Shown here: piece after piece, positions 1 to 64,000 of the stretch | How positions within the stretch are numbered: position 1 is the first letter of the stretch | Layout: each line of letters starts with the position of its first letter | From: Candidatus Doudnabacteria bacterium | Lineage (GTDB): Bacteria > Patescibacteriota > Doudnabacteria > UBA920 | Reading direction: 5' to 3' | Length of the DNA: 64,000 bases | Assembly: GCA_963768175.1 (NCBI GenBank) | Contig: CAVYGQ010000001.1 | Coordinates: 100,481-164,480 of the forward strand | Position numbers and translations under genes: made by a program | Notes under the pieces: generated by a model | Database searches by the model: none | Told to the model about the DNA's origin: nothing | The model's input: only the letters and a program-made list of their open reading frames with translations

Positions 1-1
1 T

Positions 2-1294
2 AACCACTCGTCTTTGCATTTAATGGGGATGGTCAGTCCGGGCGGCGTACATAGTTTTGACGAACATCTATACGCTTTGCTTTCAATGGCCGCGGACTTG
101 GGCCAAAAAAAAGTCTACATACACATGTTTACCGATGGGCGGGATACCGACCAAAAAATCGCCACAGAGACTTTAAAAGTGTTTTATGAAAGAATTGGCC
201 GTGCCGGCGTGGGCAAAATTGCTACTGTTACCGGACGTTTTTACGCCATGGACAGAGGCGGGCATTTTGGCCAGACGTTGATGACTTATCAGGCCTTGGT
301 GGAAGGCAAAGGCGATATTGCCCATTCGGCCGAGGAAGCGATAAAAAACAGTTATAAGGCGCAAATTTTTGATGAAATGATAAAGCCTACGGTTATTGTT
401 GACGAAGAAAACCAGCCGGTGGGCAAGATTTCCGATAATGATTCCGTGATTTTTATAAATTTCCGTTCCGACAGGGCGCTTCAGCTGTCACAGGTTTTTA
501 TCCAGCCCGAAATTCTGCCCGAGGAGATGCGCCCAAAACCATTGCAGAATTTATTTTTTGCCACCATGACCGAGTACGCTCCGGATTTGCCGGCAAAGGC
601 CGCTTTTGGGCCGGTAAGCCTGAAAAATAATCTGGCCGAAGTTATCTCCGACCGCGGTTTAAGCCAGTTCCATATTGCCGAGAGCGAAAAATACGCCCAC
701 GTTACGGCCTTTTTCAATTGCCGCAAGACCGAAAAATATCCGGGCGAGGAACGGGAAATTGTCACCAGCCCGGAAAATAACGCCCGTAATTATGTTGATC
801 ATCCGGAAATGTCTGCGGAAACATTGACCGATATTTTAACGCAGAAAATATTATCCACCGAGACGAATTTTTTTGTGGCCAATTTTGCCAACACCGACAT
901 GGTGGGGCACACCGGAAATTTACAGGCTGGGATTGAAGCCGTGGAGTTTATTGACGGATGCTTAAAGAAAATTATGGATGCGTGCTTAATGAGTGATTCC
1001 GCGCTGATAATTACGGCCGACCACGGCAACTGTGAGCAAATGATAAACACCAAAACCGGCGATATAGATAAAGACCATACCACCAATCCGGTGCCCTTTT
1101 TGCTGGTGGCTAATGAATTTAAGTTCTCCAAACCTTCAGGCCATGATTATTCTTTTTTGGCCGCGCGCGTGCCTGCCGGCGTAATTTCCGACGTCGCACC
1201 CACGATTTTAGAGCTTTTTGGCCTCCCTAAGCCCGTGGAGATGACGGGGGTTAGTTTGTTTACCGAAATAGACGTCGTGCCGAGGAAGAAATAA
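2..1294 (+). CDS. gpmI: 2,3-bisphosphoglycerate-independent phosphoglycerate mutase (iPGM), 5'-truncated by window start
   Basis: The reading frame is open from base 2, so the N-terminus lies upstream of the window. The translation contains the GGVHSF motif, a metalloenzyme core (TDGRD, ADHGN) and a C-terminal alkaline-phosphatase-like domain typical of iPGM. Confidence 0.88.
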   Translation, partial: NHSSLHLMGMVSPGGVHSFDEHLYALLSMAADLGQKKVYIHMFTDGRDTDQKIATETLKVFYERIGRAGVGKIATVTGRFYAMDRGGHFGQTLMTYQALVEGKGDIAHSAEEAIKNSYKAQIFDEMIKPTVIVDEENQPVGKISDNDSVIFINFRSDRALQLSQVFIQPEILPEEMRPKPLQNLFFATMTEYAPDLPAKAAFGPVSLKNNLAEVISDRGLSQFHIAESEKYAHVTAFFNCRKTEKYPGEEREIVTSPENNARNYVDHPEMSAETLTDILTQKILSTETNFFVANFANTDMVGHTGNLQAGIEAVEFIDGCLKKIMDACLMSDSALIITADHGNCEQMINTKTGDIDKDHTTNPVPFLLVANEFKFSKPSGHDYSFLAARVPAGVISDVAPTILELFGLPKPVEMTGVSLFTEIDVVPRKK

Positions 1295-1427
1295 GATTGA
1301 CAAAAATTTGTTAAAATTTGTTTGCTTCCAGTATGGTCGGCTAAGGGACTGGCTTTTTTTATCCAGCACCTTTTTAAGGTGTTTGGATTTATTTGGCTGA
1401 AAAATGCTAGAATGAAGTTATCCTTTA

Positions 1428-1513
1428 TTCGGCGTCATCCTGAGCGGAGCGAAGGATCTCTTTCTAGGTTGAGATTCTTCGGTCGGATGCTACTGCTTCA
1501 GAATGACGCCGAA
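1428..1513. repeat. Palindromic hairpin element, family 1 (core GGCGTCATCCTGAGCGGAGCGAAGGATCTC and its reverse complement)
   Basis: An inverted repeat, ttcggcgtcatcctgagcggagcgaagg ... cttcagaatgacgccgaa, lies just upstream of recJ. Related copies occur at 3160-3247, 8594-8698, 29472-29542, 30770-30870, 30958-30995 and 32128-32172. Confidence 0.8.
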
Positions 1514-1524
1514 AAACCATAATT

Positions 1525-3408
1525 ATGCCTAAAATTTGGAAAGTAAAAACCAAAATTCCCGATGACATCGCGCAAAATTTATCGGAGTATCCGGAACTTT
1601 TGCGGCAGCTGTTTTTTAATCGTGGATTGACGGGAAAAGACCAAATTCAGGATTTTTTGGAGCCAAAATACGAAAATCTATACAGCCCGTTTTTGTTTAA
1701 AGATATGGAAAAGGCGGTGGAGCGGATTTGGCAGGCAATTGACCGGAGTGAAAAAATTTGTATTTATGGCGACTATGATGCCGACGCGATTACTGCCAAC
1801 GCGGTGCTGGCGCAGACGTTTAAATATTTAGGCGTTGAGATTTTATCGTACATCCCTGACAGGTTTACCGAAGGATACGGCATTAATATCGATGCTCTGT
1901 TAAAGATAAAGGATGAAGGATCAAAGATAATCATAACCGTTGATTGCGGCACTAATTCCGCTGACGCGGCAGAGTTTTGCAAAAAAAATAATATCGATCT
2001 AATTATTACCGACCATCATGAAATCATCGGAGAGGTTCCTGATGCTTACGCGCTGATAAATCCCAAAAATCCCGATGACAATTATCTATACCGCGATATT
2101 ACGGGAGTCGGGGTGGCATTTAAGCTGGCTTGCGGGATTTTATCAAAACGTGAAAAAATTATCGCGCGTTTTGAACCCTCACCCCTAGCCCCTCTCCCAA
2201 AGGGGGAGGGGAAGCCCGGAGTTGTGGGATGGGAAAAGTGGCTGCTTGATTTGGTGGCCATCGGCACGGTGGCGGATTGCCACAGCCTACTGGGGGAGAA
2301 TCGGATATTAGTAAAGTATGGTTTAAAAGTTTTGGCCAAGACGAAGTGGATTGGTTTACGCGCGTTGATGGAATCCGCGGGTTTGGCAGAGGTGTCCCCT
2401 CTGCAGCAGAGGGGACACCTCTGCCCGTTGAAGCCGCTTGATACCTATACCCTAGGCTTTATCATCGCGCCGAGATTAAACGCGGCGGGCAGGCTGGAGC
2501 ATGCCGGCATTGCTTTGGATCTATTGCTGGAAACCGATGCCAATCGCGCAAACGAAAAAGCCCGCAAACTGGAAGCCATAAATACGCGCCGGCAGGGGCT
2601 GACTGCGGAGGTGTTAAGCGAGGCCAAGGAAAAGGTCTTATTGCTTAAGGAAAGAAAAGTTTTGGCACTTGTAGGTGAAGGTTGGCCCAAAGGCGTAATG
2701 GGCCTGGTCGCCGGTAAATTGGCCGAGGAATTTTATAAGCCTACGATTGTGTTGGAAAAAACGGAGAATTTATGCACTGGTTCGGCCAGAACCGCCGGCA
2801 AGTTTGATATTTTGGAGGCTTTAAAGTTTTCTTCCGAGCATTTGTCCAAATTTGGCGGCCATAAACAGGCCGCTGGTTTGAGTTTAGAGGCCAATAAATT
2901 TGACCTTTTTTACCAGAAACTATTGGAATATGCCGAGGTAAAAATTGCGCCGGAATCGGCACAAAAAGCCCTTGAGCTGGAAGCAAAACTTGAGGGTCAT
3001 GACCTAATACCTAACACCTATAACCTAATATCTAAACTCCAGCCATTCGGCGTGGACAATCCCACTCCAAAATTTTTAGTTTCCAATCTTGAAGTTTCAT
3101 CAATCCGCATGGTCGGCAAGCAAACCCAGCATTTGCAGGTGAGATTTATATTGCCTTTTCGGCGTCATTCTGACCCTGAGCGGAGCGAAGGGGAAGAATC
3201 TCAATCAAAAGGAGAGATCCTTCGCTCCGCTCAGGATGACGCCGGGGTGAGTGGCAGGGAAATCGCCGGTATTATGTTTAATGCGCCGGATTTTGCCAAA
3301 ACTTTGAAAATCGGCGATACTGTAGATGTCGCGGCAGAGTTAATTGAGGACGGGTGGAACGGGAAGAGGGAAGTGAAGTTGCGCATCGTAGACCTAAAAA
3401 TTATCTAA
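1525..3408 (+). CDS. recJ: Single-stranded-DNA-specific exonuclease RecJ (DHH/DHHA1), with three in-frame palindromic insertions
   Basis: The DHH motifs (ICIYGDYDADAITA, IITDHH) and a DHHA1 region with an OB-fold C-terminus are present. Extra peptide segments are encoded by palindromes at 2189-2211, 2387-2423 and 3160-3247. Confidence 0.9.
   Translation: MPKIWKVKTKIPDDIAQNLSEYPELLRQLFFNRGLTGKDQIQDFLEPKYENLYSPFLFKDMEKAVERIWQAIDRSEKICIYGDYDADAITANAVLAQTFKYLGVEILSYIPDRFTEGYGINIDALLKIKDEGSKIIITVDCGTNSADAAEFCKKNNIDLIITDHHEIIGEVPDAYALINPKNPDDNYLYRDITGVGVAFKLACGILSKREKIIARFEPSPLAPLPKGEGKPGVVGWEKWLLDLVAIGTVADCHSLLGENRILVKYGLKVLAKTKWIGLRALMESAGLAEVSPLQQRGHLCPLKPLDTYTLGFIIAPRLNAAGRLEHAGIALDLLLETDANRANEKARKLEAINTRRQGLTAEVLSEAKEKVLLLKERKVLALVGEGWPKGVMGLVAGKLAEEFYKPTIVLEKTENLCTGSARTAGKFDILEALKFSSEHLSKFGGHKQAAGLSLEANKFDLFYQKLLEYAEVKIAPESAQKALELEAKLEGHDLIPNTYNLISKLQPFGVDNPTPKFLVSNLEVSSIRMVGKQTQHLQVRFILPFRRHSDPERSEGEESQSKGEILRSAQDDAGVSGREIAGIMFNAPDFAKTLKIGDTVDVAAELIEDGWNGKREVKLRIVDLKII
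3160..3247. repeat. Family-1 palindromic element inserted in-frame in recJ
   Basis: ggcgtcattctgaccctgagcggagcgaagg ... ccttcgctccgctcaggatgacgcc encodes FRRHSDPERSEGEESQSKGEILRSAQDDAG without interrupting the ORF. Confidence 0.8.
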
Positions 3409-3483
3409 ACATCTAAACATATAAACATTTAAGCATTCAGTAGTTGCTTATATGTTTGCATGTTTAAATGTTAATATGTTTAT

Positions 3484-3885
3484 ATGAAACTTATCATCAA
3501 CACCGACGGCGGGGCGCGCGGTAATCCCGGGCCGGCGGGGATTGGCGTTGTAATTGCCGATGGCGTTGGGCATATCATCAGCCGCCACAAAAAATATATC
3601 GGCGAAGCGACCAATAACGTAGCGGAATATAAGGCCTTGATTTTGGCGTTAAAGGAAGCGCACAAGCTCAAAACTGATCAACTGTTGGTAAATATGGATA
3701 GCGAACTAATAGTCCGGCAAATGCAGGGCAGGTATAAAATAAAAGAGCTGTCGCTCAAGCTTTTGGCGGCGGAAGCGTTAAAACTCATCAGCCAATTTAA
3801 AAACGTGATTTTCCATCACGTCCCCAGAGAACAAAATAAGGAAGCGGATAAACTGGTAAACGAGGCGATAGATAAAGTTATCTAA
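3484..3885 (+). CDS. rnhA: RNase H family protein (type 1 RNase H-like)
   Basis: The translation carries the DGGARGNPGPAGIG..EATNNVAEYKALILAL pattern of the RNase HI fold with DEDD catalytic residues. Its size (133 aa) is consistent. Confidence 0.7.
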   Translation: MKLIINTDGGARGNPGPAGIGVVIADGVGHIISRHKKYIGEATNNVAEYKALILALKEAHKLKTDQLLVNMDSELIVRQMQGRYKIKELSLKLLAAEALKLISQFKNVIFHHVPREQNKEADKLVNEAIDKVI

Positions 3886-5182
3886 TCACCAAACTTTTTA
3901 ACTCGCCGTTGTCCAAAAGCAAAACGTTTTGGCCGGCGGAGTCTATATAAAACTTTTTTACATCAGTCCCTTGGTAAAGCTGGTACTGGTTTTGGTTATC
4001 GCGCGTGTCCAGTTCTATGGCCATAAGCTTTTCGCCTTGGAAATAGAAAGCGTTGCCGATGGAATTTAAAATTTTAGGGTTGGTCAAAGTTTCGCTGCTG
4101 CGCGTGACAAAGTTTAAATTTTCGCCTAACGGGTCATAATAATCCAATTCGCCGGAATGAATTACGGATAAAAGGGAATCGCTGGGGTTAAAACTGAAGC
4201 CGGAAATATTGTCAGCAAGCTGCTGCATGCCGGAACTTACTGAGTAAAGCTTCGTATCTGCCAGCAGAAAAATTTCTTTTTCAAAAGTTACAAACAATAC
4301 GCCAAAGTTAAAGGCAGGCAGGGTATCGGCCAAGTCCTGGCTTACGGAAAAGGGCGCCTGGCTTACGAAGAGAGCGTAATTTTGGCCTTTTTGCTGGACA
4401 AAATACAGCGCTCCACCCTCGGGGGAAAAAGTTTTGACCCCGGAAAATAGGACAATTTTGGTTTTGGTTGCCGGGTTTATTGAATATAAAACATTGTTGC
4501 TTAAGGCGTAAAGCCCTCCGTCATCCCCGAATTGCAACTCAGGCAGTGTGCCAAATAGACTGCTTATGTCGTAAATTTCTCCCACGTTTTGGTTGAAAAT
4601 CAGCAAAACCGGGGAAGAGGTAGCGGCTTGGGAATTAGTAAGGGCAAAAATTTTTCCGGCTCCATCCTCGGCTAAAATTTTGTTTACGTTTTTTGGCAGG
4701 CTATAGGTTTGCGCGGCATCGGGATTATCTAAAACGGAAGTTACTAAGCCGCCTTTGGTCAAATAAATAAAATTTTTATCGTGGCTGTAAAAGTCCAAAA
4801 CTCCCTGGACCAGATTTTGAACCGAAGGATTTTTTAAAAATAAATAAATGTTGCCGAAAGAGGGGTTGGCCCAAGTTACCTGCCCGGCTTCAATAGTCAG
4901 CCTTTTGGTCCAATCTGAGTAGCCGGGTTTTTTTAAGCTGACCGTGTAACTGCCGGGCAAAAGGAAGGTCAGGTCCCCCTGGCTTTGGCGTTTTTGTTGG
5001 CCGTCCAAAAAGATCGCCGCGTCTTGGGGGTTGCTGCGCACCGCTAAAATTCCGGTCTGAACAAAACTCTTGCTGTCAAAATCAAAGCCGACGCCTTTTA
5101 CGTAAAGCACAATTATCGGAGCGGCTATGAGGAAAAAAATAAAACCTATAGCGATAATAAAATAACGGCTTTTTCTGGTCAT
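3878..5182 (-). CDS. Membrane-anchored PEGA-domain protein with beta-rich extracellular region
   Basis: It has an N-terminal TM helix and a PEGA-like segment (ILAVRSNPQDAAIFLDGQ...PGSYTVSLKKPGYSDW). No catalytic motifs were seen. Confidence 0.5.
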   Translation of the reverse strand: MTRKSRYFIIAIGFIFFLIAAPIIVLYVKGVGFDFDSKSFVQTGILAVRSNPQDAAIFLDGQQKRQSQGDLTFLLPGSYTVSLKKPGYSDWTKRLTIEAGQVTWANPSFGNIYLFLKNPSVQNLVQGVLDFYSHDKNFIYLTKGGLVTSVLDNPDAAQTYSLPKNVNKILAEDGAGKIFALTNSQAATSSPVLLIFNQNVGEIYDISSLFGTLPELQFGDDGGLYALSNNVLYSINPATKTKIVLFSGVKTFSPEGGALYFVQQKGQNYALFVSQAPFSVSQDLADTLPAFNFGVLFVTFEKEIFLLADTKLYSVSSGMQQLADNISGFSFNPSDSLLSVIHSGELDYYDPLGENLNFVTRSSETLTNPKILNSIGNAFYFQGEKLMAIELDTRDNQNQYQLYQGTDVKKFYIDSAGQNVLLLDNGELKSLVIR

Positions 5183-5252
5183 GGTTACTATATTTTAGCG
5201 TAATTTTGCCGTTGTTACAATTGGTTAGGTTTGGTATAATAAGAGCTGTTTG

Positions 5253-5352
5253 TATAATCCGAATTATCCGAATACTGCAATCCAAATGACCCGAATGGGG
5301 GAACGGATAGATTTGGGGCATTCGGATATTAATTCGGGGTATTAGGATTATA
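5253..5352. repeat. ~100-bp inverted-repeat (MITE-like) element, copy A, immediately upstream of mreB
   Basis: tataatccgaattatccgaatactgcaatccaaatgacccgaat ... cattcggatattaattcggggtattaggattatat. The same arms occur at 11212-11658 and 13926-14022. Confidence 0.8.
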
Positions 5353-5357
5353 TTTCC

Positions 5358-6365
5358 ATGTTTGAAACGAAAATCGGCATAGATTTGGGCACGGCCAATA
5401 CTTTGGTTTACGTGCCCAAGCGGGGGATTATTATTAACGAGCCAACCGTGGTTGCCATTTCTTTGGAGGACAACCGTATTTTGGCAGTGGGGCAGGAAGC
5501 TAAGGAAATGCTCGGCCGCACTCCGGAGACGATTGTCGCCTCGCGCCCCATGAAAGACGGCGTAATTGCCGACTACCGCGTAACCGAAGCTATGCTCCGC
5601 TATTTTATCAATAAGGCTTTGGGCAACATCAGGTTTTTTAGGCCCGAGGTTATGATTTCCGTTCCGGGAGGGATTACTTCTACGGAAAGAAGGGCGGTTG
5701 TGGATGCGGCGCTCGCGGCCGGCGCCAAGGCGGCCTACGTGATAAAGGAAACCGTGGCCGCGGCTATTGGCGCGGGGATTCCCATAGCCGAAGCCAGGGG
5801 CAATTTGGTCATTGATGTCGGCGGCGGTACTACGGACGTGGCGGTATTATCTTTGGGCGGAATAGTTAATTCCACTTCCGTGCGCGTGGCCGGCAACCGG
5901 CTGGACCAGGCCATAGTGGATTTTGTCAGGAGAAAACACAGCTTGGCCATTGGTGACCGCACGGCCGAGGAAATTAAAATTACCATCGGCAGCGCCGTAA
6001 TTCTAAATGAAGAAGAACTTATGGAAGTTAAGGGCCGCGATATGATTTCCGGCTTGCCTAAAACCGTTACGGTTGCCTCTAACGAGGTGGTTCAGGCCAT
6101 TACCGAGGATCTTTTGGAAATTGCCAAGGCGGTAAAAACCGTGCTTCAGGATACCCCGCCGGAACTGGCTTCGGATATTATAGACAAAGGCATGGTTTTA
6201 ACGGGCGGAACGGCACTGTTGCGCAATATAGATCATTTTATTTCCCAGAGCGTGGGCGTTCCCTGTTTTGTGGCCGAAGATCCGCTTTTGTCCGTAGCCA
6301 AAGGTACGGGCGTGGCTTTGGATAACCTTGATAGTTATAAAAAGAGCATTTTAAGCGCGAAATAG
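5358..6365 (+). CDS. mreB: Rod shape-determining protein MreB (actin-like ATPase)
   Basis: The N-terminus IGIDLGTANTLVYV, the phosphate-binding motifs and the 335-aa length are typical of MreB. Confidence 0.95.
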   Translation: MFETKIGIDLGTANTLVYVPKRGIIINEPTVVAISLEDNRILAVGQEAKEMLGRTPETIVASRPMKDGVIADYRVTEAMLRYFINKALGNIRFFRPEVMISVPGGITSTERRAVVDAALAAGAKAAYVIKETVAAAIGAGIPIAEARGNLVIDVGGGTTDVAVLSLGGIVNSTSVRVAGNRLDQAIVDFVRRKHSLAIGDRTAEEIKITIGSAVILNEEELMEVKGRDMISGLPKTVTVASNEVVQAITEDLLEIAKAVKTVLQDTPPELASDIIDKGMVLTGGTALLRNIDHFISQSVGVPCFVAEDPLLSVAKGTGVALDNLDSYKKSILSAK

Positions 6366-6444
6366 GATTTTTTTGTAATTTGATTAAAATTTAAAATTAT
6401 CCTATAATAAAAACAAATCAATTTAAAATCCGAAACAAAAATAT

Positions 6445-6915
6445 ATGGCAAGGAAATCTTTGTATCTATTTTTGGCCGCTCTTTTAGGGACGCTTTTGTT
6501 TTTGATTGCCCATCAGGTAGTGTATTTTATTTACATTTACATGCTTAGCGCGGGGCTTGTAACCACCGGTATGAGCTATGTGGAATTTTTGGCCATTGAA
6601 TACTTTACCCTGACTATTACCCTTTTGCTCGGCGCGTGGTATGGTATTTGGCTGGGCCTTTATTGGTACGAAAAAGTTTATGAAGAAAAAAGCCATAAGG
6701 GTTTTGTGCACCATGTGGCGGTTAACTATTTTCCCGGCCCCAAACCTAAAGCTCCGGAAAGCCAAATGGCCCAAGTCAAGGAGCGTCTGGAGGAAAATTT
6801 GTGGCGACTGGAAGATTTGGCCAAAAGTGAAGCAAGTTTGCCGCCCATGGTTGAGCCGGAGCCAATTAAGTGTAGGGTTGTGCGTAAGCGCGCGCCAAAG
6901 AAGTTACAACAGTAG
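6445..6915 (+). CDS. Hypothetical membrane protein
   Basis: Several TM helices are followed by a charged C-terminus. No recognisable motifs were found. Confidence 0.4.
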   Translation: MARKSLYLFLAALLGTLLFLIAHQVVYFIYIYMLSAGLVTTGMSYVEFLAIEYFTLTITLLLGAWYGIWLGLYWYEKVYEEKSHKGFVHHVAVNYFPGPKPKAPESQMAQVKERLEENLWRLEDLAKSEASLPPMVEPEPIKCRVVRKRAPKKLQQ

Positions 6916-7089
6916 GCTTACGCGTTAGACAAATAATAGTGTTCGACCTTGTGGAGAACCTATTATTTGTCATAATTCCTTAAGCTTTTTTAGAAAAATA
7001 TCTTCTCCACAAGGTCGAAGGATATTTTTCTAACGATAGTTTCGTGAAATGCGTGAGTGCCGTTTAGTTTCAAATAATTTGATGTCTCC

Positions 7090-7470
7090 ATGACCCCCAA
7101 AAAATTCTTGTTGCTACTTTTTGTACAATGGCTGGTTTTGGCTTTGCTCAAAGCCTGGTTTTTTAACAGCCAAATTTTTTCCAATCCCGGCTTCCAGCAA
7201 ACTATTTATTGGATTTTAACGGCAGCAATTACAGCGGCTTTAATAAGGCGTTTTGAACATATAAACTTTTTGGAAGCATTTTTCGTGATTATCGCCTGGA
7301 CTTTGCTGGATTTGCTCTTAGATCTTATTGTGCTCAGTCCCTATACCGGCGTATCTATTTATTCCGCTCCGGAATATTGGTGGGGCATTGTTGTTATGGT
7401 TACATCTATTTTGCTTTTTCATAAAAAGCGCCATATTAAAGTCCGGCACGATTTGCGAGCGCATCATTAG
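7090..7470 (+). CDS. Hypothetical membrane protein
   Basis: The ORF encodes four predicted TM helices. Confidence 0.4.
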   Translation: MTPKKFLLLLFVQWLVLALLKAWFFNSQIFSNPGFQQTIYWILTAAITAALIRRFEHINFLEAFFVIIAWTLLDLLLDLIVLSPYTGVSIYSAPEYWWGIVVMVTSILLFHKKRHIKVRHDLRAHH

Positions 7471-7479
7471 AGTTGAAAG

Positions 7480-7857
7480 ATGAATATAAGAACGGCTCTT
7501 CCCAAAGATTTCGAAAGAATCAAGGTATTGATTGCCAGACATCCTAAACAGCTTATTCAGATTAACCTGCCAAAGCCGAAGGATTTTTTTGTGGCGGAAA
7601 AGGACGGTGAAATAATCGCCTGTTGCGCTTTGGAGGTATATTCCAAAAGAATGGCGGAGATTCGTAGCTTGGTGGTGGACCAGCGTTATTGGAGGCAGGG
7701 GATTGCCTCTAAGTTAATTAAGGAGTGTTTAAAAAAAGCTAAAAAATTTAAGGTTTACGAGGTACTTGGCGTGACCGGCTCGGTGTTGTTGTTTGAAAAC
7801 CAGGGCTTTAAAATGTTTAATAACGAGAAATACGCGCTGTTGAAAATCATGAAGTAG
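7480..7857 (+). CDS. GNAT family N-acetyltransferase
   Basis: An acetyl-CoA binding motif, VVDQRYWRQGIASKLI (Q/RxxGxG/A), is present. Confidence 0.7.
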   Translation: MNIRTALPKDFERIKVLIARHPKQLIQINLPKPKDFFVAEKDGEIIACCALEVYSKRMAEIRSLVVDQRYWRQGIASKLIKECLKKAKKFKVYEVLGVTGSVLLFENQGFKMFNNEKYALLKIMK

Positions 7858-8068
7858 GTGTGCGCGAACGAGAACCAGATATCTAACGACGGAGAATATC
7901 CGTTGTTTTTTGTTGTTCACACCCCAAAGCTTTAGCGAAGGGGTGTGAACAACTTTAGTTGCAAAAAGGTTCACCCAGCGCTAATTTACGCTGGTTTATT
8001 ATTGATGCTGGTTTAAAATTAAGCGATTGACTTTAAGACTGTTTATGAGTATATTTAAATTAGTGCTG

Positions 8069-8090
8069 GGTGAACGAGCGTATACTATAT
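8069..8090 (+). promoter_or_regulatory. Candidate LexA operator (SOS box) in the dinB promoter
   Basis: GGTGAACGAGCGTATACTATAT matches GGTGAACGTTCGTATATTGTAT upstream of lexA (35562-35585) at 20 of 22 positions. It overlaps a TATACT -10-like hexamer. Confidence 0.45.
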
Positions 8091-8245
8091 CAATATAAAC
8101 ACTAAATCCTAAAAACTAAAAACTAAACAAATTATAAATTCTAAAATATAAAGTACAAACTGCTCCGTTTAAGGTTTCTGTTTAAAAATTTATGATTTAT
8201 GGTTTGTTTAGAGTTTAGAAATTAGATTTTAGATTTTTTGAATTT

Positions 8246-9643
8246 ATGCAATCCGTCATTATGCATCTGGACATGAATAGCTATTTTGCCTCTGTAGAAC
8301 AGCAGGATAATTTAGCCTGGCGTGGAAAGCCTGTGGGGGTATGCGAACATTTGGGAGGCATTATTATTGCGGCTTCGGTAGAGGCTAAGCGTTGGGGCAT
8401 TAAAACCGGCACGCCCGTCTGGGAAGCCCGCAAGCTTTACCCCAAAATTATCATTAGCCCCACGCATCCGGACCGTTACCGTTTTTTTAACCGCTCTATG
8501 GTTAAGGTTGTGTCCGATTACACTTCCGCCGTGGAGGTTTACAGCATAGACGAGGTTTTTGCGGATTTGACCAAGGCTTGCAATGTCCGTCTCTGCCGGC
8601 GTCATTCCGAGCGAGTGCATCCGAGCGAGGAATCTCTTATTAGGCTAAGTGTAAGAGATCCCTTGTCCTCGGATGCACTCGGACTCAGGATGACGCCTGG
8701 GGAGAGCATGGCCGACCCTTTTGAAGAAGCTGTAAACATCGCTAAGGAAATCAAGCGGCGGTTTAAGGCCGAAGTGGGAGACTGGCTAAGGTGCAGCATC
8801 GGCATCGCCGAAAATAAATTGCTGGCCAAAATCGGTTCGGATTTTAAAAAACCCGATGGACTAGTGGTTATAACCGACAAGGGGCATCCTTGTGCAGCAC
8901 AAGGATGCCCCTTGTGGCTTTCTAAAGACGATATATACGATCGTCTGCGTCTTACCGACATCCCCGGTATTGGCCGGCGCCAAGAGAATAATTTAAACCA
9001 ACTTGGCATTAAGACGCTTAAAGAATTACGTGATTTTCCCAAAAGCCATTTAGTTGCCAGGTTCGGCAACATTATGGGCCATCATTTGTATAATATCGGG
9101 CAATTGCAGGGAACTTGGAAAGCTCCCGTCCATCAGGAACAAGAAATTAAGTCCATGGGCCATATGTATACTTTGCCGCAGGAGTTCCGCCGGCCGGAAT
9201 TTTTTATGCCCGTTCTCTATAAATTATGCGAGATGGTCGGCCGGCGCCTGCGCAGGAAGAGTTTAATGGGCAACCTTATTTACTTTTATTGTCACGATAA
9301 AGATTATCAGGGATTCGGCAAAAGCGTTAAGCTTGGATATTTTGTGCAGGACGGCAGGGAAATATTTTTGGTTGCCGCGGATATATACGCGGATCTGTTA
9401 CGCGGATCTAAACGCGGAGCGTTGGGGGTAAAGCTCATCGGCGTTACCGTGGCAGGCCTTCGGCCTTATGTCCATCAGCTTAGTTTGTTTGGTGATGTTG
9501 AGCGGCGGCTTAAGGCGACAAAGGCCCTGGACAAGATTAACGACAAATACGGGGAATTTACCATTTTGCGCGCGCAAATGCTGCCGGCCGGCAAAGCCTT
9601 TGCCGATTCCATAGGTTTTGGCAGGGTAAAGGAGCTTGGGTAG
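8246..9643 (+). CDS. dinB: DNA polymerase IV (Y-family, DinB) with two in-frame palindromic insertions
   Basis: The translation shows HLDMNSYFASVE, the finger/palm motifs and a little-finger domain. Insertions are encoded at 8594-8698 (family 1) and 8879-8915 (a perfect palindrome). Confidence 0.9.
   Translation: MQSVIMHLDMNSYFASVEQQDNLAWRGKPVGVCEHLGGIIIAASVEAKRWGIKTGTPVWEARKLYPKIIISPTHPDRYRFFNRSMVKVVSDYTSAVEVYSIDEVFADLTKACNVRLCRRHSERVHPSEESLIRLSVRDPLSSDALGLRMTPGESMADPFEEAVNIAKEIKRRFKAEVGDWLRCSIGIAENKLLAKIGSDFKKPDGLVVITDKGHPCAAQGCPLWLSKDDIYDRLRLTDIPGIGRRQENNLNQLGIKTLKELRDFPKSHLVARFGNIMGHHLYNIGQLQGTWKAPVHQEQEIKSMGHMYTLPQEFRRPEFFMPVLYKLCEMVGRRLRRKSLMGNLIYFYCHDKDYQGFGKSVKLGYFVQDGREIFLVAADIYADLLRGSKRGALGVKLIGVTVAGLRPYVHQLSLFGDVERRLKATKALDKINDKYGEFTILRAQMLPAGKAFADSIGFGRVKELG
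8594..8698. repeat. Family-1 palindromic element inserted in-frame in dinB
   Basis: ggcgtcattccgagcgagtgcatccgagcgagg ... cctcggatgcactcggactcaggatgacgcc encodes CRRHSERVHPSEESLIRLSVRDPLSSDALGLRMTPG. Confidence 0.8.
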
Positions 9644-9792
9644 AAAAGACAAGGACTGTCCTTTTGCAGGTAATGCCAAGTTTTAAGGACAGTCCTTGCG
9701 GAAAATATGGAAGTTCGCCGGGGCTGATTTTGACAAACACCAAAATAAATAATATACTAATTCAAGCATAGAATTAACTGAAATTTTAAAAT

Positions 9793-10593
9793 ATGGTTAA
9801 CTTAGATAATCCCATCCCATCTGATAACGAATCTCGGCCCGGCAAAAATTTAAATTATCCAGCCAAGATTATAGGCGCGTCAATAATAATCGGCGCGGTT
9901 ATGATTTCCGGCAGCTTATATTACGGTTTTAAAGAGCTGTATAAGCATTTGGATTACCTGATTCAGACGCCGGCTACCCAGGTTCAACCCGCCGCAGCCC
10001 CTTCTGCCACAGCGCCGTCGGTCGCAGCCCCAACCGCGGCTCCCACCACTGGCGCCGTTAACATTACTTTAAAACCCAATACTCCTTATTTGGGCGCCAG
10101 CAACGCCAATGTTACCGTGGTTGAATACGCGGACTATGAGTGTCCGTTTTGCGAGCAATTTTTTAAGAATGTTTTACCCGAGTTAAAAGCAAAATACATA
10201 GATACCGGCAAAATTAAGTTTTTCTACCAGGATTTCGCTTTTTTGGGCCCGGATTCCAACACCACAGCGGAAGCCTCCCATTGCGCCGAAGACCAAAATA
10301 AATTTTGGCAGTACCACGATTATCTTTTTAGCAACCAAGGGGCGGAAGGCAGCGGCTGGGCTACGTCAGATCACCAAAAACAATTTGCCGTGGCAATTGG
10401 TTTAAACACGGCGCAGTTTAACCAGTGCCTGGACAGCGGCAAATATAAGCAGGAAGTGCTGGATGAAACCTCCGCCGGCAAAAGTTACGGGGTCAGCGGT
10501 ACTCCCACGCTCTTTGTCAACGGTACGGCCATTGTAGGAGCTCAGCCTGCCACTGCCTTTGAAAAGGCCATTGACGCGGCGCTGAATAAATAA
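9793..10593 (+). CDS. DsbA-family thiol:disulfide oxidoreductase, membrane-anchored
   Basis: It has an N-terminal TM helix, an Ala/Pro-rich linker and a thioredoxin fold with a CPFC active site. Confidence 0.75.
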   Translation: MVNLDNPIPSDNESRPGKNLNYPAKIIGASIIIGAVMISGSLYYGFKELYKHLDYLIQTPATQVQPAAAPSATAPSVAAPTAAPTTGAVNITLKPNTPYLGASNANVTVVEYADYECPFCEQFFKNVLPELKAKYIDTGKIKFFYQDFAFLGPDSNTTAEASHCAEDQNKFWQYHDYLFSNQGAEGSGWATSDHQKQFAVAIGLNTAQFNQCLDSGKYKQEVLDETSAGKSYGVSGTPTLFVNGTAIVGAQPATAFEKAIDAALNK

Positions 10594-10945
10594 TTTTTTA
10601 CAGCACTTAAGCGGCGCATCTAATTGTGTCCTACCTTGTTAATAAAAGTATTAAAGATTATTACTTCAATCCCGACTGAACCGGAAGGACAGATATAAAC
10701 AACCAACCTAGAAAATGGCATTGCCGTTAAAAAATCATTGCGTCGCGCAATGGTTTTTCTAATAGCACGCCCGTTTGTCGGACATTCATATCCGTACGCG
10801 CAGTAACGGCAATAAATCGGGGCTAGGATTTTAAGCATTTGGCCCTTTGAGCTTTTTTATTTTTTATGTTATAATTTTATTAATAAATTAATATATATAA
10901 AAATCATTATTCCCGTGTAAGTCGGGAAAAAGGAGAAATAAAAAT

Positions 10946-11209
10946 ATGTCCGATCAGGAAGAGTATGGTAAAATGCTTACCGATTTAATCCAAAAGCAAA
11001 TGGTGGTGCTTGGTCCAAACATTGCTTTGGACAAAGCCCGTAAGGTTGCCGGATTAAAAGTCTCTGACGACGGGGTCGTTTTGGAGGTGACGGGGGATCC
11101 GAAACTGGTTTTAAAAGGCGTAGCCAACGAATATATGATGCTTTCCGGGCAGATTGTCCAAATGACCTTAAATTCGCTTTTGGAAAAATATCCGCAAATG
11201 AAAATGTAA
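10946..11209 (+). CDS. Hypothetical small protein
   Basis: It is preceded by an AGGAG-like RBS (aaaggagaaataaaaat atg). No motifs were recognised. Confidence 0.35.
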   Translation: MSDQEEYGKMLTDLIQKQMVVLGPNIALDKARKVAGLKVSDDGVVLEVTGDPKLVLKGVANEYMMLSGQIVQMTLNSLLEKYPQMKM

Positions 11210-11211
11210 AA

Positions 11212-11658
11212 TATAATCCGAATTATCCAAATACTGCAATCCAAATGACCCGAATTGTGGAAAAAGATTTATCCTACAAGATAACCGGTTTGTGTTTTAA
11301 AGTTCATAAAAAGTTAGGGAGATTTGCTAGTGAAAGACAGTATTGTGATGAATTTGAAAATTATCTAATAAAGGAAAATCTTCCATATGAAAGAGAGTTC
11401 GTAATCAAAAAGTTGTTACCTGATTCACCCGCAGGGAACAGGGTTGATTTTTTTGTTAAAGGGAAAGTTATTATAGACTTTAAAGCCAAACCTTTTATTA
11501 CCAAAGAAGATTATTTTCAGATGCAACGTTATTTGCAGGCAGCAAACCAGGAGTTGGGATTAATAATAAACTTTCGGGCTTATCGATTAACACCCAAGCG
11601 GATATTGAACAGCGGTTATTCGGGTCATTCGGATATTAATTCGGGTAATTAGGATTAT
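11212..11658. mobile_element. MITE-like inverted-repeat element, copy B, carrying a GxxExxY ORF between its arms
   Basis: The left arm at 11212-11256 and right arm at 11618-11658 are homologous to the arms of copies A and C. The ~360-bp interior is occupied by ORF 11245-11652. Confidence 0.6.
11245..11652 (+). CDS. GxxExxY family protein (PD-(D/E)XK-like fold)
   Basis: The GLCFKVHKKLG..E..Y..E.E... pattern is characteristic of the GxxExxY family, and the size (135 aa) fits. Confidence 0.65.
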   Translation: MTRIVEKDLSYKITGLCFKVHKKLGRFASERQYCDEFENYLIKENLPYEREFVIKKLLPDSPAGNRVDFFVKGKVIIDFKAKPFITKEDYFQMQRYLQAANQELGLIINFRAYRLTPKRILNSGYSGHSDINSGN

Positions 11659-13340
11659 TGTTTGAAACAAAAATGATTGTTAATATCCTCCTCATAATAG
11701 ATTTTCTAATGCTGGCGGTTGTTGTCAGCGCTTATATTTACGCCTCACTGCGCGAGCGCAAATATTTGCGCAAAGAAGCGGGGCAGTCACTGGAGCTGCA
11801 GCAAAAAGTTTATCAGGCCGAAGTTTTAAAAGAAATCAGTGAACGTATCGGTTACTCCTTGGACACCAATAAAATTGTGGATATTATTACCAGCTCGTTG
11901 GGCAACCTGCTGGATTACGACGCCGTCTCTTATATGGTTTTGGAAGAAGGCGGCAGGCCCGTGTTTAAATGCCACGTGCAAAATACCGTTAACCATCAAT
12001 TCATAGAAGACGTTAAGCAGAAAATGCTTATGTCCTACGAGGCCATTTTGGACAGCAAAATCCAAAGCAGCGATATGGATGAAAGCATTACCGGTAATAT
12101 TTTGGATGATAACCTAAAAGTTAAAGTGGAATCTTTTTTTAATTTGCCGGTGGTAATTTCCCAAAAATTAGTGGGGCTGATAAACGTGGCTTCCAAAGAG
12201 CGCGGCCGTTTTGGCGAAGAACAAGCGTCTATTTTATACGCCATTACCAACCAGGCGGCTACGGCTGTTTCCAAGCTCCAGGCAGTGCTGCAGAGCGAAA
12301 AAGGCAAACTGGAGGCGGTAATTTATTCTTTGGCCGACGGAGTCATAACTGTAGATTTAAACTACCATCTGGTTGTTTATAACCCGGTGATTAGGGATAT
12401 ACTGGGCATTGCCCAAGGCAAGCCCGTAACCATGTACGATATTGTCGATGGTTTGGCTGGTAAGGTTGATTTAAGGACTAAAATTGAGCAGGCCGTGGCC
12501 GAAGGCAAGGACATAACCTTGCCCGAAGTTATTTTAAGAGATAAAGCTTTGGAGTTGACCATTGCGCCGGTTAAAGACAGCCAGGGGGAGATTATCGCGG
12601 CCAGCGTCGTTTTTCATGACATTACCACGGAAAAGACTTTGGAAAAAACCAGGCAGGAATTTACGGCTATGATGGTGCATGAGCTGCGTGCTCCGCTAAC
12701 GGCTGTCCGTTGGTCTTCGGAATCCATGATCAAAAATTTAAGCCTGGCCTCCGGAGTTGGCCAGGCCAAAATTAAAGACACCATGCTGACCATTGAAACT
12801 GCTTCTAACAACATGCTGGAGCTGGTCAACGACCTTTTGGATGTGGCCAAAATTGAATCCGGAAAGTTTGAACTGAATCTTCAAGAGTATGATTTGGTAG
12901 AGGTTATTAACGATCAGGCCAAAGTTTTCAGGCCACAGGCGGAAATAAAGCATTTGGCGATTAATGTTATTACCCCGCCAAAGTATATGTTAAAATTTGA
13001 CCGCGTCAGGGTTGGCCAGGTGCTGGGCAATCTAATGAGCAACGCCATTAAGTATACCGACAGCGGGCAAATTGATATTAACCTTAACATCAATGCCGAA
13101 GAAAAAATGGCCACGGTTTCCATAAAAGATACCGGCATCGGCGTATCCCGTGAAGACCTGGCGGACCTGTTCAGCAAATTTAAACAGCTAAAAACCGGCG
13201 ACCGGAGCCGCAAAGGCACGGGCCTTGGGCTGGTGGTGAGCAAGGGGATTGTGGAAGCGCACGGTGGGAAAATTTGGGCCGAGTTTGCCGGGGAAAATTT
13301 GGGATCAACCTTTTCTTTTTCTTTGCCTTTGGATAAGTAG
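11658..13340 (+). CDS. Sensor histidine kinase (TM, GAF/PAS-like, HisKA, HATPase_c)
   Basis: The H-box MMVHELRAPLTAV is present, with N, G1 and G2 boxes (GNLMSNAIKYT, DTGIGV, GTGLGL). Confidence 0.85.
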   Translation: MFETKMIVNILLIIDFLMLAVVVSAYIYASLRERKYLRKEAGQSLELQQKVYQAEVLKEISERIGYSLDTNKIVDIITSSLGNLLDYDAVSYMVLEEGGRPVFKCHVQNTVNHQFIEDVKQKMLMSYEAILDSKIQSSDMDESITGNILDDNLKVKVESFFNLPVVISQKLVGLINVASKERGRFGEEQASILYAITNQAATAVSKLQAVLQSEKGKLEAVIYSLADGVITVDLNYHLVVYNPVIRDILGIAQGKPVTMYDIVDGLAGKVDLRTKIEQAVAEGKDITLPEVILRDKALELTIAPVKDSQGEIIAASVVFHDITTEKTLEKTRQEFTAMMVHELRAPLTAVRWSSESMIKNLSLASGVGQAKIKDTMLTIETASNNMLELVNDLLDVAKIESGKFELNLQEYDLVEVINDQAKVFRPQAEIKHLAINVITPPKYMLKFDRVRVGQVLGNLMSNAIKYTDSGQIDINLNINAEEKMATVSIKDTGIGVSREDLADLFSKFKQLKTGDRSRKGTGLGLVVSKGIVEAHGGKIWAEFAGENLGSTFSFSLPLDK

Positions 13341-13541
13341 GTATCGTCATTGCGAGGAGTTAGACGACGAAGCAATCTTTTTTTGGAAAGGTAAAGATTG
13401 CCGCGCAATTTAGGACAAAGCCCCTAAATTGCTCGCAATGACAGGAACGATATTGCCGTTATCGGTTTTCTAAATATTGTGGTATAATAAGGTATCAATA
13501 AATCCCTTCAAATAAGGGTTTAAAATTATTAAATAAAAACT

Positions 13542-13925
13542 ATGACAAAAATTTTATTGGCAGAAGACGACAAGCTTATTTCCAATTCGCTTTGCGATGC
13601 TCTTAAAACCGCAGGATTTGAGCCTGCTGTGGCTTATGACGGCGAAGAGGCTGTGGCTAAGGTCAAGGAAGCCTTGCCTGATTTAATACTTTTGGATATT
13701 ATGATGCCTAAACTAGACGGTATTTCCGTGCTTTGGGAGCTTAAAGCCAATCCTGCCACGGCTAAAATCCCAGTGGTAGTGCTTACCAACATCGGCGATG
13801 TGGAAACTATCAGTAAAATTGTGGAAGCCGGAGCTGTGGATTACTTGCTTAAGTCGGACCAGTCGGTAGATGATATTATCCAAAAAGTAAAAGACGTTTT
13901 AGCAAGGAACGTAAAATTAGCGTAA
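13542..13925 (+). CDS. Response regulator, receiver domain only (CheY-like)
   Basis: The translation has EDD, a phospho-acceptor Asp in LILLDIMMP and the conserved T and K residues. There is no output domain. Confidence 0.85.
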   Translation: MTKILLAEDDKLISNSLCDALKTAGFEPAVAYDGEEAVAKVKEALPDLILLDIMMPKLDGISVLWELKANPATAKIPVVVLTNIGDVETISKIVEAGAVDYLLKSDQSVDDIIQKVKDVLARNVKLA

Positions 13926-14022
13926 ATATAATCCGAATTATCCAAATGGGAACAATCCAAATGCTCCGAAAAGTAGAGCATTTGGGGCATTCGGATATTG
14001 ATTCGGGGAATTAGGATTATAT
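13926..14022. repeat. MITE-like inverted-repeat element, copy C
   Basis: tataatccgaattatccaaatgggaacaatccaaatgctccgaaaagtagagcatttggggcattcggatattgattcggggaattaggattatat. Confidence 0.8.
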
Positions 14023-14025
14023 TAA

Positions 14026-14444
14026 TGAAAATTATTTTACAAGACAGCAACCTTTACATCCTGCGTTTTGATAAAGGAGAGGAAGTTTTGGAAGGTATAA
14101 AAAAGTTTATGGGAGAGCAGGCTGTTTCGGCCTGCGCTTTTTTTGGCATTGGCGCTTGCTCCGTCGTTGAATTGGGGTATTTTAATATTCATATTAAGGA
14201 TTACCGGAAAAAACCTTTTACGGAAGAGCTAGAGATTTTATCTTTTAGCGGCAACGGAGGGTTAAGCAACGGTGAGCTGGTAATCCACAGCCATGGATTG
14301 TTTGGCAGGACGGATTTTACCAGCGTTGGCGGGCACGTTTTTAAGCTGATTGCTTCGATTACCTGCGAGATTTTTTTAATAGTATTAAATGGCGCTTTAG
14401 AACGCAAATTTGAAACTGATCTAAATTTAAATCTATTGGTTTAG
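14026..14444 (+). CDS. PPC/DUF296-domain protein (PD1-like DNA-binding fold family)
   Basis: The pattern EILSFSGNGGLSNGELVIHSHGLFG....VGGHVFK matches the DUF296 core. The likely start is the ATG at 14026, since the listed ORF start lies inside repeat copy C. Confidence 0.55.
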
Positions 14445-14453
14445 TGTTTCTAA

Positions 14454-14956
14454 ATGCCAAAAATAGGCAAGGAATTTTTTGTTATCGCCCATAACATCCG
14501 TTCCCTTTATAACGTCGGCTCAATTTTCCGTACAGCCGACGCTTTTGGAGTCCGCAAGATTTATTTGACCGGCTACACCGGCACGCCGGCAAACCCTGTC
14601 CATAAAAAGAAAATCGGCAAAGTGGCGCTTGGGGCAGAGGAGTGGGTGAGTTGGGAGTATTTCAAATCCGCTCAAGCGGTTATTCGCGTCCTCAAAAAGC
14701 GAAAGTTCACCATCGTCGGTTTGGAAAACAACGTCCCCCCTCTTATTTTAAGAGGGGCCAGGGGGTGATATTATTACCAAAATTCAAGCCCAAATTCCCG
14801 CTAGTCTTAATTTTGGGCGAGGAAGTTTCCGGAATTAACCACGCCTTGATAAAATCCTGCGATCGACTGATTGAAATACCGATGTCGGGCAAAAAAGAAA
14901 GCCTGAACGTTTCCGTGGCTTTTGGCATCGCGGCATACCAGATATCAAAAAAATAA
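14454..14956 (+). pseudogene. SpoU/TrmH-family RNA 2'-O-methyltransferase interrupted by a frameshift at a palindromic insertion
   Basis: The N-terminal half runs in frame 0 to a stop at 14766-14768. The C-terminal half (LVLILGEEVSGINHAL..IPMSGKKESLNVSVAFGIA) continues in the +2 frame. The junction lies in ccccccTCTTATTTTAAGAggggcc, flanked by C6 and G5 homopolymers. Confidence 0.65.
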
Positions 14957-15097
14957 TAAGATTAAGATATACTTGGTTATCGTTGGAAATTTGCAAAAAA
15001 TTGTAAAATTATGGTTTAATAATAAAAAATAGAAAAACAAGCGGTATTTTTCTAAACTACTGTGGATACAGGTTGGGTAAAGTTATAAAAATATTTT

Positions 15098-15128
15098 GAT
15101 ATCCCTTATTTAAGGGATATTTTTATTG
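15098..15128 (+). terminator. Rho-independent terminator-like hairpin
   Basis: gatatcccttatttaagggatatttttatt has a stem followed by a T-run. Confidence 0.5.
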
Positions 15129-15197
15129 TTTGGCGAGGTTTTATGAGCTTTGACTTATGGGGTTTTGTGGTATATAATATATGAGCAATGGTAAAAA

Positions 15198-15222
15198 GTG
15201 GATAAAGGTGGGGGTAAGTGGG
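15198..15222 (+). promoter_or_regulatory. Candidate MraZ operator: three GTGG(G) direct repeats with exact 10-bp phasing
   Basis: GTGGataaagGTGGgggtaaGTGGG lies ~100 bp upstream of mraZ, downstream of a TGgTATATAAT extended -10. MraZ is known to bind tandem GTGGG repeats in the mra promoter. Confidence 0.5.
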
Positions 15223-15324
15223 TATTTCTGTGTATAACTAAATCATAAAACATAAAACATTGAGCAAAAAGCATAGGACAAAATCAGTACTACCAAATGC
15301 TTCATGTTGTATGTCGTATGTTAA

Positions 15325-15765
15325 ATGATTTATATGTTTATCGGCGAATATCAGGCAAGCATAGACGACAAAGGCAGAATCTCCATTCCGGCCAAGTTTC
15401 GCCCGAGTTTGAAATCAAAAATAGTAGTTACCAGGGGTTTAGATAATTCATTGTTTTTGTATAGCATGGACGAATGGAAAAAGCTCGCGACCAAGTTGGC
15501 TAGTCTCCCAATTTCTACCGCTAACACGCGCGCTTTTTCCAGGCTCATGCTGGCAGGCGCCATGGATTGCGACATAGATAAGCAGGGCAGGATAATCTTG
15601 CCGGCTTATCTAAAGGCATTTGCCAAAATCGGCAAAAAAGTTATTGTGGCCGGTTTGTATAACCGCATAGAAATTTGGAGTGAGGAGCTGTGGGTCGCCT
15701 ATAAAGCGCAGACCGAAGCGGCGTCAAATCAGATTGCGGAACAGTTGGGGAGCTTAGGGGTTTAA
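15325..15765 (+). CDS. mraZ: Transcriptional regulator MraZ
   Basis: A duplicated SpoVT/AbrB-like fold with the DxxxR motifs (DDKGRISIP, DKQGRIILP) is present. Confidence 0.9.
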   Translation: MIYMFIGEYQASIDDKGRISIPAKFRPSLKSKIVVTRGLDNSLFLYSMDEWKKLATKLASLPISTANTRAFSRLMLAGAMDCDIDKQGRIILPAYLKAFAKIGKKVIVAGLYNRIEIWSEELWVAYKAQTEAASNQIAEQLGSLGV

Positions 15766-15901
15766 TAAATCCGAAGCACGAAATCCGAAATTCGAAACAA
15801 ATCCTAATATTTAAATTCAAATGTTTTAAACCCAAAGTTTTGAATTTCTGATTTTAAAATTTAGATATTGTTTCGGATTTCGATATTCGGATTTCGAATT
15901 T

Positions 15902-16840
15902 ATGACACCATATGAACACATTCCGGTTTTACTTAATGAGGTTTTGGAATATTTGGACCCTCGTTCCGGTCAAAATATTATCGACGCGACTTTGGGAGGC
16001 GGAGGGTATAGCCGGCAAATTTTAGACAGCATCGGATCGCGGGGAAGATTGTTATCTATTGATTTGGATGGGGACGCGATAAAATTTGCCGAAAATCAAA
16101 AATCAAAAATCAAAAATCAAAATTGGATTTTGGTTCAAGGAAATTTCGCGCACATTAATAAGATCGTAAAGAATCACAAGTTTCCGGCGCCCGACGGAAT
16201 TGTCGCCGACCTCGGGCTGTCTACGTATGAGCTTCAGCATCGCGGTATTAGTTTTCAGGCAAACCAGCCTTTGGATATGCGTTTTGATCTGTCACAGCCG
16301 CTGGACGCGAAATTTATTTTAAATAATTACAACCAAAAAAATTTACAAAAAATATTCAGCGAGTATGGGGAGGAAAAGTTTAGCAGGCAAATAGCGAGAA
16401 AGATTACAGATTACAGATTACAGATTAAAGAAATCAAATACACAAACGATCTTTATCAAATTATTGTAGAGGCGCTGCCCAAGCCGGTTAAACATAGGGT
16501 CGACGACAGCGCACGCAGGATTTTTCAGGCTTTAAGGATAGAAGTCAATCATGAGCTGGAGAATTTGAGGGAATTTTTACCAAAAGCCTTTGACTTACTG
16601 GCTCCGGGCGGCAGGCTGGTTGTGGTGTCTTTCCACTCTTTGGAAGACCGGATTGTTAAGCAATTTTTTACGGGACTGGCAAAAGGCTGTATTTGCCCGC
16701 CGGAATTTCCCCAATGCCTGTGCGGCAAAAATCCTAAAGGCAAAATTTTAACCAAAAAGCCCATCAGTGCTAATTCGCACGAATTAGCACTCAACCCAAA
16801 AAGCAAGCCCGCAAAATTGAGAGCGATAATTAAATTATGA
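15902..16840 (+). CDS. rsmH: 16S rRNA (cytosine1402-N4)-methyltransferase RsmH, with in-frame tandem-repeat insertions
   Basis: The translation has the HIPVLL start and the SAM motifs (DATLGGGGYS, VADLGLS). An in-frame AAAATC x4-5 repeat lies at 16093-16125 and a GATTACA x3.7 repeat at 16402-16427. Confidence 0.9.
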   Translation: MTPYEHIPVLLNEVLEYLDPRSGQNIIDATLGGGGYSRQILDSIGSRGRLLSIDLDGDAIKFAENQKSKIKNQNWILVQGNFAHINKIVKNHKFPAPDGIVADLGLSTYELQHRGISFQANQPLDMRFDLSQPLDAKFILNNYNQKNLQKIFSEYGEEKFSRQIARKITDYRLQIKEIKYTNDLYQIIVEALPKPVKHRVDDSARRIFQALRIEVNHELENLREFLPKAFDLLAPGGRLVVVSFHSLEDRIVKQFFTGLAKGCICPPEFPQCLCGKNPKGKILTKKPISANSHELALNPKSKPAKLRAIIKL

Positions 16841-17016
16841 GATACTGATATACGGATGCATTCGGATAATACCGATAATGCGGATATGGCGAAGCAGTAT
16901 TATCCGTTTCATCAGTATCAATCAGCATATCGGCATCAAATCTATGAAAATCAAAATCAAATCCGGCAAAAGCCAGAAATATAAAATCAAAATAAAGAAA
17001 CTAAAATAAAACAACC

Positions 17017-17412
17017 ATGTTAAAAGCTTTAGCTTTAGATAATTTTTGGTCGTCTCTTCCAAGGCGTAAAATTTCCGGCATACATACAATCAAGAAAACC
17101 GAAAGCCGCTACAGCATTTTTAGGTTTTGGTTTTCAATTTCCCTAATTGTTGTAAACGTTTTTTTGCTGATGAGTTATATTTATGGCGTTAATCAGTTCG
17201 CCAATACCGGATACCAGATTGCCGTTTTACAAAAACAGTTAACTAATCTAAACGACAGTAATAAAGCCATTACCTTGCAGGTTTCCGAAGCTTCATCCAT
17301 GGTGCAAATCCAAAATGACTTTTTAAGCGCTAATTTTGTTCCTGCCGGAACGCCAAAGTTTTTGCGGGTTTCGCAGGTTGCGGAAAGACAGTTTTTTGGG
17401 GGTGGTAATTAG
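17017..17412 (+). CDS. ftsL: FtsL-like cell-division protein (septum formation initiator)
   Basis: It lies between rsmH and ftsI and has a single TM helix followed by a coiled-coil (AVLQKQLTNLNDSNKAITLQ). Confidence 0.55.
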   Translation: MLKALALDNFWSSLPRRKISGIHTIKKTESRYSIFRFWFSISLIVVNVFLLMSYIYGVNQFANTGYQIAVLQKQLTNLNDSNKAITLQVSEASSMVQIQNDFLSANFVPAGTPKFLRVSQVAERQFFGGGN

Positions 17413-17564
17413 TTGTTAGTTTTAGGGGCCAGCGTTGTAGAAATTAATTTGTTGTAAGTTATAAAGACCAGTGTAGTCGTAAGGAATAAGTTGTAAAGTT
17501 CTTAAAACATATACTTATTACCACACTGGTTTCTACAACTTATAACCTATAACCGCCCCCAATC

Positions 17565-19298
17565 ATGGTCCGCAAAATAGTCCAAAGTTCTTTCAACCGC
17601 AGAAGCAGTTTTTTAACTGCTTTTTTATTGCTGTGTTTTGCCGCCATTGTCTGCAGGCTGTTTTATCTGGAAGTAATCCACGGCGCCCAGGCCAGGCAGG
17701 AAGCCGACTTGCAGCACAGCATCTATCAGAAATTATTTCCCAGCCGCGGGGAAATTAAGCTGGCTGATAAATTTTCCGGGCAGACCGTTCCGGTGGCCAC
17801 CAATACTAAGAGTTATTTGGTTTACGCCGTGCCAAGCGATATTTTAAACGCCAACTTAACCGCTAACAGCCTCGCGTTCGTGCTGGGGCTTGATCCCAAA
17901 GAGATTTTGGCAAAAATTACCGCAACCGACAAAAAATACGTGCCGTTAAAAAAACAGCTTACGGATACGGAGCAGCAAAAAATTAAAGATTTGGCTTTGC
18001 CGGGAATTTATTTTGACTCCGAAGACACGCGCGTCTATCCGCAGAATAATTTGTTAAGCCAGACTTTGGGCTTTGTGGGCTTCAACGCGGCGGGGCAAAA
18101 GGCCGGCCTGTATGGGCTGGAAAGATATTTTGACAAAGACTTGGCCGGCACGCCGGGAGAACTGGTGGCCGAAAAAGATCCCTCGGGAGCGCAAATTTTT
18201 GGCGCGACCATGAATGTTACGCCTGCGCAGGACGGTGTAGACTTAATTTTGACCGTGGACAAGACTATCCAGTTTCAGGTTCAAAGCGTACTGCAGACAA
18301 TGGTTACCAAAAATGGCGCCGACAGCGGCGATGTAATAGTCATGAACCCCAAAACCGGCGCGATTTTGGCCATTGCCAGCTATCCGGATTTTGACCCGAA
18401 TAACTATGGAAAAGTTACGGATCCTTCGGTGTTCAACAACCAGGCCGTGACCGGCACCTATGAGCCCGGTTCCACCTTTAAAGCCATTACTCTGGCCGCG
18501 GCTTTGGATGAAGGGAAAATTACTCCGGATACGACTTATACCGACACCGGCAAGGTTTCGGTGGATAATTATGTAATTAAAAATGCCGAACCGGGCGCGC
18601 GCGGCGTCCAGAGTATGACCCAGGTTTTGGATTGGTCTTTAAATACGGGGGCGATTTTCGCGGAAAATCAGCTAGGCAATCCGGACTTTTTAAAATACGT
18701 GCAAAACTTCGGTTTCGGCAAACTTACCGGAATTGAACTGCCGGAAGCCAAGGGCGACATAAGCGGGCTTAACGGTAACATCGCGGTCAATTATGACACC
18801 GTAAGTTTCGGCCAGGGGATTTTGGTAACTCCTCTGCAAATGCTCCAGGCTTACGGCGCTTTGGCCAACGGCGGGAAAATGATGAGGCCATATATTGTGC
18901 AGTCAAAAATTTATCCCGACGGGACGATAAAAAATACCCAACCGCAGGCGGCCGGACAGGTTGTCTCCCAGCAGACCGCCGCTACCATAGACGCCATGCT
19001 GGTGGACGTGGTGGAAAACGGTTATGGGAAAGAGGCTAAAGTTCCGGGTTATTATATAGCGGGAAAAACAGGAACGGCGCAGGTGGCGCAAAACGGCAAA
19101 TACATAATTAACGACAACATCGGCTCATTCATCGGTTTTGCGCCGGTGGAAAATCCGCAGTTCGTAATGCTAATAAGGGTTGACCATCCGCGCAACGCCA
19201 GCTTTGCCGAAAGCACAACCGTACCGCCCTGGGGGCAGCTGGCGCAGTTTATTTTAAATTATATGCAAATCCCGCCGACAAGGGCGGCGGGGAAATGA
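17565..19298 (+). CDS. ftsI: Peptidoglycan D,D-transpeptidase FtsI / PBP (class B)
   Basis: An N-terminal TM helix and PBP dimerisation domain are followed by a transpeptidase domain with STFK, SxN (SLN) and KTGT motifs. Confidence 0.9.
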   Translation: MVRKIVQSSFNRRSSFLTAFLLLCFAAIVCRLFYLEVIHGAQARQEADLQHSIYQKLFPSRGEIKLADKFSGQTVPVATNTKSYLVYAVPSDILNANLTANSLAFVLGLDPKEILAKITATDKKYVPLKKQLTDTEQQKIKDLALPGIYFDSEDTRVYPQNNLLSQTLGFVGFNAAGQKAGLYGLERYFDKDLAGTPGELVAEKDPSGAQIFGATMNVTPAQDGVDLILTVDKTIQFQVQSVLQTMVTKNGADSGDVIVMNPKTGAILAIASYPDFDPNNYGKVTDPSVFNNQAVTGTYEPGSTFKAITLAAALDEGKITPDTTYTDTGKVSVDNYVIKNAEPGARGVQSMTQVLDWSLNTGAIFAENQLGNPDFLKYVQNFGFGKLTGIELPEAKGDISGLNGNIAVNYDTVSFGQGILVTPLQMLQAYGALANGGKMMRPYIVQSKIYPDGTIKNTQPQAAGQVVSQQTAATIDAMLVDVVENGYGKEAKVPGYYIAGKTGTAQVAQNGKYIINDNIGSFIGFAPVENPQFVMLIRVDHPRNASFAESTTVPPWGQLAQFILNYMQIPPTRAAGK

Positions 19299-19329
19299 TT
19301 TTGAAATAATAATGCTTGTTATTTTAAAA

Positions 19330-19360
19330 TCATCCCCGCGAAAGCGGGGATCTTTATTTA
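19330..19360 (+). terminator. Rho-independent terminator after ftsI
   Basis: The hairpin catccccgcgaaagcggggatc is followed by tttattt. Confidence 0.7.
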
Positions 19361-19413
19361 AGAATAAGATTCCGGATATTTTTGGTATCAATGCAAAAAT
19401 TCCGGAATGACAT

Positions 19414-19791
19414 TTACTGTCCCAGTTCCTGAATTTGCTGGGGGGTGATTTTTTCAATTTGGCTCATATTCGCCCCGGTGCCGGCAAACAACAATTTCAT
19501 GCCAACGGCATACAGCAAAATGGATACGGCGGTTAAGGTTACGCACATCCAGGCAACATCACGCGCGTCGTCTTCGTCGCTGAAAAAATATTTCAGCGCG
19601 AACAGCAGGCCAAAAGGCGGCACTCCGATGGAAATCAAATATGCCCATTTTTTCCATTTGCCGGGGACTTTATTTTTGTCTTCATTCTGCAGCGCGTTTA
19701 ACATCAGCATCCCCACGTCCACATTGGGGTTGTCTTTGGCAACGCTTTGGTATAAATCTACTTTTTTTTCAAGATCTTTGTCCGGATCCAT
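19414..19791 (-). CDS. Hypothetical membrane protein
   Basis: Two TM helices follow a charged N-terminus. The overlapping plus-strand ORF at 19445-19795 looks low-complexity and is likely spurious. Confidence 0.4.
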   Translation of the reverse strand: MDPDKDLEKKVDLYQSVAKDNPNVDVGMLMLNALQNEDKNKVPGKWKKWAYLISIGVPPFGLLFALKYFFSDEDDARDVAWMCVTLTAVSILLYAVGMKLLFAGTGANMSQIEKITPQQIQELGQ

Positions 19792-19907
19792 ATAGTTTAA
19801 TTATACCATTTTTTAATAAAACTAAAAAACCGTCCTTTTGGGCAGTTTGGCTGGCCTTATTTGACTTAATCGGAGCTGAAATAGCTAGACTTATAAATAT
19901 TCCTTAA

Positions 19908-20537
19908 TTACTGGCAATTTTCATTTTTACTATGGGACACGACTTTTGCAAGGTCAGTTAAACCAATAAAAAATCCAGAATCAGATTTTTGAGAGCTAGC
20001 AATATAATTTTGGATTTCAGGATTTTTGCTCGTAATTCCAATAAAATAGGAAAATGAATCGCACAAATCTGGCTCGCTTAATAAACCCTCATCGTATGAA
20101 CTCTCAACAGTATCAAATTCTCCAAGATAATTATCAAGTTGTGCGTCTGTATACTGCCCGTGATTTTCTGTTAGTATGGGTTGCTTGCTCTCAATAGCGT
20201 CAATAATTTTTGTATTTGTATTATTGAAAAAAGCAGAATTTAAAGCGATGTTGTTCTCTGAAGCAGTTTGTTTTTTTGCATCATCAATAAGAACATAGGT
20301 CATAATAACTAGAATGACTGTAAAAGTCACTAAAGCCCAAGTAAGATACAAAAGCCTTTTTGAATATTTATCGCTACTGTTACTAAAATTTATTATATTG
20401 GTATTCAGTTCTTTTATGCCACCTCCAAGATTCCGCAATTCTATTACTGTCGTTTTCATCCTATCGTTAGTTGTTGCGGCTAAATCACGGTCTATACCGT
20501 TACCAGTTTTTATTTCTTTAAATTCATCTTCTCCCAT
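19908..20537 (-). CDS. Hypothetical single-pass membrane protein (island cargo)
   Basis: A ~60-aa cytoplasmic N-terminus and one TM helix precede an Asn/Ser-rich extracytoplasmic domain. The gene is AT-rich and is the last gene of a three-gene minus-strand operon. Confidence 0.45.
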   Translation of the reverse strand: MGEDEFKEIKTGNGIDRDLAATTNDRMKTTVIELRNLGGGIKELNTNIINFSNSSDKYSKRLLYLTWALVTFTVILVIMTYVLIDDAKKQTASENNIALNSAFFNNTNTKIIDAIESKQPILTENHGQYTDAQLDNYLGEFDTVESSYDEGLLSEPDLCDSFSYFIGITSKNPEIQNYIASSQKSDSGFFIGLTDLAKVVSHSKNENCQ

Positions 20538-20561
20538 AAATAAATTTAAAATTCAGGATAG

Positions 20562-21026
20562 CTATTTTTTCTTTAAAATTATCTCCGCCAAAATTTTAGA
20601 ATCCTCTTTTTTTAATTTCAGCTTTCCGTCTGGTTTTGTTTCTCCCTGATTACCCATTTGAGATTGGGAGGCAGTCCAAATACTTATCTCTGACAGACCA
20701 AATGTGCCTAGCAACGCTCCAGTTTTCACATTGACATTTTGGACTTTATCAAACGGCATTATTTTACTGCTCTTGGCTACGACGCCGCTGTTTATTGTTA
20801 TTTTGTCATCATCAAAAACAAAAGTTATAGCGTGATTTTCAATCATTAAAATAATAAAAATTGGTAGCACTAGAATAATAAAAAAGCCCCAAAAAATACC
20901 CCAAAAACTGGAATTAGGAATAAAGGAAAAAATCAGGGCAAATATCAAGGCCATTATTACCAGAGTAGTAAACTGATACCACTTTAAAATTTTAGGCAAA
21001 TGATTCAATTCATTTTTATTGAGCAT
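20562..21026 (-). CDS. Membrane protein with bacterial PH domain (DUF304/YdbS-like)
   Basis: Two N-terminal TM helices are followed by a PH-like segment (ITFVFDDDKITINSGVVAKSSKIMPFDKVQNVNVKTGALLGTFG). Confidence 0.5.
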   Translation of the reverse strand: MLNKNELNHLPKILKWYQFTTLVIMALIFALIFSFIPNSSFWGIFWGFFIILVLPIFIILMIENHAITFVFDDDKITINSGVVAKSSKIMPFDKVQNVNVKTGALLGTFGLSEISIWTASQSQMGNQGETKPDGKLKLKKEDSKILAEIILKKK

Positions 21027-21085
21027 TAGTTTGTGGACTTAATTTTAATTACAAATTCCGCTTATATTACACACCTTTTAAAAAT

Positions 21086-21706
21086 TTATGCGAACTGTTG
21101 CAACTGTCCTAAAATGGCCTGTTCCAGCTGAACAGTATCATAATGGCGTTGAGGCTTGATGTGTAAAATATTTAACTCTGAGGCTCTCAAAGCCCCGTCT
21201 AAAAAATCATCTCTTAATTTTCTATTGAAATAATTATGGGTATAATCATCCAGTTCAATAACCAAAAGTGGCGACAAATAAACTTTGTCAAAGATTACAA
21301 AATCTACTGTCTTTTTGTTTATCCTGTTAAAGTTGCTGTAAGTGGAATTTGTGCCGTATCTTTCCAGTCCGCCTTGGACTTCAATGATTCGGGATAAGGC
21401 AACCTGTGGCATAATAAAATACCTGTCCTTGATTATTTCCTGTAGCACTCCGAAAAACTTGTATTCGGTTTGGGTCATCAGGTATCGCTTTTTTCTGAAT
21501 GGATAAATTTTATCGTCTTTTTTTACTTCCTGAATTTTTGTATTGCCAGCATTACTAGGCGGTAAAGGTATCTCGGAATAATTTTGCTTTGAGCTTTTTA
21601 TGATGTAACTGGCAAGAATGATTATGATTATTAAACCAAATAAAAAATCCATAAATTTGCTTTTAGAAACACAAAGCCCCGGTCCAGCCGGGCTTTTACA
21701 CCCCAT
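21086..21706 (-). CDS. DUF2726-domain protein (NERD/restriction-endonuclease-like fold), membrane-anchored
   Basis: An N-terminal TM helix precedes the DUF2726 signature (TVDFVIFDKVYLSPLLVIELDDYTH ... RDDFLDGAL...LNILHIK). Confidence 0.55.
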   Translation of the reverse strand: MGCKSPAGPGLCVSKSKFMDFLFGLIIIIILASYIIKSSKQNYSEIPLPPSNAGNTKIQEVKKDDKIYPFRKKRYLMTQTEYKFFGVLQEIIKDRYFIMPQVALSRIIEVQGGLERYGTNSTYSNFNRINKKTVDFVIFDKVYLSPLLVIELDDYTHNYFNRKLRDDFLDGALRASELNILHIKPQRHYDTVQLEQAILGQLQQFA

Positions 21707-22000
21707 ACCCCTTTCGGGATATGACCATAAGACAGTAGCTGAACGCGGGGTTCAGTATGTCTTATGGTTTTACAGCCGTGCCTGATTAAAGGTTTAGGCC
21801 ATTCAGTTGTGATTAAATTATACCAAACTTGACAACAATTTTAAAGGGGTGTATGGTGGAGTTAGTTCATTAAAAAGTTAATAATTAAACGTAAGTTTTA
21901 TTTCTCCTCCCTCGGAGTAAGACAGGGGCTATGCCGTTTTGAACACAAAAACGGTGTGGCGTTTTGACCGCTTGTCTCAGCCATTAGAGGCCTTACAAAA

Positions 22001-22207
22001 GTGTTTGTGGGGTTTAATATGTCTGGGTTCAGTAATGAGCTAAAACAGCGTTTAATTGATTATTTTCAAACGAAATACGGACAAAAACTAACCTCAGAAC
22101 AAGCTGAGGCTTTTTTATTGTCCCTTGCGAATCTGTATTCGCTGGTGGTAGAGCGGCGGGCGGGCCCGCAGGGCCAGCCCGACCGCCGCTCTACCTGTAT
22201 TACTTGA
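22001..22207 (+). CDS. Small hypothetical protein upstream of the recombinase (possible accessory or directionality factor)
   Basis: The 68-aa ORF ends in a GC-rich hairpin (gagcggcgggcgggcccgcagggccagcccgaccgccgctc). No motifs were recognised. Confidence 0.25.
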   Translation: MFVGFNMSGFSNELKQRLIDYFQTKYGQKLTSEQAEAFLLSLANLYSLVVERRAGPQGQPDRRSTCIT

Positions 22208-22322
22208 ATTAAGCTACACATAAGGGGATTTAATAATTACATAATTAATTTTAAGTTCTGTCAAAATAATTTGTATTTTTCTTTTGGTTAGATATATAAT
22301 CAAGCTAATTAAAAAATCAAAT

Positions 22323-23792
22323 ATGAAATATATAATCTACACCCGTAAATCATCCGAGGCCTCTGACCGCCAAGTCCTGTCCATTGAATCGCAGGAAAAT
22401 GAGTTATTGGCTTTGGCTGATAGGAATGGGGCTAAGGTTGGTAAAATATTCCGTGAGAGTATGTCAGCCAAACAGCCAGGCCGTCCTGAATTTGAAAAAT
22501 TAATAAAACTGATTGAACAAAATCCCTGCTCTGTGCTATTCGTCTGGAAACTTGACCGCCTCGCTCGTAACCCCGTTGATGAGGGTAAAATTAAGTGGCT
22601 CCTGCAAAACAAGACCATAGCCCAAATTATTACGCCTGACAGAATTTATAATCCCAATGACAATGCCTTAATCGCTTCTGTGGAATTTGGAATGGCTAAT
22701 CAGTATATTCGTGATTTATCGTCCAATGTAAAACGAGGCAATAGGACTAAACTTCAAAAAGGTGAAATGCCTGGTGCGGCTCCTATCGGCTACTTGGATA
22801 ATCCCTTAACCAAATTAAAAACTATTGACGCTCTAAAAGCTCCACTGATAAAACAAGCATTTGAACTTTATGCGACTGGGGCATACAGCTTAAAAACAGT
22901 TGGTAAAATGATTGAGACTTCAGGCCTTAGAAGTAAACTCGGCAATCCTCTAAAAAAAGCCATACTGCACCATATGTTTACAAATCCTTTTTACTACGGA
23001 GCCATTAGGCATAATGGAGAAATATATCAAGGAGTTCACGAGCCAATTATTTCCAAAACATTATTTGATACAGTGCAATATGTCTTAAGCGGTAAAACCC
23101 GCCCTAAAAAACAAAAACACTTCTTCCCTGTTAGAGGCTATATGCTCTGTCATTCCTGCGGCTGTCTGCTTACTGCCACAACTAAAAAAGGCCATTCATA
23201 TTATTATTGCACTAATGGCAAAGGCAACTGCCAACAACACAAAAAATATTTAAGAGATAAAGCCGTGGACAAACTCGTGGCTAAAACCTTAAACGAAATT
23301 AAATTTGATACCTCAATGATTGAAATGGCTTATCTCGCTTACAAGGAAAAAATCCTAAATGGCAACGATAATTCTCAAACTAGAAAATCTGAACTCTCCT
23401 TACAGCTCAAATCTGAACAGGACAAGCTCTCTAATCTCGCCAAGGTTATTTCCTCTAAGCCGACACTCGCTAACTCCCTAGAGGCTGAAATTTTATCTCT
23501 AGAGGTAAAGATTAAATCCATTGAGCAACAGATTAAGCAAACTGACAAACAGACCCTCCAGGAGCAATTATTTACTTTGGAACAAACAAAAAAGGCCTTT
23601 TTACAGGCCAGTTCCGCATCTTTTGACTATTTGGATAGCGATGATTACCAAAAATTTGAACTGCTAAAAAATTTACTTTGGAACCTCAAGGTAGAAAATC
23701 AGAAAGTCCAACAATATCAGTTCAAAAGTTATTATCAACTTATGGCTGAAAGCCCTAAAAACCTTCAAATTTCTGGTTGGCTGGGGTGGTAG
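22323..23792 (+). CDS. Large serine recombinase (resolvase/invertase catalytic domain, recombinase domain, zinc ribbon)
   Basis: The N-terminus YIIYTRKSSEASDRQVLSIESQ carries the catalytic Ser, with a Cys cluster (CHSCGC...C) and a C-terminal coiled-coil. The likely start is the ATG at 22323. The 3' end overlaps a tRNA-Gln-derived repeat. Confidence 0.85.
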   Translation: MKYIIYTRKSSEASDRQVLSIESQENELLALADRNGAKVGKIFRESMSAKQPGRPEFEKLIKLIEQNPCSVLFVWKLDRLARNPVDEGKIKWLLQNKTIAQIITPDRIYNPNDNALIASVEFGMANQYIRDLSSNVKRGNRTKLQKGEMPGAAPIGYLDNPLTKLKTIDALKAPLIKQAFELYATGAYSLKTVGKMIETSGLRSKLGNPLKKAILHHMFTNPFYYGAIRHNGEIYQGVHEPIISKTLFDTVQYVLSGKTRPKKQKHFFPVRGYMLCHSCGCLLTATTKKGHSYYYCTNGKGNCQQHKKYLRDKAVDKLVAKTLNEIKFDTSMIEMAYLAYKEKILNGNDNSQTRKSELSLQLKSEQDKLSNLAKVISSKPTLANSLEAEILSLEVKIKSIEQQIKQTDKQTLQEQLFTLEQTKKAFLQASSASFDYLDSDDYQKFELLKNLLWNLKVENQKVQQYQFKSYYQLMAESPKNLQISGWLGW

Positions 23793-23803
23793 GATTCGAA
23801 CCT
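23778..23803 (-). repeat. Partial copy of the tRNA-Gln 3' end (candidate att-site direct repeat)
   Basis: tggctggggtggTaggattcgaacct matches the 3' 26 nt of tRNA-Gln at 26228-26253 with one mismatch. Confidence 0.6.
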
Positions 23804-23931
23804 TATTAGGTCTAGAACCAAACCCTTTTAATTATGGCCATAAATGTCCTTTAATATAAGTTGGGGCAATTTAGTTTCCAAAAGTATAAAGTGCTATACT
23901 ATAATTAAATAGATTATTATAGTATATAACT

Positions 23932-24639
23932 ATGGGGAAATATCCAAAAATTAAATTTATTATTGATTTTAAAGAAGACAAAAAAAATGCGCTGAGATTT
24001 TTAGGAGATACTAATGAATGGAAAAAGGAGCGTTTTTTTCCGTCTGAGTTACAATATGTTCTACAGAATAAATTAGCACAGAAAGAAAAACAAAGGATTG
24101 TTAATAACTTTGTTAAACAGTATTTTTTAAAAAATGAGTTTGAAATTAAAATTGGGGTAAGAGCAATTGCAAATGAATGGATGTCGATTGGAAGGTATTT
24201 TTTTGATCTAGTTGACAAGCTATTTTACGACCACCCTTGGCCAAAAGGAAACTACGTGGGATATGCAAGTATTTTTAATATGTTTCCTAGAGATATTGAG
24301 AAAAAAACCTTTTCATTTCCATATCGGAAGGAAGATGTCAGTTGGGCAATAAAAGTGATAGCCCATGAAATGTTACACTTTATTTTTTTTGACTATTTAA
24401 ATAAAGTGTATAGGTATACTCAAAATACCCAAATAAAAAATAAAAATTCAAACTTCATTTGGCAATTATCAGAGGCTCTAAACAATATAATAGAAAATTC
24501 GCGATCATACCGTAAGGTCATACCAATAAAAAAATTGAGCAAGCCATATCCAGGAAACGAAAAAATTTATAAAAAACTACTGGCCCAATGGAATAAAAAA
24601 AACGATATAAAAAAGTTATTGGATAGCGCTTTAGGGTAA
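23932..24639 (+). CDS. Hypothetical protein with an HExxH motif (possible zinc-dependent hydrolase)
   Basis: It has an IAHEMLH motif and an AT-rich composition. No other similarity was recognised. Confidence 0.45.
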   Translation: MGKYPKIKFIIDFKEDKKNALRFLGDTNEWKKERFFPSELQYVLQNKLAQKEKQRIVNNFVKQYFLKNEFEIKIGVRAIANEWMSIGRYFFDLVDKLFYDHPWPKGNYVGYASIFNMFPRDIEKKTFSFPYRKEDVSWAIKVIAHEMLHFIFFDYLNKVYRYTQNTQIKNKNSNFIWQLSEALNNIIENSRSYRKVIPIKKLSKPYPGNEKIYKKLLAQWNKKNDIKKLLDSALG

Positions 24640-24796
24640 ATAAAACGGAGCCCCAATCTTGGAAGAGAGGGGCTCCGCTACGATAGCGGCAGGAACGAGT
24701 CCTTGCCTAGGCGCAGTCGTAACCGCTGTTGACAGGTACCCCAAATTCTAGACACTTAGTCTGAGGTATAATAAGGCTAGAAAGGAATCTAACTTT

Positions 24797-25063
24797 ATGC
24801 CCAAAGGCAAATACAAAGTCAGTCCGGAAGTTAAAACTCAAATTCTAAAACGAATTAAGGAAGAAGGTGTCAGCGTCACCCAGGCGGCCGAGGAGCACGG
24901 CCTGTCCACCCAAACCATTTACGGCTGGATAGCCAAAGGGGTTACAGCTCCGCCGTCCGTGCTTGAACTCTCCCGCCTGAAGCGGGAAAATCAAACCCTC
25001 CACGAGATTATCGGCCGGCTGACAGTCAAACTGTCATTGGCGGAAAAAAAGGACATTGGTTGA
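24797..25063 (+). CDS. IS3 transposase OrfA (HTH plus leucine zipper)
   Basis: An HTH (VSVTQAAEEHGLSTQTIYGW) and a heptad-Leu C-terminus are present. The gene ends inside an A7G run at 25044-25051. Confidence 0.85.
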   Translation: MPKGKYKVSPEVKTQILKRIKEEGVSVTQAAEEHGLSTQTIYGWIAKGVTAPPSVLELSRLKRENQTLHEIIGRLTVKLSLAEKKDIG

Positions 25064-25895
25064 AGACCTGTCCGCCGCTATGCACCTTGAAAATCCGACT
25101 AAGACCGAGTTGGCCAGGAGCTTGGGAGTCAGCAGAGCCAGTCTGTATTACGAACCTACCCTGCCGCAAAAAGACTGGCTCCTTAAAATCCGCATTGAAC
25201 AAACCCTGCATGACCACCCCAGCTACGGCCACAAACGGCTGGCTCCGGCGCTACATGTTAACAAGAAAAGAATCCGGCGCACCATGAGGCTGTTTGGTAT
25301 TAAGCCTTACCGCAGGACAGGCAGAAAGCTAAGAAAAGCAAGGGATTTGGGACAAATTTCCGCTCCTTACCAAAACTGGCTGATGCTGATTCCGTTTCCA
25401 GAAGAGCCGGGAATTGTCTGGGTCAGTGACTTTACCTACATATCATTCCACGGCCGGTTTGTTTACCTGGCGACGATAATAGATTTATTCACCAGGGAGG
25501 TTGTCGGCTGGTCAGTCTGGACCGCGCATAGCAGCCAGCTAGTTCTACTGGCTTTAATTGACGCACTGGAAAAACATCCGGCGGCCAAATATCTCCATTC
25601 CGACCAGGGGCAAGAATACAAATCCCGAACCTACTGTAGGCTGGCCGAACAGGCCGGTATTACAATTTCCATGAGCCACAAATCATCACCGTGGGAGAAC
25701 GGCTACCAAGAATCCTTTTATGGCAAGCTCAAGACTGACTTAGGTGATCCGGGGAGGTTTAAGACCTTGGGAGAGCTAACGGCCGAAATTTACCTCCTCA
25801 TCTACAGCTACAACCACGACAGAATCCATACATCATTAAAAATGCCGCCGTCAGCATTTGCCGACCGGCAGCGGAATCAAGTATCATTAACTTAA
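25023..25895 (+). CDS. IS3 transposase OrfB (DDE integrase core), frame open from 25023 and overlapping orfA by 41 nt
   Basis: An rve-type DDE core is present (WVSDFTYI ... HSDQGQEY ... with a downstream E). It lies in the +1 frame relative to orfA. Confidence 0.85.
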   Translation, partial: QSNCHWRKKRTLVEDLSAAMHLENPTKTELARSLGVSRASLYYEPTLPQKDWLLKIRIEQTLHDHPSYGHKRLAPALHVNKKRIRRTMRLFGIKPYRRTGRKLRKARDLGQISAPYQNWLMLIPFPEEPGIVWVSDFTYISFHGRFVYLATIIDLFTREVVGWSVWTAHSSQLVLLALIDALEKHPAAKYLHSDQGQEYKSRTYCRLAEQAGITISMSHKSSPWENGYQESFYGKLKTDLGDPGRFKTLGELTAEIYLLIYSYNHDRIHTSLKMPPSAFADRQRNQVSLT

Positions 25896-26141
25896 CCTTA
25901 AAAAACCGCAGAGAAGGTGCCTAAAGAAATGGGTACCTTACAGGGGAAATTTCTTTCAGCTCTGTATAAAATTTAGCTATTAAAAGACAAAAAAGTGTAC
26001 CTGGAATGAAGTAGGACTTCGAACCAAGATAAACAATAGTTTAGACAAAAATAAGAGCATGGACTAAAATTCATGCTCTTATTTTCTATAAGTTCTTGTC
26101 CTTTAACTTAGGGTTGGTAGGTCTGTAGGAACCAAAATTTC

Positions 26142-26205
26142 TGGCTGCCCGGGTTGGATTCGGACCAACGCATGGAGGCTCCAAAGGCCCCCTTGCCCCG
26201 CACCA
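26142..26205 (-). other. Degenerate tRNA-Gln-like remnant (pseudo-tRNA)
   Basis: tggctgcccgggttggattcggaccaacgcatggaggctccaaaggccc... parallels the tRNA-Gln 3' two-thirds, including the CTTTGGAG anticodon region. The acceptor stem cannot pair and the length is only ~64 nt. Confidence 0.4.
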
Positions 26206-26227
26206 ATTTTTAACAAATTTATTCTCT

Positions 26228-26302
26228 TTGGCTGGGGTGGCAGGATTCGAACCTGCGAATGGCGCCTCCAAAGGGCGCTGCCTTACCACTTGGCGACACC
26301 CC
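26228..26302 (-). tRNA. tRNA-Gln (anticodon UUG)
   Basis: The minus strand reads UGGGGUGUCGCCAAGUGGUAAGGCAGCGCCCUUUGGAGGCGCCAUUCGCAGGUUCGAAUCCUGCCACCCCAGCCA. It folds as a cloverleaf with U1-A72, a 7-nt anticodon loop CUUUGGA and an encoded CCA. It is close to E. coli tRNA-Gln. Confidence 0.9.
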
Positions 26303-26439
26303 AAAATAAGACAACTAAGGTATATTATAAAATAAATTCGGGAAAAAAGAAAGCCCAACCTTGAGTATGGGGAGCTTGCGGAATTTGCGTTTGACAGCCA
26401 AAATGTGCTATAATTTCTTTAGGATTAATCCCTAAATTT

Positions 26440-26700
26440 ATGTCCAATGTAACCCTTGAGGGCATTGCCGCCCTTCTTAAGGTAGAGCTCGATCCAATCA
26501 GAGAAACCCTCGTTGAGCATACTAAAATTTTAACTGAGCATACTAAAATTCTTTCTATGCACACGGCGGCCCTTGACCAATTGCTCACAGAAAAAAAGAA
26601 CAGAGACGACAACAAAACGGTTGGTGATGGCCGCCTTGATTACCTCGAAAAATGGGCAAAGCAAGTCAGCCAGAAATTTGGAATTGAGTTTAAACCATAG
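26440..26700 (+). CDS. Hypothetical small protein (coiled-coil-like)
   Basis: It contains a repeated EHTKIL heptad-like segment. A TTGACA / TGtGcTATAAT promoter-like sequence lies upstream at 26391-26418. Confidence 0.3.
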   Translation: MSNVTLEGIAALLKVELDPIRETLVEHTKILTEHTKILSMHTAALDQLLTEKKNRDDNKTVGDGRLDYLEKWAKQVSQKFGIEFKP

Positions 26701-26784
26701 GCCGTCCAATATTTTTACAATCCGCCAACCGGCGGATTTAATTTTGCCATTTTTGCTTTGGGTTGGTAAGATTAAGGTAGGTAT

Positions 26785-27909
26785 ATGCCAAAACATCAAA
26801 AGGAAAAGGAAATAATTACCAATTTACTGGCGTTTGCCGATATAGTGCCGGGAGGCAGCCGGCCGTGGGATATTGCTGTGCATAATGACGCTTTATATGG
26901 CCGGGTGCTAAGCCAAGGCAGTCTTGGTTTGGGCGAAAGTTATATGGAAGGCTGGTGGGATTGCCCGGAGCTTGACCAGTTTTTTCACAAGCTGATGGCC
27001 GCGGATTTGAACCACAAAATCAAATATACTTTCAGCCTGGCTGCGCATTATTTAAAAAACCGTTTTTTTAACCTGCAAAAGAAAAAGTCCGCCTTTGAAC
27101 TTAAACATTATGACATCGGCAACAAATTGTTTTCCAAAATGCTGGATAAGCGCATGACCTATACTTGCGGCTATTGGGACAAGGCGGCGGATTTGGACGC
27201 GGCGCAGGAAGCGAAATTGGAATTGGTCTGCCGCAAAGTGGGGCTAAAACCGGGAATGAAAGTTTTGGACATCGGCTGCGGCTGGGGCAGTTTTATGAAA
27301 TACGCCGCGCAACATTACGGCGTCAGCTGTGTGGGCATTACCATTTCCCAGGCCCAGGTGGATTTGGGTCGGCAAATGTGCCAAGGATTGCCCGTTGAAT
27401 TTTATTTGCAGGATTATCGCGACCTAAAAGGGCGATACGACGCCGTAGTTTCTTTGGGTATGTTTGAGCACGTGGGCTATAAAAATTACCGGACATACAT
27501 GGAAATAGCCCGTGGCTGTTTAAAGGAAGGAGGCCTGTTTTTGCTCCATACTATTGGCAGTAACACTTCTGACCCGGCCGATACCTCCGACCCCTGGATT
27601 AGAAAATACATATTCACCAAAGGCGCTTTGCCTTCGGTTAAACAAATCGCCAAAGCCGCGGAAAATTTATTTATTCTGGAAGACTGGCACAGCTTCGGCG
27701 CGGATTACGACAAAACCTTAATGGCCTGGTTTAATAATTTCCAGTCAGCCTGGTTGGAGCTGAAACAAAGCTACGGCGATATTTTTTTCCGGATGTGGAA
27801 ATATTATTTGCTGTCTTGCGCCGGAGCTTTCCGCAGCCGCTCTATCCAGTTATGGCAAATCGTGTTTTCCAAAACCGGCATGCCGGGAGGGTATAAATCT
27901 ATTCGGTGA
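26785..27909 (+). CDS. cfa: Cyclopropane-fatty-acyl-phospholipid synthase family SAM-dependent methyltransferase
   Basis: The SAM motif VLDIGCGWGS is present and the overall architecture is CFA-synthase-like. Confidence 0.8.
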   Translation: MPKHQKEKEIITNLLAFADIVPGGSRPWDIAVHNDALYGRVLSQGSLGLGESYMEGWWDCPELDQFFHKLMAADLNHKIKYTFSLAAHYLKNRFFNLQKKKSAFELKHYDIGNKLFSKMLDKRMTYTCGYWDKAADLDAAQEAKLELVCRKVGLKPGMKVLDIGCGWGSFMKYAAQHYGVSCVGITISQAQVDLGRQMCQGLPVEFYLQDYRDLKGRYDAVVSLGMFEHVGYKNYRTYMEIARGCLKEGGLFLLHTIGSNTSDPADTSDPWIRKYIFTKGALPSVKQIAKAAENLFILEDWHSFGADYDKTLMAWFNNFQSAWLELKQSYGDIFFRMWKYYLLSCAGAFRSRSIQLWQIVFSKTGMPGGYKSIR

Positions 27910-27994
27910 TTGTTAATTAACGTTGAGATGGGCACCTTCTCGTAGCGAGAAGGTGCCCATATTTTAAGTATAAAAGATGTTATAATTAAGCTGT

Positions 27995-28573
27995 ATGAAA
28001 AGATTTCGGAAAATCGTAAAATATCTTTTATATATTATCGTAAGCTTTTTGCTGGTAGATTTGGCTGTGGTCGTTTTTTTTAGCGTTTATCGGCCGCCGC
28101 TACAAAAAGCAGATGCAATTATTATTTTAGGCTCGGCCATAAATACACCTTCCTTATATAACCGTACGATGGACGGGTTAAAATTGTATAATCAGGGCAA
28201 AGCCGCCGTAATGGTGCTTTCCGGCGGCGTGGATTATCCAAGGTCCATGCCGGAAGCGGACTATATGGAAAAAGTGATTTTGCAAAACGCTTCCAGCCCG
28301 CTGCCGAATTTAATTTTGGAGCCGAACTCCAACTCCACTTACCAAAATATTGTGAATTCCAAAGCCTTAATCCCGAATGCCAAAAGCATTATTGTGGTCA
28401 GCGACAGTTTCCATTTGGCCCGCGCCGTTTTGATGGCCGAGCGCGAAGGTTTTAGCCCGGTTTACTGGAGCTCGCCCGATCCGGTTTATTACAACAAAAC
28501 CGAACTGGCTTTTTACTATTTGCGCGAAGTTTTTGCAATGATAGATTATATTCCGAAGTTCATTTTTGGATGA
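27995..28573 (+). CDS. DUF218 (YdcF/SanA/ElyC-like) membrane-anchored protein
   Basis: An N-terminal TM helix is followed by AIIILGSA...VLSGG...IIVVSDSFHLARAV, typical of DUF218. Confidence 0.65.
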   Translation: MKRFRKIVKYLLYIIVSFLLVDLAVVVFFSVYRPPLQKADAIIILGSAINTPSLYNRTMDGLKLYNQGKAAVMVLSGGVDYPRSMPEADYMEKVILQNASSPLPNLILEPNSNSTYQNIVNSKALIPNAKSIIVVSDSFHLARAVLMAEREGFSPVYWSSPDPVYYNKTELAFYYLREVFAMIDYIPKFIFG

Positions 28574-28656
28574 ATTTTGCCCTTGACACTGCACCTTTTT
28601 GCTTGTAAGATGATTGGTCTTGCATAACCTGCAAGCGGAAAGAGGAGGATGTAAAC

Positions 28657-29124
28657 GTGAGAGCTTTCTTAGTATTCTTGACATTGTTGGCCCCGACGAT
28701 GGCCAGCGCCCAGCAGGTGGACAAGATTCTGTTCTTCGGTCCGGGGTTTTCTTCGTCCTTGGCGAACGGTGCCAAAAGCGTCTCTGCCATCGGCGGAGCC
28801 AAGCTGGTCATCCACCTTGGCACCGGCGGCTGGTTCTCGCAGCTGTCCTGCTCCGCGAGTTTCGTGGAGCCGCAGATGACGGGAGCCAAGTCGTATTGGT
28901 CCATGCGACCGTCTGTCACTTTGGGTTACCGGTTCCGCAGCGGGAAAAGCCGATTCTCGGTTTTTGACGGGTTCGGCGAAACCCGCAACAAGGTTGGCGA
29001 TTTCCTGCCGACAGCAGTCGGCGGGGTGATTGTCAATCTCAAGGGTCGTTGGGGCGACCTCACTGACGTGAGCAGGAATGCTCAGTCGTGGGGGTTTTCC
29101 ACAACACTCGGCTACCGTTTTTAG
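28657..29124 (+). CDS. GC-rich signal-peptide protein resembling a small outer-membrane beta-barrel (C-terminal ...LGYRF)
   Basis: The gene is ~58-60% GC against a ~42% background. It has a signal peptide (MRAFLVFLTLLAPTMASAQQ), alternating hydrophobic beta-strand patterns and an aromatic C-terminal Phe. Confidence 0.45.
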   Translation: MRAFLVFLTLLAPTMASAQQVDKILFFGPGFSSSLANGAKSVSAIGGAKLVIHLGTGGWFSQLSCSASFVEPQMTGAKSYWSMRPSVTLGYRFRSGKSRFSVFDGFGETRNKVGDFLPTAVGGVIVNLKGRWGDLTDVSRNAQSWGFSTTLGYRF

Positions 29125-29225
29125 GAGGCCACTTTTATGTGGTACTCCGATGCATGAGGCGCGCGGATGCGACAATCCGCGCGTTTCAATCTTAAATTTG
29201 ACGGATTTTGGGGGGTTTGGTATAA

Positions 29226-29476
29226 TATCAGCAATTAAACCCCCACACCAATTTGATATAAATTTGTTAAGGGTTTAGCAAAATCCTCCAACCATTTCAA
29301 AATGAATTGGTGTGGGGGTAAACCAAAGACAGTTGGCCTCCGACTGAAACGTCGGAGTTAATTATCATCGCAAGATGATTGCCCACCGAGGAAGTGTAGC
29401 GCGCCCATTCATGGGCTGCAGCCGATAAATCGGCGCGCTACATCACACTCGGGTAAGCCCGAGTATTTTTGTTCGG
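29226..29476 (+). ncRNA. Candidate structured sRNA (promoter, five consecutive hairpins, intrinsic terminator); class unknown
   Basis: A TGGTATAAT -10 at 29217-29225 is followed by stems aaacccccacaccaatt/aattggtgtgggggtaaacc, ctccgac/gtcggag, atcatc-gcaa-gatgat and gtagcgcgcc/ggcgcgctac. The final stem cactcgggtaagcccgagtg is followed by atttttg. Confidence 0.3.
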
Positions 29477-29542
29477 CGTCATCCTGAACGAAGTGAAGGA
29501 TCTCATTAAAGAGATTCCTCGCTGCGCTCGGAATGACGCCGG
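29472..29542. repeat. Family-1 palindromic element in the rplJ leader region
   Basis: ttcggcgtcatcctgaacgaagtgaaggatctc ... gagattcctcgctgcgctcggaatgacgccgg. Confidence 0.8.
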
Positions 29543-29728
29543 TGAGAGTTGACGGATATTTATTGGTTCACCCTGTTAAATAATTCGCCAAAGGCGAATT
29601 GCCGCGAAGCGGCATTTAACAGGGACACCCTGTTAAATAATTTTTTAGTAAAAAATTACTGCGTAGCAGTATTTAACAGGGTAAAGGTCGATACTAGGCA
29701 CTTAGCACTTAGCACTAATAACTAACTT

Positions 29729-30244
29729 ATGCCAAAAGCTAAATCACAAAAGATTGAAGATCTTAAAGAACTTACGGCCAAACTTAAAGAGGCCAAAGGC
29801 GTGGTCTTTTCCGATTACCGCGGCACAACCGTAAAAGACATGGACATTTTCCGCAAAACCCTGCGCAAGGAAAAAGTCTTTTGCAAAGTCTACAAATTGA
29901 CTTTGGTTAAAAGGGCCATGAAAGATGCCGGCTTAGACGGAGAAATCGCCGACTATAAGACGCCGGTAATACTTTCGGTCTCCAGCGACGACGAAACCAC
30001 CCCCGCCCGTTTGGTCAAAAACTTGTCCAAAGACTTAAAGACTATTTCGGTTTTGGAAGGCATTGTGGACAACAAATTGGTCAACAAGGCGCAAGTTTTG
30101 GCTCTAGCCGACTTGCCGAGCAAAAACCAGCTGCGCGCGCAAATCATCGCCACCATCAATGCGCCGGTTACGGGATTTGTCAATGTTTTGGTTGGCAATA
30201 TCAGAGGCTTGATAAACGTGCTCAACGCAGTCGTAACTAAATAA
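29729..30244 (+). CDS. rplJ: 50S ribosomal protein L10
   Basis: The N-terminus KSQKIEDLKELTAKLKEAKGVVFSDYRGTTVKDM is typical of L10. Confidence 0.9.
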   Translation: MPKAKSQKIEDLKELTAKLKEAKGVVFSDYRGTTVKDMDIFRKTLRKEKVFCKVYKLTLVKRAMKDAGLDGEIADYKTPVILSVSSDDETTPARLVKNLSKDLKTISVLEGIVDNKLVNKAQVLALADLPSKNQLRAQIIATINAPVTGFVNVLVGNIRGLINVLNAVVTK

Positions 30245-30332
30245 TCATTTAAACATCAAAACATTTAAACATATAAACACGAGGCAGACGCTTAAATGCT
30301 TATATGATTAAATGTTTAAATGAAAGGAATAT

Positions 30333-30744
30333 TATGTCAGATGACAAACAAACGATAGAAGTTCCCGCAAAGTTTAAAGCTTTGGTGGAACAAATTGAAA
30401 AGCTTTCCGTTTTGGAGCTTTCAGAATTAGTTAAAGTTTTAGAAGGCAAGTTCGGCGTTTCGGCCGCCGCTCCCGCCATGATGACCCCGGCATTCGCCGG
30501 GGCAAGTGGGCCAGCTGCTGCTGCCGAGGAAAAGACCGAATTCAATGTGGAATTGACCGAAACCGGCGCGAGCAAAATTAATGTCATTAAAGTTGTCCGC
30601 GAAGTTACCGGCGTAGGGCTAAAGGAAGCCAAAGACTTAGTAGACGGCGCTCCTAAAATTGTCAAAGAAAATATGCCAAAAGCCGAAGCGGAAGCATTAA
30701 AGAAAAAGCTGGAAGACGCCGGCGCTAAAGTGACATTAAAATAA
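30333..30744 (+). CDS. rplL: 50S ribosomal protein L7/L12
   Basis: The translation has an Ala-rich hinge and a conserved C-terminal domain ([28 protein letters not shown]...). The ATG at 30333 is the preferred start. Confidence 0.92.
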
Positions 30745-30769
30745 TTTTTATTGCTATAAAATTATTTTA

Positions 30770-30870
30770 ATGTCATCTCGAGCGAGTGCATCCGAGCGAA
30801 GGATCCATTCTTTGATAATATAGCATTATTATTTCAAAGTCATCCCGAGGGCTTTAGCCCGAGGGATCTC
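30770..30870. repeat. Family-1-related palindromic elements (two units) downstream of rplL
   Basis: gtcatctcgagcgagtgcatccgagcgaaggatc and gtcatcccgagggctttagcccgagggatc are each hairpin-forming. A further unit lies at 30958-30995. Confidence 0.7.
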
Positions 30871-30902
30871 TTCTAAGATAATATCGATTAAAATTAAATA
30901 TT

Positions 30903-30936
30903 TAAAACCGCCCCCGTTGCAAGGGGACGGTTTTTA
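30903..30936 (+). terminator. Rho-independent terminator of the rplJL operon
   Basis: aaaaccgcccccgttgcaaggggacggttttt is a GC stem followed by a T-run. Confidence 0.8.
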
Positions 30937-31005
30937 ACTTAAAATGTATTATAAATAGATCCCTCGTCGCTTTGCTACTCGGGATGGCAGCTATAATGTA
31001 AATTT

Positions 31006-32094
31006 ATGTTTGTCAATTTTTGGCAACAATTAAATAAGCCCATTTTTTGCCTGGCGCCCATGGAAGGCGTTACGGACGTGGCTTTTAGGGAAATGTTTGC
31101 GAGATATAGCGGGAATGGTTCCCCCTCATCCGGTCCGCCTACTGGCGGGCCACCTTCTCCCTCAGGGAGAAGGTGTAATGAATTTGTTCTTTTTACGGAG
31201 TTCATTAACGTGGACGGATTAACGCATCCCGAAGGCCGGAAAAAATTGGAAATTGATTTAAAATATACGGGAAATCAGCGGCCGATAGTCGCCCAGTTGT
31301 GGGGCAGATCGCCGTTAAAATTTGAAGAAGCGGCCAAGATTATCGCTTCTTTAGGTTTTGACGGCATAGATATAAATATGGGCTGTCCGCAGGACAAAGA
31401 AATTAAAATCGGTGCCTGCGCCTCCCTTATTAAGGAACCCCAATTGGCCATGGAAATCATCAAGTTTACAAAAAAAGGGGCGGGAGATTTGCCGGTATCG
31501 GTCAAAACGCGTTTGGGATACAGCGAAAACATTATTGGCACGTGGCTCAGGCATTTGTTATCAGCTGGGCCCGCGGCCATAACTGTGCACGGCCGCACCA
31601 AGCAGGAAAAGTCCAAAGTTCTGGCCGACTGGGGGGCTATCGGTGAGGCGGTAGTAATTCGCGATGAGATGTTCCCTCAAAACCCTCACCCTTCACCCTC
31701 TCCCAGAGGGAGAGGGAAAGAAGTTGGCCTGCGGCCGCTAATAATCGGCAACGGCGACATTAAATCGCGGCAAGAGGGTTTACAGCGCGTTAAAGAGTCC
31801 GGAGTTGACGGGGTTATGGTAGGCAGGGGAGCGTTTGGCAATCCGTGGTTCTTTAGATTGGATAGTTATCAGCCAAATATAAAAGAGCGCCTGTCCGTTA
31901 TGCTGGAGCACGCCGAATTGTTTAACGATATTTTGGGCGGCCAAAAATCTTTCTTTATTATGCGCAAGCACTTTAAAGCCTACTGCTCAGGTTTCAACGG
32001 CGCCCATGAACTCCGCGCCAAACTTTTAAGTGCCAAAGATTTGGAAGAAACTAGATTGATAGTCAGCGAATACTTAAACTCCGCCCCGGTATAA
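31006..32094 (+). CDS. dus: tRNA-dihydrouridine synthase (Dus family) with two in-frame palindromic insertions
   Basis: The LAPMEGVTDVAFR start and a TIM-barrel FMN-binding core are present. Insertions encode GSPSSGPPTGGPPSPSGRR (palindrome ccttctccctcagggagaagg at 31163-31183) and PHPSPSPRGRGKE (ccctctcccagagggagaggg at 31695-31715). Confidence 0.85.
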   Translation: MFVNFWQQLNKPIFCLAPMEGVTDVAFREMFARYSGNGSPSSGPPTGGPPSPSGRRCNEFVLFTEFINVDGLTHPEGRKKLEIDLKYTGNQRPIVAQLWGRSPLKFEEAAKIIASLGFDGIDINMGCPQDKEIKIGACASLIKEPQLAMEIIKFTKKGAGDLPVSVKTRLGYSENIIGTWLRHLLSAGPAAITVHGRTKQEKSKVLADWGAIGEAVVIRDEMFPQNPHPSPSPRGRGKEVGLRPLIIGNGDIKSRQEGLQRVKESGVDGVMVGRGAFGNPWFFRLDSYQPNIKERLSVMLEHAELFNDILGGQKSFFIMRKHFKAYCSGFNGAHELRAKLLSAKDLEETRLIVSEYLNSAPV

Positions 32095-32127
32095 ACAAGG
32101 GCGGTTTTAAAAATATTTTTGCGGGTT

Positions 32128-32172
32128 GCGAAAGGAAAGATCCCTCGCTTCGCTCGGGATGACTTTTCTATA
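32128..32172. repeat. Family-1 palindromic element half (gaaagatccctcgcttcgctcgggatgac)
   Basis: It is the reverse-complement version of the family-1 core. Confidence 0.7.
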
Positions 32173-32178
32173 AATAAA

Positions 32179-34218
32179 TTATGGTAAAGTCACTTTGAGC
32201 AAGCCCCCGTCGTTTAGCACGTAAATCGTTTTATTTTTTTCGTCAACCTGGAAATCTTTTAGGCCGGTAAAGCTATCGGAAAGCAGGGTGTTCATTAGAT
32301 TGCCGCTTTTGTCAAAAATTAAAATACGGTTGTTGCCCGGATCCAAAATATAAAGATATTTAAAATCTTTTTGGGTATAAATTTTGCTGTTGCCGGAAAG
32401 CGGGACGGGCAGATTTTGCAAAGCAAAATCGGTTAGCCGGCCGCTTAAAAATTTATTTACGCCGCTTTGGGTTAGCACGTAAATTCCGGTGTCAATGGTT
32501 ATATCCGCCGCCTGGCTTATGCTTGGGTCCGAGGCCGCCACCACGGGTTTGGAAAAAGCGGTTTTGCCGGGCAAAAAGCTGACTATCCGCGCGGTTTTTT
32601 TGTCGGCAACATAAACCCTGCTGTTGGTAGGATACGCCGCTATACCGCCAAAATCGTCCTTGCCCGGCACATTTTGCGCAAACCCTGTGCCCAAAATAAG
32701 GCCTTTGGAAAAATCCCAAATATATAAATTACTGCCGTCGTAAACGCAGGCCTGGGTGCCGCTTAAGTAAATGCCGGACACAGCGTTTAGGCTTAAATTA
32801 AGGGAGCCGTCGTGGATTTGCCCGGTGCTTTTTTGATAGCTAATAATGGCGGAATTTACCTGCGTGGCAACAAAATCCGGCAGTTTGATTAAAGTGTCGC
32901 CCGCCCCCAAACTGCCCAAATTAGTAACCTGGGGTTTAAAGATTTTTTCCATTTGGATTTCTATGTCGTTTTCCTGGGCAACCAATTTGTTGTAAAGGGC
33001 TTTATTCGTGGTGTTTACGGTATTGGCTTTGGGCAGCTTGCTTTTAGCCTGTTGCAAGAAGTTTGAAGCCGAAGTGTCGTCTTTGTATAAAAGCGAGGAC
33101 TGGGCGTTTGACAAAAGCGTCTGGATTTGGGAAAGCTGGGCGGCGGCTTGGCTTTGGGCAGTGCGAACTTTTTTTAAATGGATGGCAATACCGATGTTGG
33201 CAATCACGGCAATAAATAAAATTATTGCGGAAGCCAAAAAAAACTTTTTTGTTGAGCTTAATTGTTTAAAGTTTTCCAGGTTGGCGGTCGTGCGGACAGT
33301 TCTTGCTTGAGCTTTGGTAAATTGCCAAAAACCTTTGCTCTTGGCTAAAAAATTTTTTGTGTTTCCGGAAAAATTTTTTAGTTTTTGGCTGAAAGAAATA
33401 CCGGGCAGGCTGACTTTGGGCACGCGCGTCGGGGCGCTGCCCGGGGCAAAAGCGCTTTTAATGTAGTTAAAAATTTTACCGAATAAACTGGACTGCCCAC
33501 CGGGGGTTTCCACTACGTAATTTTCTAAATCCATTTCCTCTTCCGGAGTTTCGCCTTCCGGAACCTGTAGGTTCAACAAAGTGCCGAAACTGATTTGTGG
33601 TTCCGCATTTTCTTTCAGCAATTGGATAACGGTTTGTGTGGCCGTTAAAAAGTCCGTGTTGCCGAAAACATTCAGCAGGCGGTCCATGGAAACGTAATTG
33701 AACAGCTGGGCCGTGGAAAGCAAAATTAAATCGCCAAGGCGAATCTTGCCTACGGCGAAATTTTCAAAAGTTTTAAGCGGGTGGCTTTTTGACTGGGAGC
33801 ACGAAATGTCGGTGAGTTCGCCGCTTCGTAAAAGGTAGGCCGAAACCTTGCCGCAACTGGCCACGCTTAACTCCTGGCCTTCCTTAACCCCGATAATGCA
33901 GTTTAATTTATCTATCCATTGTGTTTGACCCACGGCGGCCAGCTTGCCGAGCTCTTCGTTGATTTGGCTTACGGCGTTTTCAAAATTGTTTTCTAACGCC
34001 ACTGTCCTGCGGTAACTGCGTTTTAAGGTGGAGGCGATTGCCAGGCAGATTCTTTCACAGGCTTCTTCGGCTGCCGGGTTAAGCAGCGGCAGCTCCGCTA
34101 CCAAATATAGCTCCGCTAAGCCCACCGGTGCTTTTTCCGCCATCACATAAACATAAGTCTGGGAAGATTTATTGTTGCCTAATTGGATTTTAGCGATTTG
34201 TGATTCTAATGCTTCCAT
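32179..34218 (-). CDS. Hypothetical single-pass membrane protein with C-terminal extracellular beta-propeller-like (NHL-like) repeats
   Basis: It has an N-terminal ~330-aa cytoplasmic domain, a TM helix (FFLASAIILFIAVIANIGIAI) and a C-terminus with repeated ...YV.D..N.RI..F... strands. Confidence 0.45.
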   Translation of the reverse strand: MEALESQIAKIQLGNNKSSQTYVYVMAEKAPVGLAELYLVAELPLLNPAAEEACERICLAIASTLKRSYRRTVALENNFENAVSQINEELGKLAAVGQTQWIDKLNCIIGVKEGQELSVASCGKVSAYLLRSGELTDISCSQSKSHPLKTFENFAVGKIRLGDLILLSTAQLFNYVSMDRLLNVFGNTDFLTATQTVIQLLKENAEPQISFGTLLNLQVPEGETPEEEMDLENYVVETPGGQSSLFGKIFNYIKSAFAPGSAPTRVPKVSLPGISFSQKLKNFSGNTKNFLAKSKGFWQFTKAQARTVRTTANLENFKQLSSTKKFFLASAIILFIAVIANIGIAIHLKKVRTAQSQAAAQLSQIQTLLSNAQSSLLYKDDTSASNFLQQAKSKLPKANTVNTTNKALYNKLVAQENDIEIQMEKIFKPQVTNLGSLGAGDTLIKLPDFVATQVNSAIISYQKSTGQIHDGSLNLSLNAVSGIYLSGTQACVYDGSNLYIWDFSKGLILGTGFAQNVPGKDDFGGIAAYPTNSRVYVADKKTARIVSFLPGKTAFSKPVVAASDPSISQAADITIDTGIYVLTQSGVNKFLSGRLTDFALQNLPVPLSGNSKIYTQKDFKYLYILDPGNNRILIFDKSGNLMNTLLSDSFTGLKDFQVDEKNKTIYVLNDGGLLKVTLP

Positions 34219-34405
34219 GAAAAAGTTGGCGGATTTAAGTTTTAAGATTTAAGCCAACCCAAAACTCGGGCTTTAATCTTTAATCCTAAATCATTAATCT
34301 GCCTATAATTATACAACATTTTTTGTCAAATTCAAAACCCAAATATGGATAATCTTTATAAGTATGCTATAATTGGAATAATGACATGAATTAAAAGAAT
34401 TAAAT

Positions 34406-34471
34406 GATTGACAAGATTAGACATAGATAATTCTTGTCAATCTTGGTCAATTATGTCATTCTTGTCAATCC
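34406..34471 (+). promoter_or_regulatory. Operator-like cluster: three copies of an 11-bp site (GATTGACAAGA, then TTCTTGTCAATC twice)
   Basis: An inverted copy lies at 34406-34416 and direct copies at 34431-34442 and 34459-34470. The cluster overlaps TTGACA and TAGATAAT promoter-like hexamers upstream of ORF 34476. Confidence 0.45.
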
Positions 34472-34475
34472 TACT

Positions 34476-35057
34476 ATGCTCGAAGAAATAATAGATTCCA
34501 AGGTAAATTCCGGTGTTTTAAGTTTTTTCCTGGCTATGCCCGAAAGGAGTTTTTCGGTCCTGGAGGTTTCCAGAAGGCTGGGTATTCCATATTTAAAGGC
34601 CGCACACAACTTGGCCAAATTAGCCGGCGTTGGTCTGTTAATAGTTTTTACCAAAAAGACCAAAAAGTATTATTACATTAATCCGCATTACAAGCTTCTT
34701 CCGGAAATAAAAAATTTTTGGGCAAAAAACGGGCAAAAGGGCAAAGACGAATTATTTTTGGCCATAAGAAGTCTGGGCGATGTCCGTGCCGCGTTTTTAA
34801 GCGGCATTTTTACCGGCTATTCCAATTTGCCGGTGGACGTTTTGCTGGTGGGCAAAATCAATTTGTGGAAACTTTCCGATTTCCTTAAAGCCGCAGAAAA
34901 AATGATGGGCCAGGAAATCAATTACAGCATAATGACCGTGGAAGAATTTTTACAACGCCGCGATACTTTTGATAAATTTATTAAAGACGTTTTTGACTAT
35001 CGGCATTTGGCAGTGGTCGACACGTTGCGCAAAAAATCCCCTAAAAGCGCAAAGTAA
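34476..35057 (+). CDS. Hypothetical protein with N-terminal winged-helix DNA-binding domain
   Basis: A MarR/ArsR-like wHTH (SVLEVSRRLGIPYLKAAHNLAKLAGVGLL) is present. The ATG at 34476 is preferred over the listed TTG start at 34434, which lies inside the repeat cluster. Confidence 0.45.
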   Translation: MLEEIIDSKVNSGVLSFFLAMPERSFSVLEVSRRLGIPYLKAAHNLAKLAGVGLLIVFTKKTKKYYYINPHYKLLPEIKNFWAKNGQKGKDELFLAIRSLGDVRAAFLSGIFTGYSNLPVDVLLVGKINLWKLSDFLKAAEKMMGQEINYSIMTVEEFLQRRDTFDKFIKDVFDYRHLAVVDTLRKKSPKSAK

Positions 35058-35081
35058 TCAAAATATGTTATAATTTAGTAT

Positions 35082-35324
35082 ATGTCTATAGCCGATATTC
35101 AAAGTTTATACCTGCAATTTTTAAGTAACTTTCCGGTGACTTTGCGCCCGCTAATTTCTATCGGCGTCGCTATATTAATAGTCTATTCCATTTTTAAGGT
35201 CATTAAAAAAGATTGGATTTTCCTTATCGCTTTGGTTATCCTCTTGCCGGCCAGCCAGCCCATTCTGCAAAGCGTCTGGCAGGGGATTGTGGCCTTTATT
35301 AAGTTTTTGTTGAATACAAAATAA
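35082..35324 (+). CDS. Small two-TM membrane protein
   Basis: Only the hydrophobic profile supports this call. Confidence 0.3.
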   Translation: MSIADIQSLYLQFLSNFPVTLRPLISIGVAILIVYSIFKVIKKDWIFLIALVILLPASQPILQSVWQGIVAFIKFLLNTK

Positions 35325-35552
35325 CAATAACAACAACTATAACTATAACAAACCCAAGATGAGCAAGTTATAGTTATTTTTATTTTATTGTTATAGTTAA
35401 ACTTGTGGATAACTTTAAGGTAAACGTTAGTTTACCCCGTACCAAATTTGGTGGATAACCAAATTTGGTGTTTTTTTATAATTATCAAAAAAAATCAAAA
35501 TGTCCAATAAAATAAGCATTTGATGCGGGGTTTACCTTGTTTTTATTGGTAT

Positions 35553-35585
35553 TTGACACTTGGTGAACGTTCGTATATTGTATAT
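35553..35585 (+). promoter_or_regulatory. lexA promoter (TTGACA -35) with candidate SOS box GGTGAACGTTCGTATATTGTAT
   Basis: TTGACA lies at 35553-35558. The motif shared with the dinB promoter contains the palindromic core GAACGTTC. Confidence 0.5.
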
Positions 35586-35609
35586 ATGTGAGCATTAACG
35601 AACAACAAT

Positions 35610-36227
35610 ATGGAAAAAGATATCACCCAGCGCCAAAAAGAGTTATTAAGCTTTATTACAAAACAGATTCGCGACCATGCTTTGCCTCCAAGCATATCAG
35701 AAATGGCCACTTATTTAAAAGTAAAGTCCAAGAACGGGGTTGCCAAACTTTTAAATGCGCTTGAGGCACAAGGTTATATTCGGACTAGCGGCAAGGCCCG
35801 CGGTATTGAAGTGTTAAATTCTTTGGGGGAAAGTTTGCAAAAGGGCTTGGTGGCGGTGCCGCTGCTCGGCAACATTCAGGCCGGAACCCCGCACTTGGCG
35901 GAAGAAAACATTGAGGAATGGATAAATTTGCCGCAAACCTTAATTAAAAGCCGAAGGGACGTGTTTTTGCTAAAAGTCAGGGGCGACAGCATGATAAACG
36001 CCGGAATTTTTGAAGGAGATTTGGTTATAGTCCGGCCAACCCATGACGTAAGAAATAACGACATTGTAGTGGCTCTGCTCCACGATGAAGCCACGGTCAA
36101 GCGGTTTATCCAAATAAAAAACCGGGCCTATTTGAAAGCCGAAAACCCGGACTACAAAAATATTTACCCCAAAGAAGAATGGATAGTCCAGGGCAAGGTG
36201 GTGGGGGTGATAAGAAATTTAGAGTAG
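35610..36227 (+). CDS. lexA: LexA repressor (S24 peptidase)
   Basis: An N-terminal wHTH is followed by the cleavage-site region and GDSMINAGIFEGDLVIV, with a Ser/Lys dyad. Confidence 0.92.
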   Translation: MEKDITQRQKELLSFITKQIRDHALPPSISEMATYLKVKSKNGVAKLLNALEAQGYIRTSGKARGIEVLNSLGESLQKGLVAVPLLGNIQAGTPHLAEENIEEWINLPQTLIKSRRDVFLLKVRGDSMINAGIFEGDLVIVRPTHDVRNNDIVVALLHDEATVKRFIQIKNRAYLKAENPDYKNIYPKEEWIVQGKVVGVIRNLE

Positions 36228-36263
36228 GTGGGTAGCTTGTAGGGATGTAGCTTAAAAAGATTT

Positions 36264-36617
36264 ATGCAAACTTATAAAGATCTTATTGTTTGGAAGAAGT
36301 CCATGGAATTGGTTGTCGTTGTTTACAAACTTACCGATTTTTATCCGGCCTCTGAACAATATGGTTTGACTTCTCAATCACGCCGATGCTCAGTTTCCAT
36401 ACCTTCAAATATAGCTGAGGGTAAACGGCGCGGGACTATTAAGGAATTCAGACATTTTTTGTTAATTTCTTATGGCTCCGGAGCCGAATTAGAAACTCAA
36501 ATTGAGATCGCAAAACGGTTATCGTGGGGGCAAAAATTAGATTTTACAAAAGTGGATAGGCTGTTAGAAGAAGTTATGAAGATTTTAAACAAAATGATTA
36601 ATAACTTACAAGGTTGA
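36264..36617 (+). CDS. Four-helix-bundle protein (TIGR02436-like, the '23S rRNA intervening sequence protein' family)
   Basis: YKLTDFYPASEQYGLTSQ.RR...SIPSNIAEG...EF..FL.IS.GS..ELETQ matches the family pattern. Confidence 0.7.
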   Translation: MQTYKDLIVWKKSMELVVVVYKLTDFYPASEQYGLTSQSRRCSVSIPSNIAEGKRRGTIKEFRHFLLISYGSGAELETQIEIAKRLSWGQKLDFTKVDRLLEEVMKILNKMINNLQG

Positions 36618-36868
36618 AGTTACGCATTGCAGGTTCCCCTACATTCTTACTAACCTACAAGCTACTTGCTAAGCTTATGTCCGAGCTCCAGAAACAAAAA
36701 TTAAATATCCTTGCCCAGTTACGCGGGCTTTGCGCGCATTGTTCCTGTGGTTCCTCCCACCCGCATCGCTGCCCGGTGCAGGAAATTTCCGCGCGTATCT
36801 CTTCCTTGCGCGGCGTACCGTTGATTGTGAACAACGAATTCAAAGGCGTGTTTTTTTCAAAAATTTAA

Positions 36869-37304
36869 AGGTTAAATAAACACCCTCAGCAGAGACGGTC
36901 TTCCGGTAAGCTGGAAGACCGCTCTGCGAGGGCGCCCTGCGCCAAGAGGGGTTAACACCGGAGGGGCTGGCGCAGGATTTTTTGGGGGGAAGAGGCCTGA
37001 GGAGGCACTACAGTTTGGCCTCAACCCCCTGCTGCCTAAGGAACTTTTGACACCTCTCCAGAGCACGAGAGAGGAGAGGGCTTAGGAGGTTACCTCCCGG
37101 AATCTAAAGTATCCGGGAATGTCCCTGGGGGCAGCGAGCTTATGATTCCGTCCTATAATGAATTTTTGAGCCGGCGGGAGCCCACAGGCGTGGGTCTCGG
37201 AGGAGAAGGATCCCCCGCCGGCTGTCCCGAAGTATGTAAATATATTATAGGATTTTCTGTAAAGAAAGCAAGACTAAAAACACCCCAAATAATTGGGGTG
37301 TTTT
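36869..37304 (+). ncRNA. GC-rich, highly structured non-coding region ending in a bidirectional terminator; candidate ncRNA of unknown class
   Basis: The region is ~55-60% GC with nested stems (cagagacggtcttccggtaagctggaagaccgctctg; gccggcggg...cccgccggc). No plausible ORF is present. The terminator caccccaaataattggggtg lies at 37281-37300 with flanking A/T runs. Confidence 0.3.
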
Positions 37305-37379
37305 TTGGTAGCGCTACAGGGAATCGGACCCTGATTTGTTGGCTGAGAACCAACCGTCCTAACCATTAGACGATAGCGC
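37305..37379 (-). tRNA. tRNA-Glu (anticodon CUC)
   Basis: The minus strand reads GGCGCUAUCGUCUAAUGGUUAGGACGGUUGGUUCUCAGCCAACAAAUCAGGGUCCGAUUCCCUGUAGCGCUACCA. It folds as a cloverleaf with anticodon loop UUCUCAG and an encoded CCA. Confidence 0.85.
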
Positions 37380-37619
37380 CATAATTGTATCAAATAATTC
37401 TTGCCTAGCTTTATAATAATGTTTAAGGTGGTATTCTCTTTTTCGTGCTTCCGTTAAGGTAGGGCATTCTTCAGTATAGACAATTTTAAAAGGTCTGTAT
37501 GGTTTGGTTGATTTGACCTTACCGTTGTTATGGTATCGCAATCTTTGTTCTTTATCTTCTGTACATCCGATGTACTTCCAATTTTGCTTTAAGCTTTGTA
37601 ATACATATATCCAAGCCAT
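37359..37619 (-). CDS. GIY-YIG nuclease superfamily protein (small, stand-alone)
   Basis: WIYVLQS...WKYIGCTEDKEQRLRYHNNG...FKIVYTEE..T.TEARKREYHLKH matches GIY-YIG motifs. The last 7 codons overlap the 5' 21 nt of tRNA-Glu. Confidence 0.7.
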   Translation of the reverse strand: MAWIYVLQSLKQNWKYIGCTEDKEQRLRYHNNGKVKSTKPYRPFKIVYTEECPTLTEARKREYHLKHYYKARQELFDTIMALSSNG

Positions 37620-37672
37620 AAAATCGATTTAATCATAGACCGTTTCCGCCGAAGGCGGACCCGCCTCCGGCG

Positions 37673-37694
37673 GGCTAACCATTAGACGATAGCG
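37673..37694 (-). repeat. Duplicate of the first 22 nt of tRNA-Glu (ggcgctatcgtctaatggttag), a direct repeat flanking the GIY-YIG gene
   Basis: It is an exact copy of 37358-37379 and lies ~290 bp upstream of the tRNA on the minus strand. It is followed by the hairpins cccgccggaggcggg and ccgccttcggcgg. Confidence 0.7.
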
Positions 37695-37928
37695 CCTCGT
37701 CGCGCTTTACTTCGCGCTTTCGTTCCGACTTCGATCGGAACTTTCGCGCTTCGTAAAGTGCTCCTCTTCCCCAAAAATCCGTGCTCGTCCCGACTAGTCG
37801 GGACTGCGCTCCTGATTTTTGGGGACCCCTTTATTAGGGGGTCTGTGATATTCTATCAAATTTTGAGAATTTAGCCAAGTGTGGCATAATTAAATAAAGC
37901 ATGTAACATAAAACATGTAGCATTTTGC

Positions 37929-39149
37929 ATGACACAAAAACAGATATTAAAATTCCCAGAAGGTTTTTTGTGGGGAGCGGCTTCAAGCGCTTATCAGACC
38001 GAAGGCAATAACACCAACACTGATTGGTGGGCATGGGAACATTCGCCCCGCCGGGAAGACCAGCTATTGGCGGAACGCAAAAACCTTATCGATTACCAAA
38101 GCGGGCTGGCTACGGATTTTTGGCATCGTTATGACGAAGACTTTGCTTTAGCACAGCAATTAAATCACAATGCCACGCGTTTTAGCGTTGAATGGTCGCG
38201 GATTGAACCAGTAGAAGGGAGGTTTGATGAACAGGTTTTGGACCATTATGAAAAAATGCTTCAGTCGGCCAAATTCCACGGTTTAAAAGTATTTTTGACC
38301 ATCCACCATTATACTTCGCCGGTTTGGTTTATGGAGCGCGGTGGTTTTACCAAACGTGGCAATTTGTTCCATTTTTTGCGCTACGCGCAAAAAGTCGCGG
38401 AGCGATTCCATGAATACGTGGATTTCTGGGTGACTATTAACGAACCCGGGCTTTACGCTGGGCAAAGCTATTGGCTCGGCGTCCATCCGCCGCAAGTTAA
38501 GAATTTCCGCCTGGCTTGGAAAGTCGCCGACAACATGATATTGGCCCACAACCAGCTTAGCCAGTTTCTCCGCACAAATTTTTCCCAACCAGTAAGCCTT
38601 GCTTTTAACCTGTGCGACTTTCAGCCGGCCGGATTTTTGGGCGGACTGGCTACGGATTTGGCCGATTACGTTGTTAACGAATATATTATCCGGCGGACAA
38701 TTGACGCCTGTGATTATATTGGCGTGAATTATTATTTTCATCACCACATCGGTATTTTTGGCATCCGCAAGCATAGCCACAGCCAGCATGACAACACCGA
38801 CCGCGGCTGGGGCATCCATCCAGACGGCATTGAACGGGTGCTTTTAGGATTAAAAAAGTTTCGCAAGCCGATTTACATTATTGAAAACGGAGTTGCGGAC
38901 GCTAAAGATGAAAAGCGGGAGCAATTTATTAAGGATCATCTGTTTTACGTATACAGCGCCATCCAAAAAGGCGCGGACGTGCGCAGTTATTTGTACTGGT
39001 CACTGACCGATAATTTTGAGTGGGAAGAAGGCTTCTGGCCCAGGTTCGGGCTTATAGAAATCGAGCGGGAAAATCTGCTTCGGCGCAAAGTGCGCTTTAG
39101 CGCCTTAAAGTATGCGGAAATATGCAAAACTAATACTTTAGAGTATTAG
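37929..39149 (+). CDS. Glycoside hydrolase family 1 beta-glucosidase
   Basis: The GH1 signatures are present: FLWGAASSAYQTEGN, the acid/base TINEP and the nucleophile I(I)ENG. Confidence 0.9.
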   Translation: MTQKQILKFPEGFLWGAASSAYQTEGNNTNTDWWAWEHSPRREDQLLAERKNLIDYQSGLATDFWHRYDEDFALAQQLNHNATRFSVEWSRIEPVEGRFDEQVLDHYEKMLQSAKFHGLKVFLTIHHYTSPVWFMERGGFTKRGNLFHFLRYAQKVAERFHEYVDFWVTINEPGLYAGQSYWLGVHPPQVKNFRLAWKVADNMILAHNQLSQFLRTNFSQPVSLAFNLCDFQPAGFLGGLATDLADYVVNEYIIRRTIDACDYIGVNYYFHHHIGIFGIRKHSHSQHDNTDRGWGIHPDGIERVLLGLKKFRKPIYIIENGVADAKDEKREQFIKDHLFYVYSAIQKGADVRSYLYWSLTDNFEWEEGFWPRFGLIEIERENLLRRKVRFSALKYAEICKTNTLEY

Positions 39150-39151
39150 TT

Positions 39152-39240
39152 TTTCTACTAAATACTAAAGTAACTAAATACGAAAGTGAGCAAAAGAAGG
39201 TTTAGTATTTCGCCCCCTTCGTATTTAGTAGAAAAAAAGA
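39152..39240. terminator. Long hairpin (bidirectional terminator-like) after the GH1 gene
   Basis: tttctactaaatac ... gtatttagtagaaaaaaa is an extended stem with flanking T/A runs. Confidence 0.4.
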
Positions 39241-40125
39241 ATGATAACCCTTCTAACAATCTTCCAATATCTAATCCAGGCGGTTGTAGATTTAATGGAT
39301 AAATTTTTGATTACCGCTCGGAGGGTGGAACCGGTAAAGTATACTTTTTATACCGTGGTAACGGGGTTAGTTATTTTGGTTATTTGGCCCTGGAATTACT
39401 ATTCTCTGCCGGCGCATTTTATTTTTTTGTGCTTGCTTTCGGGCGCCGTATTTTCTTTGGCGATGTATGTGTTTTTTAAAGCGCTTGCCCAAGGCGAAGT
39501 CTCCCGTGTGGTGCCGTTTGTATTCGGTCTCGTGCCAGTTTTTGACATTTTAATATCGGTAGTAACAGGCAGGGACGTATTGCGTCCCAATGAAGTAGCG
39601 GCGATGTTTTTGCTCATACCTGGCGCTTTATTAGTTTCCCACCAAAAAGCCGGCGGGTGGGGCAGCCACGCGGCGCTAAAGACTTTAGCCGCGTTTTTGA
39701 TGAGTTGTAATTACGCTCTTTGGCAATATGCCGCCCAAAAAGGCCCGGTGCTTAATAATTTGATGTGGAACCGTCTGGGTGCAGCTTTGGTTTTGTTTGT
39801 TTTGCTGATTTTGCCTAGTTTTAGGCATAAGGTTTTTTCTGTCGATGAAGTAAGAAGTAAATCTGGAACATCGGTTATATTTTTATTTAAACAATTGCTG
39901 GGCGGCCTGAATTTTGTATTTTTTAGTTTTTTGCTGGTCTTGGGCAAAATTGCCATTGTTAACGGCTTGCAGGGTTTCCGCTACGTATTTTTGTTGTTTT
40001 TCAGCCTGTTTTTGACTAAGAGACGGCGTTACTTGATATCGGAAAATCATAATAGTCAAATCCTAACCCAAAAGAGTTTTGGAATAGTTTTGATTTTTAT
40101 CGGTACGATTTTGCTATTTATGTAA
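39241..40125 (+). CDS. Polytopic membrane protein, DMT/EamA-like transporter
   Basis: It has ~10 TM helices arranged as two similar halves. Confidence 0.45.
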   Translation: MITLLTIFQYLIQAVVDLMDKFLITARRVEPVKYTFYTVVTGLVILVIWPWNYYSLPAHFIFLCLLSGAVFSLAMYVFFKALAQGEVSRVVPFVFGLVPVFDILISVVTGRDVLRPNEVAAMFLLIPGALLVSHQKAGGWGSHAALKTLAAFLMSCNYALWQYAAQKGPVLNNLMWNRLGAALVLFVLLILPSFRHKVFSVDEVRSKSGTSVIFLFKQLLGGLNFVFFSFLLVLGKIAIVNGLQGFRYVFLLFFSLFLTKRRRYLISENHNSQILTQKSFGIVLIFIGTILLFM

Positions 40126-40132
40126 ACTGCCT

Positions 40133-41122
40133 ATGCCGAAGAAAATTTTTATTGCTTTAATTGTGGTTATCATGGCCGTTTGGCTGGTGACTCTAAATGC
40201 CGGGCCAAAGGCCAAAACCATCCGTTATGGCGTGACTTTTAGCGTACCATACGCGCAGGGCCTTGGGATAGACTGGAAAGCGGCTTACTCCAGTGTAGTA
40301 ACCGATCTTAACGTAAAATTAATTCGCATTCCGGTTTATTGGGATGAAGTGGAAAATACACGTGACCAATATAATTGGGGCGACATAGATTATATGTTAA
40401 GTCTGGCTGAGCAAAATCATGTGCAGGTTATTTTGGTTGTCGGCAAAAGACTTCCGCGCTGGCCGGAATGCCACGAACCTTCGTGGGCTTCCAAATTGTC
40501 AAGCGCCGACGAACAAAACGCTCAGCTGTCTTATATGGAAACAGTAGTGCAAAAATATGAAGGCAATAGCGCCGTAACAACCTGGCAAGTGGAAAATGAG
40601 CCATTTTTGTCTTCTTTCGGCCTATGTCCGCCTTTGGACGTAAGTTTTTTTGATAAAGAAATCGCTTTGGTAAAAAGTTTGGACCCAGCCAGGCCGGTGT
40701 TGATTACCGACAGCGGCGAGCTTAACTGGTGGGTTTACGCCTCCGCCCGCGGAGACGAATTCGGCACTACCTACTACCGCTATGTTTATTCCGACGTGCT
40801 ACACCGCTACTGGACAAATTTTTATTTTTTTTCGTGGTTTTATCGTTTTAAGGCCGGTATGTTAAGATTAATGCATCCTGGGAAACCTGTTATAATATCC
40901 GAGCTTGAGGCCGAGCCTTGGACTACGGCCGGTATTCCTGACACCCCCATTGATCAGCAGTTTAAGACAATGAGCATGTATAATTTTAATACTATAATAG
41001 CCCACGCCTCCGGAACCGGATTTTCACCGCAGTACCTGTGGGGCGTGGAATGGTGGTATTGGATGAAGCAGCACGGGCATCCGGAGTTTTGGGAAAGAGC
41101 AAAACAACTTTTTGATCAGTAA
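40133..41122 (+). CDS. Membrane-anchored glycoside hydrolase, GH5-like (cellulase superfamily)
   Basis: An N-terminal TM helix is followed by a catalytic acid/base TWQVENEP (NEP motif) and a candidate nucleophile in IISELEAEPW, consistent with a TIM-barrel clan GH-A fold. Confidence 0.55.
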   Translation: MPKKIFIALIVVIMAVWLVTLNAGPKAKTIRYGVTFSVPYAQGLGIDWKAAYSSVVTDLNVKLIRIPVYWDEVENTRDQYNWGDIDYMLSLAEQNHVQVILVVGKRLPRWPECHEPSWASKLSSADEQNAQLSYMETVVQKYEGNSAVTTWQVENEPFLSSFGLCPPLDVSFFDKEIALVKSLDPARPVLITDSGELNWWVYASARGDEFGTTYYRYVYSDVLHRYWTNFYFFSWFYRFKAGMLRLMHPGKPVIISELEAEPWTTAGIPDTPIDQQFKTMSMYNFNTIIAHASGTGFSPQYLWGVEWWYWMKQHGHPEFWERAKQLFDQ

Positions 41123-41234
41123 TTAGTTTTAGGGTATGGCGGCCAGTGTAGTTATAAGGTGCTGGGTGTAAGGTATCCACTTTAAACTTACAACTAAAGA
41201 CCAAACCGGCTTCTAAAACTAACAACATACAACT

Positions 41235-42026
41235 ATGAATAAAATTATAGGAATTGACATTGGAGGGACAAAAATTACCGGTATTGTGTTTGACCCGTCT
41301 CGCTCTCGGCTCGCCGAGGCGGGCGGAAAAAAAGTTTTAAAAGAGTTGACTATCGTGACGCCAAAAACAGCCGCCGATTTTGCCTACAGCTTAAAACACC
41401 TTGTTGGTTTTTTATCGGCGGGACGTAAAATCCACGCTGTCGGCGTCGGCATGGCTGGGGTAATAGACACTAAGCGGAAGATCGCGGTTTATTCACCGAA
41501 TATTAAATGTATTAATAACTTTAATTTTAAGAAGTTGTTTGGCCGGCGGTTTAAGATTGAGGTTGCCAACGATGCCAAGTGTTTTGCTTTAGCGGAGGCC
41601 AGGTTAGGCCAAGGAAAAAATTACAACAGCGTTGTAGGAGTAATTTTAGGTACCGGCGTAGGTAGTGGTTTTGTTTTAGGCGGAAAAGTTTATACCGGAG
41701 AGCATTATGGAGCCGGGGAAGTAGGTCGGATGCTTTATGATGGCAGGCATACTTTTGAAAGCTTGTATCAAAAAGCCCGTGATTCCTATAATAACAAACA
41801 GTTATCGCAAATAGTAGGCGTCTTGCTGTGGGATTTTTGCCGCATGCTTGATCCGAATATTATTGTTTTGGGCGGGGGAGTCGCAACCGATAGAAAACGT
41901 AAATTCGTGGAAGAGGCTAAAACAATTTGTGCTGGTATGTTTTCATCTTACAGAATAAAGCCGCGCATAGCGGTTTCCAAATTAAAAAATGCGGGTGCTT
42001 TGGGCGCCGCGCTGTTGGTCGAATAA
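41235..42026 (+). CDS. ROK-family sugar kinase (glucokinase)
   Basis: The IGIDIGGTKI ATP motif and the overall ROK glucokinase pattern are present. Confidence 0.8.
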   Translation: MNKIIGIDIGGTKITGIVFDPSRSRLAEAGGKKVLKELTIVTPKTAADFAYSLKHLVGFLSAGRKIHAVGVGMAGVIDTKRKIAVYSPNIKCINNFNFKKLFGRRFKIEVANDAKCFALAEARLGQGKNYNSVVGVILGTGVGSGFVLGGKVYTGEHYGAGEVGRMLYDGRHTFESLYQKARDSYNNKQLSQIVGVLLWDFCRMLDPNIIVLGGGVATDRKRKFVEEAKTICAGMFSSYRIKPRIAVSKLKNAGALGAALLVE

Positions 42027-42033
42027 AAAAATT

Positions 42034-42168
42034 ATGGTTACAAACAAAAAGAAGTTTTTTTTACTCTTGGGACTGTTAACTTTACTGGCCGCGGCTTGCG
42101 CTAAAATTCAGTTGCAGCAGACGGTTCCGACTTCGCCAAAGGAATCTTACGAACAATTGCCGCAGTAG
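42034..42168 (+). CDS. Small putative lipoprotein (44 aa)
   Basis: MVTNKKKFFLLLGLLTLLAAACAK... has a signal peptide with a lipobox-like LAAC. It is below the ORF-track length cut-off. Confidence 0.3.
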   Translation: MVTNKKKFFLLLGLLTLLAAACAKIQLQQTVPTSPKESYEQLPQ

Positions 42169-42186
42169 GTTTGGGTTTTACGCTTT

Positions 42187-42981
42187 TTAGTTTGCCTCTT
42201 TCCCTTCGTCCTCGCCTTCTTTACTATTAATATTCTCTTGACTAGCGGGCTCTTGCGTTATAGATTTCGCGGTTTCGGTTTGCGCCGGCGCGGCTTCGGC
42301 AGGAGATTGGGGGCTTGATTCAAAAGTTAATGCTTGCTGGTTTAGACCTGGAGTTTGGGGAAGCTTAATTTGCTCCACTAATTTTGAAAATTCCGGCAGC
42401 TGGTTAACCGAAGCCAAACCCAAATGCATCAAAAATTCCGTTGTGGTTTGGTATAGGAAGCTCCGGGCATCGGCCGGGTTGCTGATTTTTTCTACTAGGC
42501 CGCGCATGAGCAAATGGCGCAGGCTGTATTGGGAGTTTACGCCTCTAATGGCTTCTATTTCTCCTTTGGAAATTGGCTGGCGGTAGGCGACTATGGCCAA
42601 AACTTCCACCGTGGCATCGGTTAGTTTTTCGCGGAGTTCGGCGTTTAGGAAATTTTTTACTTGTGTTGAGCAAGTGCTGTTGGTGGAAAGCTGGTATTCA
42701 CCATTATTTTTTAAAAGTATAATTCCGGAATCTTTTTTTTCTTCGGCCAAAGCTTCCAGCGCCATTTTAACGTCAGCTTCTTCCAATTCCAAAATCTTGG
42801 CAAAATCTTTAGCCTTAAAAGGTTTGCTTGCCACAAACAGTAAGGCCTCTAAAGTTTTCTTTACCCAGTTAGCGGACAACTTTGAAGGTTTTTCTTTCGA
42901 AACTTGTTTGGTAGTCGCCGTAAGCCCATCTTTCGTTTGATCACCCGTTCCGCTAATGAGGTTTAACTGTTCCTGTTCCAT
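42187..42981 (-). CDS. scpB: Segregation and condensation protein B (ScpB) with disordered terminal extensions
   Basis: Tandem winged-helix motifs are present (LEALLFVASKPF ... GEIEAIRGVNSQYSLRHLLMRGLVE). Confidence 0.85.
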   Translation of the reverse strand: MEQEQLNLISGTGDQTKDGLTATTKQVSKEKPSKLSANWVKKTLEALLFVASKPFKAKDFAKILELEEADVKMALEALAEEKKDSGIILLKNNGEYQLSTNSTCSTQVKNFLNAELREKLTDATVEVLAIVAYRQPISKGEIEAIRGVNSQYSLRHLLMRGLVEKISNPADARSFLYQTTTEFLMHLGLASVNQLPEFSKLVEQIKLPQTPGLNQQALTFESSPQSPAEAAPAQTETAKSITQEPASQENINSKEGEDEGKEAN

Positions 42982-43202
42982 AAAATGAATAATCCGATAA
43001 TTATTAAAATGCCTGCATATAATAAAATTGTCGGTTTGCGGCCTAAAAAGTTGCTTAAGCTTTTTTTATCCTGAAGCGGCGGTTTTATCCAGTCATGAGC
43101 CAGCAGCCAGCCTAGCGTGTGGTTGTAAATATCGTCTATGGCCAAAGAGCCGTAACAGACTCCGGCTAAAAGAAATATTAATCCAATAAGCGTCTTATCC
43201 AT
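42963..43202 (-). CDS. Small two-TM membrane protein
   Basis: Only hydrophobicity supports this. It overlaps the scpA start and scpB end by a few codons, consistent with an operon. Confidence 0.3.
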   Translation of the reverse strand: MDKTLIGLIFLLAGVCYGSLAIDDIYNHTLGWLLAHDWIKPPLQDKKSLSNFLGRKPTILLYAGILIIIGLFILWNRNS

Positions 43203-43917
43203 TGTTTGTGGTTTCCTGATTATACTTTTTTATTACCACATCCGCGAACAGCGCTTCCTGGTCGGCCACAAAAATTTTTTGCTTTATCAGCTCCAAAAGG
43301 GCTAAAAAAGTCACAATTATTTCACCCCTGTTTTTTGCGGTCGCGATTAAATCGCTGAGCTTGGTTTCTATTTTGGTGCTTAAAAAGTTCCTTAAATGGT
43401 CAATCTTTTCTTGAATAGAAATGGCTTCCTTAAGTTTGGCTTTGGGCAGGTTGTCCAGTTCTTTTAAGCCTTTCAAAACGGTTAAAATTGCCGCGTAAAG
43501 TTCTTTGGTGCTTATGTTGGGGTCGGGATAAAAATTAACCCTTTGTTCAAAGGTTATTGAACGTAAAAATCCTTGCCGTCTTTTATTGTCTAACTTTTTA
43601 AGGTATTTTGCGGCTTCTTTAAACTGTTTGTATAAAATCAGCTTGGCCTCCAAATCAAACCCGGCGTCTTCTTCTTCCGGCTCCAGCTCCAGCGTGGGCA
43701 AAATGGCTTTGGATTTTATAACCAAAAGTTTGGCGGCAATAGCTAGGTAATCTGCCAACACCGTCGGGTCAATTTTTTCCAAATGCTTGAGGTATTGCAA
43801 AAACTGCTCGGTAACTTCGGCCAGGGCGATTGTCGTAATATCCAATTGCCGCTGCTCAATAAGCGAGAGCAGCAAATCCAGCGGTCCTTCAAATTGTTTA
43901 ACTTTTGTTTGTAACAT
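43195..43917 (-). CDS. scpA: Segregation and condensation protein A (ScpA, kleisin)
   Basis: The FEGPLDLLLSLIEQRQLDI N-terminal motif is present. Confidence 0.85.
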   Translation of the reverse strand: MLQTKVKQFEGPLDLLLSLIEQRQLDITTIALAEVTEQFLQYLKHLEKIDPTVLADYLAIAAKLLVIKSKAILPTLELEPEEEDAGFDLEAKLILYKQFKEAAKYLKKLDNKRRQGFLRSITFEQRVNFYPDPNISTKELYAAILTVLKGLKELDNLPKAKLKEAISIQEKIDHLRNFLSTKIETKLSDLIATAKNRGEIIVTFLALLELIKQKIFVADQEALFADVVIKKYNQETTNNG

Positions 43918-43929
43918 CAGGCAGACAAA

Positions 43930-43969
43930 CCAGTGGGAAAGTTGTACAAATGTACAACTTTCCCACTGG
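43930..43969. terminator. Perfect 40-bp palindrome (ccagtgggaaagttgtacaaatgtacaactttcccactgg) between the ybaK-like gene and scpA
   Basis: A 17-bp perfect stem sits between tandem minus-strand genes. Confidence 0.5.
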
Positions 43970-43973
43970 CGGA

Positions 43974-44528
43974 TTATTTTTTATTTTTTGAAAAGTTACC
44001 CAAGACTGGTTTAACAAGTTTTTCAAAATCCTTGAGCGCGATTTCCACGCTGTCGGTGTAAGTGCCGGCGCTTGCAACCATTTTCTTGGCTCGCGACATG
44101 CCTTTGTCCAGTAACGTCTGAAGATTATATTCGGAGCCAAACGGGTGCAACAAGCCGACTTTGGTTTTTAGGTATACGGTGATATCTTTTTCCGAAGCCA
44201 TCGATACCTTTTTGGCCTTAAGCGCTTTTTTGATGCCGGAAAAGTCCACGTATTTGCCAGCGGGCAATACAATTAACACGAGATCAGAGGACAGTCCTTT
44301 TTTTAAGGGACTGTCCTCTTTCCATCCGTCAACCTTAACCAAAACCACTTTCGCTATTTCGTTAAGTTTCTTTTTAGTCGTTTGCGCGGCATCGTGTGCT
44401 GTATAAACCACCTTATGGCTTAAAGTTTTATATTTAACCTTGGCTTTGTCTAAAAGTTTGGTAACTTTGGTTTCCAGCTTTTTTACTTGCTTTTCAATGG
44501 TTGGTTTTTTTGATGCTTTTTTCTTCAT
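43974..44528 (-). CDS. YbaK/ProX-like aminoacyl-tRNA deacylase domain protein with a Lys-rich N-terminal extension
   Basis: A YbaK-like core (HKVVYTAHDAAQ ... LVLIVLPAGKYVDF..IKKAL ...) is present. An in-frame palindromic insertion lies at 44288-44319 (gaggacagtcctttttttaagggactgtcctc). Confidence 0.55.
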   Translation of the reverse strand: MKKKASKKPTIEKQVKKLETKVTKLLDKAKVKYKTLSHKVVYTAHDAAQTTKKKLNEIAKVVLVKVDGWKEDSPLKKGLSSDLVLIVLPAGKYVDFSGIKKALKAKKVSMASEKDITVYLKTKVGLLHPFGSEYNLQTLLDKGMSRAKKMVASAGTYTDSVEIALKDFEKLVKPVLGNFSKNKK

Positions 44529-44794
44529 AGGCTTTGAGCTTTTTTCTTATTCTTTACAAAGAAAATAATAATTAAAGCAACAATCAGATATACCACAACT
44601 GGCAAAAAAGCATTATTGAAAATATATTGTGCTTTAGAACAAAGACTTATTGTTATTTGCCTGTAAAAAATATCATGTGCGCAAAAAAATATTGCTTTTC
44701 CGCTACCGGGGTCGATAACACCCGAGCTTGGAGTTAAATACGGTAGCAGGATAATTAAAAAGCCCGCTGACAATCCGATAATTGTTTTTTTCAT
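44525..44794 (-). CDS. Hypothetical small membrane protein
   Basis: It has N- and C-terminal TM helices. Confidence 0.3.
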   Translation of the reverse strand: MKKTIIGLSAGFLIILLPYLTPSSGVIDPGSGKAIFFCAHDIFYRQITISLCSKAQYIFNNAFLPVVVYLIVALIIIFFVKNKKKAQSL

Positions 44795-44937
44795 AGGTTT
44801 TTTGTTATTTTTTAAAAGAAAAAACTTTTAATTTTACTGAGCTTTGTGTCCCGGATTTTTTTGCGGCTCATGATAATCATCAACGCAAAAAATTTCGGGA
44901 TGGGACTTGAAGATTCAGCGACAAATCAGTGTACTAA

Positions 44938-46788
44938 TCAGCGACCATTCGGCGGTTTTTTCGGCAAATCCAATTTAATATGCAATTCTTTCAGCTGCTT
45001 TTCTTCCACAGCGCTCGGAGCGCCCATCATTACGTCTTCGGCCGAGCCGTTTTTGGGGAAAGCAACGACTTCGCGGATGTTGGGCTCGTTTTCAAGCATC
45101 ATCAGTATCCTGTCTATTCCGGGCGCAAAACCGCCGTGCGGCGGCGCGCCGTATTCAAAGGCGCGGATCATGCCGCCGAATTTTTGGTCCACGGTTTCTT
45201 TGCTGTAGCCGCAAATCTCGAAGGCTTTATACATAATTTCCGGCTTGTAGTTGCGGATGGCGCCGGAAGAGAGCTCAAGCCCGTTACCAATAATATCGTA
45301 TTGATAAGCCCGTATCTCGTCGGGTTTCTGTGTTTCCAAAGCTTTCAGCCCGCCCTGCGGCATGCTAAACGGGTTATGCATAAAGTCCCAGCGTTTTTCC
45401 AAAGTGTTGTATTCAAACATCGGGAAATCGGTAATCCAGGCCCACGCAACCACGCTGGGATCTTTGAATCCAAAAATATCTCCCAGCTTGTCTCGGAGTT
45501 TGCCTAGTACTTTGTTCACGATAACTTTTTGATCGGCGCCAAAAAAGATTATGTCTCCGGTAGCGGCGCCGGTTTTGTCGATGATGGATTTTATTTCCTC
45601 AGGAGATAGGAATTTAAGGATGGGAGATTTAAGATATTTTTCAACCTCTCCCTCGGTCCCTCCCCAAGTCTTGGGGAGGGAAGACCCATTTGGTTGGTCT
45701 GCGACCACAATATACGCTAATCCGCCCGCGCCTTCTTTTTTTACCATTTCGGTTAATTCGTCAATTTGGGAGCGCGCTAGCTCGGCGCCGCCCTGGCAAC
45801 AAATGGCTTTTACCACGCCGCCGTTTTTTATGGCGTTGCCAAAAACGCTGAATTGCGTATTCTTTAAATCTTCGGACAAATCCACCAATTTCATTTCAAA
45901 ACGCAGGTCGGGTTTGTCGGAGCCGTACAAACCCATAACCTCAAGGAAGGGAAGGCGCGGAAAAGGTTTCCGCGCGCACTTTTTCCCGGCGAATTTTTCC
46001 GTCAGCTCCACAAATAACGGTTCCATTTCCTGAAAGACAATTTCATCTCGATCCGCAAAAGCTATTTCTAAATCTAATTGATAAAATTCGCCGGGGCTTC
46101 TGTCCGCTCGCGGATCTTCGTCGCGAAAGCACGGGGCAATTTGGTAATACTTGGGCACTCCGCCTATCATCAGTAATTGTTTAAATTGTTGCGGCGCCTG
46201 CGGCAACGCGTAAAATTTTCCGGGGTGCAGGCGGGACGGCACCAAAAAGTCGCGCGCGCCTTCAGGACTGCTGGAAGTTAAAATCGGCGTAGCCACCTCA
46301 ATAAAACCATGAGCCGTCATGTAGCGGTGGATGGTTTGAATCATCTCGTGCCGCTTTTTTAGCATCGCTTGCATTTTTTCGCGGCGCAAATCCAAAAAGC
46401 GGTACTTGAGGCGCAAGTCTTCGTTAATTTCCTGTTCCTCGCCGTGGCCGTGCGCTACGGGGAAAGGCAAAGGTTTGGAAGTGTTGAGGATGGTAATTGA
46501 TGAAGTTAAAATTTCCACGCCGCCGGTCGGTATATTTTCGTTTTTGGTTTCGGCGCTTCTTTCAATAATTTTGCCTTCAGCCTTAATTACAAACTCGTCG
46601 CGGCATTTGTCGGCCGCGGCAAAAGCTTCTTTGGCTTCCGGATGAACGGCAAGCTGGACAAGGCCGGTGTGGTCGCGCAAATCAATAAAAATAACGCCCC
46701 CGTGGTCGCGCCGGGAGTTTACCCAGCCCGAGACCGAGGCGTTTTGCCCGATTTTTTCGGGCGTTTCTGCGGATAGTGTTCGTTGCAT
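44938..46788 (-). CDS. aspS: Aspartyl-tRNA synthetase
   Basis: An OB-fold N-terminus (GWVNSRRDHGGVIFIDLRDHTG) and class II motifs 1-3 (FRDEDPRADR..., GGGIDR) are present. An in-frame palindromic insertion lies at 45658-45680 (ccctccccaagtcttggggaggg). Confidence 0.95.
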   Translation of the reverse strand: MQRTLSAETPEKIGQNASVSGWVNSRRDHGGVIFIDLRDHTGLVQLAVHPEAKEAFAAADKCRDEFVIKAEGKIIERSAETKNENIPTGGVEILTSSITILNTSKPLPFPVAHGHGEEQEINEDLRLKYRFLDLRREKMQAMLKKRHEMIQTIHRYMTAHGFIEVATPILTSSSPEGARDFLVPSRLHPGKFYALPQAPQQFKQLLMIGGVPKYYQIAPCFRDEDPRADRSPGEFYQLDLEIAFADRDEIVFQEMEPLFVELTEKFAGKKCARKPFPRLPFLEVMGLYGSDKPDLRFEMKLVDLSEDLKNTQFSVFGNAIKNGGVVKAICCQGGAELARSQIDELTEMVKKEGAGGLAYIVVADQPNGSSLPKTWGGTEGEVEKYLKSPILKFLSPEEIKSIIDKTGAATGDIIFFGADQKVIVNKVLGKLRDKLGDIFGFKDPSVVAWAWITDFPMFEYNTLEKRWDFMHNPFSMPQGGLKALETQKPDEIRAYQYDIIGNGLELSSGAIRNYKPEIMYKAFEICGYSKETVDQKFGGMIRAFEYGAPPHGGFAPGIDRILMMLENEPNIREVVAFPKNGSAEDVMMGAPSAVEEKQLKELHIKLDLPKKPPNGR

Positions 46789-46949
46789 ATATTTTGACCG
46801 TAATTGCGATAAACAGTCGCCACGGCAGTTAAAAATGAATACAAAAGTATTTTACAATAAAATCGTAAATATGGCAAAAATAATTAAAGCTACAGGGGAC
46901 ACTTCTTCCAGAAGTGTCCCCTGTAGCGGTTGATCAGTTTTTGACAAAA

Positions 46950-47385
46950 ACAGAGAGAGGGTTAGAATAAATTTAACCAATCCAAAGGGACAGGAGCCAA
47001 ACTGTGTCCTTCGGGGCACTCAATAGGCTGAAAGGCCTTATCAGTTTGGTTTAAAAGGGAGGGAATGGCCATATGACTGTGACCAATTCCGTCATGAAGA
47101 ACGGCTAAGAAGATAAGTTGTCACCCCACGGACGCGATCGTGGGGACAAAATCGCCTAAGGATCCGGCTAACGGACTGGAGACCAAAGGTGCCCGGGAGA
47201 TAGCCTGCCTATTTGCCGTGGGTAAGGTTTGTACCGGGCAGCAATCATAAGCTTGGCTGCGGGCGCAGCCACTCCTTCGGCGAAGTTTTTAGGAGAATTC
47301 AGGGTAGCACAAGCTACCAAGGAATAGCGATATTCCGCCCCACTTGATGCCGGCAAGTGGGGTTCGTTTTTGTCTTTTTACAAAA
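46950..47385 (+). ncRNA. Structured ~430-nt non-coding region with an intrinsic terminator; candidate ncRNA (RNase P RNA-sized, class unconfirmed)
   Basis: It has multiple stems (ctgtgtccttcggggcac; caccccacggacgcgatcgtggggac; ggctgcgggcgcagcc). The terminator gccccacttgatgccggcaagtggggttcgtttttgtcttttt lies at 47337-47380. It sits in a 750-bp divergent intergenic gap between aspS and the exonuclease gene. Confidence 0.3.
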
Positions 47386-47540
47386 AATTTTCTATACTAT
47401 ATGAGTAAAAATCAATTAAAAGGTATGATTGGATTTCCCCTCTTAAAATAAGAGGGGATTAAGGGGTGATATTTATCATCGGCGATATCCCCTCCTAGCC
47501 TCCCCTTATACTAAGGGGAGGGAAATCGCAGGAAACCAAA

Positions 47541-48123
47541 ATGGCTTTAAAAAAAATCATACTTGATTTAGAGACACAAAAATCTTTCCAAGATGTCGGG
47601 GGGCGGGGGAAGAACCATTTGCTAAAAGTCAGCGTGTGCGTAATTTACGATTACGCCACAAATAAATATACGGCTTACGAGGAGCACGAGCTGGGCAAAC
47701 TCGCGCCGGTTTTGCAGACGGCCGACCAGATTATCGGTTATAACATAAAAGATTTTGACTTTGAAGTCTTAAGGCCTTATTTGAATTTTAATATCCACGA
47801 AGTGCCGTATTTGGATTTGTTGGAAGAAATAGAAAAAGTTTTGCAGCATCGCATAAAGTTAGAAGTCAGTCGCCCAGGGTACACTGGGCAGCGGTAAATC
47901 CGGCACTGGGCTGGAGGCACTTTTGTATTATAAGAACGGTCGTATGGATTTGCTGAAGAAATATTGTCTGGACGACGTAAAAATTACCAAGCAAATTTAC
48001 GATTACGCGCTAAAAAACCAAAAAGTTTTGTATAAAGATTTTTTTAAGACCAAAGAGATACCGTTAAAGATTGCGGAAGCCGTGCCGAGGGTTGGGGTAA
48101 AACATCAAGCGTCTTTATTTTAA
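47541..48123 (+). pseudogene. Predicted 3'-5' exonuclease (RNase H-like fold, YprB/PolB-exo-like) carrying a +1 frameshift near 47862-47866
   Basis: The N-terminal part has exo motif I (IILDLETQ) and motif II (GYNIKDFDFEVL). The C-terminal part (…TLGSGKSGTGLEALLYYKNGRMDLLKKYCLDDVKIT, the motif III region) continues in the +1 frame from 47863. The ORF track shows two pieces, 47541-47897 and 47923-48123. Confidence 0.55.
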
Positions 48124-49013
48124 TGACAAAAACGACGGAAATGACAAAATTGACAAAAATAAGAATCATGCTTTATTTTTGCTCATTTTTGCTCATTTTT
48201 TTAATTTTTGTCATTTTATTCGGTTTTGTTTTTCCGGAGCGCGTTATCCTTCCCCAGTATTTCCATCTAGGACCGCTAATTATCCGTTATTACGGCGTTA
48301 TAATAGCCCTTGCCGCCGTTAGTGGCTTTTACTTGGCGATAAAAAGAGCGCCGCAATTTGGCCTTGAGCAAAAACGTGCCGAGGATATTTTGTTTTGGGT
48401 AGTTTTAGGAGGTTACGTTGGCGCGCGGTTGTACCATGTATTATCATCAATCGGTTATTATTCGCAAAACCCCACAGGTATTTTTAAAGTCTGGAACGGC
48501 GGTCTGTCCATTTACGGCGCCGTCCTCGGTGGCATTTTAAGTCTGTGGGTTTTAAAAAGATTGTACACCGTGCACTGGCCACTGCTTGCTCTTTTGGACT
48601 GGCTCGCGCCTTGCGTCTTAGTTGGGCAAATCATCGGCCGCTTTGGCAACCTGTTTAATTACGAAGCTTTTGGCTATCCGACCAATTTGCCTTGGAAAAT
48701 GTTTGTGCCCGAAATATTCCGCCCAATCCAGTACGCGTCGGCGGCATTTTTCCACCCATGGTTTTTGTACGAGGCTTTAGGCAATATCATTATCTTAGTT
48801 TTTTTGCTTAAAATTTTTAAACCCAAAGCCGCCGGAGAGGTTGTTTTTATGTACCTTTTATTGTATAATAGTTTAAGATTTGCTTTGGAATTTTTGAGAA
48901 TAGACAGCACTTTTATAGGTTGGGCGAGGCTAAACGCGAGTGTAAGTCTGTTTTTGATATCGGTATCTTTGGGTGGGTTATTTTATGTCAGAAAACGTGT
49001 TAAAACATCATAA
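48123..49013 (+). CDS. lgt: Prolipoprotein diacylglyceryl transferase
   Basis: It is polytopic and has the Lgt signature G(Q)IIGRFGNLFNYEAFG, with a conserved Y..H region. Confidence 0.85.
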   Translation: MTKTTEMTKLTKIRIMLYFCSFLLIFLIFVILFGFVFPERVILPQYFHLGPLIIRYYGVIIALAAVSGFYLAIKRAPQFGLEQKRAEDILFWVVLGGYVGARLYHVLSSIGYYSQNPTGIFKVWNGGLSIYGAVLGGILSLWVLKRLYTVHWPLLALLDWLAPCVLVGQIIGRFGNLFNYEAFGYPTNLPWKMFVPEIFRPIQYASAAFFHPWFLYEALGNIIILVFLLKIFKPKAAGEVVFMYLLLYNSLRFALEFLRIDSTFIGWARLNASVSLFLISVSLGGLFYVRKRVKTS

Positions 49014-49740
49014 GCTAATTTCTATCTGCATTGGACTGATGTTTTTGTTGGTTGTCCAGAATTTTTCCCAGCCTATGCCGGTTTTCAGATTTTTATTGCC
49101 CGCCGTTTTATTTTACGTAGGTTTAGTGGCAGCTTATAACCGCTGGTATTTGAAGCAGATTGGGAAATATAATTTTTGGGCGCTGCTCTTGCCCGAGCTT
49201 TTAATGGCCGCGGGGTTTGGCGCTTTTTTGGTTATCCATTCACAAAATTTGCGCGGTTTATTTTTAACTGCGACCGTTGTTTTTATAGCTTTTGCTGAAA
49301 TTATTTTAGGCAATATGTCGGAAAATTTAATGCTGAACCAAACCTTGATTATTGCCTTTGGCCTGTTTTTAAGTTTTTTCGGTGCTTATTATTACACCCC
49401 AAGTTTTCAGCCGATGTATTTAATCGGCGTGTTTTTAGGCGGCGGGATTTTGGCCAGGGTTTTTTATGAATCGGTCCCGCAGCCGGAAAAAACCAAATTA
49501 ATTGGCGCTATGGTTATTGGGCTGTTTTGCGCGGAATTATTTTGGGTTTTAAACTTTTTACAGTTTCATTTTAGCGTTTTAAGTTTAATTTTGTTTAATA
49601 TTTTTTATTTCTGTTTGGTTTTAAATTACTACCATCTGTTTCATAACTTGAATTTTAAAAAAGTCCAGTTTCATTTATTGCTGATTGCTTTTTGCAGCAT
49701 ATTGGTTGTAATGGAAACACCTTGGGCCATCCGTCCTTAA
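48973..49740 (+). CDS. Hypothetical polytopic membrane protein
   Basis: It has ~7 TM helices and overlaps the 3' end of lgt in another frame. Confidence 0.4.
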   Translation: MGYFMSENVLKHHKLISICIGLMFLLVVQNFSQPMPVFRFLLPAVLFYVGLVAAYNRWYLKQIGKYNFWALLLPELLMAAGFGAFLVIHSQNLRGLFLTATVVFIAFAEIILGNMSENLMLNQTLIIAFGLFLSFFGAYYYTPSFQPMYLIGVFLGGGILARVFYESVPQPEKTKLIGAMVIGLFCAELFWVLNFLQFHFSVLSLILFNIFYFCLVLNYYHLFHNLNFKKVQFHLLLIAFCSILVVMETPWAIRP

Positions 49741-49746
49741 AATTAT

Positions 49747-50811
49747 ATGTCAAAAAAACAAGCAATAGGAATAGTTATAGTTGCGGTTTTAATAGGCTGG
49801 ATTTTTAACGTTTTTGCCGGGCGTTTTTTAATGGCTAGAGTTTCCACTTGGCCGCTTTTAAATAAGTGGAAAATTTTAAGCCCGCAGGCGCCGATTGTCA
49901 TTAATAACCATGAGACGGTGCGCGTTAGCGACAGCGGCGATATTGCCGCGGCCGCGGACGACGTTAAATCAAAAATTAGCAGCGTGGCGCAGGTTTTCGG
50001 CAGCTCCGTGATTTTTTCCGGTACCGCGGTAAATTTGACTTCTGACGGAAGCTTTGTCACCGCCCCCGGAAGTTTTAAAAGCAAGTCCATAGGGGCTTAT
50101 TATGTTGTTTTAAACGACGGCACTTTTGGCAAAGTTAGCCAGCAAACAACTGATCCGGCGACTTCTTTGATATTTTTTAAAGCGGAGTTAAGCGGGGTGC
50201 CGGCGGCTAACCTGGCAGTTTCCGGCGACATTAAAGTCGGAGATAAAGTTTTATTCGCGCAAGACTCCCTGCAAAAATTTGACATTAAAGCGATTGCGGC
50301 TTCTGTCACCCAGGGGCAAAATGACGTCGAGGGGCAGATTTTTCAAACCGATTTTCCCAGCCGTTCTTTCGCTGCTTCAGCGGATACCACTTTGGCGCCC
50401 GGAGAAGCGGTGGTTGATACCAGCGGAAACATAGCGGGCGTTTGGAACGGCAGCGCCATAGTTTCTTCCGATGTGCTAAAACAGGCTATCGCTGTGTATT
50501 TTAACAACCCGCAAAACATTATTCGCCCAAGTTTTGGTTTTAGTTACTCCATAATTACGCAAAGCGACAGCAAATTAATTAGTTTGCCCGAAGGGGCTAT
50601 GGTAAAAGAGGAGGATGCCAATTCGCCTGCCCGTTTGGCGGGGCTGCAGGTTAACGATGTAATAACCGCTCTTGGCGGCCAGGCGGTAAGCGAAAGTTCG
50701 CCGTTTGAGCAAATGTTGGAACAATTTAAACCTGGCGATAAAATGGTTTTAACAATAACGCGTAAAAGCCAGACAGTAAATTTAACTTTGACCGTCGGAC
50801 AATTAAAATAA
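49747..50811 (+). CDS. HtrA-like protein: TM anchor, trypsin-like domain (catalytic Ser motif not evident) and C-terminal PDZ domain
   Basis: The PDZ pattern is present (GAMVKEEDANSPARLAGLQVNDVITALGGQAV...GDKMVLTI). The upstream region is beta-rich, and GEAVVDTSGN replaces the canonical GDSGGP. Confidence 0.5.
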   Translation: MSKKQAIGIVIVAVLIGWIFNVFAGRFLMARVSTWPLLNKWKILSPQAPIVINNHETVRVSDSGDIAAAADDVKSKISSVAQVFGSSVIFSGTAVNLTSDGSFVTAPGSFKSKSIGAYYVVLNDGTFGKVSQQTTDPATSLIFFKAELSGVPAANLAVSGDIKVGDKVLFAQDSLQKFDIKAIAASVTQGQNDVEGQIFQTDFPSRSFAASADTTLAPGEAVVDTSGNIAGVWNGSAIVSSDVLKQAIAVYFNNPQNIIRPSFGFSYSIITQSDSKLISLPEGAMVKEEDANSPARLAGLQVNDVITALGGQAVSESSPFEQMLEQFKPGDKMVLTITRKSQTVNLTLTVGQLK

Positions 50812-50967
50812 TAGGATTTACGTGGTCGCCAGTTGAGGACAGCCCTCTGGCACAGTATCGGTAATAATTAAAACGATTTATAAATATCAAGTCATTATTT
50901 ATTTAGTGGCGTTGGCTTGCCAGAGGACTGTCCTCAAGCTCGTTGGCATCAACAATTTACTCAAATG

Positions 50968-51414
50968 GAAATATCAAAATTGGGATTAGAAGAGGCCAAA
51001 AAAGTTAAGACTTACGACCACCGGGGCAAAGAAAACGGTTGGTTGGTGGAACTGTATAAAGATAAGGGAACTGGCAAAAAAACCGAAAGCTACCTTACAG
51101 CGGTTTTGCCCGGGGCCTTTAAGGGTTACCACTTGCATCGCGTACGCGCAGCGCGCTATGTGGCCATAAAGGGTAAAATGAAAATTACTTGCTACGAAAA
51201 CCACGATGGCAAATGGCAGTCTACCGAGTTTATTTTATCGGCTGACAACCCCCAAAGATTGTTCATTCCAAAAAATGTGGCAACCGGTTTGAAAAATATC
51301 GGCAACGAAGAAGCCTGGCTAATAAATTATCCGGACCCGGCCTACGATCCATTATTGGAAGATGAACAGGTGGAATATACGAAGGAGGAATTAGAGCAAG
51401 GGATTATTAAATAA
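50968..51414 (+). CDS. rmlC: RmlC-like cupin (dTDP-4-dehydrorhamnose 3,5-epimerase family)
   Basis: It has a cupin beta-barrel pattern (D.RG...G.......GYHLH......YV.IKGK) and sits directly upstream of rmlB-rmlD-rmlA. The ATG at 50968 is preferred over the listed start at 50917. Confidence 0.6.
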   Translation, partial: EISKLGLEEAKKVKTYDHRGKENGWLVELYKDKGTGKKTESYLTAVLPGAFKGYHLHRVRAARYVAIKGKMKITCYENHDGKWQSTEFILSADNPQRLFIPKNVATGLKNIGNEEAWLINYPDPAYDPLLEDEQVEYTKEELEQGIIK

Positions 51415-51438
51415 ATCCGAAATTTAGAGCGGAGATTT

Positions 51439-52458
51439 ATGAAGATATTAATTACCGGCGGAGCTGGATTTATCGGTTCCAACTTTGCGCATTATTGGAT
51501 AAAGCATTATCCGGACGGCCAAATTGTGGTTCTGGATAAGTTGACTTATGCCGGGAATCTAGAGAATTTATCTGATGTTATCAATCGCATAGAGTTCGTC
51601 AAAGGAGATATTTGCGATGAAGCGGTTGTCGGACGGGTAATGAAAGGCGTGGATGTGGTGGTGCATTTTGCGGCGGAAACTCATGTTGACAGGTCAATCC
51701 AAAATCCTGATGTTTTTGTCCGGACTAATGTTTTAGGCACGCAAGTTTTGCTTGAGGCGGCAAAAAAATATCAGGTAAAAAGATTTCATCACGTCTCCAC
51801 CGACGAAGTTTTCGGTAGCCTGCCGCTGGGCTCAAAAGAAAAGTGGAATGAGCAAACGCCTTACAACCCACGCAGCCCTTACTCGGCCAGTAAAGCCGCA
51901 AGTGACCATTTAGTCCGCGCTTATTATCATACCTACGGCTTGCCGATAACTATCAGCAACTGTGCCAATAACCTTGGCCCTTATATGTTTCCGGAAAAAT
52001 TAATTCCTCTTGCAATTACCAATCTTTTGGAAGGCAAAAAGGTGCCGATTTACAAACCAGGCAACCAAGTCCGCGAATGGCTGTATGTGGAAGACCATTG
52101 CAGCGGCATTGATGCGATTTTGGAAAAAGGGAAAATCGGTGAAACGTATTTTATCGGGCCCGACAATCCCGAGTTTACAAATTTGGAAGTTATCAGGAAA
52201 CTTTTGGTGCTTATGAAAGCGGGCGATGATATGCTGGAAATGGTCAGCGACCGCCCGGGGCACGACCAAAAATATGCGATGGATCATAGTAAAATATCAC
52301 GCGAACTTGGCTGGCGACCAAAGTACGGGCTGGATGATTCTTTAAAAATGCTTGTTGATTGGTATACGAAAAATCAAGACTGGTGGAAAGAGGTTAAAAG
52401 CGGGGAATATCAAAAGTATTACGAACGGCAATATAAAGGGAAAACAAATAACCGATAA
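51439..52458 (+). CDS. rmlB: dTDP-glucose 4,6-dehydratase
   Basis: The motifs ILITGGAGFIGSN and YSASKAASDHLVRAY (YxxxK) and an SDR-extended fold are present. Confidence 0.95.
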   Translation: MKILITGGAGFIGSNFAHYWIKHYPDGQIVVLDKLTYAGNLENLSDVINRIEFVKGDICDEAVVGRVMKGVDVVVHFAAETHVDRSIQNPDVFVRTNVLGTQVLLEAAKKYQVKRFHHVSTDEVFGSLPLGSKEKWNEQTPYNPRSPYSASKAASDHLVRAYYHTYGLPITISNCANNLGPYMFPEKLIPLAITNLLEGKKVPIYKPGNQVREWLYVEDHCSGIDAILEKGKIGETYFIGPDNPEFTNLEVIRKLLVLMKAGDDMLEMVSDRPGHDQKYAMDHSKISRELGWRPKYGLDDSLKMLVDWYTKNQDWWKEVKSGEYQKYYERQYKGKTNNR

Positions 52459-52521
52459 TTGATAATTAATAACTCTGGAAACTGTAAGTAGTTATCGGTT
52501 ATAAATTAATAGTTATAAGTT

Positions 52522-53376
52522 ATGGGCACTATTTTAATTCTAGGGTCGCAAGGCTTGCTAGGCGGGGAGTTTAAAAGGACTTTTTCGCGCGCTTTGGGTT
52601 GGGACAGAAAAGAAATCGATATTAGCGAGGCGGAAAGTTTGGAAAACAAAATTTTAGCGCTTGGGCAAAAGCCCGCCGCCATTATTAATTGCGCGGCATA
52701 TAATAACGTTGACGGCGCGGAAAAAGAAAAAGACAAAGCTTTTTTAATAAATGCCACGGCTGTGGGCAATTTGGCCAAGGTGTGCGGTAAATTGGATATT
52801 TTATTGGTGCATTTTTCGACTAATTACGTGTTTGACGGCGAAAAAGGCGAGTACGCGGAAATCGACCAGCCTAACCCCATATCCGTATATGGGCAGTCTA
52901 AATATGAAGGGGAAAAATTGCTGGAGGCAAACTGCTTGAGATACTATTTGATTCGGACTTCGGTTTTGTTTGGCCAGGAGGCGGAAAGCCCGTATGCGAA
53001 AAAGAGTTTTATAGAAGTTATGTTGGGTTTATCAGAAAAAACTGCTACAATTAAGGCAGTAAATGACGAAACCAACAGCCTGACCTATGCAGCCGATTTG
53101 GCCAAAGCCGTAGAGGATTTAATTGTTAAAAAGTTTTCTTACGGCATTTACCATATAATTAACAGTGGGCAAGCGTCTTGGTATGATTTTGCCAGGGAAA
53201 TTTTTAGCATCAGCGGCAAAAAAATTAATTTGGTTCCGGTAAAGTCTACGGAATTTTTGCGCCAAGCCAAGCGGCCGAAAAAAGCCGTCTTGCTGAATAC
53301 CAAACTGCCGCCGCTTCGGAGCTGGCAGGAAGCGCTGAAAGAATACTTGAATCAGGAATCAAGAAGTATGAATTAG
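52522..53376 (+). CDS. rmlD: dTDP-4-dehydrorhamnose reductase
   Basis: An ILGSQGLLGGE Rossmann motif is present, and the length and YxxxK are consistent with RmlD. Confidence 0.88.
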   Translation: MGTILILGSQGLLGGEFKRTFSRALGWDRKEIDISEAESLENKILALGQKPAAIINCAAYNNVDGAEKEKDKAFLINATAVGNLAKVCGKLDILLVHFSTNYVFDGEKGEYAEIDQPNPISVYGQSKYEGEKLLEANCLRYYLIRTSVLFGQEAESPYAKKSFIEVMLGLSEKTATIKAVNDETNSLTYAADLAKAVEDLIVKKFSYGIYHIINSGQASWYDFAREIFSISGKKINLVPVKSTEFLRQAKRPKKAVLLNTKLPPLRSWQEALKEYLNQESRSMN

Positions 53377-53381
53377 GGTCT

Positions 53382-53440
53382 CCTAATTCCTAATTCCTAA
53401 TTCCTAATTCCTAATTCCTAATTCCTAATTCCTAATTCCT
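53382..53440 (+). repeat. Heptanucleotide microsatellite (CCTAATT)x8 plus a partial unit, ending 5 nt before the rmlA start codon
   Basis: It is a perfect tandem repeat in the rmlD-rmlA intergenic spacer and replaces any recognisable RBS. Confidence 0.9.
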
Positions 53441-53444
53441 TTTC

Positions 53445-54179
53445 ATGAAAGGCATTATTCTCTCCGGCGGCAGCGGCACGCGCCTGCATCCTTTAACCAA
53501 AGTTACCAGTAAACAGCTTTTGCCGGTTTACAATAAACCGATGATTTTGTATCCGCTGGAAACCCTGCTTAAGGCCGGCATCAAAGACATTTTGATAATT
53601 ATCGCGCCGGACCACCCGGGTGACTATATGAAACTGTTGGGCTCAGGCCGCGAGTTTGGCGCCCGTTTTTCTTACGAAATTCAAGATAAGCCGGAAGGCC
53701 TGGCCCAGGCTTTTATTATTGCCGAAGATTATATTGGAAGCGATAACGTTTGCATGATTTTAGGCGACAATATTTTTGAAGACGATTTTTCCAAAACTAT
53801 CAAAAATTTCAAAAAAGGCGGGCACGTTTTTGCCAAAAAGGTGACCGATCCCCAGCGGTTCGGCGTTGTTAAATTCAACGAAAATATGGACGCGGTTAAA
53901 ATTGAAGAAAAGCCCAAGGAGTTTTTGTCCGATTACGCAATTACCGGGCTTTATCTTTACGACAATCGCGTAGTACAAGCGGCAAAATCGGTTAGGCCAT
54001 CGGCGCGGGGCGAATTGGAAATTACGGAATTGCACAACTGGTATTTAAAAAGGAATGAACTGAAAGTAGACATAGTCAAAGGGCAGTGGATAGACGCCGG
54101 CACTTTTGAATCGCTGCACCGCGCCGGCGAGCTTATGCGCCGGAAGGCATTAAATAAACCGACACCAATCCACGAATGA
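53445..54179 (+). CDS. rmlA: Glucose-1-phosphate thymidylyltransferase
   Basis: The motif MKGIILSGGSGTRLHPLT is present, with a short (244 aa) nucleotidyltransferase fold. Confidence 0.9.
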   Translation: MKGIILSGGSGTRLHPLTKVTSKQLLPVYNKPMILYPLETLLKAGIKDILIIIAPDHPGDYMKLLGSGREFGARFSYEIQDKPEGLAQAFIIAEDYIGSDNVCMILGDNIFEDDFSKTIKNFKKGGHVFAKKVTDPQRFGVVKFNENMDAVKIEEKPKEFLSDYAITGLYLYDNRVVQAAKSVRPSARGELEITELHNWYLKRNELKVDIVKGQWIDAGTFESLHRAGELMRRKALNKPTPIHE

Positions 54180-54226
54180 GACACGAATGACGCGAATCCA
54201 AACCTAAATCCGTATTCGTATCATTC

Positions 54227-55210
54227 GTGTGCGATCCGTATATTAGTGTCGCTATTATGACCAATAAAACCCAGAAAATTATCGCCGTCTCCCTTATTGC
54301 CATTGTGGTTTTTGGCGGTTTTGAGGCGCTGATTTATATTTTAAACCTTAATCAGCCGGTAATATATTTGCAGACGGCTCTGTGGATTTTTTTGTATCTG
54401 CTTTTTAATATTGTATTTTTCTTTGACCTGCATTTTAAAACTCCGGGCAGTTGGCAGAGAGCCAAAACCAAGCATCAAAATTTGGCTAAGGGGTTGGGAC
54501 GTTTTATAAAAACCGTTTTTTCCGCGTTCTGGGACCGCTTTGAGCATTTGCGGGAGCTGGAGTATTTAAAGCGATGGATTTATTTTTTACTGTTGCCCGG
54601 GTTTATTTTTTGGGCGTCGGTTTCTTTGTTTTACTCAAACTTCGGTTTCTATAAAAACCAGCAAATTATTGCCTTGTTTTCCGGTGTCGCTTTGGTGGTC
54701 TATTATTCCTATATAAAAGAAATTTTTAACCGCAAAAAAGAAGTTGTTGATAGCGATATTTTTATTGTTTTGTCGGTGATAAAAATTTATACGGCTGGCG
54801 TGCTGTTCGCGGCCAGCATGGCCATGCTAAGGAGCTATTGCCTGCAGCCTTTATATTTTAGCGCTGAGGTTTTTTGCTATACTTTTTTGCTGATTTATCA
54901 GGCGCTTTACCAGCACCGCAAAGCTAACGGTGCCACAACAGCCCAGGCTTTAATTATTTCTCTGGTCATGGCCGTTATTGGCCAGCTGGTTTATGTTTAT
55001 TGGGGATTTAATTATTTCACCGCGGCTGTGTTTTTAACCGCCTGCTATAATTTTTTCTGGGGCGTTTTCCATTACCACTTGGACAGAGCCTTGACCTGGC
55101 GGGCTTTTTTGGAAATCCTGATCATTAGCCTGATAATGGGAGGCATGGTAATTTCCGTGACCAACTTTAACGCCCGGCTTTTGGATAGCTGCCAGTATAG
55201 GGTGTTTTAA
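54227..55210 (+). CDS. Hypothetical polytopic membrane protein downstream of the rml cluster
   Basis: It has ~9 TM helices. A glycan-processing role is possible, but no motif was seen. Confidence 0.35.
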   Translation: MCDPYISVAIMTNKTQKIIAVSLIAIVVFGGFEALIYILNLNQPVIYLQTALWIFLYLLFNIVFFFDLHFKTPGSWQRAKTKHQNLAKGLGRFIKTVFSAFWDRFEHLRELEYLKRWIYFLLLPGFIFWASVSLFYSNFGFYKNQQIIALFSGVALVVYYSYIKEIFNRKKEVVDSDIFIVLSVIKIYTAGVLFAASMAMLRSYCLQPLYFSAEVFCYTFLLIYQALYQHRKANGATTAQALIISLVMAVIGQLVYVYWGFNYFTAAVFLTACYNFFWGVFHYHLDRALTWRAFLEILIISLIMGGMVISVTNFNARLLDSCQYRVF

Positions 55211-55283
55211 ACTGATCATTTAAGATTTTAAAACCCGTGGGTTTACCGCGGGTTTTTTGTTAGTTCTTGTTAATTCGTTTATC

Positions 55284-56339
55284 TTATAGCCAATACATAA
55301 ACGCAATAACGACCAAGGAAATTATCAGGACAATAAGATTGTTGAATTTTTTGTCCAAATGCCCAAGTTTTTTTTGCACGTGTTTTTGGATGTCGGAAAG
55401 CATGAGAAAAAGCAAAATAACCCCGGCAAACAAAACCAAATAGCGGTTGGCTTGGTAACCGGCCAGAGCGGAGCTGTTTAAACTGCCAATAACGGGGAGC
55501 GAAGTTTGAAAGGAGGTGGAAGAAGTCGAAGAGGCGGCAGGCTGAGAAGACACGGAAAAATTGCTTTGCGGGTTGTTTTGCGCAAACTCCTGTCCCGCTC
55601 TGGGTAAAACGGGCTGGGCAAGAGGCGAAGGTGTGGCAGGAGCGGGGGAGGGGGTTTGTGATTGCGCAGTCGTGGTTGCTGGTGCCTGTTGCAAGCCTAA
55701 AGTTTGTGGCTTAGGTGCCGGGGAAACCGGTTTGGGCGTGGCGGCAGGAGTGCTTGCGGGTACGGCAGGCGTTTTAGGTTTTGGAACGGGAGCCAGCGTG
55801 CCAAAAGTGTTGTCTATTACGGAATGGTATTGGCCGGCTGCGCTGTTACCAAAAGCAAGCCCCATGCCCTGATCCCGGAAGCCATCGTTTAAAATGTTGG
55901 CGCGGTGTTCCGGGCTGTTCATCCAGGCGTTTATTAAACTGTCGGTGTCGTAAAATTCTATGGCGATATTTTCGCCAAGCTCCAAATAAGGGGTATAGCC
56001 CGCGGCCACGATTTTATCCCAAATGTAATGGCCGTCGGGATCCACATGGGCAAAGTAGTGCCTGGCCTGCATGTCATCGCATTTGCTTTGCGCCGCCCAG
56101 GTCAGTTTGTTGTTGGTGTTTAATGTCGTTAAATCCCTTAGGGAACGTTGCTGGTTTACGGCGTTAAGAATATTGCCTGTGGTTAAATCCGAAGCTTGAG
56201 AAATCCCGTTTTGGGGGATTACCAGGGCAATAAAAACCTTTACGGCTAAAAAGGCAAGCAATAAAAGTCCAAGGGTATTGGGTTTTAGTAATCCTTGGTA
56301 ATTATCCGAATTTTGCTTAGGTAAGGGCTTTTCTGCCAT
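55284..56339 (-). CDS. CAP/SCP (PR-1-like) domain protein with Pro/Thr/Ala-rich linker and C-terminal TM anchor
   Basis: It has an N-terminal TM/signal and a CAP core (QQRSLRDL...HYFAHVDPDGH...NAWMNSPEHRANIL). The low-complexity linker is PAVPASTPAATPKPV. Confidence 0.75.
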   Translation of the reverse strand: MAEKPLPKQNSDNYQGLLKPNTLGLLLLAFLAVKVFIALVIPQNGISQASDLTTGNILNAVNQQRSLRDLTTLNTNNKLTWAAQSKCDDMQARHYFAHVDPDGHYIWDKIVAAGYTPYLELGENIAIEFYDTDSLINAWMNSPEHRANILNDGFRDQGMGLAFGNSAAGQYHSVIDNTFGTLAPVPKPKTPAVPASTPAATPKPVSPAPKPQTLGLQQAPATTTAQSQTPSPAPATPSPLAQPVLPRAGQEFAQNNPQSNFSVSSQPAASSTSSTSFQTSLPVIGSLNSSALAGYQANRYLVLFAGVILLFLMLSDIQKHVQKKLGHLDKKFNNLIVLIISLVVIAFMYWL

Positions 56340-56436
56340 AAAAAGAGGTTATGATATTCCTATTTTACCACGTAATTAACAACTTGACAAATTTTAACTT
56401 TTATGCTAGTATGCTATGTTGATATAAATTCCATAT

Positions 56437-57756
56437 ATGACCCAAGATTCTTCAATCAAAAAATATCCCCATACAACCGCTGAAGTGGCGCAAATGTTAG
56501 GTATGCACCCGACCGGCCAGAATTTGCCCATGGGCAGTTTTGCTGTTTCCGATTTGCCGGTGGCAGACTTGCCGGTGGCCGAGGATGTTGTCTCCGGCCA
56601 AAAGCAGGCGGAGCCGGCAGCTTACGCGCCTGAGTTATCCGAAAATATGGGCAATGAAAAAGCCGCTTTACCTGACGAAAGCGAACTTGAGTCAATTCAG
56701 GAAAGGGCGGCTGACCAGCCTGTTTATGTTAAAGTGGGCAAAGCGCTTTTGCCTTACGCCGCTATTTTTTTGATCGGGATATTCTTGTATTATTTCTTTT
56801 TTACCAAAGTGGATTTTACCACGGTGTTTAAATTTTCTCCCAAAGCCGCCACCCCGCAAATAACGGAAATTCAGAAATTGGAACAACAGGACGCGGCTTC
56901 ATACCAAAGTTGGGTTGCCAGTTACTATTATGATGTCAGCGACCCCAACATTTTAGACCCCGAAGCCGACAATTCCGGCAACGGCTTATCTAATTTTCAA
57001 AAGTACCTTTTGAATTTAAACCCCAAATCTTACGATACTTTGGGCTTGGGGCAAGCCGACAGCCAGAGTATTGCCATGGGCATTAATCCGCTTACAGGCG
57101 GCCCTGAAACGGATGCCCAAAAAGCCATTGTCAGCAAATATATAGACATGGAAGTGGTGATGAACCGCTTGACCTTGTCTAATATGCAAAACCCTCCGGA
57201 AGTGGCCGGAGCCAATACCTCTGACGGCAACTCCGCGGAAAGCCAAAAGTTTTCCATCAGGGGCGGGACGTCCGCAAACCAGATTAACAGCAGCCAGGTG
57301 GACATTAATACCGGCGTGCCCGGTCTTTTGGAAATTCCCGATTTAAAAATAAAGGTCCCGATTATTTGGAGCACGGATCCTAAAAATTTCGACAATGATT
57401 TACAAATTGGCGTAGTCCATTATCCGAGCACGGCTTTGCCCGGGGAAATCGGCACCGCATACATAGCCGGCCACAGCAGCAATTATGTTTGGGCCAAAGG
57501 CAGTTATAACCAGATTTTTTCCAAGTTAGGGGATTTGGCCCTTAATACCTCGTTCAAAATTACGGTTACGCAACAAAGCGGCAAAACCGCGGTGCTTGAT
57601 TATGTTGTCACCAAAATCCAGCAATACAGCCCCACCGATCAGGCGCAATTTGAGAGCTCGGATAAATCCGTTGTCGCCCTTTCCACCTGCTGGCCGGTTG
57701 GCAGCACGGCAAAAAGATTGGTTGTGTTTGGACAGCTGACGCAAGTAGTAAAATAA
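56437..57756 (+). CDS. Sortase-family transpeptidase with long N-terminal extension
   Basis: A TM helix is followed by the sortase His (YIAGHSSNY), the catalytic Cys (VVALSTCWP) and the Arg (KRLVVFG). Confidence 0.75.
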   Translation: MTQDSSIKKYPHTTAEVAQMLGMHPTGQNLPMGSFAVSDLPVADLPVAEDVVSGQKQAEPAAYAPELSENMGNEKAALPDESELESIQERAADQPVYVKVGKALLPYAAIFLIGIFLYYFFFTKVDFTTVFKFSPKAATPQITEIQKLEQQDAASYQSWVASYYYDVSDPNILDPEADNSGNGLSNFQKYLLNLNPKSYDTLGLGQADSQSIAMGINPLTGGPETDAQKAIVSKYIDMEVVMNRLTLSNMQNPPEVAGANTSDGNSAESQKFSIRGGTSANQINSSQVDINTGVPGLLEIPDLKIKVPIIWSTDPKNFDNDLQIGVVHYPSTALPGEIGTAYIAGHSSNYVWAKGSYNQIFSKLGDLALNTSFKITVTQQSGKTAVLDYVVTKIQQYSPTDQAQFESSDKSVVALSTCWPVGSTAKRLVVFGQLTQVVK

Positions 57757-57913
57757 TCTTAAATTTTACTGAGTAGACAGTGCCTATCATCGCAGTAATT
57801 TACGATGGTAGGCGTTACTCTACTCGGGCTTCGGCCGCGAGTTGCATCCCGATTTGTAAATCGGGGTGAAGTTCGGCCGATGTGCCGAGATTACAGTTCG
57901 GATCGGAGGATCC

Positions 57914-58702
57914 ATGAAAATCGCTCGTTTGAATGTAGGCCAGATTTTGGCTGTGACTATGGCAGTGCTTTTGGCACTCGCCGGCGTCCAGCCCGTTGTC
58001 GCTGCCGAACCGGCCGCGGCTTCTGATCCGGCAACCCTGACTAGGGAACGGGTCAACAAGGTCGGCCGCGGACGTTACGTAGCGGCTGATGATTTCCGGG
58101 TTAACTCGACCATAAGTTTCTCGCAGCCGGACTACAAGTTCGAGAGCCGGCTGCCGCAGGGCTTCGGTCGCGCTACCGCTAAGCATCTGGGCGTCGCTGG
58201 GAAGAGGTTCTGGAATGAGTATCCTGGCATCGGTGCGGCGCTAGTCGTAATGGCACCGGAAACGGTCCTCATTTACGACACGGTCTCCCGTGTTGCGCTG
58301 TATGTAACCGGTTGCCATCGGGAAGGGAAGAAAGGCGGACTCAACCGTATTAAGGAAGAGAATCCTCCACAACCCGAACTAACTTCCGTACCTTCTGTGG
58401 TTCCTCCCACAGAACTGAAAGGAGAACTGAAGGGTTCGCAGCCGACCCCAACTCCTACGCCTACACCGGTGCCAACGCCGATGTTGCGTGTCGACCACAA
58501 CACGACGAACGTGCACGTTGATAACAGCACGCGCATCGTCAACGTGACCGAACACAAGGCGAAATGCGGCCGAGGCTGCAAGGTAGCGATATTCATCGCC
58601 ATCGGCGCGGCCGGAGCTGCCGGAGCTGCTCTCGCGATCGGGCACAAAGGTGGCACTACCACTTGTGCCTCCTGCACAGGAGGCCCAGGACCCAGGCCAT
58701 AA
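57914..58702 (+). CDS. GC-rich secreted/anchored protein (signal peptide, PT-repeat linker, C-terminal hydrophobic segment)
   Basis: The gene is ~60% GC. It has a signal peptide (MKIARLNVGQILAVTMAVLLALAGVQPVVAAEP), a PTPTPTPTPVPTP linker and a C-terminal VAIFIAIGAAGAAGAALAIG segment. Confidence 0.45.
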   Translation: MKIARLNVGQILAVTMAVLLALAGVQPVVAAEPAAASDPATLTRERVNKVGRGRYVAADDFRVNSTISFSQPDYKFESRLPQGFGRATAKHLGVAGKRFWNEYPGIGAALVVMAPETVLIYDTVSRVALYVTGCHREGKKGGLNRIKEENPPQPELTSVPSVVPPTELKGELKGSQPTPTPTPTPVPTPMLRVDHNTTNVHVDNSTRIVNVTEHKAKCGRGCKVAIFIAIGAAGAAGAALAIGHKGGTTTCASCTGGPGPRP

Positions 58703-58823
58703 GGACCCAACGAGCACACTGGAAGGGGGTCGTCGCTTGCGACTACCCCCTCATCCTCTCCTCAATTTTTATATACTTTCAACTTTTTCGCTTATTTAAA
58801 AGGTAAATTATTTGGCTTAGGTC

Positions 58824-58852
58824 TTGACAAAACGTCAATTTGATACTATAAT
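58824..58852 (+). promoter_or_regulatory. Canonical sigma70-like promoter of the giant surface protein gene
   Basis: TTGACA (58824-58829), a 17-bp spacer, then TATAAT (58847-58852). The gene starts ~70 bp downstream. Confidence 0.65.
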
Positions 58853-58919
58853 GTGAAGTTATTAAAATTAATCATGGATTTAAGTTTGAGATAGTTTAAT
58901 AACATTTTAAGTAAATGAT

Positions 58920-61900
58920 ATGAGCATCAAAACATTCTCTAAATTTAGTATGGGCTTAAAGGTCATCGCTATTTTAGGTATTACCTCTATGGCTGTTTTG
59001 GCGTTAGTCCCTAGGGAGGCTGGCGTTTTGCTGGCAGATAATAATGCTAATTGCACTACTTCCACCACGCCGACGTTTAACCCGTATCCGGTTTCAAATA
59101 ATCCCGGTAACTGTCAGGACTACCCGTTCATCGCTTCCAAAGTAATACACAGCGATGGTTCGCAAACCGGTTTTAGTACTGGTTCAATACAAGCCCAACC
59201 CGGTGATAAAGTTGAAGTCCAATTATACATAGATAACGGAGCCGCTTTAGGTTCTCCTGCTCTAACAAATATTCAATTAACAACCAGTGCCGTTCTAAGC
59301 GCAGGTTCTTCCCATTCCGTTTCGGCTTCCGTTACAGCCAGCAATGCCAATAACTCTTTAAGCGGTAGCTTAAACATTTTAACCCCAAACAGTTCCACTT
59401 TGCAGGTTGATCCTTTAACCGGGCAATGGTACCAGCAAACTACCTCCATGGGCAATTTGGGCAATATTGTTAACACTACGACCCATTTGCCCGACCAGGC
59501 CGCTTGTTTCCCTTATGTCCGATTTATTAATATGGTTTTTGATGTTGTCGGGCAACAGGTAACCCAATCCGTTACCTTAACCGCCACGCCAAACCCTGTT
59601 TGTATTGGAGCTTTAACTACCTATTCAATAACTTCTACTGTAAATGGCCCGATTGTTTGGACCTCAACTTTTAACGGCCAACCGACCGGTGAGAACAATT
59701 CTTATCCCGGACAGAATTTAACCCCGCAAAACGGAGTGTATGTTTGGAGCGCCGTGGGTGATTATTGGGGCGATCATTTCCACAGCGGCAATCCCTTGGC
59801 CGATGTCGGTACTTGGACTAAAACGGCGACCATTAATGGCGTGCAGAGCAATACCGTAACTTTTCAGGTTAAGGATTGTACGCCCCCCGTACAAAAATCC
59901 GCCAGCATCACCGCCACTTTAGGCAGCGCCAATAAAGCTCAGTGTTTATATAACGGCAATGTGACTTGGCAGAGCAGTGGTTATGATGCCGTGGCGGTTT
60001 ACGTCCAATCGGTTGGCGCCAACGACTATTCGCTGGTGGCTGCCAACCTTCAGGGCAGTACCAATATTCCCTGGTTCATTCCGGGCAGAAATTACGAGTT
60101 TACCCTTTGGACGGTCAGTGTTTCCAACGGCGTATACACCAAAGTAAGCCAGATTGCCGATCCGGCGATTGTCAACGTGCCTGCTTTGGATTGTACCGTG
60201 CCGGTGACTTTAACCTGCAGTGCTTCTCCTATTTTAGCCAATATCAACGATCCAGTAACTTTTGGTGCTTTAGGCGGTTCCGGTCCATACTCTTGGACTA
60301 ATGGCGAAAATCCCGCCACTGGTAGTGGCCAGAGTTTTACCACCAGTTTTTCTTCAGCCGGTAACAAAACCGTGACTGTCCACAGCCAAGACGGCCAGAT
60401 TGCCTATTGCAGTGTGACTATAAAACAGCCGGTTCAGAAACCCGCGACTTTAAATTGTGCTACCCCGACCATCCAAGCCAATATTGATGATACCGTAACC
60501 TTTGGTGCTAATGGCGGCACCGCTCCTTATTCCTGGAGTAATGGTGGCAATCCTTCCAACGGTAGCGGCCAGAATTTTTCTACCAAGTTTTCTTCTTCCG
60601 GCAACAAAACGGTTACCGTCTCTAGTTCCGACGGTCAGACTGCCTATTGCAGTGTGACTATAAATCCGCCCCCCGTAAACAAATCCGCCAGCATCACCGC
60701 CACTTTAGGCAGCGCCAATAAAGCTCAGTGTTTATATAACGGCAATGTGACTTGGCAGAGCAGTGGTTATGATGCCGTGGCGGTTTACGTCCAATCGGTT
60801 GGCGCCAACGACTATTCGCTGGTGGCTGCCAACCTTCAGGGCAGTACCAATATTCCCTGGTTCATTCCGGGCAGAAATTACGAGTTTACCCTTTGGACGG
60901 TCAGTGTTTCCAACGGCGTATACACCAAAGTAAGCCAGATTGCCGATCCGGCGATTGTCAACGTGCCTGCTTTGGATTGTACCGTGCCGGTGACTTTAAC
61001 CTGCAGTGCTTCCCCTAATCCGGTTGACATTAACAATCCGGTTATCTTTACCGCCACTGGCGGCGCCGCTCCTTATAATTGGAGTAACGGCGGCTATCCT
61101 TCCACCGGCAGCGGCCAGAGCTTTTCCACTACTTATTCCACAGCCGGCACCAAGACAGCTACGGTTTCCAGTTCCGACGGCCAGACCGCTAACTGCAGCG
61201 TGGTTGTCAAGCCGACAGTACAGCAAAATGCCCAGTTAACTTTGACTAAACAGGTCAAGAATCTGGGTCCCAGCCAGACCACCCTTTATGATAAAAGCGT
61301 GCTGGCCGAGCAAGGCGATGCCGTCCGCTATCTAATAACCGTAACCAATATCAGCTCCGTAACCGCCAACAATGTTTCAGTGACGGATACTCAAGGATCA
61401 AGTGCCGGTAATGTTACGACTTCCGGGTCAAACGGCAGTGCTGTTCCAATTTCTGGCAGCTTACAAAACGGTTTAAACTTCGGCTCTTTAGCCGCCGGAA
61501 GTTCGGTTTATATTACCTATACTTTACCGGTAAATGTCAACAGCGGCAGCATTGACAATACGGCAACGGTCAGCGCTTCCAATGCCAACAGTGCCAGCGA
61601 TTCGGCCGTTGTTACTATTACAGCAATTCCTATTTGCCAGGCCGACAGCAATTTTGCCTTAAACGCTTCTACTCCGGTCAAAAACGGCTCAAGCTATTCG
61701 GTTACTTTAACTTGGTCTTCCACAGGGAATAATCAAATTAAAATCACCCAAATTAATCCGGGCGCCGGTTATGAAAATACTATAGCCATCGGCAGTTCGA
61801 GTGGCAGTCAAACTATTAACGGCCTACTTCCGGGCAGCACTTACATCTTTAAGATGTATGATGTTTCTTGCAGCCAATTTTTAACCTCCGTCCAGGTTGT

Positions 61901-63338
61901 TACTCCTTCTAATCCGGGTCAGCTGACTTGTTCTGTTCAAAGTTCAACCATCAATTCGGGCTCTGCGGCTAACTTTACCGCCCAGGGCGGCATGGCTCCT
62001 TATAACTGGAGCGGTGATGGCAGTCCGTCAAGCGGAAGCGGTTCTTCTTATAATCCGGTTTACACCAACACTACTACGTCTTCCATAAATCACAGTGTTT
62101 CGGTTACAAGTTCCGACGGCCAGACCGCTAACTGCAGCGTGGTTGTTAACGGCCAGCAGCAAAATAACGGTAACATCAATAATAATTGCGTCAACAATTC
62201 CTGCAACGACACGACTAATAATACGGATAACTCTGTCAATAACAGCAATAATCCAATCACAACCAACACCGACAATTCCATTAATAATAGCTATAATAAC
62301 ACCAGCTCAATAAATGACAGCTACAACAATTATACCTATAACAACACGGTATATATTAGCAGCAACGGCAATGTGGTGCCGGCTAATCAGTTCAGCCAGC
62401 TCTCTATAACCAAAAGCGTCAGGGATGTTTATAACAATTATAACAGTTACAACAACTATTATAACGGAAGCTTCAGCAACAGCGTCAGCGCCAATAACGG
62501 CGATACCGTGCAGTTCCAAATTGTGGTCAGTAACAGCGGCTCGGCGACCGCCAACAACGTGCGCGTTACCGACATCCTGCCTTCGGGATTGAATTTGGTT
62601 TACGGCAGCGTAACGGTTAACGGGAGCCAGGCTTCCGACAACAATCTTTCCAACGGCATGTATTTGGGCAGCTTAAGCTCCAGCCAGTCGGAAACCATAA
62701 CCTTTTCGGCTACGGTTTCGGGATACGGCTCTTCCAGTAGCATCCAAAATACGGCTACAGCCAGTTCAGATAATGCCGGTTCGGTTCAGGCCAGCGCTTG
62801 GGTATTTGTTAACGGCAACGGCAATGTTTTGGGCGGCAACGTTAATTTAACCTACAGCAAGAGCGCGCTTAACAACACCAAAAATCAAGACGCCACCGCG
62901 GTAGCCGCATCCAGGGAAGACTTTATTACCTACACTTTGACCGCTTCCAACAGCGGCAACACGCCAGCTACCAATTTCATTATTACCGATGATTTATCCC
63001 AGGTTTTGCCTTATGCCGACATGACAGACTTCGGCGGCGGCAGCCTAAACGGCAATGTGATTACTTTCCCCGGGATAACCGTGCCGGCCAACGGTAGCGT
63101 CACCAGGAGCTTTGAGGTTAGGGTTAAGTATTCGCTCTCTAGTAATTTAAGCTATGTTATGACTAACACTTACGGCAATACCGTGACCATTAGGATTAAC
63201 ACCCCGCAAGTCTTAGGCGCCTTTACCGCTCCCAAGACCGGCGCGGACACCAATGCCTTTGTCTTTGCCGGAATCTTAACGTCCGGACTTGCGATCTACA
63301 AAAAGAAAAATTTGCTGATGAAATTGATATTTAATTAA
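58920..63338 (+). CDS. Giant (1472 aa) repeat-rich cell-surface protein with candidate sortase sorting signal
   Basis: The N-terminus has a signal/TM segment. Several ~90-aa Ig-like modules are present (TFGA.GG.APYSW.NG.NP..GSGQ.F.T.FSS.G.KTVTV.S.DGQ.A.CSV.), with three DUF11-like domains and an Asn-rich low-complexity tract. The C-terminus reads TAPKTG, then a hydrophobic stretch, then KKKN. Confidence 0.8.
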   Translation: MSIKTFSKFSMGLKVIAILGITSMAVLALVPREAGVLLADNNANCTTSTTPTFNPYPVSNNPGNCQDYPFIASKVIHSDGSQTGFSTGSIQAQPGDKVEVQLYIDNGAALGSPALTNIQLTTSAVLSAGSSHSVSASVTASNANNSLSGSLNILTPNSSTLQVDPLTGQWYQQTTSMGNLGNIVNTTTHLPDQAACFPYVRFINMVFDVVGQQVTQSVTLTATPNPVCIGALTTYSITSTVNGPIVWTSTFNGQPTGENNSYPGQNLTPQNGVYVWSAVGDYWGDHFHSGNPLADVGTWTKTATINGVQSNTVTFQVKDCTPPVQKSASITATLGSANKAQCLYNGNVTWQSSGYDAVAVYVQSVGANDYSLVAANLQGSTNIPWFIPGRNYEFTLWTVSVSNGVYTKVSQIADPAIVNVPALDCTVPVTLTCSASPILANINDPVTFGALGGSGPYSWTNGENPATGSGQSFTTSFSSAGNKTVTVHSQDGQIAYCSVTIKQPVQKPATLNCATPTIQANIDDTVTFGANGGTAPYSWSNGGNPSNGSGQNFSTKFSSSGNKTVTVSSSDGQTAYCSVTINPPPVNKSASITATLGSANKAQCLYNGNVTWQSSGYDAVAVYVQSVGANDYSLVAANLQGSTNIPWFIPGRNYEFTLWTVSVSNGVYTKVSQIADPAIVNVPALDCTVPVTLTCSASPNPVDINNPVIFTATGGAAPYNWSNGGYPSTGSGQSFSTTYSTAGTKTATVSSSDGQTANCSVVVKPTVQQNAQLTLTKQVKNLGPSQTTLYDKSVLAEQGDAVRYLITVTNISSVTANNVSVTDTQGSSAGNVTTSGSNGSAVPISGSLQNGLNFGSLAAGSSVYITYTLPVNVNSGSIDNTATVSASNANSASDSAVVTITAIPICQADSNFALNASTPVKNGSSYSVTLTWSSTGNNQIKITQINPGAGYENTIAIGSSSGSQTINGLLPGSTYIFKMYDVSCSQFLTSVQVVTPSNPGQLTCSVQSSTINSGSAANFTAQGGMAPYNWSGDGSPSSGSGSSYNPVYTNTTTSSINHSVSVTSSDGQTANCSVVVNGQQQNNGNINNNCVNNSCNDTTNNTDNSVNNSNNPITTNTDNSINNSYNNTSSINDSYNNYTYNNTVYISSNGNVVPANQFSQLSITKSVRDVYNNYNSYNNYYNGSFSNSVSANNGDTVQFQIVVSNSGSATANNVRVTDILPSGLNLVYGSVTVNGSQASDNNLSNGMYLGSLSSSQSETITFSATVSGYGSSSSIQNTATASSDNAGSVQASAWVFVNGNGNVLGGNVNLTYSKSALNNTKNQDATAVAASREDFITYTLTASNSGNTPATNFIITDDLSQVLPYADMTDFGGGSLNGNVITFPGITVPANGSVTRSFEVRVKYSLSSNLSYVMTNTYGNTVTIRINTPQVLGAFTAPKTGADTNAFVFAGILTSGLAIYKKKNLLMKLIFN
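59895..60226 (+). repeat. 332-bp internal direct repeat, copy 1 (identical copy at 60681-61012)
   Basis: By eye the two stretches are nucleotide-identical, with a period of 786 bp (262 aa). Confidence 0.85.
60681..61012 (+). repeat. 332-bp internal direct repeat, copy 2
   Basis: See copy 1. Confidence 0.85.
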
Positions 63339-63589
63339 GACGCGAATTTTGCGCGTAAGTAGGGGCGGCCATTGGCCGCCCCTAACTTTGTTTTACTGAT
63401 TATTTCGGGCAGGAATTACATTGTTTGTGGATATGTTACAATAGCTTAGAGTTTTAGCCGTATTTAAGACTACTTGCAATAAAGGATAAAAGTGCTATTA
63501 TAAATTAAACGGCGTAATAATAAACAAAAACAAACAGCCCAAAAGAGCTGTTTTATTTGTAATATTGGAAAAATCAGAAAATCAGATAA

Positions 63590-64000
<411 letters not shown>

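Follow-up and report, generated by a model that had tools for sequence, protein, structure and literature searches.

In-frame palindromic repeat elements in housekeeping genes of a Candidatus Doudnabacteria genome

The Rickettsia palindromic elements (RPEs; Ogata et al. 2000, 2002, as summarised in PMC10969869) are palindromic repeats of about 100-150 bp that occur in intergenic DNA and, in frame, within housekeeping genes. Intragenic in-frame REPs with GTAG or CGTC tags were described in several phyla by Di Nocera et al. 2013 (PMC3733652). Genes of replication and repair account for many of these, and one site of Xanthomonas recB is occupied by different REPs; the CPR was outside that survey. 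Coding palindromes are also present in the mitochondria of Nematomorpha (PMC6649704).

The stretch of DNA analysed here, referred to as the window, covers 64 of the 949 kb of a Candidatus Doudnabacteria (CPR/Patescibacteria) genome. Genomes of the CPR/Patescibacteria are among the smallest and most streamlined cellular genomes. Perfect stems of 9 bp or longer occur 33 times in the window, whereas 15 dinucleotide shuffles gave 4.3 on average and never more than 7. Stems of at least 11 bp number 18 (0.2 in the shuffles) and those of at least 13 bp number nine (none in the shuffles). A preliminary description of this DNA had listed ten palindromes in housekeeping genes and the peptides that they add. 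All ten are present and the peptides are those encoded by the open reading frames, but the first hairpin in dus was misplaced (31151-31175, not 31163-31183). Nine of the ten are multiples of three and free of stop codons in the frame of the host gene, as are all copies in intact orthologues. The elements measure 25-105 nt, the upper value being reached only by the family B copy in dinB. With ORFs taken as those of at least 100 aa, the density of elements is about sevenfold greater outside them (10 in ~52 kb of ORF, at least 17 in ~12 kb of non-ORF DNA).

Three in-frame inserts are hosted by recJ (1525-3408, forward strand; 627 aa). Its product matches RecJ structures in the PDB, contains the Pfam families DHH, DHHA1 and RecJ_OB and is 100% identical to protein P0001. 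On the same strand, a family A element (CCCTCACCCC-TAG-CCCCTCTCCC AAA GGGGGAGGGG) at 2171-2222 encodes aa 216-233, FEPSPLAPLPKGEGKPGV, and is a gap against 5f54. A perfect palindrome of 41 nt, with a 19-bp stem and a 3-nt loop, at 2385-2425 encodes aa 287-301, LAEVSPLQQRGHLCP, and corresponds to a 14-aa gap against the PDB structures. A family B element (CGGCGTCATTCTGA...TCAGGATGACGCCG) at 3160-3247 encodes aa 546-575. All three segments are gaps or breaks in the alignment with 8y30 and 5f54. In the AlphaFold model of RecJ, pLDDT drops below 50 only at aa 219-234, 290-302 and 547-576. These three stretches, all coil, are the inserts, and the model thereby places the added peptides in loop positions predicted to be compatible with the fold, as had been anticipated. 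Identical copies of the 41-nt palindrome were found on metagenome contigs, in a polA gene, where it falls in the interdomain linker of PolA, and in two further intergenic-looking places, over which the longest open frame has 82 codons. The flanks of the four identical copies are unrelated and without direct repeats, and no target-site duplication was found around them.

The other in-frame inserts are distributed over four genes. In dinB (8246-9643, forward strand; DNA polymerase IV, 465 aa, matched by DNA polymerase IV structures in the PDB), a family B element with an inner palindrome (8594-8698) encodes aa 117-151 and a 39-nt perfect palindrome with an 18-bp stem and the loop CAG (8877-8915) encodes aa 211-224, both in the sense of the gene; both segments are gaps or breaks against 7yll. 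The tRNA dihydrouridine synthase gene dus (31006-32094, forward strand; 362 aa) carries, again on its own strand, the perfect 11-bp hairpin at 31151-31175 (aa 49-57), inside an extra segment of ~23 aa, and a family A element at 31678-31720 (aa 225-239, NPHPSPSPRGRGK). Gaps or breaks against 1vhn are seen at aa ~34-62 and 214-248 of Dus. In aspS (44938-46788, reverse strand; aspartyl-tRNA synthetase, 616 aa), a family A-like element, read reversed, lies at 45643-45690 (aa 367-382, NGSSLPKTWGGTEGEV) and appears as gaps of 9 and 5 aa against 4wj3, within the GAD domain. A ybaK-like tRNA-editing gene (43974-44528, reverse strand; 184 aa) contains a hairpin of the GGACAGTCC family at 44286-44319 (aa 70-81), which is a 13-aa gap against 3op6. 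The expectation that the inserts would be missing from distant orthologues was thus borne out for RecJ, DinB, Dus, AspRS and the YbaK-like protein by comparison with their solved homologues.

The elements fall into recurring families that, as stated in the preliminary description, are also represented between genes. Family A has the pattern CCCTCACCC..CCCTCTCCC nnn GGGAGAGGG. Family B has GTCATYCTGAGCnnAGCGAAGRATC followed by an inverted copy of it (50-130 nt); a strict terminal-repeat finder did not detect this family because its arms differ by indels. There are five copies of family B in the window, the two in recJ and dinB and three in intergenic DNA, namely between the iPGM gene and recJ (1428-1511), upstream of rplJ (29474-29541) and, as a partial copy, downstream of rplL (30772-30810). 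Further families are the GTCATTGCGAGG family, GTAG-tagged REP-like hairpins and short perfect hairpins (15-21 bp, 3-nt loop). An intergenic member of the first (GTCATTGCGAGG...CTCGCAATGAC) is located at 13346-13442, and this family is found in frame in recJ of the related genome L011. A GTAG-tagged palindrome (TGTAGCGCGCC...GGCGCGCTACA) lies between genes at 29395-29442, and its halves recur in L002 and L010. Perfect intergenic palindromes of 39 nt (18-bp stem, 3-nt loop, ends GTAGC), 40 nt and 33 nt (15-bp stem, 3-nt loop) are present at 46889-46927, 43930-43969 and 27928-27960, respectively, and the GGACAGTCC motif has relatives between genes at 9650-9698 and 50833-50937. GTAG is found at the foot of the elements at 29395-29442, 22147-22195, 63359 and 46889-46927, and CGTC at that of family B (GGCGTCAT); family A and the perfect hairpins of recJ and dinB lack these tags.

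Codon-level comparison of 14 Doudnabacteria genomes at six hot spots in recJ and dinB revealed gain and loss. In an alignment of 30 RecJ orthologues, inserts come and go at 5-6 hot spots and the catalytic core does not vary. The nearest relative of the window is L008, with 81% identity across the RecJ positions that align; the two have an element in common at only one of the six hot spots. The family A site of recJ (2171-2222) is empty in L008, L009 and others and is filled in L010 and L003, with nested inserts. The family B site (3160-3247) is filled in L008, L009, L012, L014 and L016, empty in L010, L013, L015 and L002-L005, and taken by another family in L011. At the dinB hot spot 8594-8698, L011 has a related element and L008 a family A composite. 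The dinB palindrome at 8877-8915 has orthologous perfect hairpins in L011 and L006, differing at 1-5 mirrored positions, and other element types replace it in L008/L002, L009 and L004. Four element types are found at the dinB D2 site among seven genomes, one being common to L008 and the distant L002 and another to the window, L011 and L006. Different repeat families occupy one site in different genomes, and nested inserts are located in the apical loops of older palindromes. The same sequences also turn up at unrelated places, coding and non-coding. Family A is present in recJ, dus and aspS of the window; in relatives it is found in the genes for enolase and RNase H and at the N-terminus of recJ. 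A composite of family A with a nested hairpin is identical in the enolase gene of L010 and the RNase H gene of L012. The insertion polymorphism and the recurrence looked for are thus both seen among related assemblies. Among them, no two strains with a site filled in one and empty in the other, and hence no insertion event, were found, so the exact boundaries of the elements are uncertain.

This distribution supports the central claim of the preliminary description, that mobile hairpins settle within genes in frame, in the manner of RPEs, mobility being deduced from the distribution. The palindromes are probably non-autonomous REP/RPE-like elements that insert without duplication and whose coding copies are kept in tolerant loops. 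Several alternatives were weighed against this reading.

Template switching during replication, by formation and correction of quasi-palindromes, could make and keep hairpins locally, a coding palindrome then being a local inverted duplication. The mechanism itself is documented (PMC8794818, PMC8604942). Short hairpins do differ between sites in the window, and stems reach into flanking codons by synonymous changes (for example ACC CTC versus ACG TTG). Orthologous hairpins are perfect in 7 of 9 cases at recJ S3 and in 3 of 3 at dinB D2; their 1-8 differences each appear on both arms as mirror images and leave no G-T pairs, where 4-fold synonymous sites are near saturation (identity 0.41-0.60). 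Stems that stay perfect on such a background require turnover, conversion or symmetrisation by template switching in addition to simple insertion. However, the cores of both arms are missing at empty orthologous sites, only the outermost 5-7 bp overlapping native codons. Moreover, families A and B are clearly dispersed, L008 has, at a position that is not homologous, a copy of the intergenic hairpin at 43930 with 92% identity, and three unrelated loci share the 41-nt recJ palindrome with 100% identity. No second copy of the S3 and D2 hairpins was present in 282 kb of related DNA, which suggested locus-specific structures, inherited vertically and held perfect by symmetrisation; that they are locus-specific was overturned by identical copies in the metagenome scan. 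Identical copies at unrelated loci contradict template switching as the sole explanation, and we consider it quite unlikely as the origin of the palindromes; it may act after insertion to perfect or extend the stems.

Alternatively, the palindromes could be regulatory rather than selfish, that is, nucleic-acid signals under selection, such as terminators, mRNA stabilisers, binding sites for RNases or proteins, or controls of replication or recombination. Between L010, L012 and L013 hairpin identity (0.89-0.93) exceeds that of core nucleotides (0.76-0.77) and synonymous sites (0.53-0.60), as would be expected of such signals. Intergenic copies are often directly downstream of genes (the iPGM gene, rplL and the histidine kinase gene, for example). 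Family B also occurs on a plasmid of Phocaeicola (Bacteroidota), on a Pirellulales contig and on more than 120 IMG/VR viral contigs, where copies often follow capsid genes, and its 25-nt arm is conserved across phyla. On the viral contigs 49 of 152 arms are within frames that run for 150 codons or more without a stop, among them those of phage structural proteins; ungapped matching paired 22 of the 152 arms with a partner, which is a lower bound as arms differ by indels. Yet in close relatives a given site is empty or held by unrelated families, and nesting and decay (L012) resemble the dynamics of junk DNA. Wobble pairs, which selection at the RNA level would permit, are not seen, and Rfam holds no family matching any of the hairpins. 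A functional signal is therefore an improbable account of the elements as a whole.

The tenth listed palindrome bears on how the inserts are read. A trmH/spoU-like methyltransferase gene (14454-14956, forward strand) is split into two frames at a 47-nt hairpin element on its strand (CCCCTCTTA TTT TAAGAGGGG with the tail GGGGTGATATT; 14733-14779). Frame 0 (14454-14768; Pfam SpoU positions 2-83) ends at a TGA stop just past the hairpin, and the remaining SpoU domain (positions 91-142) is read in the -1 frame. The spacing from GLENN to KFKPKF is 21 nt in orthologues and 47 nt in the window, and one extra G in the run of five at 14762-14766 would restore the frame. The core of this hairpin is repeated at 47437-47457, as the first hairpin of an intergenic composite of two (47436-47525). 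SpoU/TrmH consequently fails as an in-frame example, in contrast to the other nine sites, and its frameshift indicates that frame preservation is an outcome of selection and not a property of the elements. Stop-free frames could be attributed to the G+C-rich composition of palindromes, but this is only partly true: short hairpins are open in six of six frames, family B in 1-3 of six, and random segments in 1.9-3.5. It could also be argued that inserts are left untranslated, either by ribosome skipping of the T4 gene 60 or yeast-mitochondrial 'byp' type or by removal from the RNA, with the out-of-frame spoU copy, whose stop codon follows the G run directly behind a stable hairpin, as the example. 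Such an escape would make it needless for nine of the ten window copies, and all those in intact orthologues, to be stop-free multiples of three, and the spoU case is explained by a single-G length difference in the run; this explanation is very improbable. That the extra segments are native, lineage-specific Doudnabacteria loops, palindromic by chance, or assembly artefacts is hardly credible, for although the hot spots are variable in all orthologues and outgroups have non-palindromic sequence at dinB D1, hairpins exceed those in shuffled DNA, identical sequences lie in unrelated genes and in intergenic DNA, and independent JGI, ENA and NCBI assemblies carry inserts at orthologous sites.

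In the preferred reading, that of non-autonomous mobile elements, copies would be made at new places without target-site duplication, through presumably active transposition. Preferred targets would be a few hot spots and the apical loops of resident palindromes. Insertion of this kind points to a single-strand or hairpin-directed mechanism, possibly of the IS200/RAYT type. The majority of copies lie between genes. Those in genes would survive only if their length is a multiple of three, their frame is free of stops and the 8-35 added residues are placed in a surface loop or linker that tolerates them, and with survival limited in this way the inserted DNA would be translated as a disordered loop. 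Translation is suggested by the open frames, and the added peptides are probably neutral. A Pfam search of the 66 ORFs of the window yielded no suitable transposase; only an IS3 DDE transposase (the IS3 element is at 24797-25895), a serine recombinase and a small GIY-YIG gene (37359-37619) were found. Among the same 66 ORFs (64 of 949 kb) no RAYT (Y1) gene flanked by the repeats was found, and the sole Y1 (IS200-like) transposase seen in a relative (L011, 18861-19535) has terminal repeats unrelated to the elements. Clustering of ORFs beside the family B copies of viral contigs returned phage structural genes only, with no recurrent gene and no mobilising enzyme. Two family B peptides compared with a collection of 5.8 billion proteins gave no candidates, the word index used being ill-suited to short variable peptides. 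A more far-reaching proposal is conceivable, if doubtful. GTCAT-tipped palindromes and the short perfect hairpins might form one superfamily, crossing phyla and carried by phages, that is more than tolerated junk. Its members might insert without duplication into the loops of extruded single-stranded hairpins, have their stems continually renewed or symmetrised and so kept perfect across deep divergence, and be a main ongoing source of loop insertions in essential CPR proteins. They might then have a mobilising enzyme of their own (small GIY-YIG genes beside elements, for instance) or a nucleic-acid-level function in repair genes.

Essential CPR enzymes would thus contain translated, selfish palindromes whose turnover outpaces the divergence of the proteins. 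The enzymes concerned are RecJ, Pol IV, Dus and AspRS in the window; in related genomes or contigs they are Pol I, enolase and RNase H. Coding palindromes would account for a good part of the unusual differences in length among CPR proteins, and caution is advisable in annotation and structure prediction where loops are repeat-derived. How REP-like elements move can be approached through the one family that is spread over several phyla and phages, and through stems that persist in perfect form. In the literature no report was found of in-frame coding palindromes in CPR/Patescibacteria, and nothing relevant for the repeat sequences themselves. The suggestion that the phenomenon was undocumented for such genomes therefore holds for this group, but it is not peculiar to Rickettsia, in-frame REPs being known from several phyla (PMC3733652). 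The present case would be the second independent one, after Rickettsia, to tie coding palindromes to reduced genomes.

The GC clusters and 'byps' of yeast mitochondria and the palindromes of Nematomorpha resemble the Doudnabacteria elements in being G+C-rich and spread through a compact, A+T-richer genome into protein-coding genes. These systems are organellar, however, and byps are skipped by the ribosome, whereas the Doudnabacteria inserts are apparently translated, given the constraint on their frame. Transposase-dependent MITEs (Correia, ERIC, Nezha) are likewise non-autonomous, have terminal inverted repeats comparable to the arms of family B and are occasionally intragenic in frame. Unlike these, the four identical 41-nt hairpins have no target-site duplication and the family B copies have no candidate parent IS beside them. 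With REPs and REPINs the elements have in common that they are short G+C-rich stem-loops, found mainly outside genes and frequently close behind their 3' ends, some with GTAG or CGTC at the foot. They differ in that family A and the recJ and dinB hairpins are untagged and that no RAYT gene flanked by the repeats was found in the window; their density inside essential genes and their nesting exceed what is described for intragenic REPs (PMC3733652). In common with RPEs, there are several palindromic families in a small, reduced genome, located between genes and in frame in unrelated housekeeping genes, with added peptides placed without disturbing the fold and with no transposase known for either; the likeness drawn here is one of features. 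The Doudnabacteria belong to a different phylum (CPR), and most of their elements are much shorter, at 25-105 nt instead of about 100-150 bp; many are perfect hairpins with 3-nt loops. The elements nest, insertions of different families have recurred at the same sites in the proteins, and at least one family is common to other phyla and phage contigs. The elements are best read as the phenomenon known from Rickettsia RPEs and intragenic REPs, here in a new lineage.

RecJ of the window has its best named relatives in Candidatus Doudnabacteria (CPR/Patescibacteria). The window (44% G+C) carries housekeeping genes including the iPGM gene, recJ, the RNase H gene, mreB, dinB, a histidine kinase gene, mraZ/mraW, a PBP gene, rplJ/rplL, dus, lexA, scpA/B, a ybaK-like gene, aspS, lgt, rml genes and a sortase gene. 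The ten palindromes claimed in the preliminary description are all present, the first dus hairpin lying at 31151-31175 and not at 31163-31183, and the insert peptides quoted there are true ORF translations. Perfect hairpins are far in excess of chance expectation: 33 have a stem of at least 9 bp vs 4.3 in dinucleotide shuffles, 18 a stem of at least 11 bp vs 0.2, and 9 a stem of at least 13 bp vs none. Against solved structures, the coding hairpins coincide with an alignment gap or break in RecJ (three), DinB (two), Dus (two), the YbaK-like protein (one) and AspRS (one, within the GAD domain).

Whether the extra segments are native loops was addressed by alignment of 30 RecJ orthologues with 62-81% identity to the window RecJ over aligned positions. 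No variation occurs in the catalytic core, and five to six insert positions are filled in some genomes and empty in others. The extra segments in host proteins are insertions and not native loops. In the AlphaFold model of RecJ (mean pLDDT 77), values below 50 are found only at aa 219-234, 290-302 and 547-576, which are the three inserts, each modelled as coil between regular elements. The insert peptides of RecJ are located in disordered loops of this model.

The insertion hot spots were then extracted codon by codon from DNA of 13 related genomes. The closest of these, L008, is syntenic with the window from the iPGM gene through the histidine kinase gene, and of the six recJ/dinB hot spots there is just one at which the two have an element in common. 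At the dinB hot spot D2, four different element types occur in seven genomes, with an outgroup having no element; the type in L008 is that of the distant relative L002, and the type in the window is that of L011 and L006. At the recJ hot spot S4, six genomes carry family B, a dispersed palindromic repeat, L011 carries an unrelated element of the GTCATTGCGAGG family and seven genomes have no element there. Inserts behave in the same way in the enolase and RNase H genes of relatives. In several inserts the elements are nested, the apical loop of the first palindrome holding a second.

The stems at these hot spots are well preserved. At the recJ hot spot S3, nine genomes have a hairpin with a 3-nt loop, seven of them perfect (16-21 bp), and all three D2 hairpins are perfect. 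Among genomes 1-8 positions differ, the changes are mirrored on both arms every time, and no G-T pairs are seen in the S3 and D2 hairpins compared. Given the divergence between the same genomes (4-fold synonymous identity 0.41-0.60), simple old insertions would have decayed. With identical copies at unrelated loci, the perfect stems are most economically read as the result of ongoing replacement or conversion by other copies, or of renewed insertion at the same hot spot. A further contribution may come from template-switch symmetrisation (PMC8794818, PMC8604942); the outer stem pairs at filled sites extend into flanking codons via synonymous changes, which fits a process of this type.

The families also recur outside coding DNA, as had been claimed. 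Two of the five family B copies in the window are coding and three are intergenic (1428-1511, 3160-3247, 8594-8698, 29474-29541 and 30772-30810). Family A, a second dispersed palindromic family, is present in recJ, dus and aspS of the window and in the recJ N-terminus, enolase gene and RNase H gene of relatives; an identical composite of family A with the nested hairpin CCCTGCACCAGTCGTCTAACTCCGGTGCAGGG is shared by two related genomes, in L010 within the enolase gene and in L012 within the RNase H gene. Element density outside ORFs is about 7 times that inside.

The short perfect hairpins had appeared locus-specific, because 282 kb of related DNA contained no other copy of them; this was overturned by a metagenome scan, in which the exact 41-nt recJ palindrome was found at three further places. 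One copy is in frame in a DNA polymerase I gene, in the linker joining the 5'-exonuclease and Klenow parts. The other two appear to be intergenic, the longest open frame across the hairpin being 82 codons, and their contigs have flanks nearly identical to each other. At the distinct places carrying this palindrome the flanks are unrelated and no target-site duplication was detected. L008 contains, at a position that is not homologous, a copy of the intergenic hairpin at 43930-43969 with 92% identity. Compared with Taq polymerase, the metagenomic DNA polymerase I that carries the recJ palindrome (contig L139, 588-3470, minus strand) contains another extra segment, SEKFPPEADPPLAEKVKSDDE, which looks like a further palindrome-derived insert.

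An in-frame insert had also been claimed for the SpoU/TrmH gene, and here the claim fails. The Pfam domain is divided between two frames at the hairpin: its N-terminal part is in frame 0, which stops at a TGA directly past the hairpin, and its C-terminal part is in the -1 frame. The spacing from GLENN to KFKPKF is 7 residues in orthologues vs 47 nt in the window; one additional G in the G5 run would give a 27-nt insert, in frame. Either the gene is frameshifted at this copy or the homopolymer carries an error. Since this copy breaks the frame, keeping the frame is no inherent property of the elements. Apart from this gene the preliminary observation is largely confirmed, and its reading as RPE-like mobile hairpin elements that enter coding sequence with the frame kept is supported.

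The elements are inserted, polymorphic and dispersed; they are biased toward the loops of existing palindromes and are depleted in coding DNA, and the 41-nt palindrome has left no target-site duplication. They would be non-autonomous and depend for movement on an enzyme directed at single strands or hairpins, on the model put forward for REPs/RAYTs, and copies breaking frames or folds would be purged by selection. No suitable mobilising enzyme was found within the 64-kb window. L011 encodes a 224-aa Y1 (IS200-like) transposase, whose terminal inverted repeats AAAAGGTGTCAGGA / TCCTGACACCTTTT are unrelated to the elements (whole unit at 18841-19543), and has a small truncated GIY-YIG gene with GCGAGG-family palindromes AATTGCGAGGAG...CTCCTCGCAATT on both sides (2312-2888 in all); the window also has a similar GIY-YIG gene. 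These genes are leads only.

Other features of the window were also recorded. A small GIY-YIG gene (37359-37619, minus strand, 86 aa) lies directly upstream of tRNA-Glu (37306-37380) and resembles a cassette inserted at the tRNA 5' end, because a second copy of the initial 22 nt of the tRNA is present at 37675-37696; several hairpins lie just upstream of this unit (37700-37870). On either side of a PD-(D/E)XK_3 gene (11245-11652) there is a repeat of about 45 nt (11209-11262, 11618-11658). The two repeats are adjacent without the gene at 5253-5354, upstream of mreB, and are seen again at 13924-14023, upstream of a PCC-domain gene; the arrangement resembles a small gene cassette accompanied by 'empty' copies of its ends. 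The cluster at 22284-26303 comprises a large serine recombinase gene (22284-23792), IS3-type orfA/orfB (24797-25895) and tRNA-Gln (26229-26303), and a 27-nt direct repeat (23777-23803 and 26228-26254), spanning one end of the tRNA gene, probably represents the attachment sites of an integrated element. A LOOT RNA (Rfam RF03000; 21690-21800, minus strand; 70 bits vs a gathering score of 46) overlaps the start of a DUF2726 gene and reaches upstream of it. The G+C-rich, strongly self-complementary intergenic region of about 400 nt at 46960-47375 (plus strand) has at its end a terminator-like hairpin with a T-run after it (47338-47375); it had no Rfam match even at relaxed thresholds and may be an unrecognised structured RNA. 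The gene at 58920-63338 encodes a surface-type protein of 1472 aa with DUF11, PKD and BiPBP_C domains and contains long internal DNA repeats, among them two copies of a 351-nt unit (59881-60231 and 60667-61017) with 99% identity. The window (36264-36617) has a gene for a '23S rRNA intervening sequence' protein (PF05635), as do relatives (L009, 204-572), none near an rRNA gene.

Family B extends beyond the lineage. Its arm, GTCATYCTGAGCnnAGCGAAGRATC, is present in a Pirellulales contig, as a full element in a Phocaeicola massiliensis plasmid and as a half copy in a Granulicella plasmid. Among the matches listed, more than 120 viral contigs of IMG/VR carry the arm, and 49 of 152 arms in them lie in stop-free frames of at least 150 codons, two of the proteins concerned having a capsid domain and a PBECR1 nuclease domain, respectively. 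No gene recurs beside family B in the viral contigs listed except phage structural genes.

No description of coding palindromic inserts in CPR/Patescibacteria, nor of the family B sequence, was found in the literature. The phenomenon is not confined to Rickettsia: Di Nocera et al. described intragenic GTAG/CGTC REPs in several phyla (PMC3733652), many in genes of replication and repair and in some cases sharing one site. GTAG or CGTC is found at the foot of some elements here and is missing in others; the elements may belong to a RAYT-REP system. What is noteworthy is how densely the elements occupy essential genes of a minimal genome, their turnover at hot spots with nesting, and the cross-phylum, phage-borne occurrence of family B. 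The behaviour of the elements matches that of Rickettsia RPEs (PMC10969869), although their sizes are mostly under the RPE range, and that of the intragenic REPs (PMC3733652). The Doudnabacteria elements work like both, a likeness of behaviour and not an assignment to RPE sequence families.

Follow-up and report, generated by a model that had tools for sequence, protein, structure and literature searches.

Three copies of a roughly 100-base asymmetric palindromic hairpin lie at gene junctions in a 64-kb stretch (the window) from the tiny genome of a CPR bacterium, Candidatus Doudnabacteria, and one of them encloses a gene of the GxxExxY family. The question raised by this locus is whether gene and hairpin form a mobile element in which the GxxExxY protein acts as the mobility enzyme.

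Three copies and further hairpins in the window

Exact matches to the left-arm 21-mer TATAATCCGAATTATCCRAAT are found at 5253, 11212, and 13927, and a 20-mer of the right arm matches at 5319, 11626, and 13988, against 0 expected from shuffles for either. A profile HMM trained on 21 copies from other genomes reports exactly three copies in the 64 kb, namely A (5253–5352), B (11212–11658), and C (13927–14021). The sequences agree with their description in the earlier note. Copy B is split in the HMM scan into a left arm (11213–11262, 42 bits) and a right arm (11610–11658, 33 bits), and its arms share 94% and 86% identity with those of copies A and C, respectively. Since the sense strand scores 92 bits and the antisense strand only 40, the element is asymmetric and its orientation can be defined. 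The features of the three copies are the following.

5212..5240, + strand, promoter-like site TTGTTA-17-(TG)TATAAT upstream of copy A (conserved in relative L114)
5253..5352, + strand, copy A, short element without ORF (exact arm matches, HMM score 92 bits, folding)
11212..11262, + strand, left arm of copy B (arm match, 94% identical to copy A)
11245..11652, + strand, GxxExxY gene of 135 aa in the loop of copy B (HMM matches, motif residues, predicted structure)
11610..11658, + strand, right arm of copy B (arm match, profile HMM, predicted pairing)
13927..14021, + strand, copy C, short element without ORF (arm matches, HMM score 78 bits, folding)

In copy A, a 14-nt loop separates four left units (..CCGAAT/..CCAAAT) from the complementary right units. 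According to RNA fold prediction, copies A and C fold end to end (−31.9 kcal/mol and z −2.9 for copy A), and in both MFE and centroid folds of 11205–11680 the arms of copy B are paired across ~350 nt with the ORF in the loop. As for location, each copy had been placed exactly between a stop codon and the next start. This holds for copy C, which starts 1 nt past the response-regulator TAA and ends 3 nt before the ATG of the PCC-domain gene (14025), and for copy B, whose left arm begins 2 nt past the TAA of an 87-aa gene, although its right arm, ending at 11658, leaves a gap to the probable histidine-kinase ATG at 11673. It fails for copy A, which belongs to the mreB 5' UTR in a divergent intergenic region (mreB ATG at 5358). 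The promoter-like site is also present in L114 upstream of a different hairpin preceding mreB, which places the hairpin within the transcript.

The arms are AT-rich and repetitive, and their similarity might be put down to chance, low complexity or an assembly artefact. This reading, however, has a negligible probability and is already refuted by the shuffles, by the independent assembly Logan ERR10755942, which matches at 99.97% identity over copy B and, until its contig ends, over the greater part of copy C, and by some 20 further copies placed alike in other MAGs.

The window holds about 10 hairpins of the class, which represent different families. Several are given below, together with the junction upstream of a ScpA-like gene.

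3409..3483, + strand, recJ/RNase H gene junction, hairpin with AAACAT / ATGTTT units (same class, different family)
15766..15901, + strand, hairpin that runs up to the following ATG, with units of the AATCCGAA / TTCGGATT type (z −9; same class, different family)
39150..39240, + strand, hairpin of CTAAATA / TATTTAG units (same class, different family)
43918..43973, − strand, junction upstream of the ScpA-like gene, with only a perfect 18-bp GC-rich hairpin
54173..54246, + strand, hairpin of ACGAAT units spanning a stop-to-start junction (same class)

The recJ/RNase H hairpin has a counterpart of the same family at the orthologous site in L114, the CTAAATA / TATTTAG unit type also appears at site C in relative L115, and the outermost part of the 54173..54246 hairpin reads GACAC...GTGTCGC, as in many GxxExxY cassettes. 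At the ScpA-like junction, the orthologous position in L034 is occupied by a complete GxxExxY cassette. The hairpins have no match in Rfam and no consistent U-tract, and the window contains no rRNA, every copy being located between protein-coding genes.

The GxxExxY gene and its arms

The interior of copy B proves to be a complete GxxExxY ORF, as had been proposed, matching TIGR04256 with 70 bits (cut-off 35) and PF13366 (PDDEXK_3) with 73.6 bits (cut-off 22). The protein carries the N-terminal G..E..Y motif and the PD-(D/E)XK catalytic residues (D68, D78-x-K80, Q92xxxY96), and is predicted to be a RecB/Cas4-like PD-(D/E)XK nuclease, the closest folds being Cas4, Dna2, and restriction enzymes and not transposases. 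Its start codon lies inside the left arm, again in agreement with the earlier description (ATG 11245 in the last unit, ccaaATGACCCGAAT), and its stop codon TAG falls within the right arm. At the C-terminus, ~15 residues (SGYSGHSDINSGN) come from translation of the right arm; the match to the family stops at about residue 120, and residues 129–135 are disordered in the structure model. The C-terminal tails of homologues likewise represent translated arm units. Values of dN/dS between 0.04 and 0.14 indicate purifying selection, and a pseudogenised copy is tolerated in L030. The GxxExxY/PF13366 family comprises 6,775 clusters at 50% identity (E <= 0.001, 1.8 billion representatives). The searchable literature yielded no functional study of the family, nor any report of it as a known transposase or homing enzyme.

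The comparison set consists of about 120 related loci, and since these were picked by the ORF or by an arm 20-mer, the frequencies given here are biased: bracketing inverted arms exceed all 100 shuffles in 57 of the 68 loci with a GxxExxY gene, hairpins without ORF are far more common in loci not chosen for the gene, and the arm unit type is shared with the nearest neighbour of the ORF in 33 of 68 cases (13.4 ± 3.8 in shuffles). The left arms contain 3–5 tandem units of 8–10 nt (NNCGAAT and similar), and the right arms are their complement. The distance between arms is bimodal, either 0–100 or 350–450 nt. These data support the conclusion that GxxExxY gene and arms are one unit. Most GxxExxY genes elsewhere are flanked by arms of the same build; the arms, however, do not form the single family assumed in the earlier note but a superfamily, whose unit sequence varies from locus to locus. 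Cassettes have the sense orientation and abut a stop codon on one side and the following start on the other, and neighbouring genes are co-oriented both downstream (45 of 52 loci) and upstream (51 of 60). Outside CPR, Bernardetia (28 nt, tandem CACAGAG units) and Treponema also have bracketing arms, and the Persicobacter gene, one of the 3 non-CPR genes, has no bracketing inverted repeat.

Filled sites, empty sites, and movement

One orthologous site with syntenic flanks shows both states of a single arm family, since L078 carries the gene there (3345–3825) and L092 does not (~1660–1760); the ORF thus interrupts a sequence that also exists uninterrupted. L120 and L121 contain the closest GxxExxY homologues, which occupy different junctions of one syntenic block. 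The L121 cassette separates a protease gene from ruvX, the same genes overlap by ATGA in L120, and the L120 cassette is situated one junction further along. L032 and L033 share 475 nt of cassette (88.6% identity) between unrelated flanks, L048 has two copies of an IVS-protein cassette, and the sampled parts of MAG AMAZON01 include at least 9 short copies that are mutually 85–97% identical.

At site B, four different unit families are observed (in the window, L119, L112/L113, and L114/L115), and the GxxExxY gene is absent in all five relatives examined. In ~75 kb from four relatives, the profile HMM finds no member of the arm family to which the three copies belong. Because an orthologous site in a relative is hardly ever without a hairpin, though frequently one from a different family, the polymorphism mostly takes the form of a swapped family or of a filled against an empty state, and not of simple MITE presence or absence. 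A hairpin-free junction that gained a true insertion does exist, however (L121).

The proposal of an autonomous and a non-autonomous (MITE) pair is thus borne out in part. Copies A and C are short (95–100 bp), non-coding, multi-copy, and bounded by inverted repeats; filled and empty forms of one arm family exist, and insertions are polymorphic among relatives (L121 versus L120, L034 versus the window, family swaps at sites A–C). On the other hand, neither a target-site duplication nor a defined cut site was found at L032/L033, the two L048 copies, or L120/L121, and the flanking bases differ among copies (the base before ATAATCC and the last bases after GGATT).

Regarding constraint, conservation is far higher in the arms than at synonymous sites: the arms of L032 and L033 are 100% and 93% identical against a dS of 0.92. 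A G-U strand asymmetry that would show selection on the RNA is absent among the copies compared, the sense strand being more stable in 12 and the antisense strand in 9.

Explanations, known systems, and significance

With a probability of about 0.5, the three copies are members of a large superfamily of mobile cassettes with stem-loop form in Patescibacteria (CPR), in which GxxExxY is the mobility enzyme. The sequence comparisons show the anatomy, the linkage of ORF and arms, both kinds of polymorphism (filled/empty and site), purifying selection, and the nuclease fold. A cassette has 3–5 tandem 8–10-nt units as its left arm and, beyond a loop, the complementary units as its right arm, and in its full-length form carries a GxxExxY nuclease gene of ~125 aa in the loop, with start and stop codons inside the innermost units; the common short form has lost the gene or never gained it. 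Cassettes lie, in sense orientation, at transcribed junctions from stop to start or within 5' UTRs. The closed stem may make the insertion harmless to the flanking genes at the RNA level, and the stem would be conserved because it does so. We infer the mobility role of GxxExxY from sequence comparisons: the protein would recognise either the junction of the two arms or their repeated units, and its cutting there would promote copying of the gene or the whole cassette to other junctions or empty hairpins in a homing-like manner that leaves no target duplication.

Genes of PF05635 (23S rRNA IVS protein, a four-helix bundle and not a nuclease) also occupy loops of analogous hairpins built of different units, which makes the elements look like rRNA intervening sequences (IVSs) placed in mRNA junctions. 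As these ORFs are unrelated to GxxExxY, the latter may be a loop-homing passenger and not the transposase of the arms, and a nuclease is not required for the architecture to exist or duplicate. Tentatively, GxxExxY nucleases and IVS proteins may both be cargo or engines of one unrecognised class of mobile elements, with GxxExxY as a new homing or transposition nuclease. Arms in this class would be arrays of short protein-recognition units, insertion would take place at stop/start junctions without target duplication, and the cassette would be harmless by folding out of the mRNA. The rRNA IVSs would be a special case that landed in rRNA, and GxxExxY would recognise repeated half-sites or hairpin DNA.

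It is also conceivable, if unlikely, that the hairpins are host-beneficial cis-elements at fixed junctions, and that GxxExxY and IVS-protein genes are selfish loop-homing passengers with no part in making or moving them. Candidate functions are RNase III or RNA-stability sites, attenuators or terminators, translational-coupling devices, and arrays of host-protein binding sites. Persistence of hairpins at orthologous sites over saturated synonymous divergence fits a host function as well: sites A and B carry a hairpin of one kind or another in all relatives examined, and site C in most of them, the recJ/RNase H junction keeps its family across dS > 1, and empty hairpins of the same family are 73–80% identical across dS >= 1. 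The strictly sense, flush placement, the conserved promoter upstream of the mreB hairpin, the use of one loop type by two unrelated ORF families, and the density of about 10 hairpins of different families in 64 kb point the same way. However, the unit sequence at a site can be swapped wholesale while the kinase is still 91–94% identical, which would be strange behaviour for a site-specific regulator; nearly identical copies stand beside unrelated genes in one genome, a cassette is inserted between two genes that in a relative overlap with no hairpin, and both a consistent U-tract and an Rfam match are lacking. Moreover, the type of arm changes together with the clade and the family of the ORF, which argues against ORFs entering arbitrary pre-existing hairpins.

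Rather improbable is a cellular or defence/toxin nuclease of Cas4/RecB type that has no mobility role and whose arms serve as its translational or RNA-stability control. Here, the arms would sequester start and stop codons, and spread and loss would be due to host recombination or a transposase acting in trans, as RAYT on REP. Strong purifying selection (dN/dS 0.04), long vertical persistence at syntenic positions (L067/L075/L106, L079/L109), an ATG buried in a predicted long-range stem, the Cas4-, Dna2-, and restriction enzyme-like fold, and one paper in which a GxxExxY-domain gene is called where another tool calls cas4 are in line with such a nuclease. Copies without ORF, however, greatly outnumber those with it in the same arm family and have no gene to regulate, the L030 pseudogene is tolerated, a casual rather than systematic inspection noticed no transposase gene near the cassettes, and gene and arms change locus together between close syntenic relatives (L120/L121).

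Among known systems, IVSs of 23S rRNA are excised from the transcript by RNase III. They are reported from Coxiella, Leptospira, and Salmonella as insertions of ~100–750 nt with a long terminal stem and a loop that has a small ORF or none, and are sporadically distributed, contained in the transcript in sense orientation, and regarded as selfish (PMC4990558). The present elements likewise have a terminal complementary stem that closes an optional ORF, and relatives of the window hold the IVS ORF family PF05635 within hairpins of the same build. In contrast to IVSs, they lie in mRNA gene junctions and 5' UTRs instead of 23S rRNA helices 25 or 45, their arms are tandem arrays of 8–10-nt units, and the ORF encodes a predicted PD-(D/E)XK nuclease. 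The Correia/NEMIS elements of Neisseria are MITEs that duplicate a TA target, are co-transcribed with their neighbours, and fold into hairpins; we know of no full-length coding partner for them. Both groups are ~100–150-bp multi-copy intergenic palindromes with ends resembling TATA(A/G)T that vary between strains, but the elements described here are strictly sense, show no target duplication, and have a coding form with the same arms. REP/BIME sequences are short palindromes in many copies (an imperfect palindrome of ~35 nt for REP), and their RAYTs are HUH/Y1 enzymes. Similar to that system, multi-copy palindromes are located at gene 3' ends or between cistrons and a repeat-flanked single-copy gene is the proposed mobiliser; however, GxxExxY has a predicted RecB/Cas4-like fold instead of HUH/Y1, and cassette arms are unit arrays closing a loop ORF, whereas REPs are single palindromes. 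Homing endonuclease genes, free-standing or intron-borne, occur also in CPR rRNA insertions (PMC11270868). They resemble the cassettes in that a small nuclease gene sits within a sequence also found uninterrupted (L078 versus L092), flanks (here the arms) could give homology for repair copying, and target duplication is absent. The target, however, would be a repeated hairpin instead of a conserved gene, and GxxExxY is not an established homing family.

For GxxExxY/PF13366, a family of unknown function, the co-evolving arms, filled and empty alleles, and moves between junctions provide a concrete biochemical hypothesis, in which the arm units and the empty junction are the predicted substrates. 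The cassettes connect GxxExxY with the IVS-protein family, which is just as enigmatic, and bear on the 35-year-old question of how rRNA intervening sequences originate and spread. They would also explain much of the intergenic sequence in CPR, as well as the spurious C-terminal tails and read-through fusion calls that they yield in annotation.

Copies and build of the hairpin family

According to exact matching, the left-arm 21-mer occurs in the window at 5253, 11212 and 13927 and the right-arm 20-mer at 5319, 11626 and 13988, with 0 matches expected from shuffles in both cases. A profile built from 21 copies of other genomes finds exactly the same three elements (92 bits for copy A, 78 bits for copy C, and 42 and 33 bits for the two halves of copy B) and no further family member in the window, so the three-copy family of the earlier note is real. 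An independent assembly also recovers copy B and, as far as its contig reaches, most of copy C. Because the profile score of the sense strand is more than twice that of the antisense strand, the near-palindrome has a definite orientation.

5253-5352, copy A, short form
11212-11658, copy B, filled form with the GxxExxY gene (11245-11652) in its loop
13927-14021, copy C, short form

The accompanying claim that every copy lies between a stop codon and the next start fails for copy A, which has no preceding stop codon and sits in the 5' UTR of mreB, with a promoter-like site upstream (5212-5240) that is kept in the related locus L114. That the element's own TATAAT and AGGA serve as a promoter and Shine-Dalgarno cassette was rejected as a general explanation: the promoter shared with L114 is upstream of copy A, copies B and C lack a -35 partner, AGGA stands 10 nt (A), 8 nt (C) or 18 nt (B) from the ATG, and AGGA is missing from hairpins of the ACGAAT family. 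ATG-to-TAG mini-ORFs in the GxxExxY frame are present in copy A (5284-5343, MTRMGERIDLGHSDINSGY and stop) and copy C (13961-14014, MLRKVEHLGHSDIDSGN and stop, counted from the arm ATG). A conserved mini-ORF of short copies (MTR...GHSDINSG and stop in both window copies) was also rejected, since the frame is kept in only about 4-5 of 19 copies of other genomes, which is the chance rate.

Units of 8-10 nt (ATCCGAAT, TATCCGAAT, AATCCAAAT, GACCCGAAT) are arrayed along one arm and their complements along the other. Short copies are predicted to fold from one end to the other (-30 to -32 kcal/mol, z -2.9 to -5.7). When the folding energies of the two strands are compared in 21 copies, they cannot be told apart (sense the more stable in 12, antisense in 9), there is no G-U strand asymmetry, and selection at the RNA level therefore stays unsupported by folding energies. 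The family sequences are too similar to reveal more than one clearly compensatory pair (A-U in 12, G-C in 7). An Rfam search of the window returned nothing for the element at gathering thresholds, and copy A gave nothing at E <= 1, so it matches no RNA family of Rfam. About 10 further hairpins of the window have the same build with other unit sequences, all at gene junctions, among them:

3409-3483, hairpin of AAACAT units
39150-39240, hairpin of CTAAATA units
54173-54246, hairpin of ACGAAT units

The junction ahead of the gene at 53445 is taken up (53381-53444) by nine tandem TCCTAAT units without a complementary arm; the same unit makes a full hairpin upstream of mreB in L114. At the kinase/response-regulator junction (13341-13541) there is another long palindrome, GTCATTGCGAGGAG...CTCGCAATGAC, with a promoter-like site, TGGTATAAT, after it; in L113 and L115 this junction has a TACTAAT-unit hairpin. 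Arrays of 15-30 units reported by a regex detector in L102 and L104 were discarded, as they are not seen in the sequence at plus-strand coordinates. Some otherwise normal arms contain a tiny nested GC palindrome, CCGCCAGCTGGCGG (CCGCCATAGGGCGG in L006) (left arm in L004 and L021 (3901-4006), right arm in L006; also L059 and L075), which suggests a further layer of insertion into hairpins. Palindromic inserts also occur in frame within recJ (1525-3408) at 2160-2225, 2390-2435 and 3150-3245 (e.g., ...FRRHSDPERSEGEESQSKGEILRSAQDDAG...), and the 32-nt CGGCGTCATCCTGAGCGGAGCGAAGGATCTCT is found at 1430-1461, inverted at 3213-3244 (100% complementary) and at 29474-29504 (90%). These recJ-type palindromes are a second small palindromic element family, tolerating insertion within coding sequence. 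Other features of the window are:

21690-21800 (-), LOOT RNA (RF03000) match, 70 bits (gathering score 46.4), in a 577-nt intergenic region
37359-37619 (-), small GIY-YIG nuclease ORF (PF01541, 57 bits) overlapping the end of a tRNA (37309-37380, -), both in a 1-kb region otherwise gene-free
58920-63338, very large ORF (1472 aa) with internal repeats, including a 300-nt segment at 99% identity (59881-60180, 60667-60966) and diverged 230-nt repeats

Linkage of GxxExxY genes and arms

The ORF of copy B (11245-11652) encodes a clear GxxExxY (PDDEXK_3) protein. Its ATG sits within the last left-arm unit, and its C-terminal ~15 residues are the right arm translated, with the family match stopping near residue 120 and residues 129-135 disordered in the model. 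In both minimum-free-energy and centroid structures the arms pair across the ORF and bury the ATG. A sequence search of PDB with this protein gave no match at E <= 1. Among its 205 close homologues many are likewise 135 aa, and tails such as SGHSD.NSGN are translated arm units. Many of the best GxxExxY representatives in the cluster list are 270-900 aa long and have the domain at one terminus. Since the ORF enters the right arm, which adjoins the next gene, they probably reflect read-through or fused gene calls.

Through GxxExxY protein alignment 80 metagenomic loci were fetched, of which 68 non-redundant ones were used for the arm test. Bracketing inverted arms score above all 100 shuffles in 57 and above the 95th percentile in 62 of the 68. 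Here too the arms consist of unit arrays (CCGAAT, ACGAAT, GCGAAT, CTAAT, CGGAT), their outermost part often being AGCGAYNC...GNRTCGCT or TATAATCC...GGATTATA, and the spacing of the left-hand and right-hand unit clusters has two modes (0-100 or 350-450 nt). Unit type tracks ORF relatedness, nearest neighbours sharing it in 33 of 68 cases vs 13.4 +/- 3.8 in shuffles. Neighbouring genes are co-oriented downstream (45/52) and upstream (51/60). A second GxxExxY gene, in the MAG AMAZON01, is a pseudogene with arms of CGCTGAT/ATCAGCG units. Three homologues on plasmids of other phyla were inspected: Bernardetia has 28-nt arms (CACAGAG units), Treponema 16-nt arms and Persicobacter none.

Short copies were sought with a 20-mer scan of one genome per species, which yielded about 20 true ones in Patescibacteria MAGs, none containing an ORF. 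All start 1-3 nt past a stop codon, have 0-10 nt between their end and the following ATG, and share the orientation of the gene downstream; within one genome they are 85-97% identical. A wide taxonomic spread of the exact 20-mer was rejected, since matches outside Patescibacteria (Clostridia, Bizionia, Desulfonema, Burkholderiales, Saliniplasma) are not accompanied by the other parts of the element and, in 596 Gb, look like chance occurrences. Homologues of the histidine kinase adjoining copy B (72-94% identical) are named Doudnabacteria or Patescibacteria, and this assigns the genome its place. Two MAGs are labelled 'Saccharibacteria', but for one of them (CAZHIA01) the kinase is 72% identical to the Doudnabacteria-like kinase of the window, which makes these labels doubtful.

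Filled and empty junctions

Filled and empty sites were sought in relatives and found at an orthologous junction with one arm family, where L078 is filled and L092 empty, the ORF filling exactly the loop. A 475-nt cassette is common to L032 and L033 (88.6% identity), whose flanks are unrelated, and L034 has a cassette where the window (43918-43973) holds a GC hairpin alone. The protease and ruvX genes of L120 have an ATGA overlap, and it is exactly at this point that the syntenic L121 carries a complete cassette with TATAATCC-type arms, the cassette's last bases giving the AT of the ruvX start codon. The L120 cassette is one junction downstream, and its TATAA gives the ruvX stop codon. Both GxxExxY genes (73% and 66%) rank among the nearest homologues of the gene in copy B, and neither is at the window's site. 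At site B, the junction of copy B, the gene is absent in 5 of 5 relatives, which carry empty hairpins of other families (L119, whose kinase is 94% identical, has CGCTGAA units, L112 and L113 have GCGAA units, and L114 and L115 ACGAAT units). In relatives, sites A and C likewise hold different families, and the window's own family was not found in ~75 kb of four relatives. No target-site duplication was seen at any compared site, including L032/L033, the L048 copies and L120/L121.

Analogous hairpins carry genes for PF05635, the '23S rRNA intervening sequence protein' (four-helix bundle). The L112 kinase/response-regulator junction has a CCAAGA/TCTTGG-unit hairpin with a frameshifted PF05635 gene in its loop, and among the fetched loci every one of seven further PF05635 genes lies between unit-array arms, one cassette occurring twice in L048. 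The unit types differ from those around GxxExxY genes; those of the seven are A/T-rich (TCAAAAT, TTTTCAAT, GTGATTA) and never CGAAT. PF05635 genes in hairpin loops include:

L112, 3488-4067
L048, 3653-3976 and 5596-5919
L035, 7693-8016
L039, 1539-1856
L053, 3643-3978
L042, 2102-2377

An rRNA intervening sequence (IVS) consists of a terminal-inverted-repeat stem with an optional loop ORF and is excised by RNase III (PMC4990558). The PF05635 hairpins share this stem-loop layout and are located at mRNA junctions rather than in rRNA.

Constraint and mobility

The GxxExxY protein is under strong purifying selection (dN/dS 0.04, 0.04 and 0.14 in three pairs). The left arms of L032 and L033 are 100% and the right arms 93% identical at a synonymous divergence of 0.92. 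Relatives are saturated at synonymous sites (dS at least 1.05), and despite this same-family empty hairpins at orthologous sites are still 73-80% identical; the recJ/RNase H hairpin has an unchanged family in a relative. Given protein selection, arm identity and hairpin conservation, the elements are therefore not decaying junk: the stems matter, and the sequences probably do too. We read this constraint as intron-like or IVS-like, in that a cassette between coupled genes must keep its fold, although it could also reflect a host function of the hairpins.

As for the autonomous and non-autonomous pair proposed in the earlier note, its structural part holds, with filled and empty forms of one arm family, while GxxExxY would be the mobility enzyme judging from its nuclease fold, arm units that vary together with ORF clade and with ORF family, arms more conserved than synonymous sites, and filled and empty alleles. 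The cassettes with non-nuclease IVS proteins weaken this role, because the architecture needs no nuclease. The hairpins could instead be host elements and the ORFs passengers homing into their loops, a reading that fits the long persistence of hairpins at fixed sites. The searchable literature holds no account of such cassettes, nor of any GxxExxY function. Taken as a whole, the results speak for a mobile cassette, a hairpin whose loop may or may not contain a gene.

Follow-up and report, generated by a model that had tools for sequence, protein, structure and literature searches.

The 64,000-nucleotide stretch of Doudnabacteria DNA analysed here (the window) carries a dinB gene whose reading frame runs through two palindromic segments, raising the question of what these segments are, how they came to lie in a gene for a DNA polymerase and whether they become part of the protein. 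The explanation that we favour, and regard as probable, is that palindromic repeat DNA of the kind of Rickettsia palindromic elements (RPEs), REPs or MITEs has been inserted in permissive loops of a functional polymerase and is translated with it.

Two palindromic segments in a Y-family polymerase gene

The predicted product of the host gene matched the Pfam families IMS, IMS_C and IMS_HHH_1, its closest solved structure was DNA polymerase IV 7yll (E 5e-46), and an AF2 model built on a 35-homologue alignment retrieved Dpo4, DinB and pol kappa in Foldseek with target-normalised TM-scores of at most 0.77, indicating that the assignment to the DinB family in the original prediction was right. The protein has the palm, fingers, thumb and little-finger architecture and the DE motif by which membership of the DNA polymerase IV/DinB family is recognized. 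The conserved DE pair at residues 102-103 (SIDEVF) aligned with the IDEAY motif of solved polymerases, and every residue invariant across the 35 homologues was intact. Relatives in the databases are labelled Patescibacteria or Candidatus Doudnabacteria. The features discussed below are listed in Table 1.

Table 1. Coordinates of the genes, repeats and palindromes described in the text (numbering of the window).
Feature	Position	Strand	Basis
Family-1 full copy, intergenic, 14 nt upstream of recJ start	1430..1511	+	
recJ (DHH, DHHA1, RecJ_OB), second repair gene with palindromic inserts	1525..3408	+	
Perfect 41-nt palindrome in recJ (20+1+20, centre CTGCAGCAG), in frame	2385..2425	+	
Family-1 full copy in frame within recJ (RRHSDPERSEGEESQSKGEILRSAQDDAG)	3160..3244	+	
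Y-family DNA polymerase gene (DinB/Pol IV-like), host of both insertions, 465 aa	8246..9643	+	Pfam, PDB, Foldseek
Element 1, family-1 palindromic repeat, two inverted arms tagged CGGCGTCAT, loop ~8641-8650	8597..8698	+	Inverted termini, fold
Palindrome 2, perfect 39-nt palindrome (19+1+19, centre GTGCAGCAC), encodes KGHPCAAQGCPL	8877..8915	+	
Family-1 full copy, intergenic, upstream of rplJ (29729)	29474..29541	+	
Family-1 single arm, downstream of rplL	30772..30806	+	
Family-1 single arm, downstream of rplL	30839..30871	+	
Family-1 single arm, intergenic	32134..32163	-	

The first segment, element 1, is a copy of a repeat termed family-1 and had been predicted to be a 105-bp in-frame element adding 35 residues to the polymerase. 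It is in frame and does add residues, but it measures 102 nt and 34 codons, each of the larger figures including one flanking codon. Element 1 starts at a codon boundary, corresponds exactly to codons R118-P151 (peptide RRHSERVHPSEESLIRLSVRDPLSSDALGLRMTP), contains no stop codon and is bounded by inverted termini (CGGCGTCATTCC...GGATGACGCCT), with GGCGTCATTCCGAGCGAG located at 8598-8615. It folds into one long hairpin (-72.9 kcal/mol, z = -9.0), and none of 200 shuffled sequences was equally stable. Alignment with solved DinB proteins of the PDB revealed that residues 111-163 of the query match only residues 111-118 of the chain, indicating an insert at this position (site 1), and element 1 was missing from the solved homologues as well as from the relatives L003 and L005. 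In the model, insert 1 follows the DE-bearing palm strand and lies between this palm strand/short helix and helix 158-177, with pLDDT below 50 over residues 120-150.

The second segment, palindrome 2, had been described as a perfect in-frame palindrome of 37 bp. It is perfect, in frame and free of stops, but its length is 39 nt; the 37-mer at 8878-8914 comprises 12 codons (K212-L223) and encodes KGHPCAAQGCPL, the very peptide predicted for it. Its fold scored z = -6.7. In the alignment with solved DinB proteins a further 13 residues (PCAAQGCPLWLSK) stand opposite a gap (site 2), and in the AF2 model insert 2 falls between strand 206-210 and helix 227-233, directly after the last palm strand, a position that by homology we take to approximate the palm-thumb junction of Dpo4. 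Mapping of the inserts on a structural model had been suggested as a check, and in the AF2 model both fall between secondary-structure elements, in predicted loops or linkers of the kind that RPE-like elements occupy. Altogether 14 perfect palindromes with arms of at least 11 were present in the window, compared with 0-1 in shuffled windows.

Removal of the insert segments before the mature protein is formed, as introns, as inteins or by translational bypass, would be suggested by the strong local structure of both segments within a coding region, the one observation in its favour. We regard removal as extremely improbable: at 102 and 39 nt the segments are far below the size of group I or group II introns, Rfam matches came nowhere near the gathering score, Pfam revealed no intein (Hint) domain, and inserts of 34 and 12 residues fall far short of the length of an intein. 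Furthermore, the frame is kept and stops are absent at both sites in ~84 homologues, a constraint that removal would make needless. Among the ~84 dinB genes recovered none was visibly broken at either insert site, and in the window both element 1 (34 codons) and palindrome 2 (12 codons) preserve the frame without stops, as RPE-like inserts do. The family-1 copies located within long ORFs were in frame in all seven cases, using three frames of the element (RRHSE, VSFRA and VIPKPE), while two of three full intergenic copies contained stops when translated in the RRHSE frame. On the evidence of the sequences, it is strongly implied that both inserts are translated as part of the protein. Both would be transcribed and translated, yielding extra and probably disordered loop residues. 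Chimeric assembly at the insert sites is disfavoured, independent assemblies carrying inserts at the same positions.

The family-1 repeat within and beyond the window

Family-1 is represented in the window by four full copies and three single arms, 11 arms in all, and its core motif matched nine times against 0.3 expected. Element 1 thus belongs to a dispersed repeat family. Palindrome 2 does not; beyond the orthologous site, neither the window nor ~1 Mb of related loci contained a further copy of it, so that a mobile origin would be conjectural. Family-1 had been predicted upstream of recJ, inside recJ, in the rplJ leader and after rplL. The copies at the first three locations were confirmed, but after rplL only single arms were found (recJ, L10 (rplJ) and L7/L12 (rplL) were named from the gene-identity assignment in the window). 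Each arm is ~30-45 nt long, begins with (C/T)GTCAT and finishes with GGATCTC; the termini read CGGCGTCAT...ATGACGCCG in the window and carry TGTCAT in the related loci L001, L005 and L015. Single arms, with a 5-bp ATCCY/RGGAT stem and an interior of 11-25 nt, are not stable alone (z +1.4 to -2.3), and at four of the seven family-1 loci of the window inverted pairs of arms fold into one long hairpin. The full lengths between inverted termini include 82, 85, 88 and 139 nt, which are not multiples of three, indicating that the in-frame inserts include extra bases beyond the element. Comparison of filled and empty recJ sites revealed no clear target-site duplication or target motif.

A metagenome scan with an exact pattern matched 120 stretches, and the ~22 that had a partner arm were used. 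The unused stretches possibly represent single arms, or matches arising by chance in GC-rich DNA. The two-arm elements, at least 22 in number, lie in contigs of 54-69% GC (high-GC, soil); 19 of 22 are within open frames of at most 137 codons, and the remaining three are spanned by longer, Arg-rich frames that look spurious. Because two-arm copies occur in high-GC metagenome contigs and mostly in short frames, family-1 is judged to be widespread in very different bacteria and normally extragenic. We propose that element 1 is a copy of this dispersed, non-autonomous, REP/MITE-like and mostly intergenic repeat, and that family-1 may survive within genes of a compact genome if the frame is kept, stops are absent and the site is a loop.

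Scans of the window at the gathering threshold and of 8400-9100 at permissive settings found no Rfam family for either hairpin, nor did a scan of 12 metagenome loci carrying a family-1 element; the only matches were chance hits to miRNAs and sRNAs with E > 0.1. A 44-aa word-index protein search with the element-encoded peptide gave no candidate, and phmmer against 1.84 billion representatives gave only three weak matches. Beside dinB, L001 and L005 both have a RAYT-like Y1 transposase gene, which scored 75 bits (E 6e-21), just under the NCBIfam cutoff of 80, and no Y1 transposase was found in the 64-kb window. As the mobiliser of family-1 this gene was rejected, because unrelated terminal repeats of its own (AAAGGTGTCAGGAGCC) flank it and the window lacks it. 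An arrangement in which a RAYT gene is flanked by the same REP units (REPtron) was found neither in the window nor in L001 or L005.

The inserts of recJ are likewise variable. In the window and in L003 the family-1 site within this gene is filled by orthologous copies. L001 has a different, GTCATTGCGAGG-type element there, and L005 has nothing at this site; its family-1 copy is located elsewhere in recJ. The recJ palindrome constitutes a 9-aa insert relative to L001, L003 and L005; it resembles palindrome 2 of dinB at the centre (TGCAGCA) alone, the arms having no sequence in common. Presence in some orthologues and absence from others, as expected of RPE-like inserts, was thus seen in both the dinB and the recJ comparisons.

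The two DinB loops among related genomes

The comparison set consisted of three syntenic contigs (gene order recJ, RNase H, PEGA protein, mreB, ..., GNAT, dinB, dsbA) and 80 species-representative loci. A sister DinB clade carries no inserts: its loop at site 1 has a constant length of 13 aa, and site 2 reads 'RPEDKxxLY'. In the clade of the window (~40 related Doudnabacteria genomes) both loops are hypervariable in length and content, with lengths, by the same measure, of 5-82 aa at site 1 and 26-78 aa at site 2, and every member of the insert clade has at least 11 extra residues at site 2. When loops at least 8 aa above baseline were counted as inserts (n = 52), 24 were strong hairpins (z <= -3 relative to their own shuffles) belonging to several unrelated families, and the other 28 were not hairpins and consisted mostly of AT-rich low-complexity sequence. 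Family-1 occupies site 1 in the window, L001 and L022 and site 2 in L015, and site 1 of L003, L005 and L008 has other content. Further hairpin types include a GGFQTRPY-type palindrome, an AAATGRH...RYSA type present in L003 and in the distant L026, and others. In a neighbour-joining tree with the inserts masked, L003 is the sister of the window and carries different hairpins at both sites, indicating that insert content turns over.

These comparisons also bear on how the two insertions relate to each other. High element activity, tolerance of loop insertions in this protein, or both had been offered as reasons for two hairpins in one gene, and the comparative data support both, in that insertions are evident against the sister clade, the loops are hypervariable, the model puts both inserts between secondary-structure elements, and family-1 copies also lie in frame in recJ and in dinB of other genomes. 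The two insertions differ in kind: element 1 is part of a dispersed family, whereas palindrome 2 is older and without a second copy in the window.

A perfect palindrome was found at the orthologous site 2 in the window, L001, L005, L017 and L028, whose DinB proteins are 57-78% identical, and the distribution of this palindrome type on the DinB tree is patchy. The five sequences differ at several positions. Both members changed in 8 of 20 pairs, and for the 16 core pairs all 80 cells of the comparison are Watson-Crick, with not one G-U. Since selection at the level of RNA would tolerate wobble pairs and occasional mismatches, the perfect, compensated and wobble-free state of palindrome 2 points to a process acting on DNA, the candidates being template switch, conversion between the arms or repeated fresh insertion. 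Palindrome 2 is the older feature and is shared by all five lineages. We propose that it was inserted earlier, at the junction that follows the last palm strand, and has since been kept or repeatedly remade perfect in several lineages, an intrastrand template switch or a process resembling gene conversion being the likeliest means.

Palindrome 2, and the recJ palindrome with it, might have been born locally by fold-back or template-switch synthesis at a stalled fork, in which case the two dinB features would be unrelated in origin. Such a birth is in line with the lack of a second copy of palindrome 2 in the window or related loci outside the orthologous site, with its perfection in all five lineages and with the unrelated arms of the dinB and recJ palindromes, which are alike only at the centre. 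However, the patchy pattern on the tree and the recurrence of the L003 hairpin in the distant L026 fit repeated insertion or replacement equally well, and we consider a local origin very unlikely. This alternative concerns origin only and is compatible with insertion into permissive, translated loops as the explanation of the present state.

Perfect palindromes are concentrated in dinB. Across 82 loci (open frames of at least 200 codons, window excluded), 10 of 12 perfect palindromes with arms of at least 14 were in dinB, which accounts for 19% of ORF bases (binomial p = 3e-6), counts that include orthologues and correspond to ~5-6 independent events against 2 elsewhere, a much weaker bias. 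At arms of at least 12, dinB held 11 of 16 perfect palindromes in the same 82 loci. Of the two palindromes with arms of at least 14 that lie outside dinB, one belongs to the recJ gene of L001.

This concentration would be explained if the hairpins were functional cis-elements tuning the expression of dinB and recJ, with selection keeping the hairpin while its sequence turns over; stems in mRNA or in ssDNA might, for instance, be cleaved by RNase III, make ribosomes pause at a domain boundary or affect the stability of the mRNA. Regulation would also account for the clade-wide persistence of the site-2 extension, and it is consistent with the strong hairpins of differing sequence at both sites in every close relative, with the compensated changes of palindrome 2, with the location of site 2 directly behind the last palm strand, and with a similar unexplained bias of intragenic REPs to replication and repair genes (PMC3733652). 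Nevertheless we think it unlikely. With 28 of 52 inserts being AT-rich non-hairpins and a whole sister clade insert-free, a hairpin is not required; the perfect Watson-Crick stems without G-U suggest homogenisation at the DNA level over selection on RNA; a terminator/promoter scan of 7800-9900 detected no terminator-like tail at either hairpin, and neither hairpin belongs to an Rfam family; and the enrichment counts orthologous palindromes, leaving the ~5-6 independent dinB events against 2.

Another possibility, which appears quite unlikely to us, is that these genes do not tolerate palindromic DNA at random and that specific sites in repair genes (two dinB loops and two recJ sites) are landing pads or maintenance sites, at which hairpins are regenerated perfect and control the expression or activity of a mutagenic polymerase. 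If true, this would explain in mechanistic terms why intragenic REPs favour replication and repair genes, a bias long noted but unexplained.

According to the explanation that we favour, insertion of palindromic repeat DNA, both palindromic segments would have come to lie in surface loops where a Y-family polymerase can accept them and still function. Pure neutrality of the inserts would predict neither the clade-wide presence of at least 11 extra residues at site 2 nor the enrichment of palindromes in dinB compared with its neighbours.

Comparison with known palindromic elements

Rickettsia palindromic elements (Ogata et al. 2000) are in-frame inserts in protein-coding genes, as summarised in a review (PMC10969869). 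Like them, family-1 consists of dispersed palindromic repeats of ~100-150 bp in a small genome, lying in frame in unrelated genes, absent from orthologues and presumably located at positions compatible with the fold. Element 1 and palindrome 2 both have the palindromic, hairpin-forming character of RPEs (z -9.0 for the former; -6.7 and perfect 19-bp arms for the latter). RPE-4 and RPE-6 of Rickettsia end in CGTC (PMC3733652), as does family-1 (CGGCGTCAT), a likeness in the terminal tag. Unlike RPEs, family-1 is found here in a host of another phylum (Patescibacteria/Doudnabacteria) and also in intergenic positions of high-GC soil bacteria, and the dinB case differs in that two particular loops of a single protein have received several unrelated hairpin families in different lineages.

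Intragenic REPs were described by Di Nocera, De Gregorio and Rocco (2013) in uvrA, uvrB, uvrD, recB, polA and the error-prone dnaE2, and such repair genes are often the only REP-tagged genes of a genome (PMC3733652). The CGTC REP families of that study have a stem of 8-9 bp, a loop of 4-5 nt and a CCA tail, and occur in five phyla that do not include Patescibacteria (PMC3733652). Family-1 resembles them in its unpaired terminal CGTC tag, with TGTC variants (L001, L005) that also appear in PMC3733652, in a stem starting with AT, in the inverted pairing of units into larger hairpins and in having no dedicated flanking transposase. As with the CGTC REPs, its intragenic copies are concentrated in replication and repair genes, error-prone polymerases included. 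Its arm, however, has a 5-bp ATCCY/RGGAT stem, an interior of 11-25 nt and a CTC end. The terminal tag and inverted-dimer pairing of the CGTC superfamily are therefore present in family-1, but its stem, loop and tail do not follow the rules of that superfamily, and for this reason we have not filed it in CGTC-1 to CGTC-4.

The REPIN/RAYT system (Bertels and Rainey 2011, PMC3116915; Nunvar 2010, PMC2817692) shares with family-1 the pairing of two inverted REP-like units into a long hairpin and a presumably non-autonomous nature, and a RAYT-like gene lies beside dinB in two relatives. Unlike REPINs, family-1 has no GTAG tag, and the RAYT-like gene is flanked by unrelated repeats. The palindromes of Nematomorpha mitochondria (Mikhailov et al. 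2019, PMC6649704) are also perfect inverted repeats in functional coding genes, with both arms translated there and presumably here, in which stringent complementarity of the DNA is kept alongside the coding function. Those palindromes reach up to 284 bp and overlap conserved regions of proteins, whereas the ones described here are 39-41 bp long and encode non-conserved loop residues.

In the features that can be tested, the dinB inserts behave like RPEs and intragenic REPs: they are dispersed (in the case of element 1), palindromic, in frame, polymorphic among orthologues and located in loops. Our searches of the literature turned up no account of such elements in Patescibacteria. Intragenic palindromic repeats that are presumably translated, hitherto a feature of Rickettsia and of a few Proteobacteria and Verrucomicrobia, are by the present observations extended to the Candidate Phyla Radiation (CPR), whose genomes are also reduced, and such inserts inflate and fragment CPR protein alignments and can mislead annotation. 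The ~40 orthologous dinB genes, in which the same two loops hold hairpin families, low-complexity sequence or nothing, constitute a natural experiment, and the wobble-free perfect palindrome offers a handle on the maintenance of palindromes at the DNA level. Finally, the concentration of these inserts in dinB and recJ agrees, on independent evidence, with the preference for repair genes reported for intragenic REPs.

Palindromic insertions and intergenic repeats

Comparison of the recJ product encoded in the window with three orthologues showed that the 41-nt perfect palindrome adds nine residues to the protein. We found three palindromic inserts in this gene, namely the 41-nt palindrome, a second, GC-rich hairpin and the family-1 copy of the dispersed repeat with two inverted arms. 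The centre of the dinB palindrome is similar to the TGCAGCA centre of the 41-nt recJ palindrome. Exploring the spaces between genes, we detected two perfect GC-rich palindromes, which have the short arm motifs GGGCACC and GTGTCCCC in common with the intragenic palindromes. The first of these (27928-27960), 19 nt past the end of an ORF, has a T-rich tract behind it and is therefore terminator-like.

AT-rich inverted repeats built of short repeated words are likewise intergenic, one of them (ctaaaaactaaaaac / gtttagagtttag) being positioned immediately upstream of dinB. The dinB loops of other Doudnabacteria are filled with similar word repeats (KFQISN and NDKN-type peptides).

The window also carries a match to LOOT RNA (RF03000; 21690-21800, minus strand), whose 70.3 bits exceed the gathering score of 46.4, a tandem repeat between genes at 53381-53450 (7-nt unit TCCTAAT, ~9 copies) and an ORF of 1472 aa (58920-63338) containing repeats of 230-300 nt, of which two 300-nt copies are 99% identical.

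Coordinates of palindromic, repeat and associated features (window positions unless a locus or alignment is named)
Feature	Position	Context
recJ perfect palindrome, 41 nt	2385-2425	within recJ (1525-3408); GGCAGAGGTGTCCCCTCTGC A GCAGAGGGGACACCTCTGCC
Second recJ hairpin, GC-rich	2176-2215	within recJ (1525-3408); codes SPLAPLPKGEG
AT-rich inverted repeats	8100-8240; 3399-3487 vs 30234-30323; 39150-39236; 48126-48229	intergenic
Perfect GC-rich palindromes	27928-27960; 46889-46927	intergenic
Variable DinB sites (two)	alignment A1 columns 501-536, 570-600	little-finger region; window residues ~350, 385-395
Metagenome loci with CGGCGTCATCCYGAGCG...GGGATGACGCC architecture	L099, L119, L123, L143, L145, L147, L150, L152, L156, L157, L170, L173, L196, L200, L205, others	
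RAYT-like Y1 (IS200/IS605-type) transposase gene	L001 10457-11162; L005 9400-10140	adjoins dinB/dsbA

Family-1 architecture in metagenomes

The architecture CGGCGTCATCCYGAGCG...GGGATGACGCC is common in metagenome contigs of 54-69% GC, whose hosts are apparently soil bacteria, and the elements there have an additional inner hairpin, GCCGTTCTTCAGGCGG. The element is intergenic in 19 of the 22 loci inspected, and the longer frames spanning it in the remaining three look spurious. Rfam holds no family covering the element. These elements look like a cross-phylum repeat superfamily, for which no name was found in the literature searched.

A RAYT-like transposase gene in relatives

In two syntenic contigs of close relatives, L001 and L005, we found a RAYT-like gene that has inverted repeats of its own, AAAGGTGTCAGGAGCC / GGCTCCTGACACCTTT, on either side; no copy of this gene lies within the window. 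The gene matched NF047646 with an E value of 6e-21 and 75 bits, under the cutoff of 80. L005 carries in addition two truncated copies of the transposase C-terminus (11640-12035).

Variable sites and clade motifs of DinB

At the two little-finger sites, which are variable in addition to the two insertion sites described for dinB, inserts are present in some relatives (P0049, P0074, P0017 and P0021, and the related loci L008 and L009), GVGAGLKPAPT-type perfect palindromes among them, while the window DinB has a short variable stretch only. The clade of the window DinB bears the distinctive motif VCEHLGGIIIAAS and shows an invariant D-M-N at residues 9-11 (8270-8278), N11 being invariant in 35 sequences. 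At the position of D-M-N, the solved DNA polymerase IV 7yll carries D-x-D, as other Y-family polymerases typically do.

Follow-up and report, generated by a model that had tools for sequence, protein, structure and literature searches.

A probable MraZ operator of three 10-bp-phased GTGG boxes at the mraZ promoter of Candidatus Doudnabacteria

The MraZ operator of the E. coli Pmra promoter, reportedly defined by Eraso et al. in 2014, is said to consist of three GTGGG/TGGGN direct repeats. Reading Pmra directly, we find TTGACA, a -10 element and then three GTGGG boxes in 10-bp steps, the first of them 7–8 nt past the -10, and in the RefSeq record for E. coli MraZ is described as a transcriptional repressor that binds DNA. 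As published, MraZ boxes are three (or four) GTG(G/T) units separated by 6-nt spacers and carrying A-rich 5′ flanks (PMC12957436; bioRxiv 10.1101/2022.02.09.479790). MraZ of B. subtilis depends on three GTGG[A/T]G repeats to repress mraZ-mraW-ftsL-pbpB (bioRxiv 10.1101/2022.02.09.479790). The M. genitalium operator consists of four AAAGTGT-N3 units, with cryo-EM structures 9R4J, 9SZ7, and 9SX6; one subunit of the opened octamer recognizes each box through major-groove contacts made by Lys13, Arg15, and Arg86, and in the characterised system transcription starts inside box 1 and deletion of boxes leads to stepwise derepression (PMC12957436). Our literature search for MraZ operators or DnaA boxes in Patescibacteria found nothing specific.

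Here we describe the mraZ control region of an uncultured member of Candidatus Doudnabacteria (Patescibacteria/CPR), within a 64-kb stretch of DNA that was analysed as a whole (hereafter “the window”). The cluster is ordered mraZ-rsmH-ftsL-PBP, with mraZ as its first gene:

15334–15765, plus strand: mraZ, encoding the presumed cognate repressor (143 aa; two domain matches to Pfam MraZ, E = 2.3e-39)
15902–16840, plus strand: rsmH (mraW), the second gene of the operon (Pfam Methyltransf_5, E = 4e-98)
17017–17412, plus strand: FtsL-like ORF, named only from ORF order and sequence appearance
17565–19298, plus strand: PBP/FtsI-like ORF, named in the same way

A start codon at 15334 (MFIGEY...) gives MraZ a length of 143 aa, which it shares with nearly all close homologues; the closest of these are 83–95% identical and come from metagenome bins named Candidatus Doudnabacteria or Patescibacteria. 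Over its full length, the protein aligns with PDB chains from M. pneumoniae and M. genitalium (E = 3e-22 to 5e-19). It contains two MraZ/AbrB-like domains with intact DXXXR motifs (D11-R15 and D82-R86), and its Lys13, Arg15, and Arg86 align with those of M. genitalium MraZ (PDB 9QLR, 9R4J, 9SX6).

Two neighboring regions showed features of their own. The mraZ-rsmH intergenic region (15759–15909) is a single 146-nt hairpin with AAATCCGAA / TTCGGATTT repeats (-41.6 kcal/mol, z = -5.6) that extends from the stop codon of mraZ to the start of rsmH. There is no clear sign of further copies of its repeat unit in the window, and the hairpin may serve in processing or attenuation or be a palindromic repeat that was inserted here. 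Upstream of mraZ, a gene for a SpoU-family RNA methylase (window 14454–14956) is split into two overlapping frames (14454–14768 and 14642–14956) that break at a C/G homopolymer-rich hairpin, CCCCCCTCTTATTTTAAGAGGGGCCAGGGGG (~14737–14767); the split may reflect a frameshift, a pseudogene or an assembly error.

The following elements lie between the methylase gene and the mraZ start codon:

15098–15131, plus strand: terminator-like hairpin and T-run, from a terminator scan, with an equivalent hairpin at the same place in many relatives
15150–15155, plus strand: -35 hexamer TTGACT of the mraZ promoter, from a promoter scan, with TTG kept in 71–90% of 69 relatives in a fixed register
15157–15170, plus strand: two boxes in the promoter spacer, ATGG at 15157–15160 and GTGG at 15167–15170, 10 bp from each other, the next box following 21 bp downstream
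15173–15178, plus strand: -10 hexamer TATAAT, from the promoter scan, conserved among relatives
15188–15191, plus strand: box 0, ATGG, a degenerate fourth in-phase box with a TGG core, recognized by comparison with relatives
15198–15222, plus strand: the three-box array, with GTGG at 15198, 15208, and 15218, 6-nt spacers and A or G before each box; core of the candidate MraZ operator
15239–15332, plus strand: long imperfect AU-rich hairpin with 36-nt arms in the mraZ leader, detected as an inverted repeat, ending 1 nt before the start codon

The first of these, the hairpin at 15098–15131, presumably ends the upstream transcription unit of the SpoU methylase.

The original prediction, made from the window alone, was that three GTGG boxes with exact 10-bp phasing lie upstream of mraZ. 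Re-reading the sequence bore this out: positions 15198–15222 are GTGGATAAAGGTGGGGGTAAGTGGG, in which the GTGG step is exactly 10 bp, so that the array consists of at least three direct repeats of the GTG(G/T) / TGGGN type with 6-nt spacers (10-bp period). The pattern GTGG-N6-GTGG-N6-GTGG has a single occurrence in the 64-kb window when both strands are scanned, and none of 100 dinucleotide-preserving shuffles of the window contained it. Even the two-box pattern, GTGG-N6-GTGG, has no second instance in the window, which indicates that no other MraZ target is present there.

The array is preceded by a near-consensus sigma-70 promoter, TTGACT-17-TATAAT, with 11 of 12 matches (15150–15178). The first full GTGG begins ~19–20 nt after the -10, and the degenerate ATGG ~9–10 nt after it. 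Judging from the position of the -10 hexamer, transcription would start at ~15184–15186; the three boxes would then correspond to about +14 to +38. The array lies 112 nt upstream of mraZ. An extended -10 (TGgTATATAAT) had been proposed upstream of the boxes, at ~15160–15172. A promoter does indeed lie upstream of the boxes; the element itself was misplaced, however, and is actually found at 15168–15178. Nor is it a canonical extended -10, because its TG sits at -17/-16 relative to the hexamer that is conserved in relatives (TATAAT, 15173–15178) and not at -15/-14, one base before the hexamer. This TG is part of the spacer GTGG at 15167–15170, which is itself conserved. Around the -10, relatives read GTGGAGTATAAT or GTGGGGTATACT. 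As a side observation, a canonical extended -10 (TGgTATAAT, window 13470–13485) is present at the response-regulator gene at 13542.

To describe conservation, we used 80 related loci from a scan of one genome per GTDB species, with MraZ proteins 67–94% identical to that of the window. Conservation of the boxes in relatives was the test on which the original prediction had been staked, and an exact GTG[G/T]-N6 triple is found upstream of mraZ in 69 of these 80 genomes when 700 nt are considered (66 within 300 nt). Among the other 11 loci, nine retain two exact in-phase boxes, usually along with a degenerate in-phase ATGG or TTGG; at two of the 80, the upstream sequence is too short for the array to be scored. 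All 97 matches to the pattern are upstream of mraZ and on the coding strand, and none falls elsewhere in 469 kb of flanking sequence on either strand. The array is therefore at the same place in relatives and rare elsewhere. The periodicity is also evident in a start-to-start histogram of GTGG spacing that does not presuppose the array pattern: 31 kb of upstream DNA gives maxima at 10, 20, and 30 bp (180, 103, and 46 pairs), whereas 221 kb of downstream control DNA yields 0, 0, and 6 pairs at these distances. The shuffles and the conservation together rule out a chance origin of the array.

We then aligned 69 promoters with the last box as the anchor. The three anchoring boxes are invariant by selection in this set, and the information thus comes from the columns around them. 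The lineage register reads TTGAC..atGGg.....GTGG..TATAAT.........[A/G]TGG-N6-GTGG-N6-GTGG-N6-GTGG-N8-GTGGATAAct, with the -35, the -10 and the fourth box held in constant register. The base preceding the array boxes is A in 93–100% of promoters, giving the unit AAAGTGG. At the offset of box 0, 86% of the 69 relatives carry [A/G]TGG and 41% a full GTGG. Columns outside the named elements fall below 0.5 bit, so the conservation reflects more than recent shared ancestry. Three substitutions set the window apart from the lineage consensus (A15207G, A15214G, and G15233T), as does a fourth box that reads ATGG instead of GTGG.

Compared with E. coli Pmra, the window has the same three direct GTGG(G) repeats in an exact 10-bp step right after the -10 of the cluster's promoter (the cluster being mraZ-rsmH-ftsL-ftsI in E. 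coli). The two differ in that the E. coli array begins 7–8 nt past the -10, whereas here the first GTGG is at 19 nt and the degenerate ATGG at 9 nt; in that the E. coli array ends 20 nt before the ATG, in place of a 112-nt structured leader; and in the promoter spacer, which lacks GTGG in E. coli. The B. subtilis repeats share the GTGG core, the three copies and the 10-bp period, and the triple is unique in the B. subtilis genome, as it is here in the window. With M. genitalium the lineage shares 10-bp units with an A-rich 5′ flank, the Mollicutes unit AAAGTG[T/G] resembling the AAAGTGG consensus of Doudnabacteria. Lys13, Arg15, and Arg86 are common to both proteins, and transcription starts at or near the first box in M. 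genitalium and, by our estimate from the -10, here. M. genitalium has four boxes, as do the 41% of Doudnabacteria relatives with four perfect ones, but its core is GTGT as opposed to GTGG, and in the window the first of the four is ATGG.

Taken together, conservation, the published box definition, position relative to the -10 and the MraZ contact residues all agree with the proposal that the array is a candidate MraZ operator. We consider it highly probable that the boxes are MraZ-binding repeats of the mraZ/dcw promoter through which mraZ-rsmH-ftsL-PBP is repressed in Candidatus Doudnabacteria. Both binding and the sign of regulation are predicted here from homology of the protein, the site and its position. 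Under the proposed mechanism, subunits of an opened MraZ ring would sit in the major groove, one at every helical turn, each with its beta-sheet “cradle” (Lys13, Arg15, Arg86) inserted, and the TGG cores at 15189, 15199, 15209, and 15219 would be occupied cooperatively. Including box 0, the array would cover roughly +4 to +38 of the transcript, so that bound MraZ should block RNA polymerase binding or promoter escape, resulting in negative autoregulation of mraZ-rsmH-ftsL-PBP. The sign is not guaranteed, because a passage in PMC12957436, citing other work, reports M. gallisepticum MraZ as an activator, with an effect seen on overexpression. MraZ could in principle bind these boxes and activate the promoter in this lineage as well; we regard this as improbable, since the array follows the -10 and overlaps the expected start, the classical repressor position as in E. 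coli, and since a promoter with 11 of 12 consensus matches should not need an activator.

A role of the G-rich repeat in nucleic acid structure is still less probable. For S. aureus, a G-quadruplex has been reported in a G-rich stretch that follows PmraZ, and G4-forming motifs are claimed to be conserved in mraZ promoters (PMC11796246); the tract in the window has G-runs of 2, 2, 5, and 3. On this basis, the repeat might act mainly as a G-quadruplex, in non-template DNA or in the RNA of the 5′ UTR, and impede transcription or translation independently of MraZ. However, what is conserved among relatives is the T within GTGG, the A or AA before the boxes and the 10-bp step, none of which a G-quadruplex needs, and not the length of the G-runs. 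In three of the four tracts, most relatives have runs of no more than two Gs, which would allow a weak two-tetrad quadruplex at best, and folding of the leader RNA gives the tract no special role. The mraZ leader as a whole folds with z = -2.2; leaders of relatives range from 29 to 357 nt in length, and 48% of them have z < -2 compared with shuffles. A search of 14950–15400 for known RNA families (Rfam, E ≤ 1) returned only a spurious lncRNA match. Elsewhere in the window, the Rfam family LOOT RNA (RF03000) matches a stretch of low GC on the minus strand (21690–21800) with 70.3 bits, which exceeds its gathering score.

The candidate MraZ operator may extend beyond the array. In the promoter spacer, G15170 is invariant across the 69 promoters, GTG is kept in 74–78% and TGG at 15158–60 in 71–90%. 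A GTGG 2 nt before the -10 occurs in 44 of 46 mraZ promoters versus 1 of the 17 remaining strict promoters at the loci of relatives, and is absent from the four other strong promoters of the window; these counts rule out a general promoter feature. The spacer GTGG and TGG are 21 and 31 bp from the next box and thus on the same face of the DNA, which suggests that the operator may straddle the -10. Hence, the spacer ATGG and GTGG are possibly extra MraZ contacts over the core promoter. Further upstream, 15062–15083 reads GTGGATACAGGTTGGGTAAAGT and is 82% identical to 15198–15219 of the operator, which is 136 bp downstream. We rejected this segment as a second operator: relatives keep its first GTGGATA and not its array, and it may be a decayed duplicate of the operator or a product of chance.

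The mraZ promoter is also bracketed by two elements of a different type, a further copy of which lies upstream of lexA:

15061–15069, plus strand: distal TGTGGATAC element, with 8 of the 9 bases of the DnaA-box consensus TGTGNATAA, located after the upstream gene and before that gene's terminator hairpin
15229–15239, plus strand: proximal TGTGTATAACT element, 12 bp from the last box and out of step with the array; DnaA consensus TTATNCACA on the minus strand
35404–35414: copy of TGTGGATAACT upstream of lexA, the same 11-mer as in the elements flanking the mraZ promoter
35610–36227: lexA (Pfam LexA)

The two TGTGGATA(ACT) elements (15061 and 15229) are ~168 bp, or 16 helical turns, apart. Unlike the array boxes, they are preceded by T and not A, and they have a conserved ATAAC tail. 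A distal element of the GTGGA[T/C]A type (consensus TGTGGATA) is present in 45 of 70 promoters, 133–169 nt upstream of the last box (~157 bp in the window), and most of the remaining promoters carry TGTGGATTA or GGGGATAAC at this position. Across 469 kb, 66 of the 89 copies of TGTGGATA fall within 600 nt upstream of mraZ. At the proximal position, the minus strand of 15229–15237 is TTATACACA, a full 9-mer fit to TTATNCACA. The proximal GTGGATAA is conserved in 67–94% of relatives per position, and is inverted to TTATCCACAG in one sublineage (loci L069–L072 and L074).

The consensus TGTGGATAACT is that of a high-affinity DnaA box: it agrees with E. coli oriC R4 and its flanks at 11 of 11 positions and with R1 at 10 of 11, the reference being E. 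coli, whose DnaA box may not be that of Doudnabacteria. In contrast to the DnaA boxes of E. coli oriC, the elements described here are single sites, are not at an origin and often stand right before a terminator-like hairpin. A replication origin at 15 kb or 35 kb was ruled out: there is no GC-skew switch near either position, and no dnaA in the window or in the 161 mraZ, lexA, and E. coli loci examined.

The most probable reading of the array as an MraZ operator can be set against one in which it is a cluster of DnaA boxes, on which DnaA rather than MraZ would oligomerize from flanking high-affinity sites of the TGTGGATAA type and repress the operon. Passages in PMC2533591 and PMC8203912, both citing Goranov 2005, describe the B. 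subtilis yllB(mraZ)-ftsL operon as a target that DnaA binds and controls negatively. This is the least probable of the alternatives: although box 1 and its flank, AGTGGATAA (15197–15205), fit a DnaA box at 8 of 9 positions and TGTGTATAA at 15229–15237 fits TTATNCACA exactly, boxes 2 and 3 fit the DnaA consensus at only 3–5 of its 8 specified positions, the ATAA flank of box 1 is not kept (relatives read GTGG[A/T]T.AAA), the array boxes are preceded by A in 93–100% of relatives and the TGTGGATA elements by T, and direct GTGG repeats in 10-bp steps upstream of mraZ are the published signature of MraZ.

The flanking elements themselves recur at lexA. Among 46 Doudnabacteria metagenome loci with LexA at least 69% identical and adequate upstream sequence, 42 have TGTGGATAACT upstream of lexA, always in the same orientation (L082–L131); three carry it further upstream and one has the GGGGATAAC variant. 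In many of these loci, TGTGGATAACT lies a few nt before a terminator-like hairpin that is followed by the lexA promoter. The window contains 30 copies of TGTGGATAACT with at most two mismatches, against 12.1 ± 3.4 expected, and in three relatives an exact TGTGGATAA[C/G]TTT is found upstream of the homologue of the response-regulator gene at 13542. A second copy upstream of lexA in the window, GGTGGATAACC at 35450–35460, falls in the loop of a hairpin (35440–35470). A TTTGGATAAGT element is located at 13328, at the end of the histidine-kinase gene. The lexA promoter (35555–35600; L084–L131) shows a conserved TTGACA-N3-GGTGAACG(A/T)(A/T)CGTATA over its spacer and -10; this looks like the LexA (SOS) box of the lineage, of the GAAC/GTAC...GT(T/A)C type. 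The TGTGGATA(AC) elements could be DnaA boxes, sites for another factor or RNA elements linked to terminators, and a role at the level of RNA or of termination is kept in view because TGTGGATAACT is so often coupled to hairpins.

A wider reading, which we offer tentatively and consider somewhat doubtful, is that of a composite mraZ control region. It would comprise six or seven TGG boxes on the same face of the DNA (15157, 15167, 15188, 15198, 15208, and 15218), and the DnaA-box-like brackets would mark a small regulon of DnaA, of another factor or of a terminator-linked RNA. Since the boxes would straddle the -10, an opened ring of MraZ bound to them would wrap around the entire core promoter. 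If so, replication status would be coupled to division and to the SOS repressor in a minimal-genome lineage of the Candidate Phyla Radiation, and, were the factor DnaA, copies of TGTGGATAAC would be expected to cluster in the dnaA-dnaN / oriC regions of Doudnabacteria.

As judged by comparison of sequences, the operator appears to be of a kind already known, a textbook MraZ operator, in a lineage that is new for it; only its extended architecture and the shared TGTGGATAACT element go beyond the systems described so far. The MraZ-operator pair would thus have persisted with practically no change in the Candidate Phyla Radiation, including the boxes, their 10-bp phasing, the position at the start site and the contact residues, which supports MraZ autoregulation of the dcw cluster as an ancient and near-universal bacterial circuit. 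The ~70 natural variants of the operator, with three or four boxes and either ATGG or GTGG as the first, could inform models of cooperative MraZ binding. While the operator itself is unsurprising, the occurrence of TGTGGATAACT in the control regions of both mraZ and lexA may be the more useful lead, as a testable handle on a link between replication, DNA damage and division in organisms with very few transcription factors.
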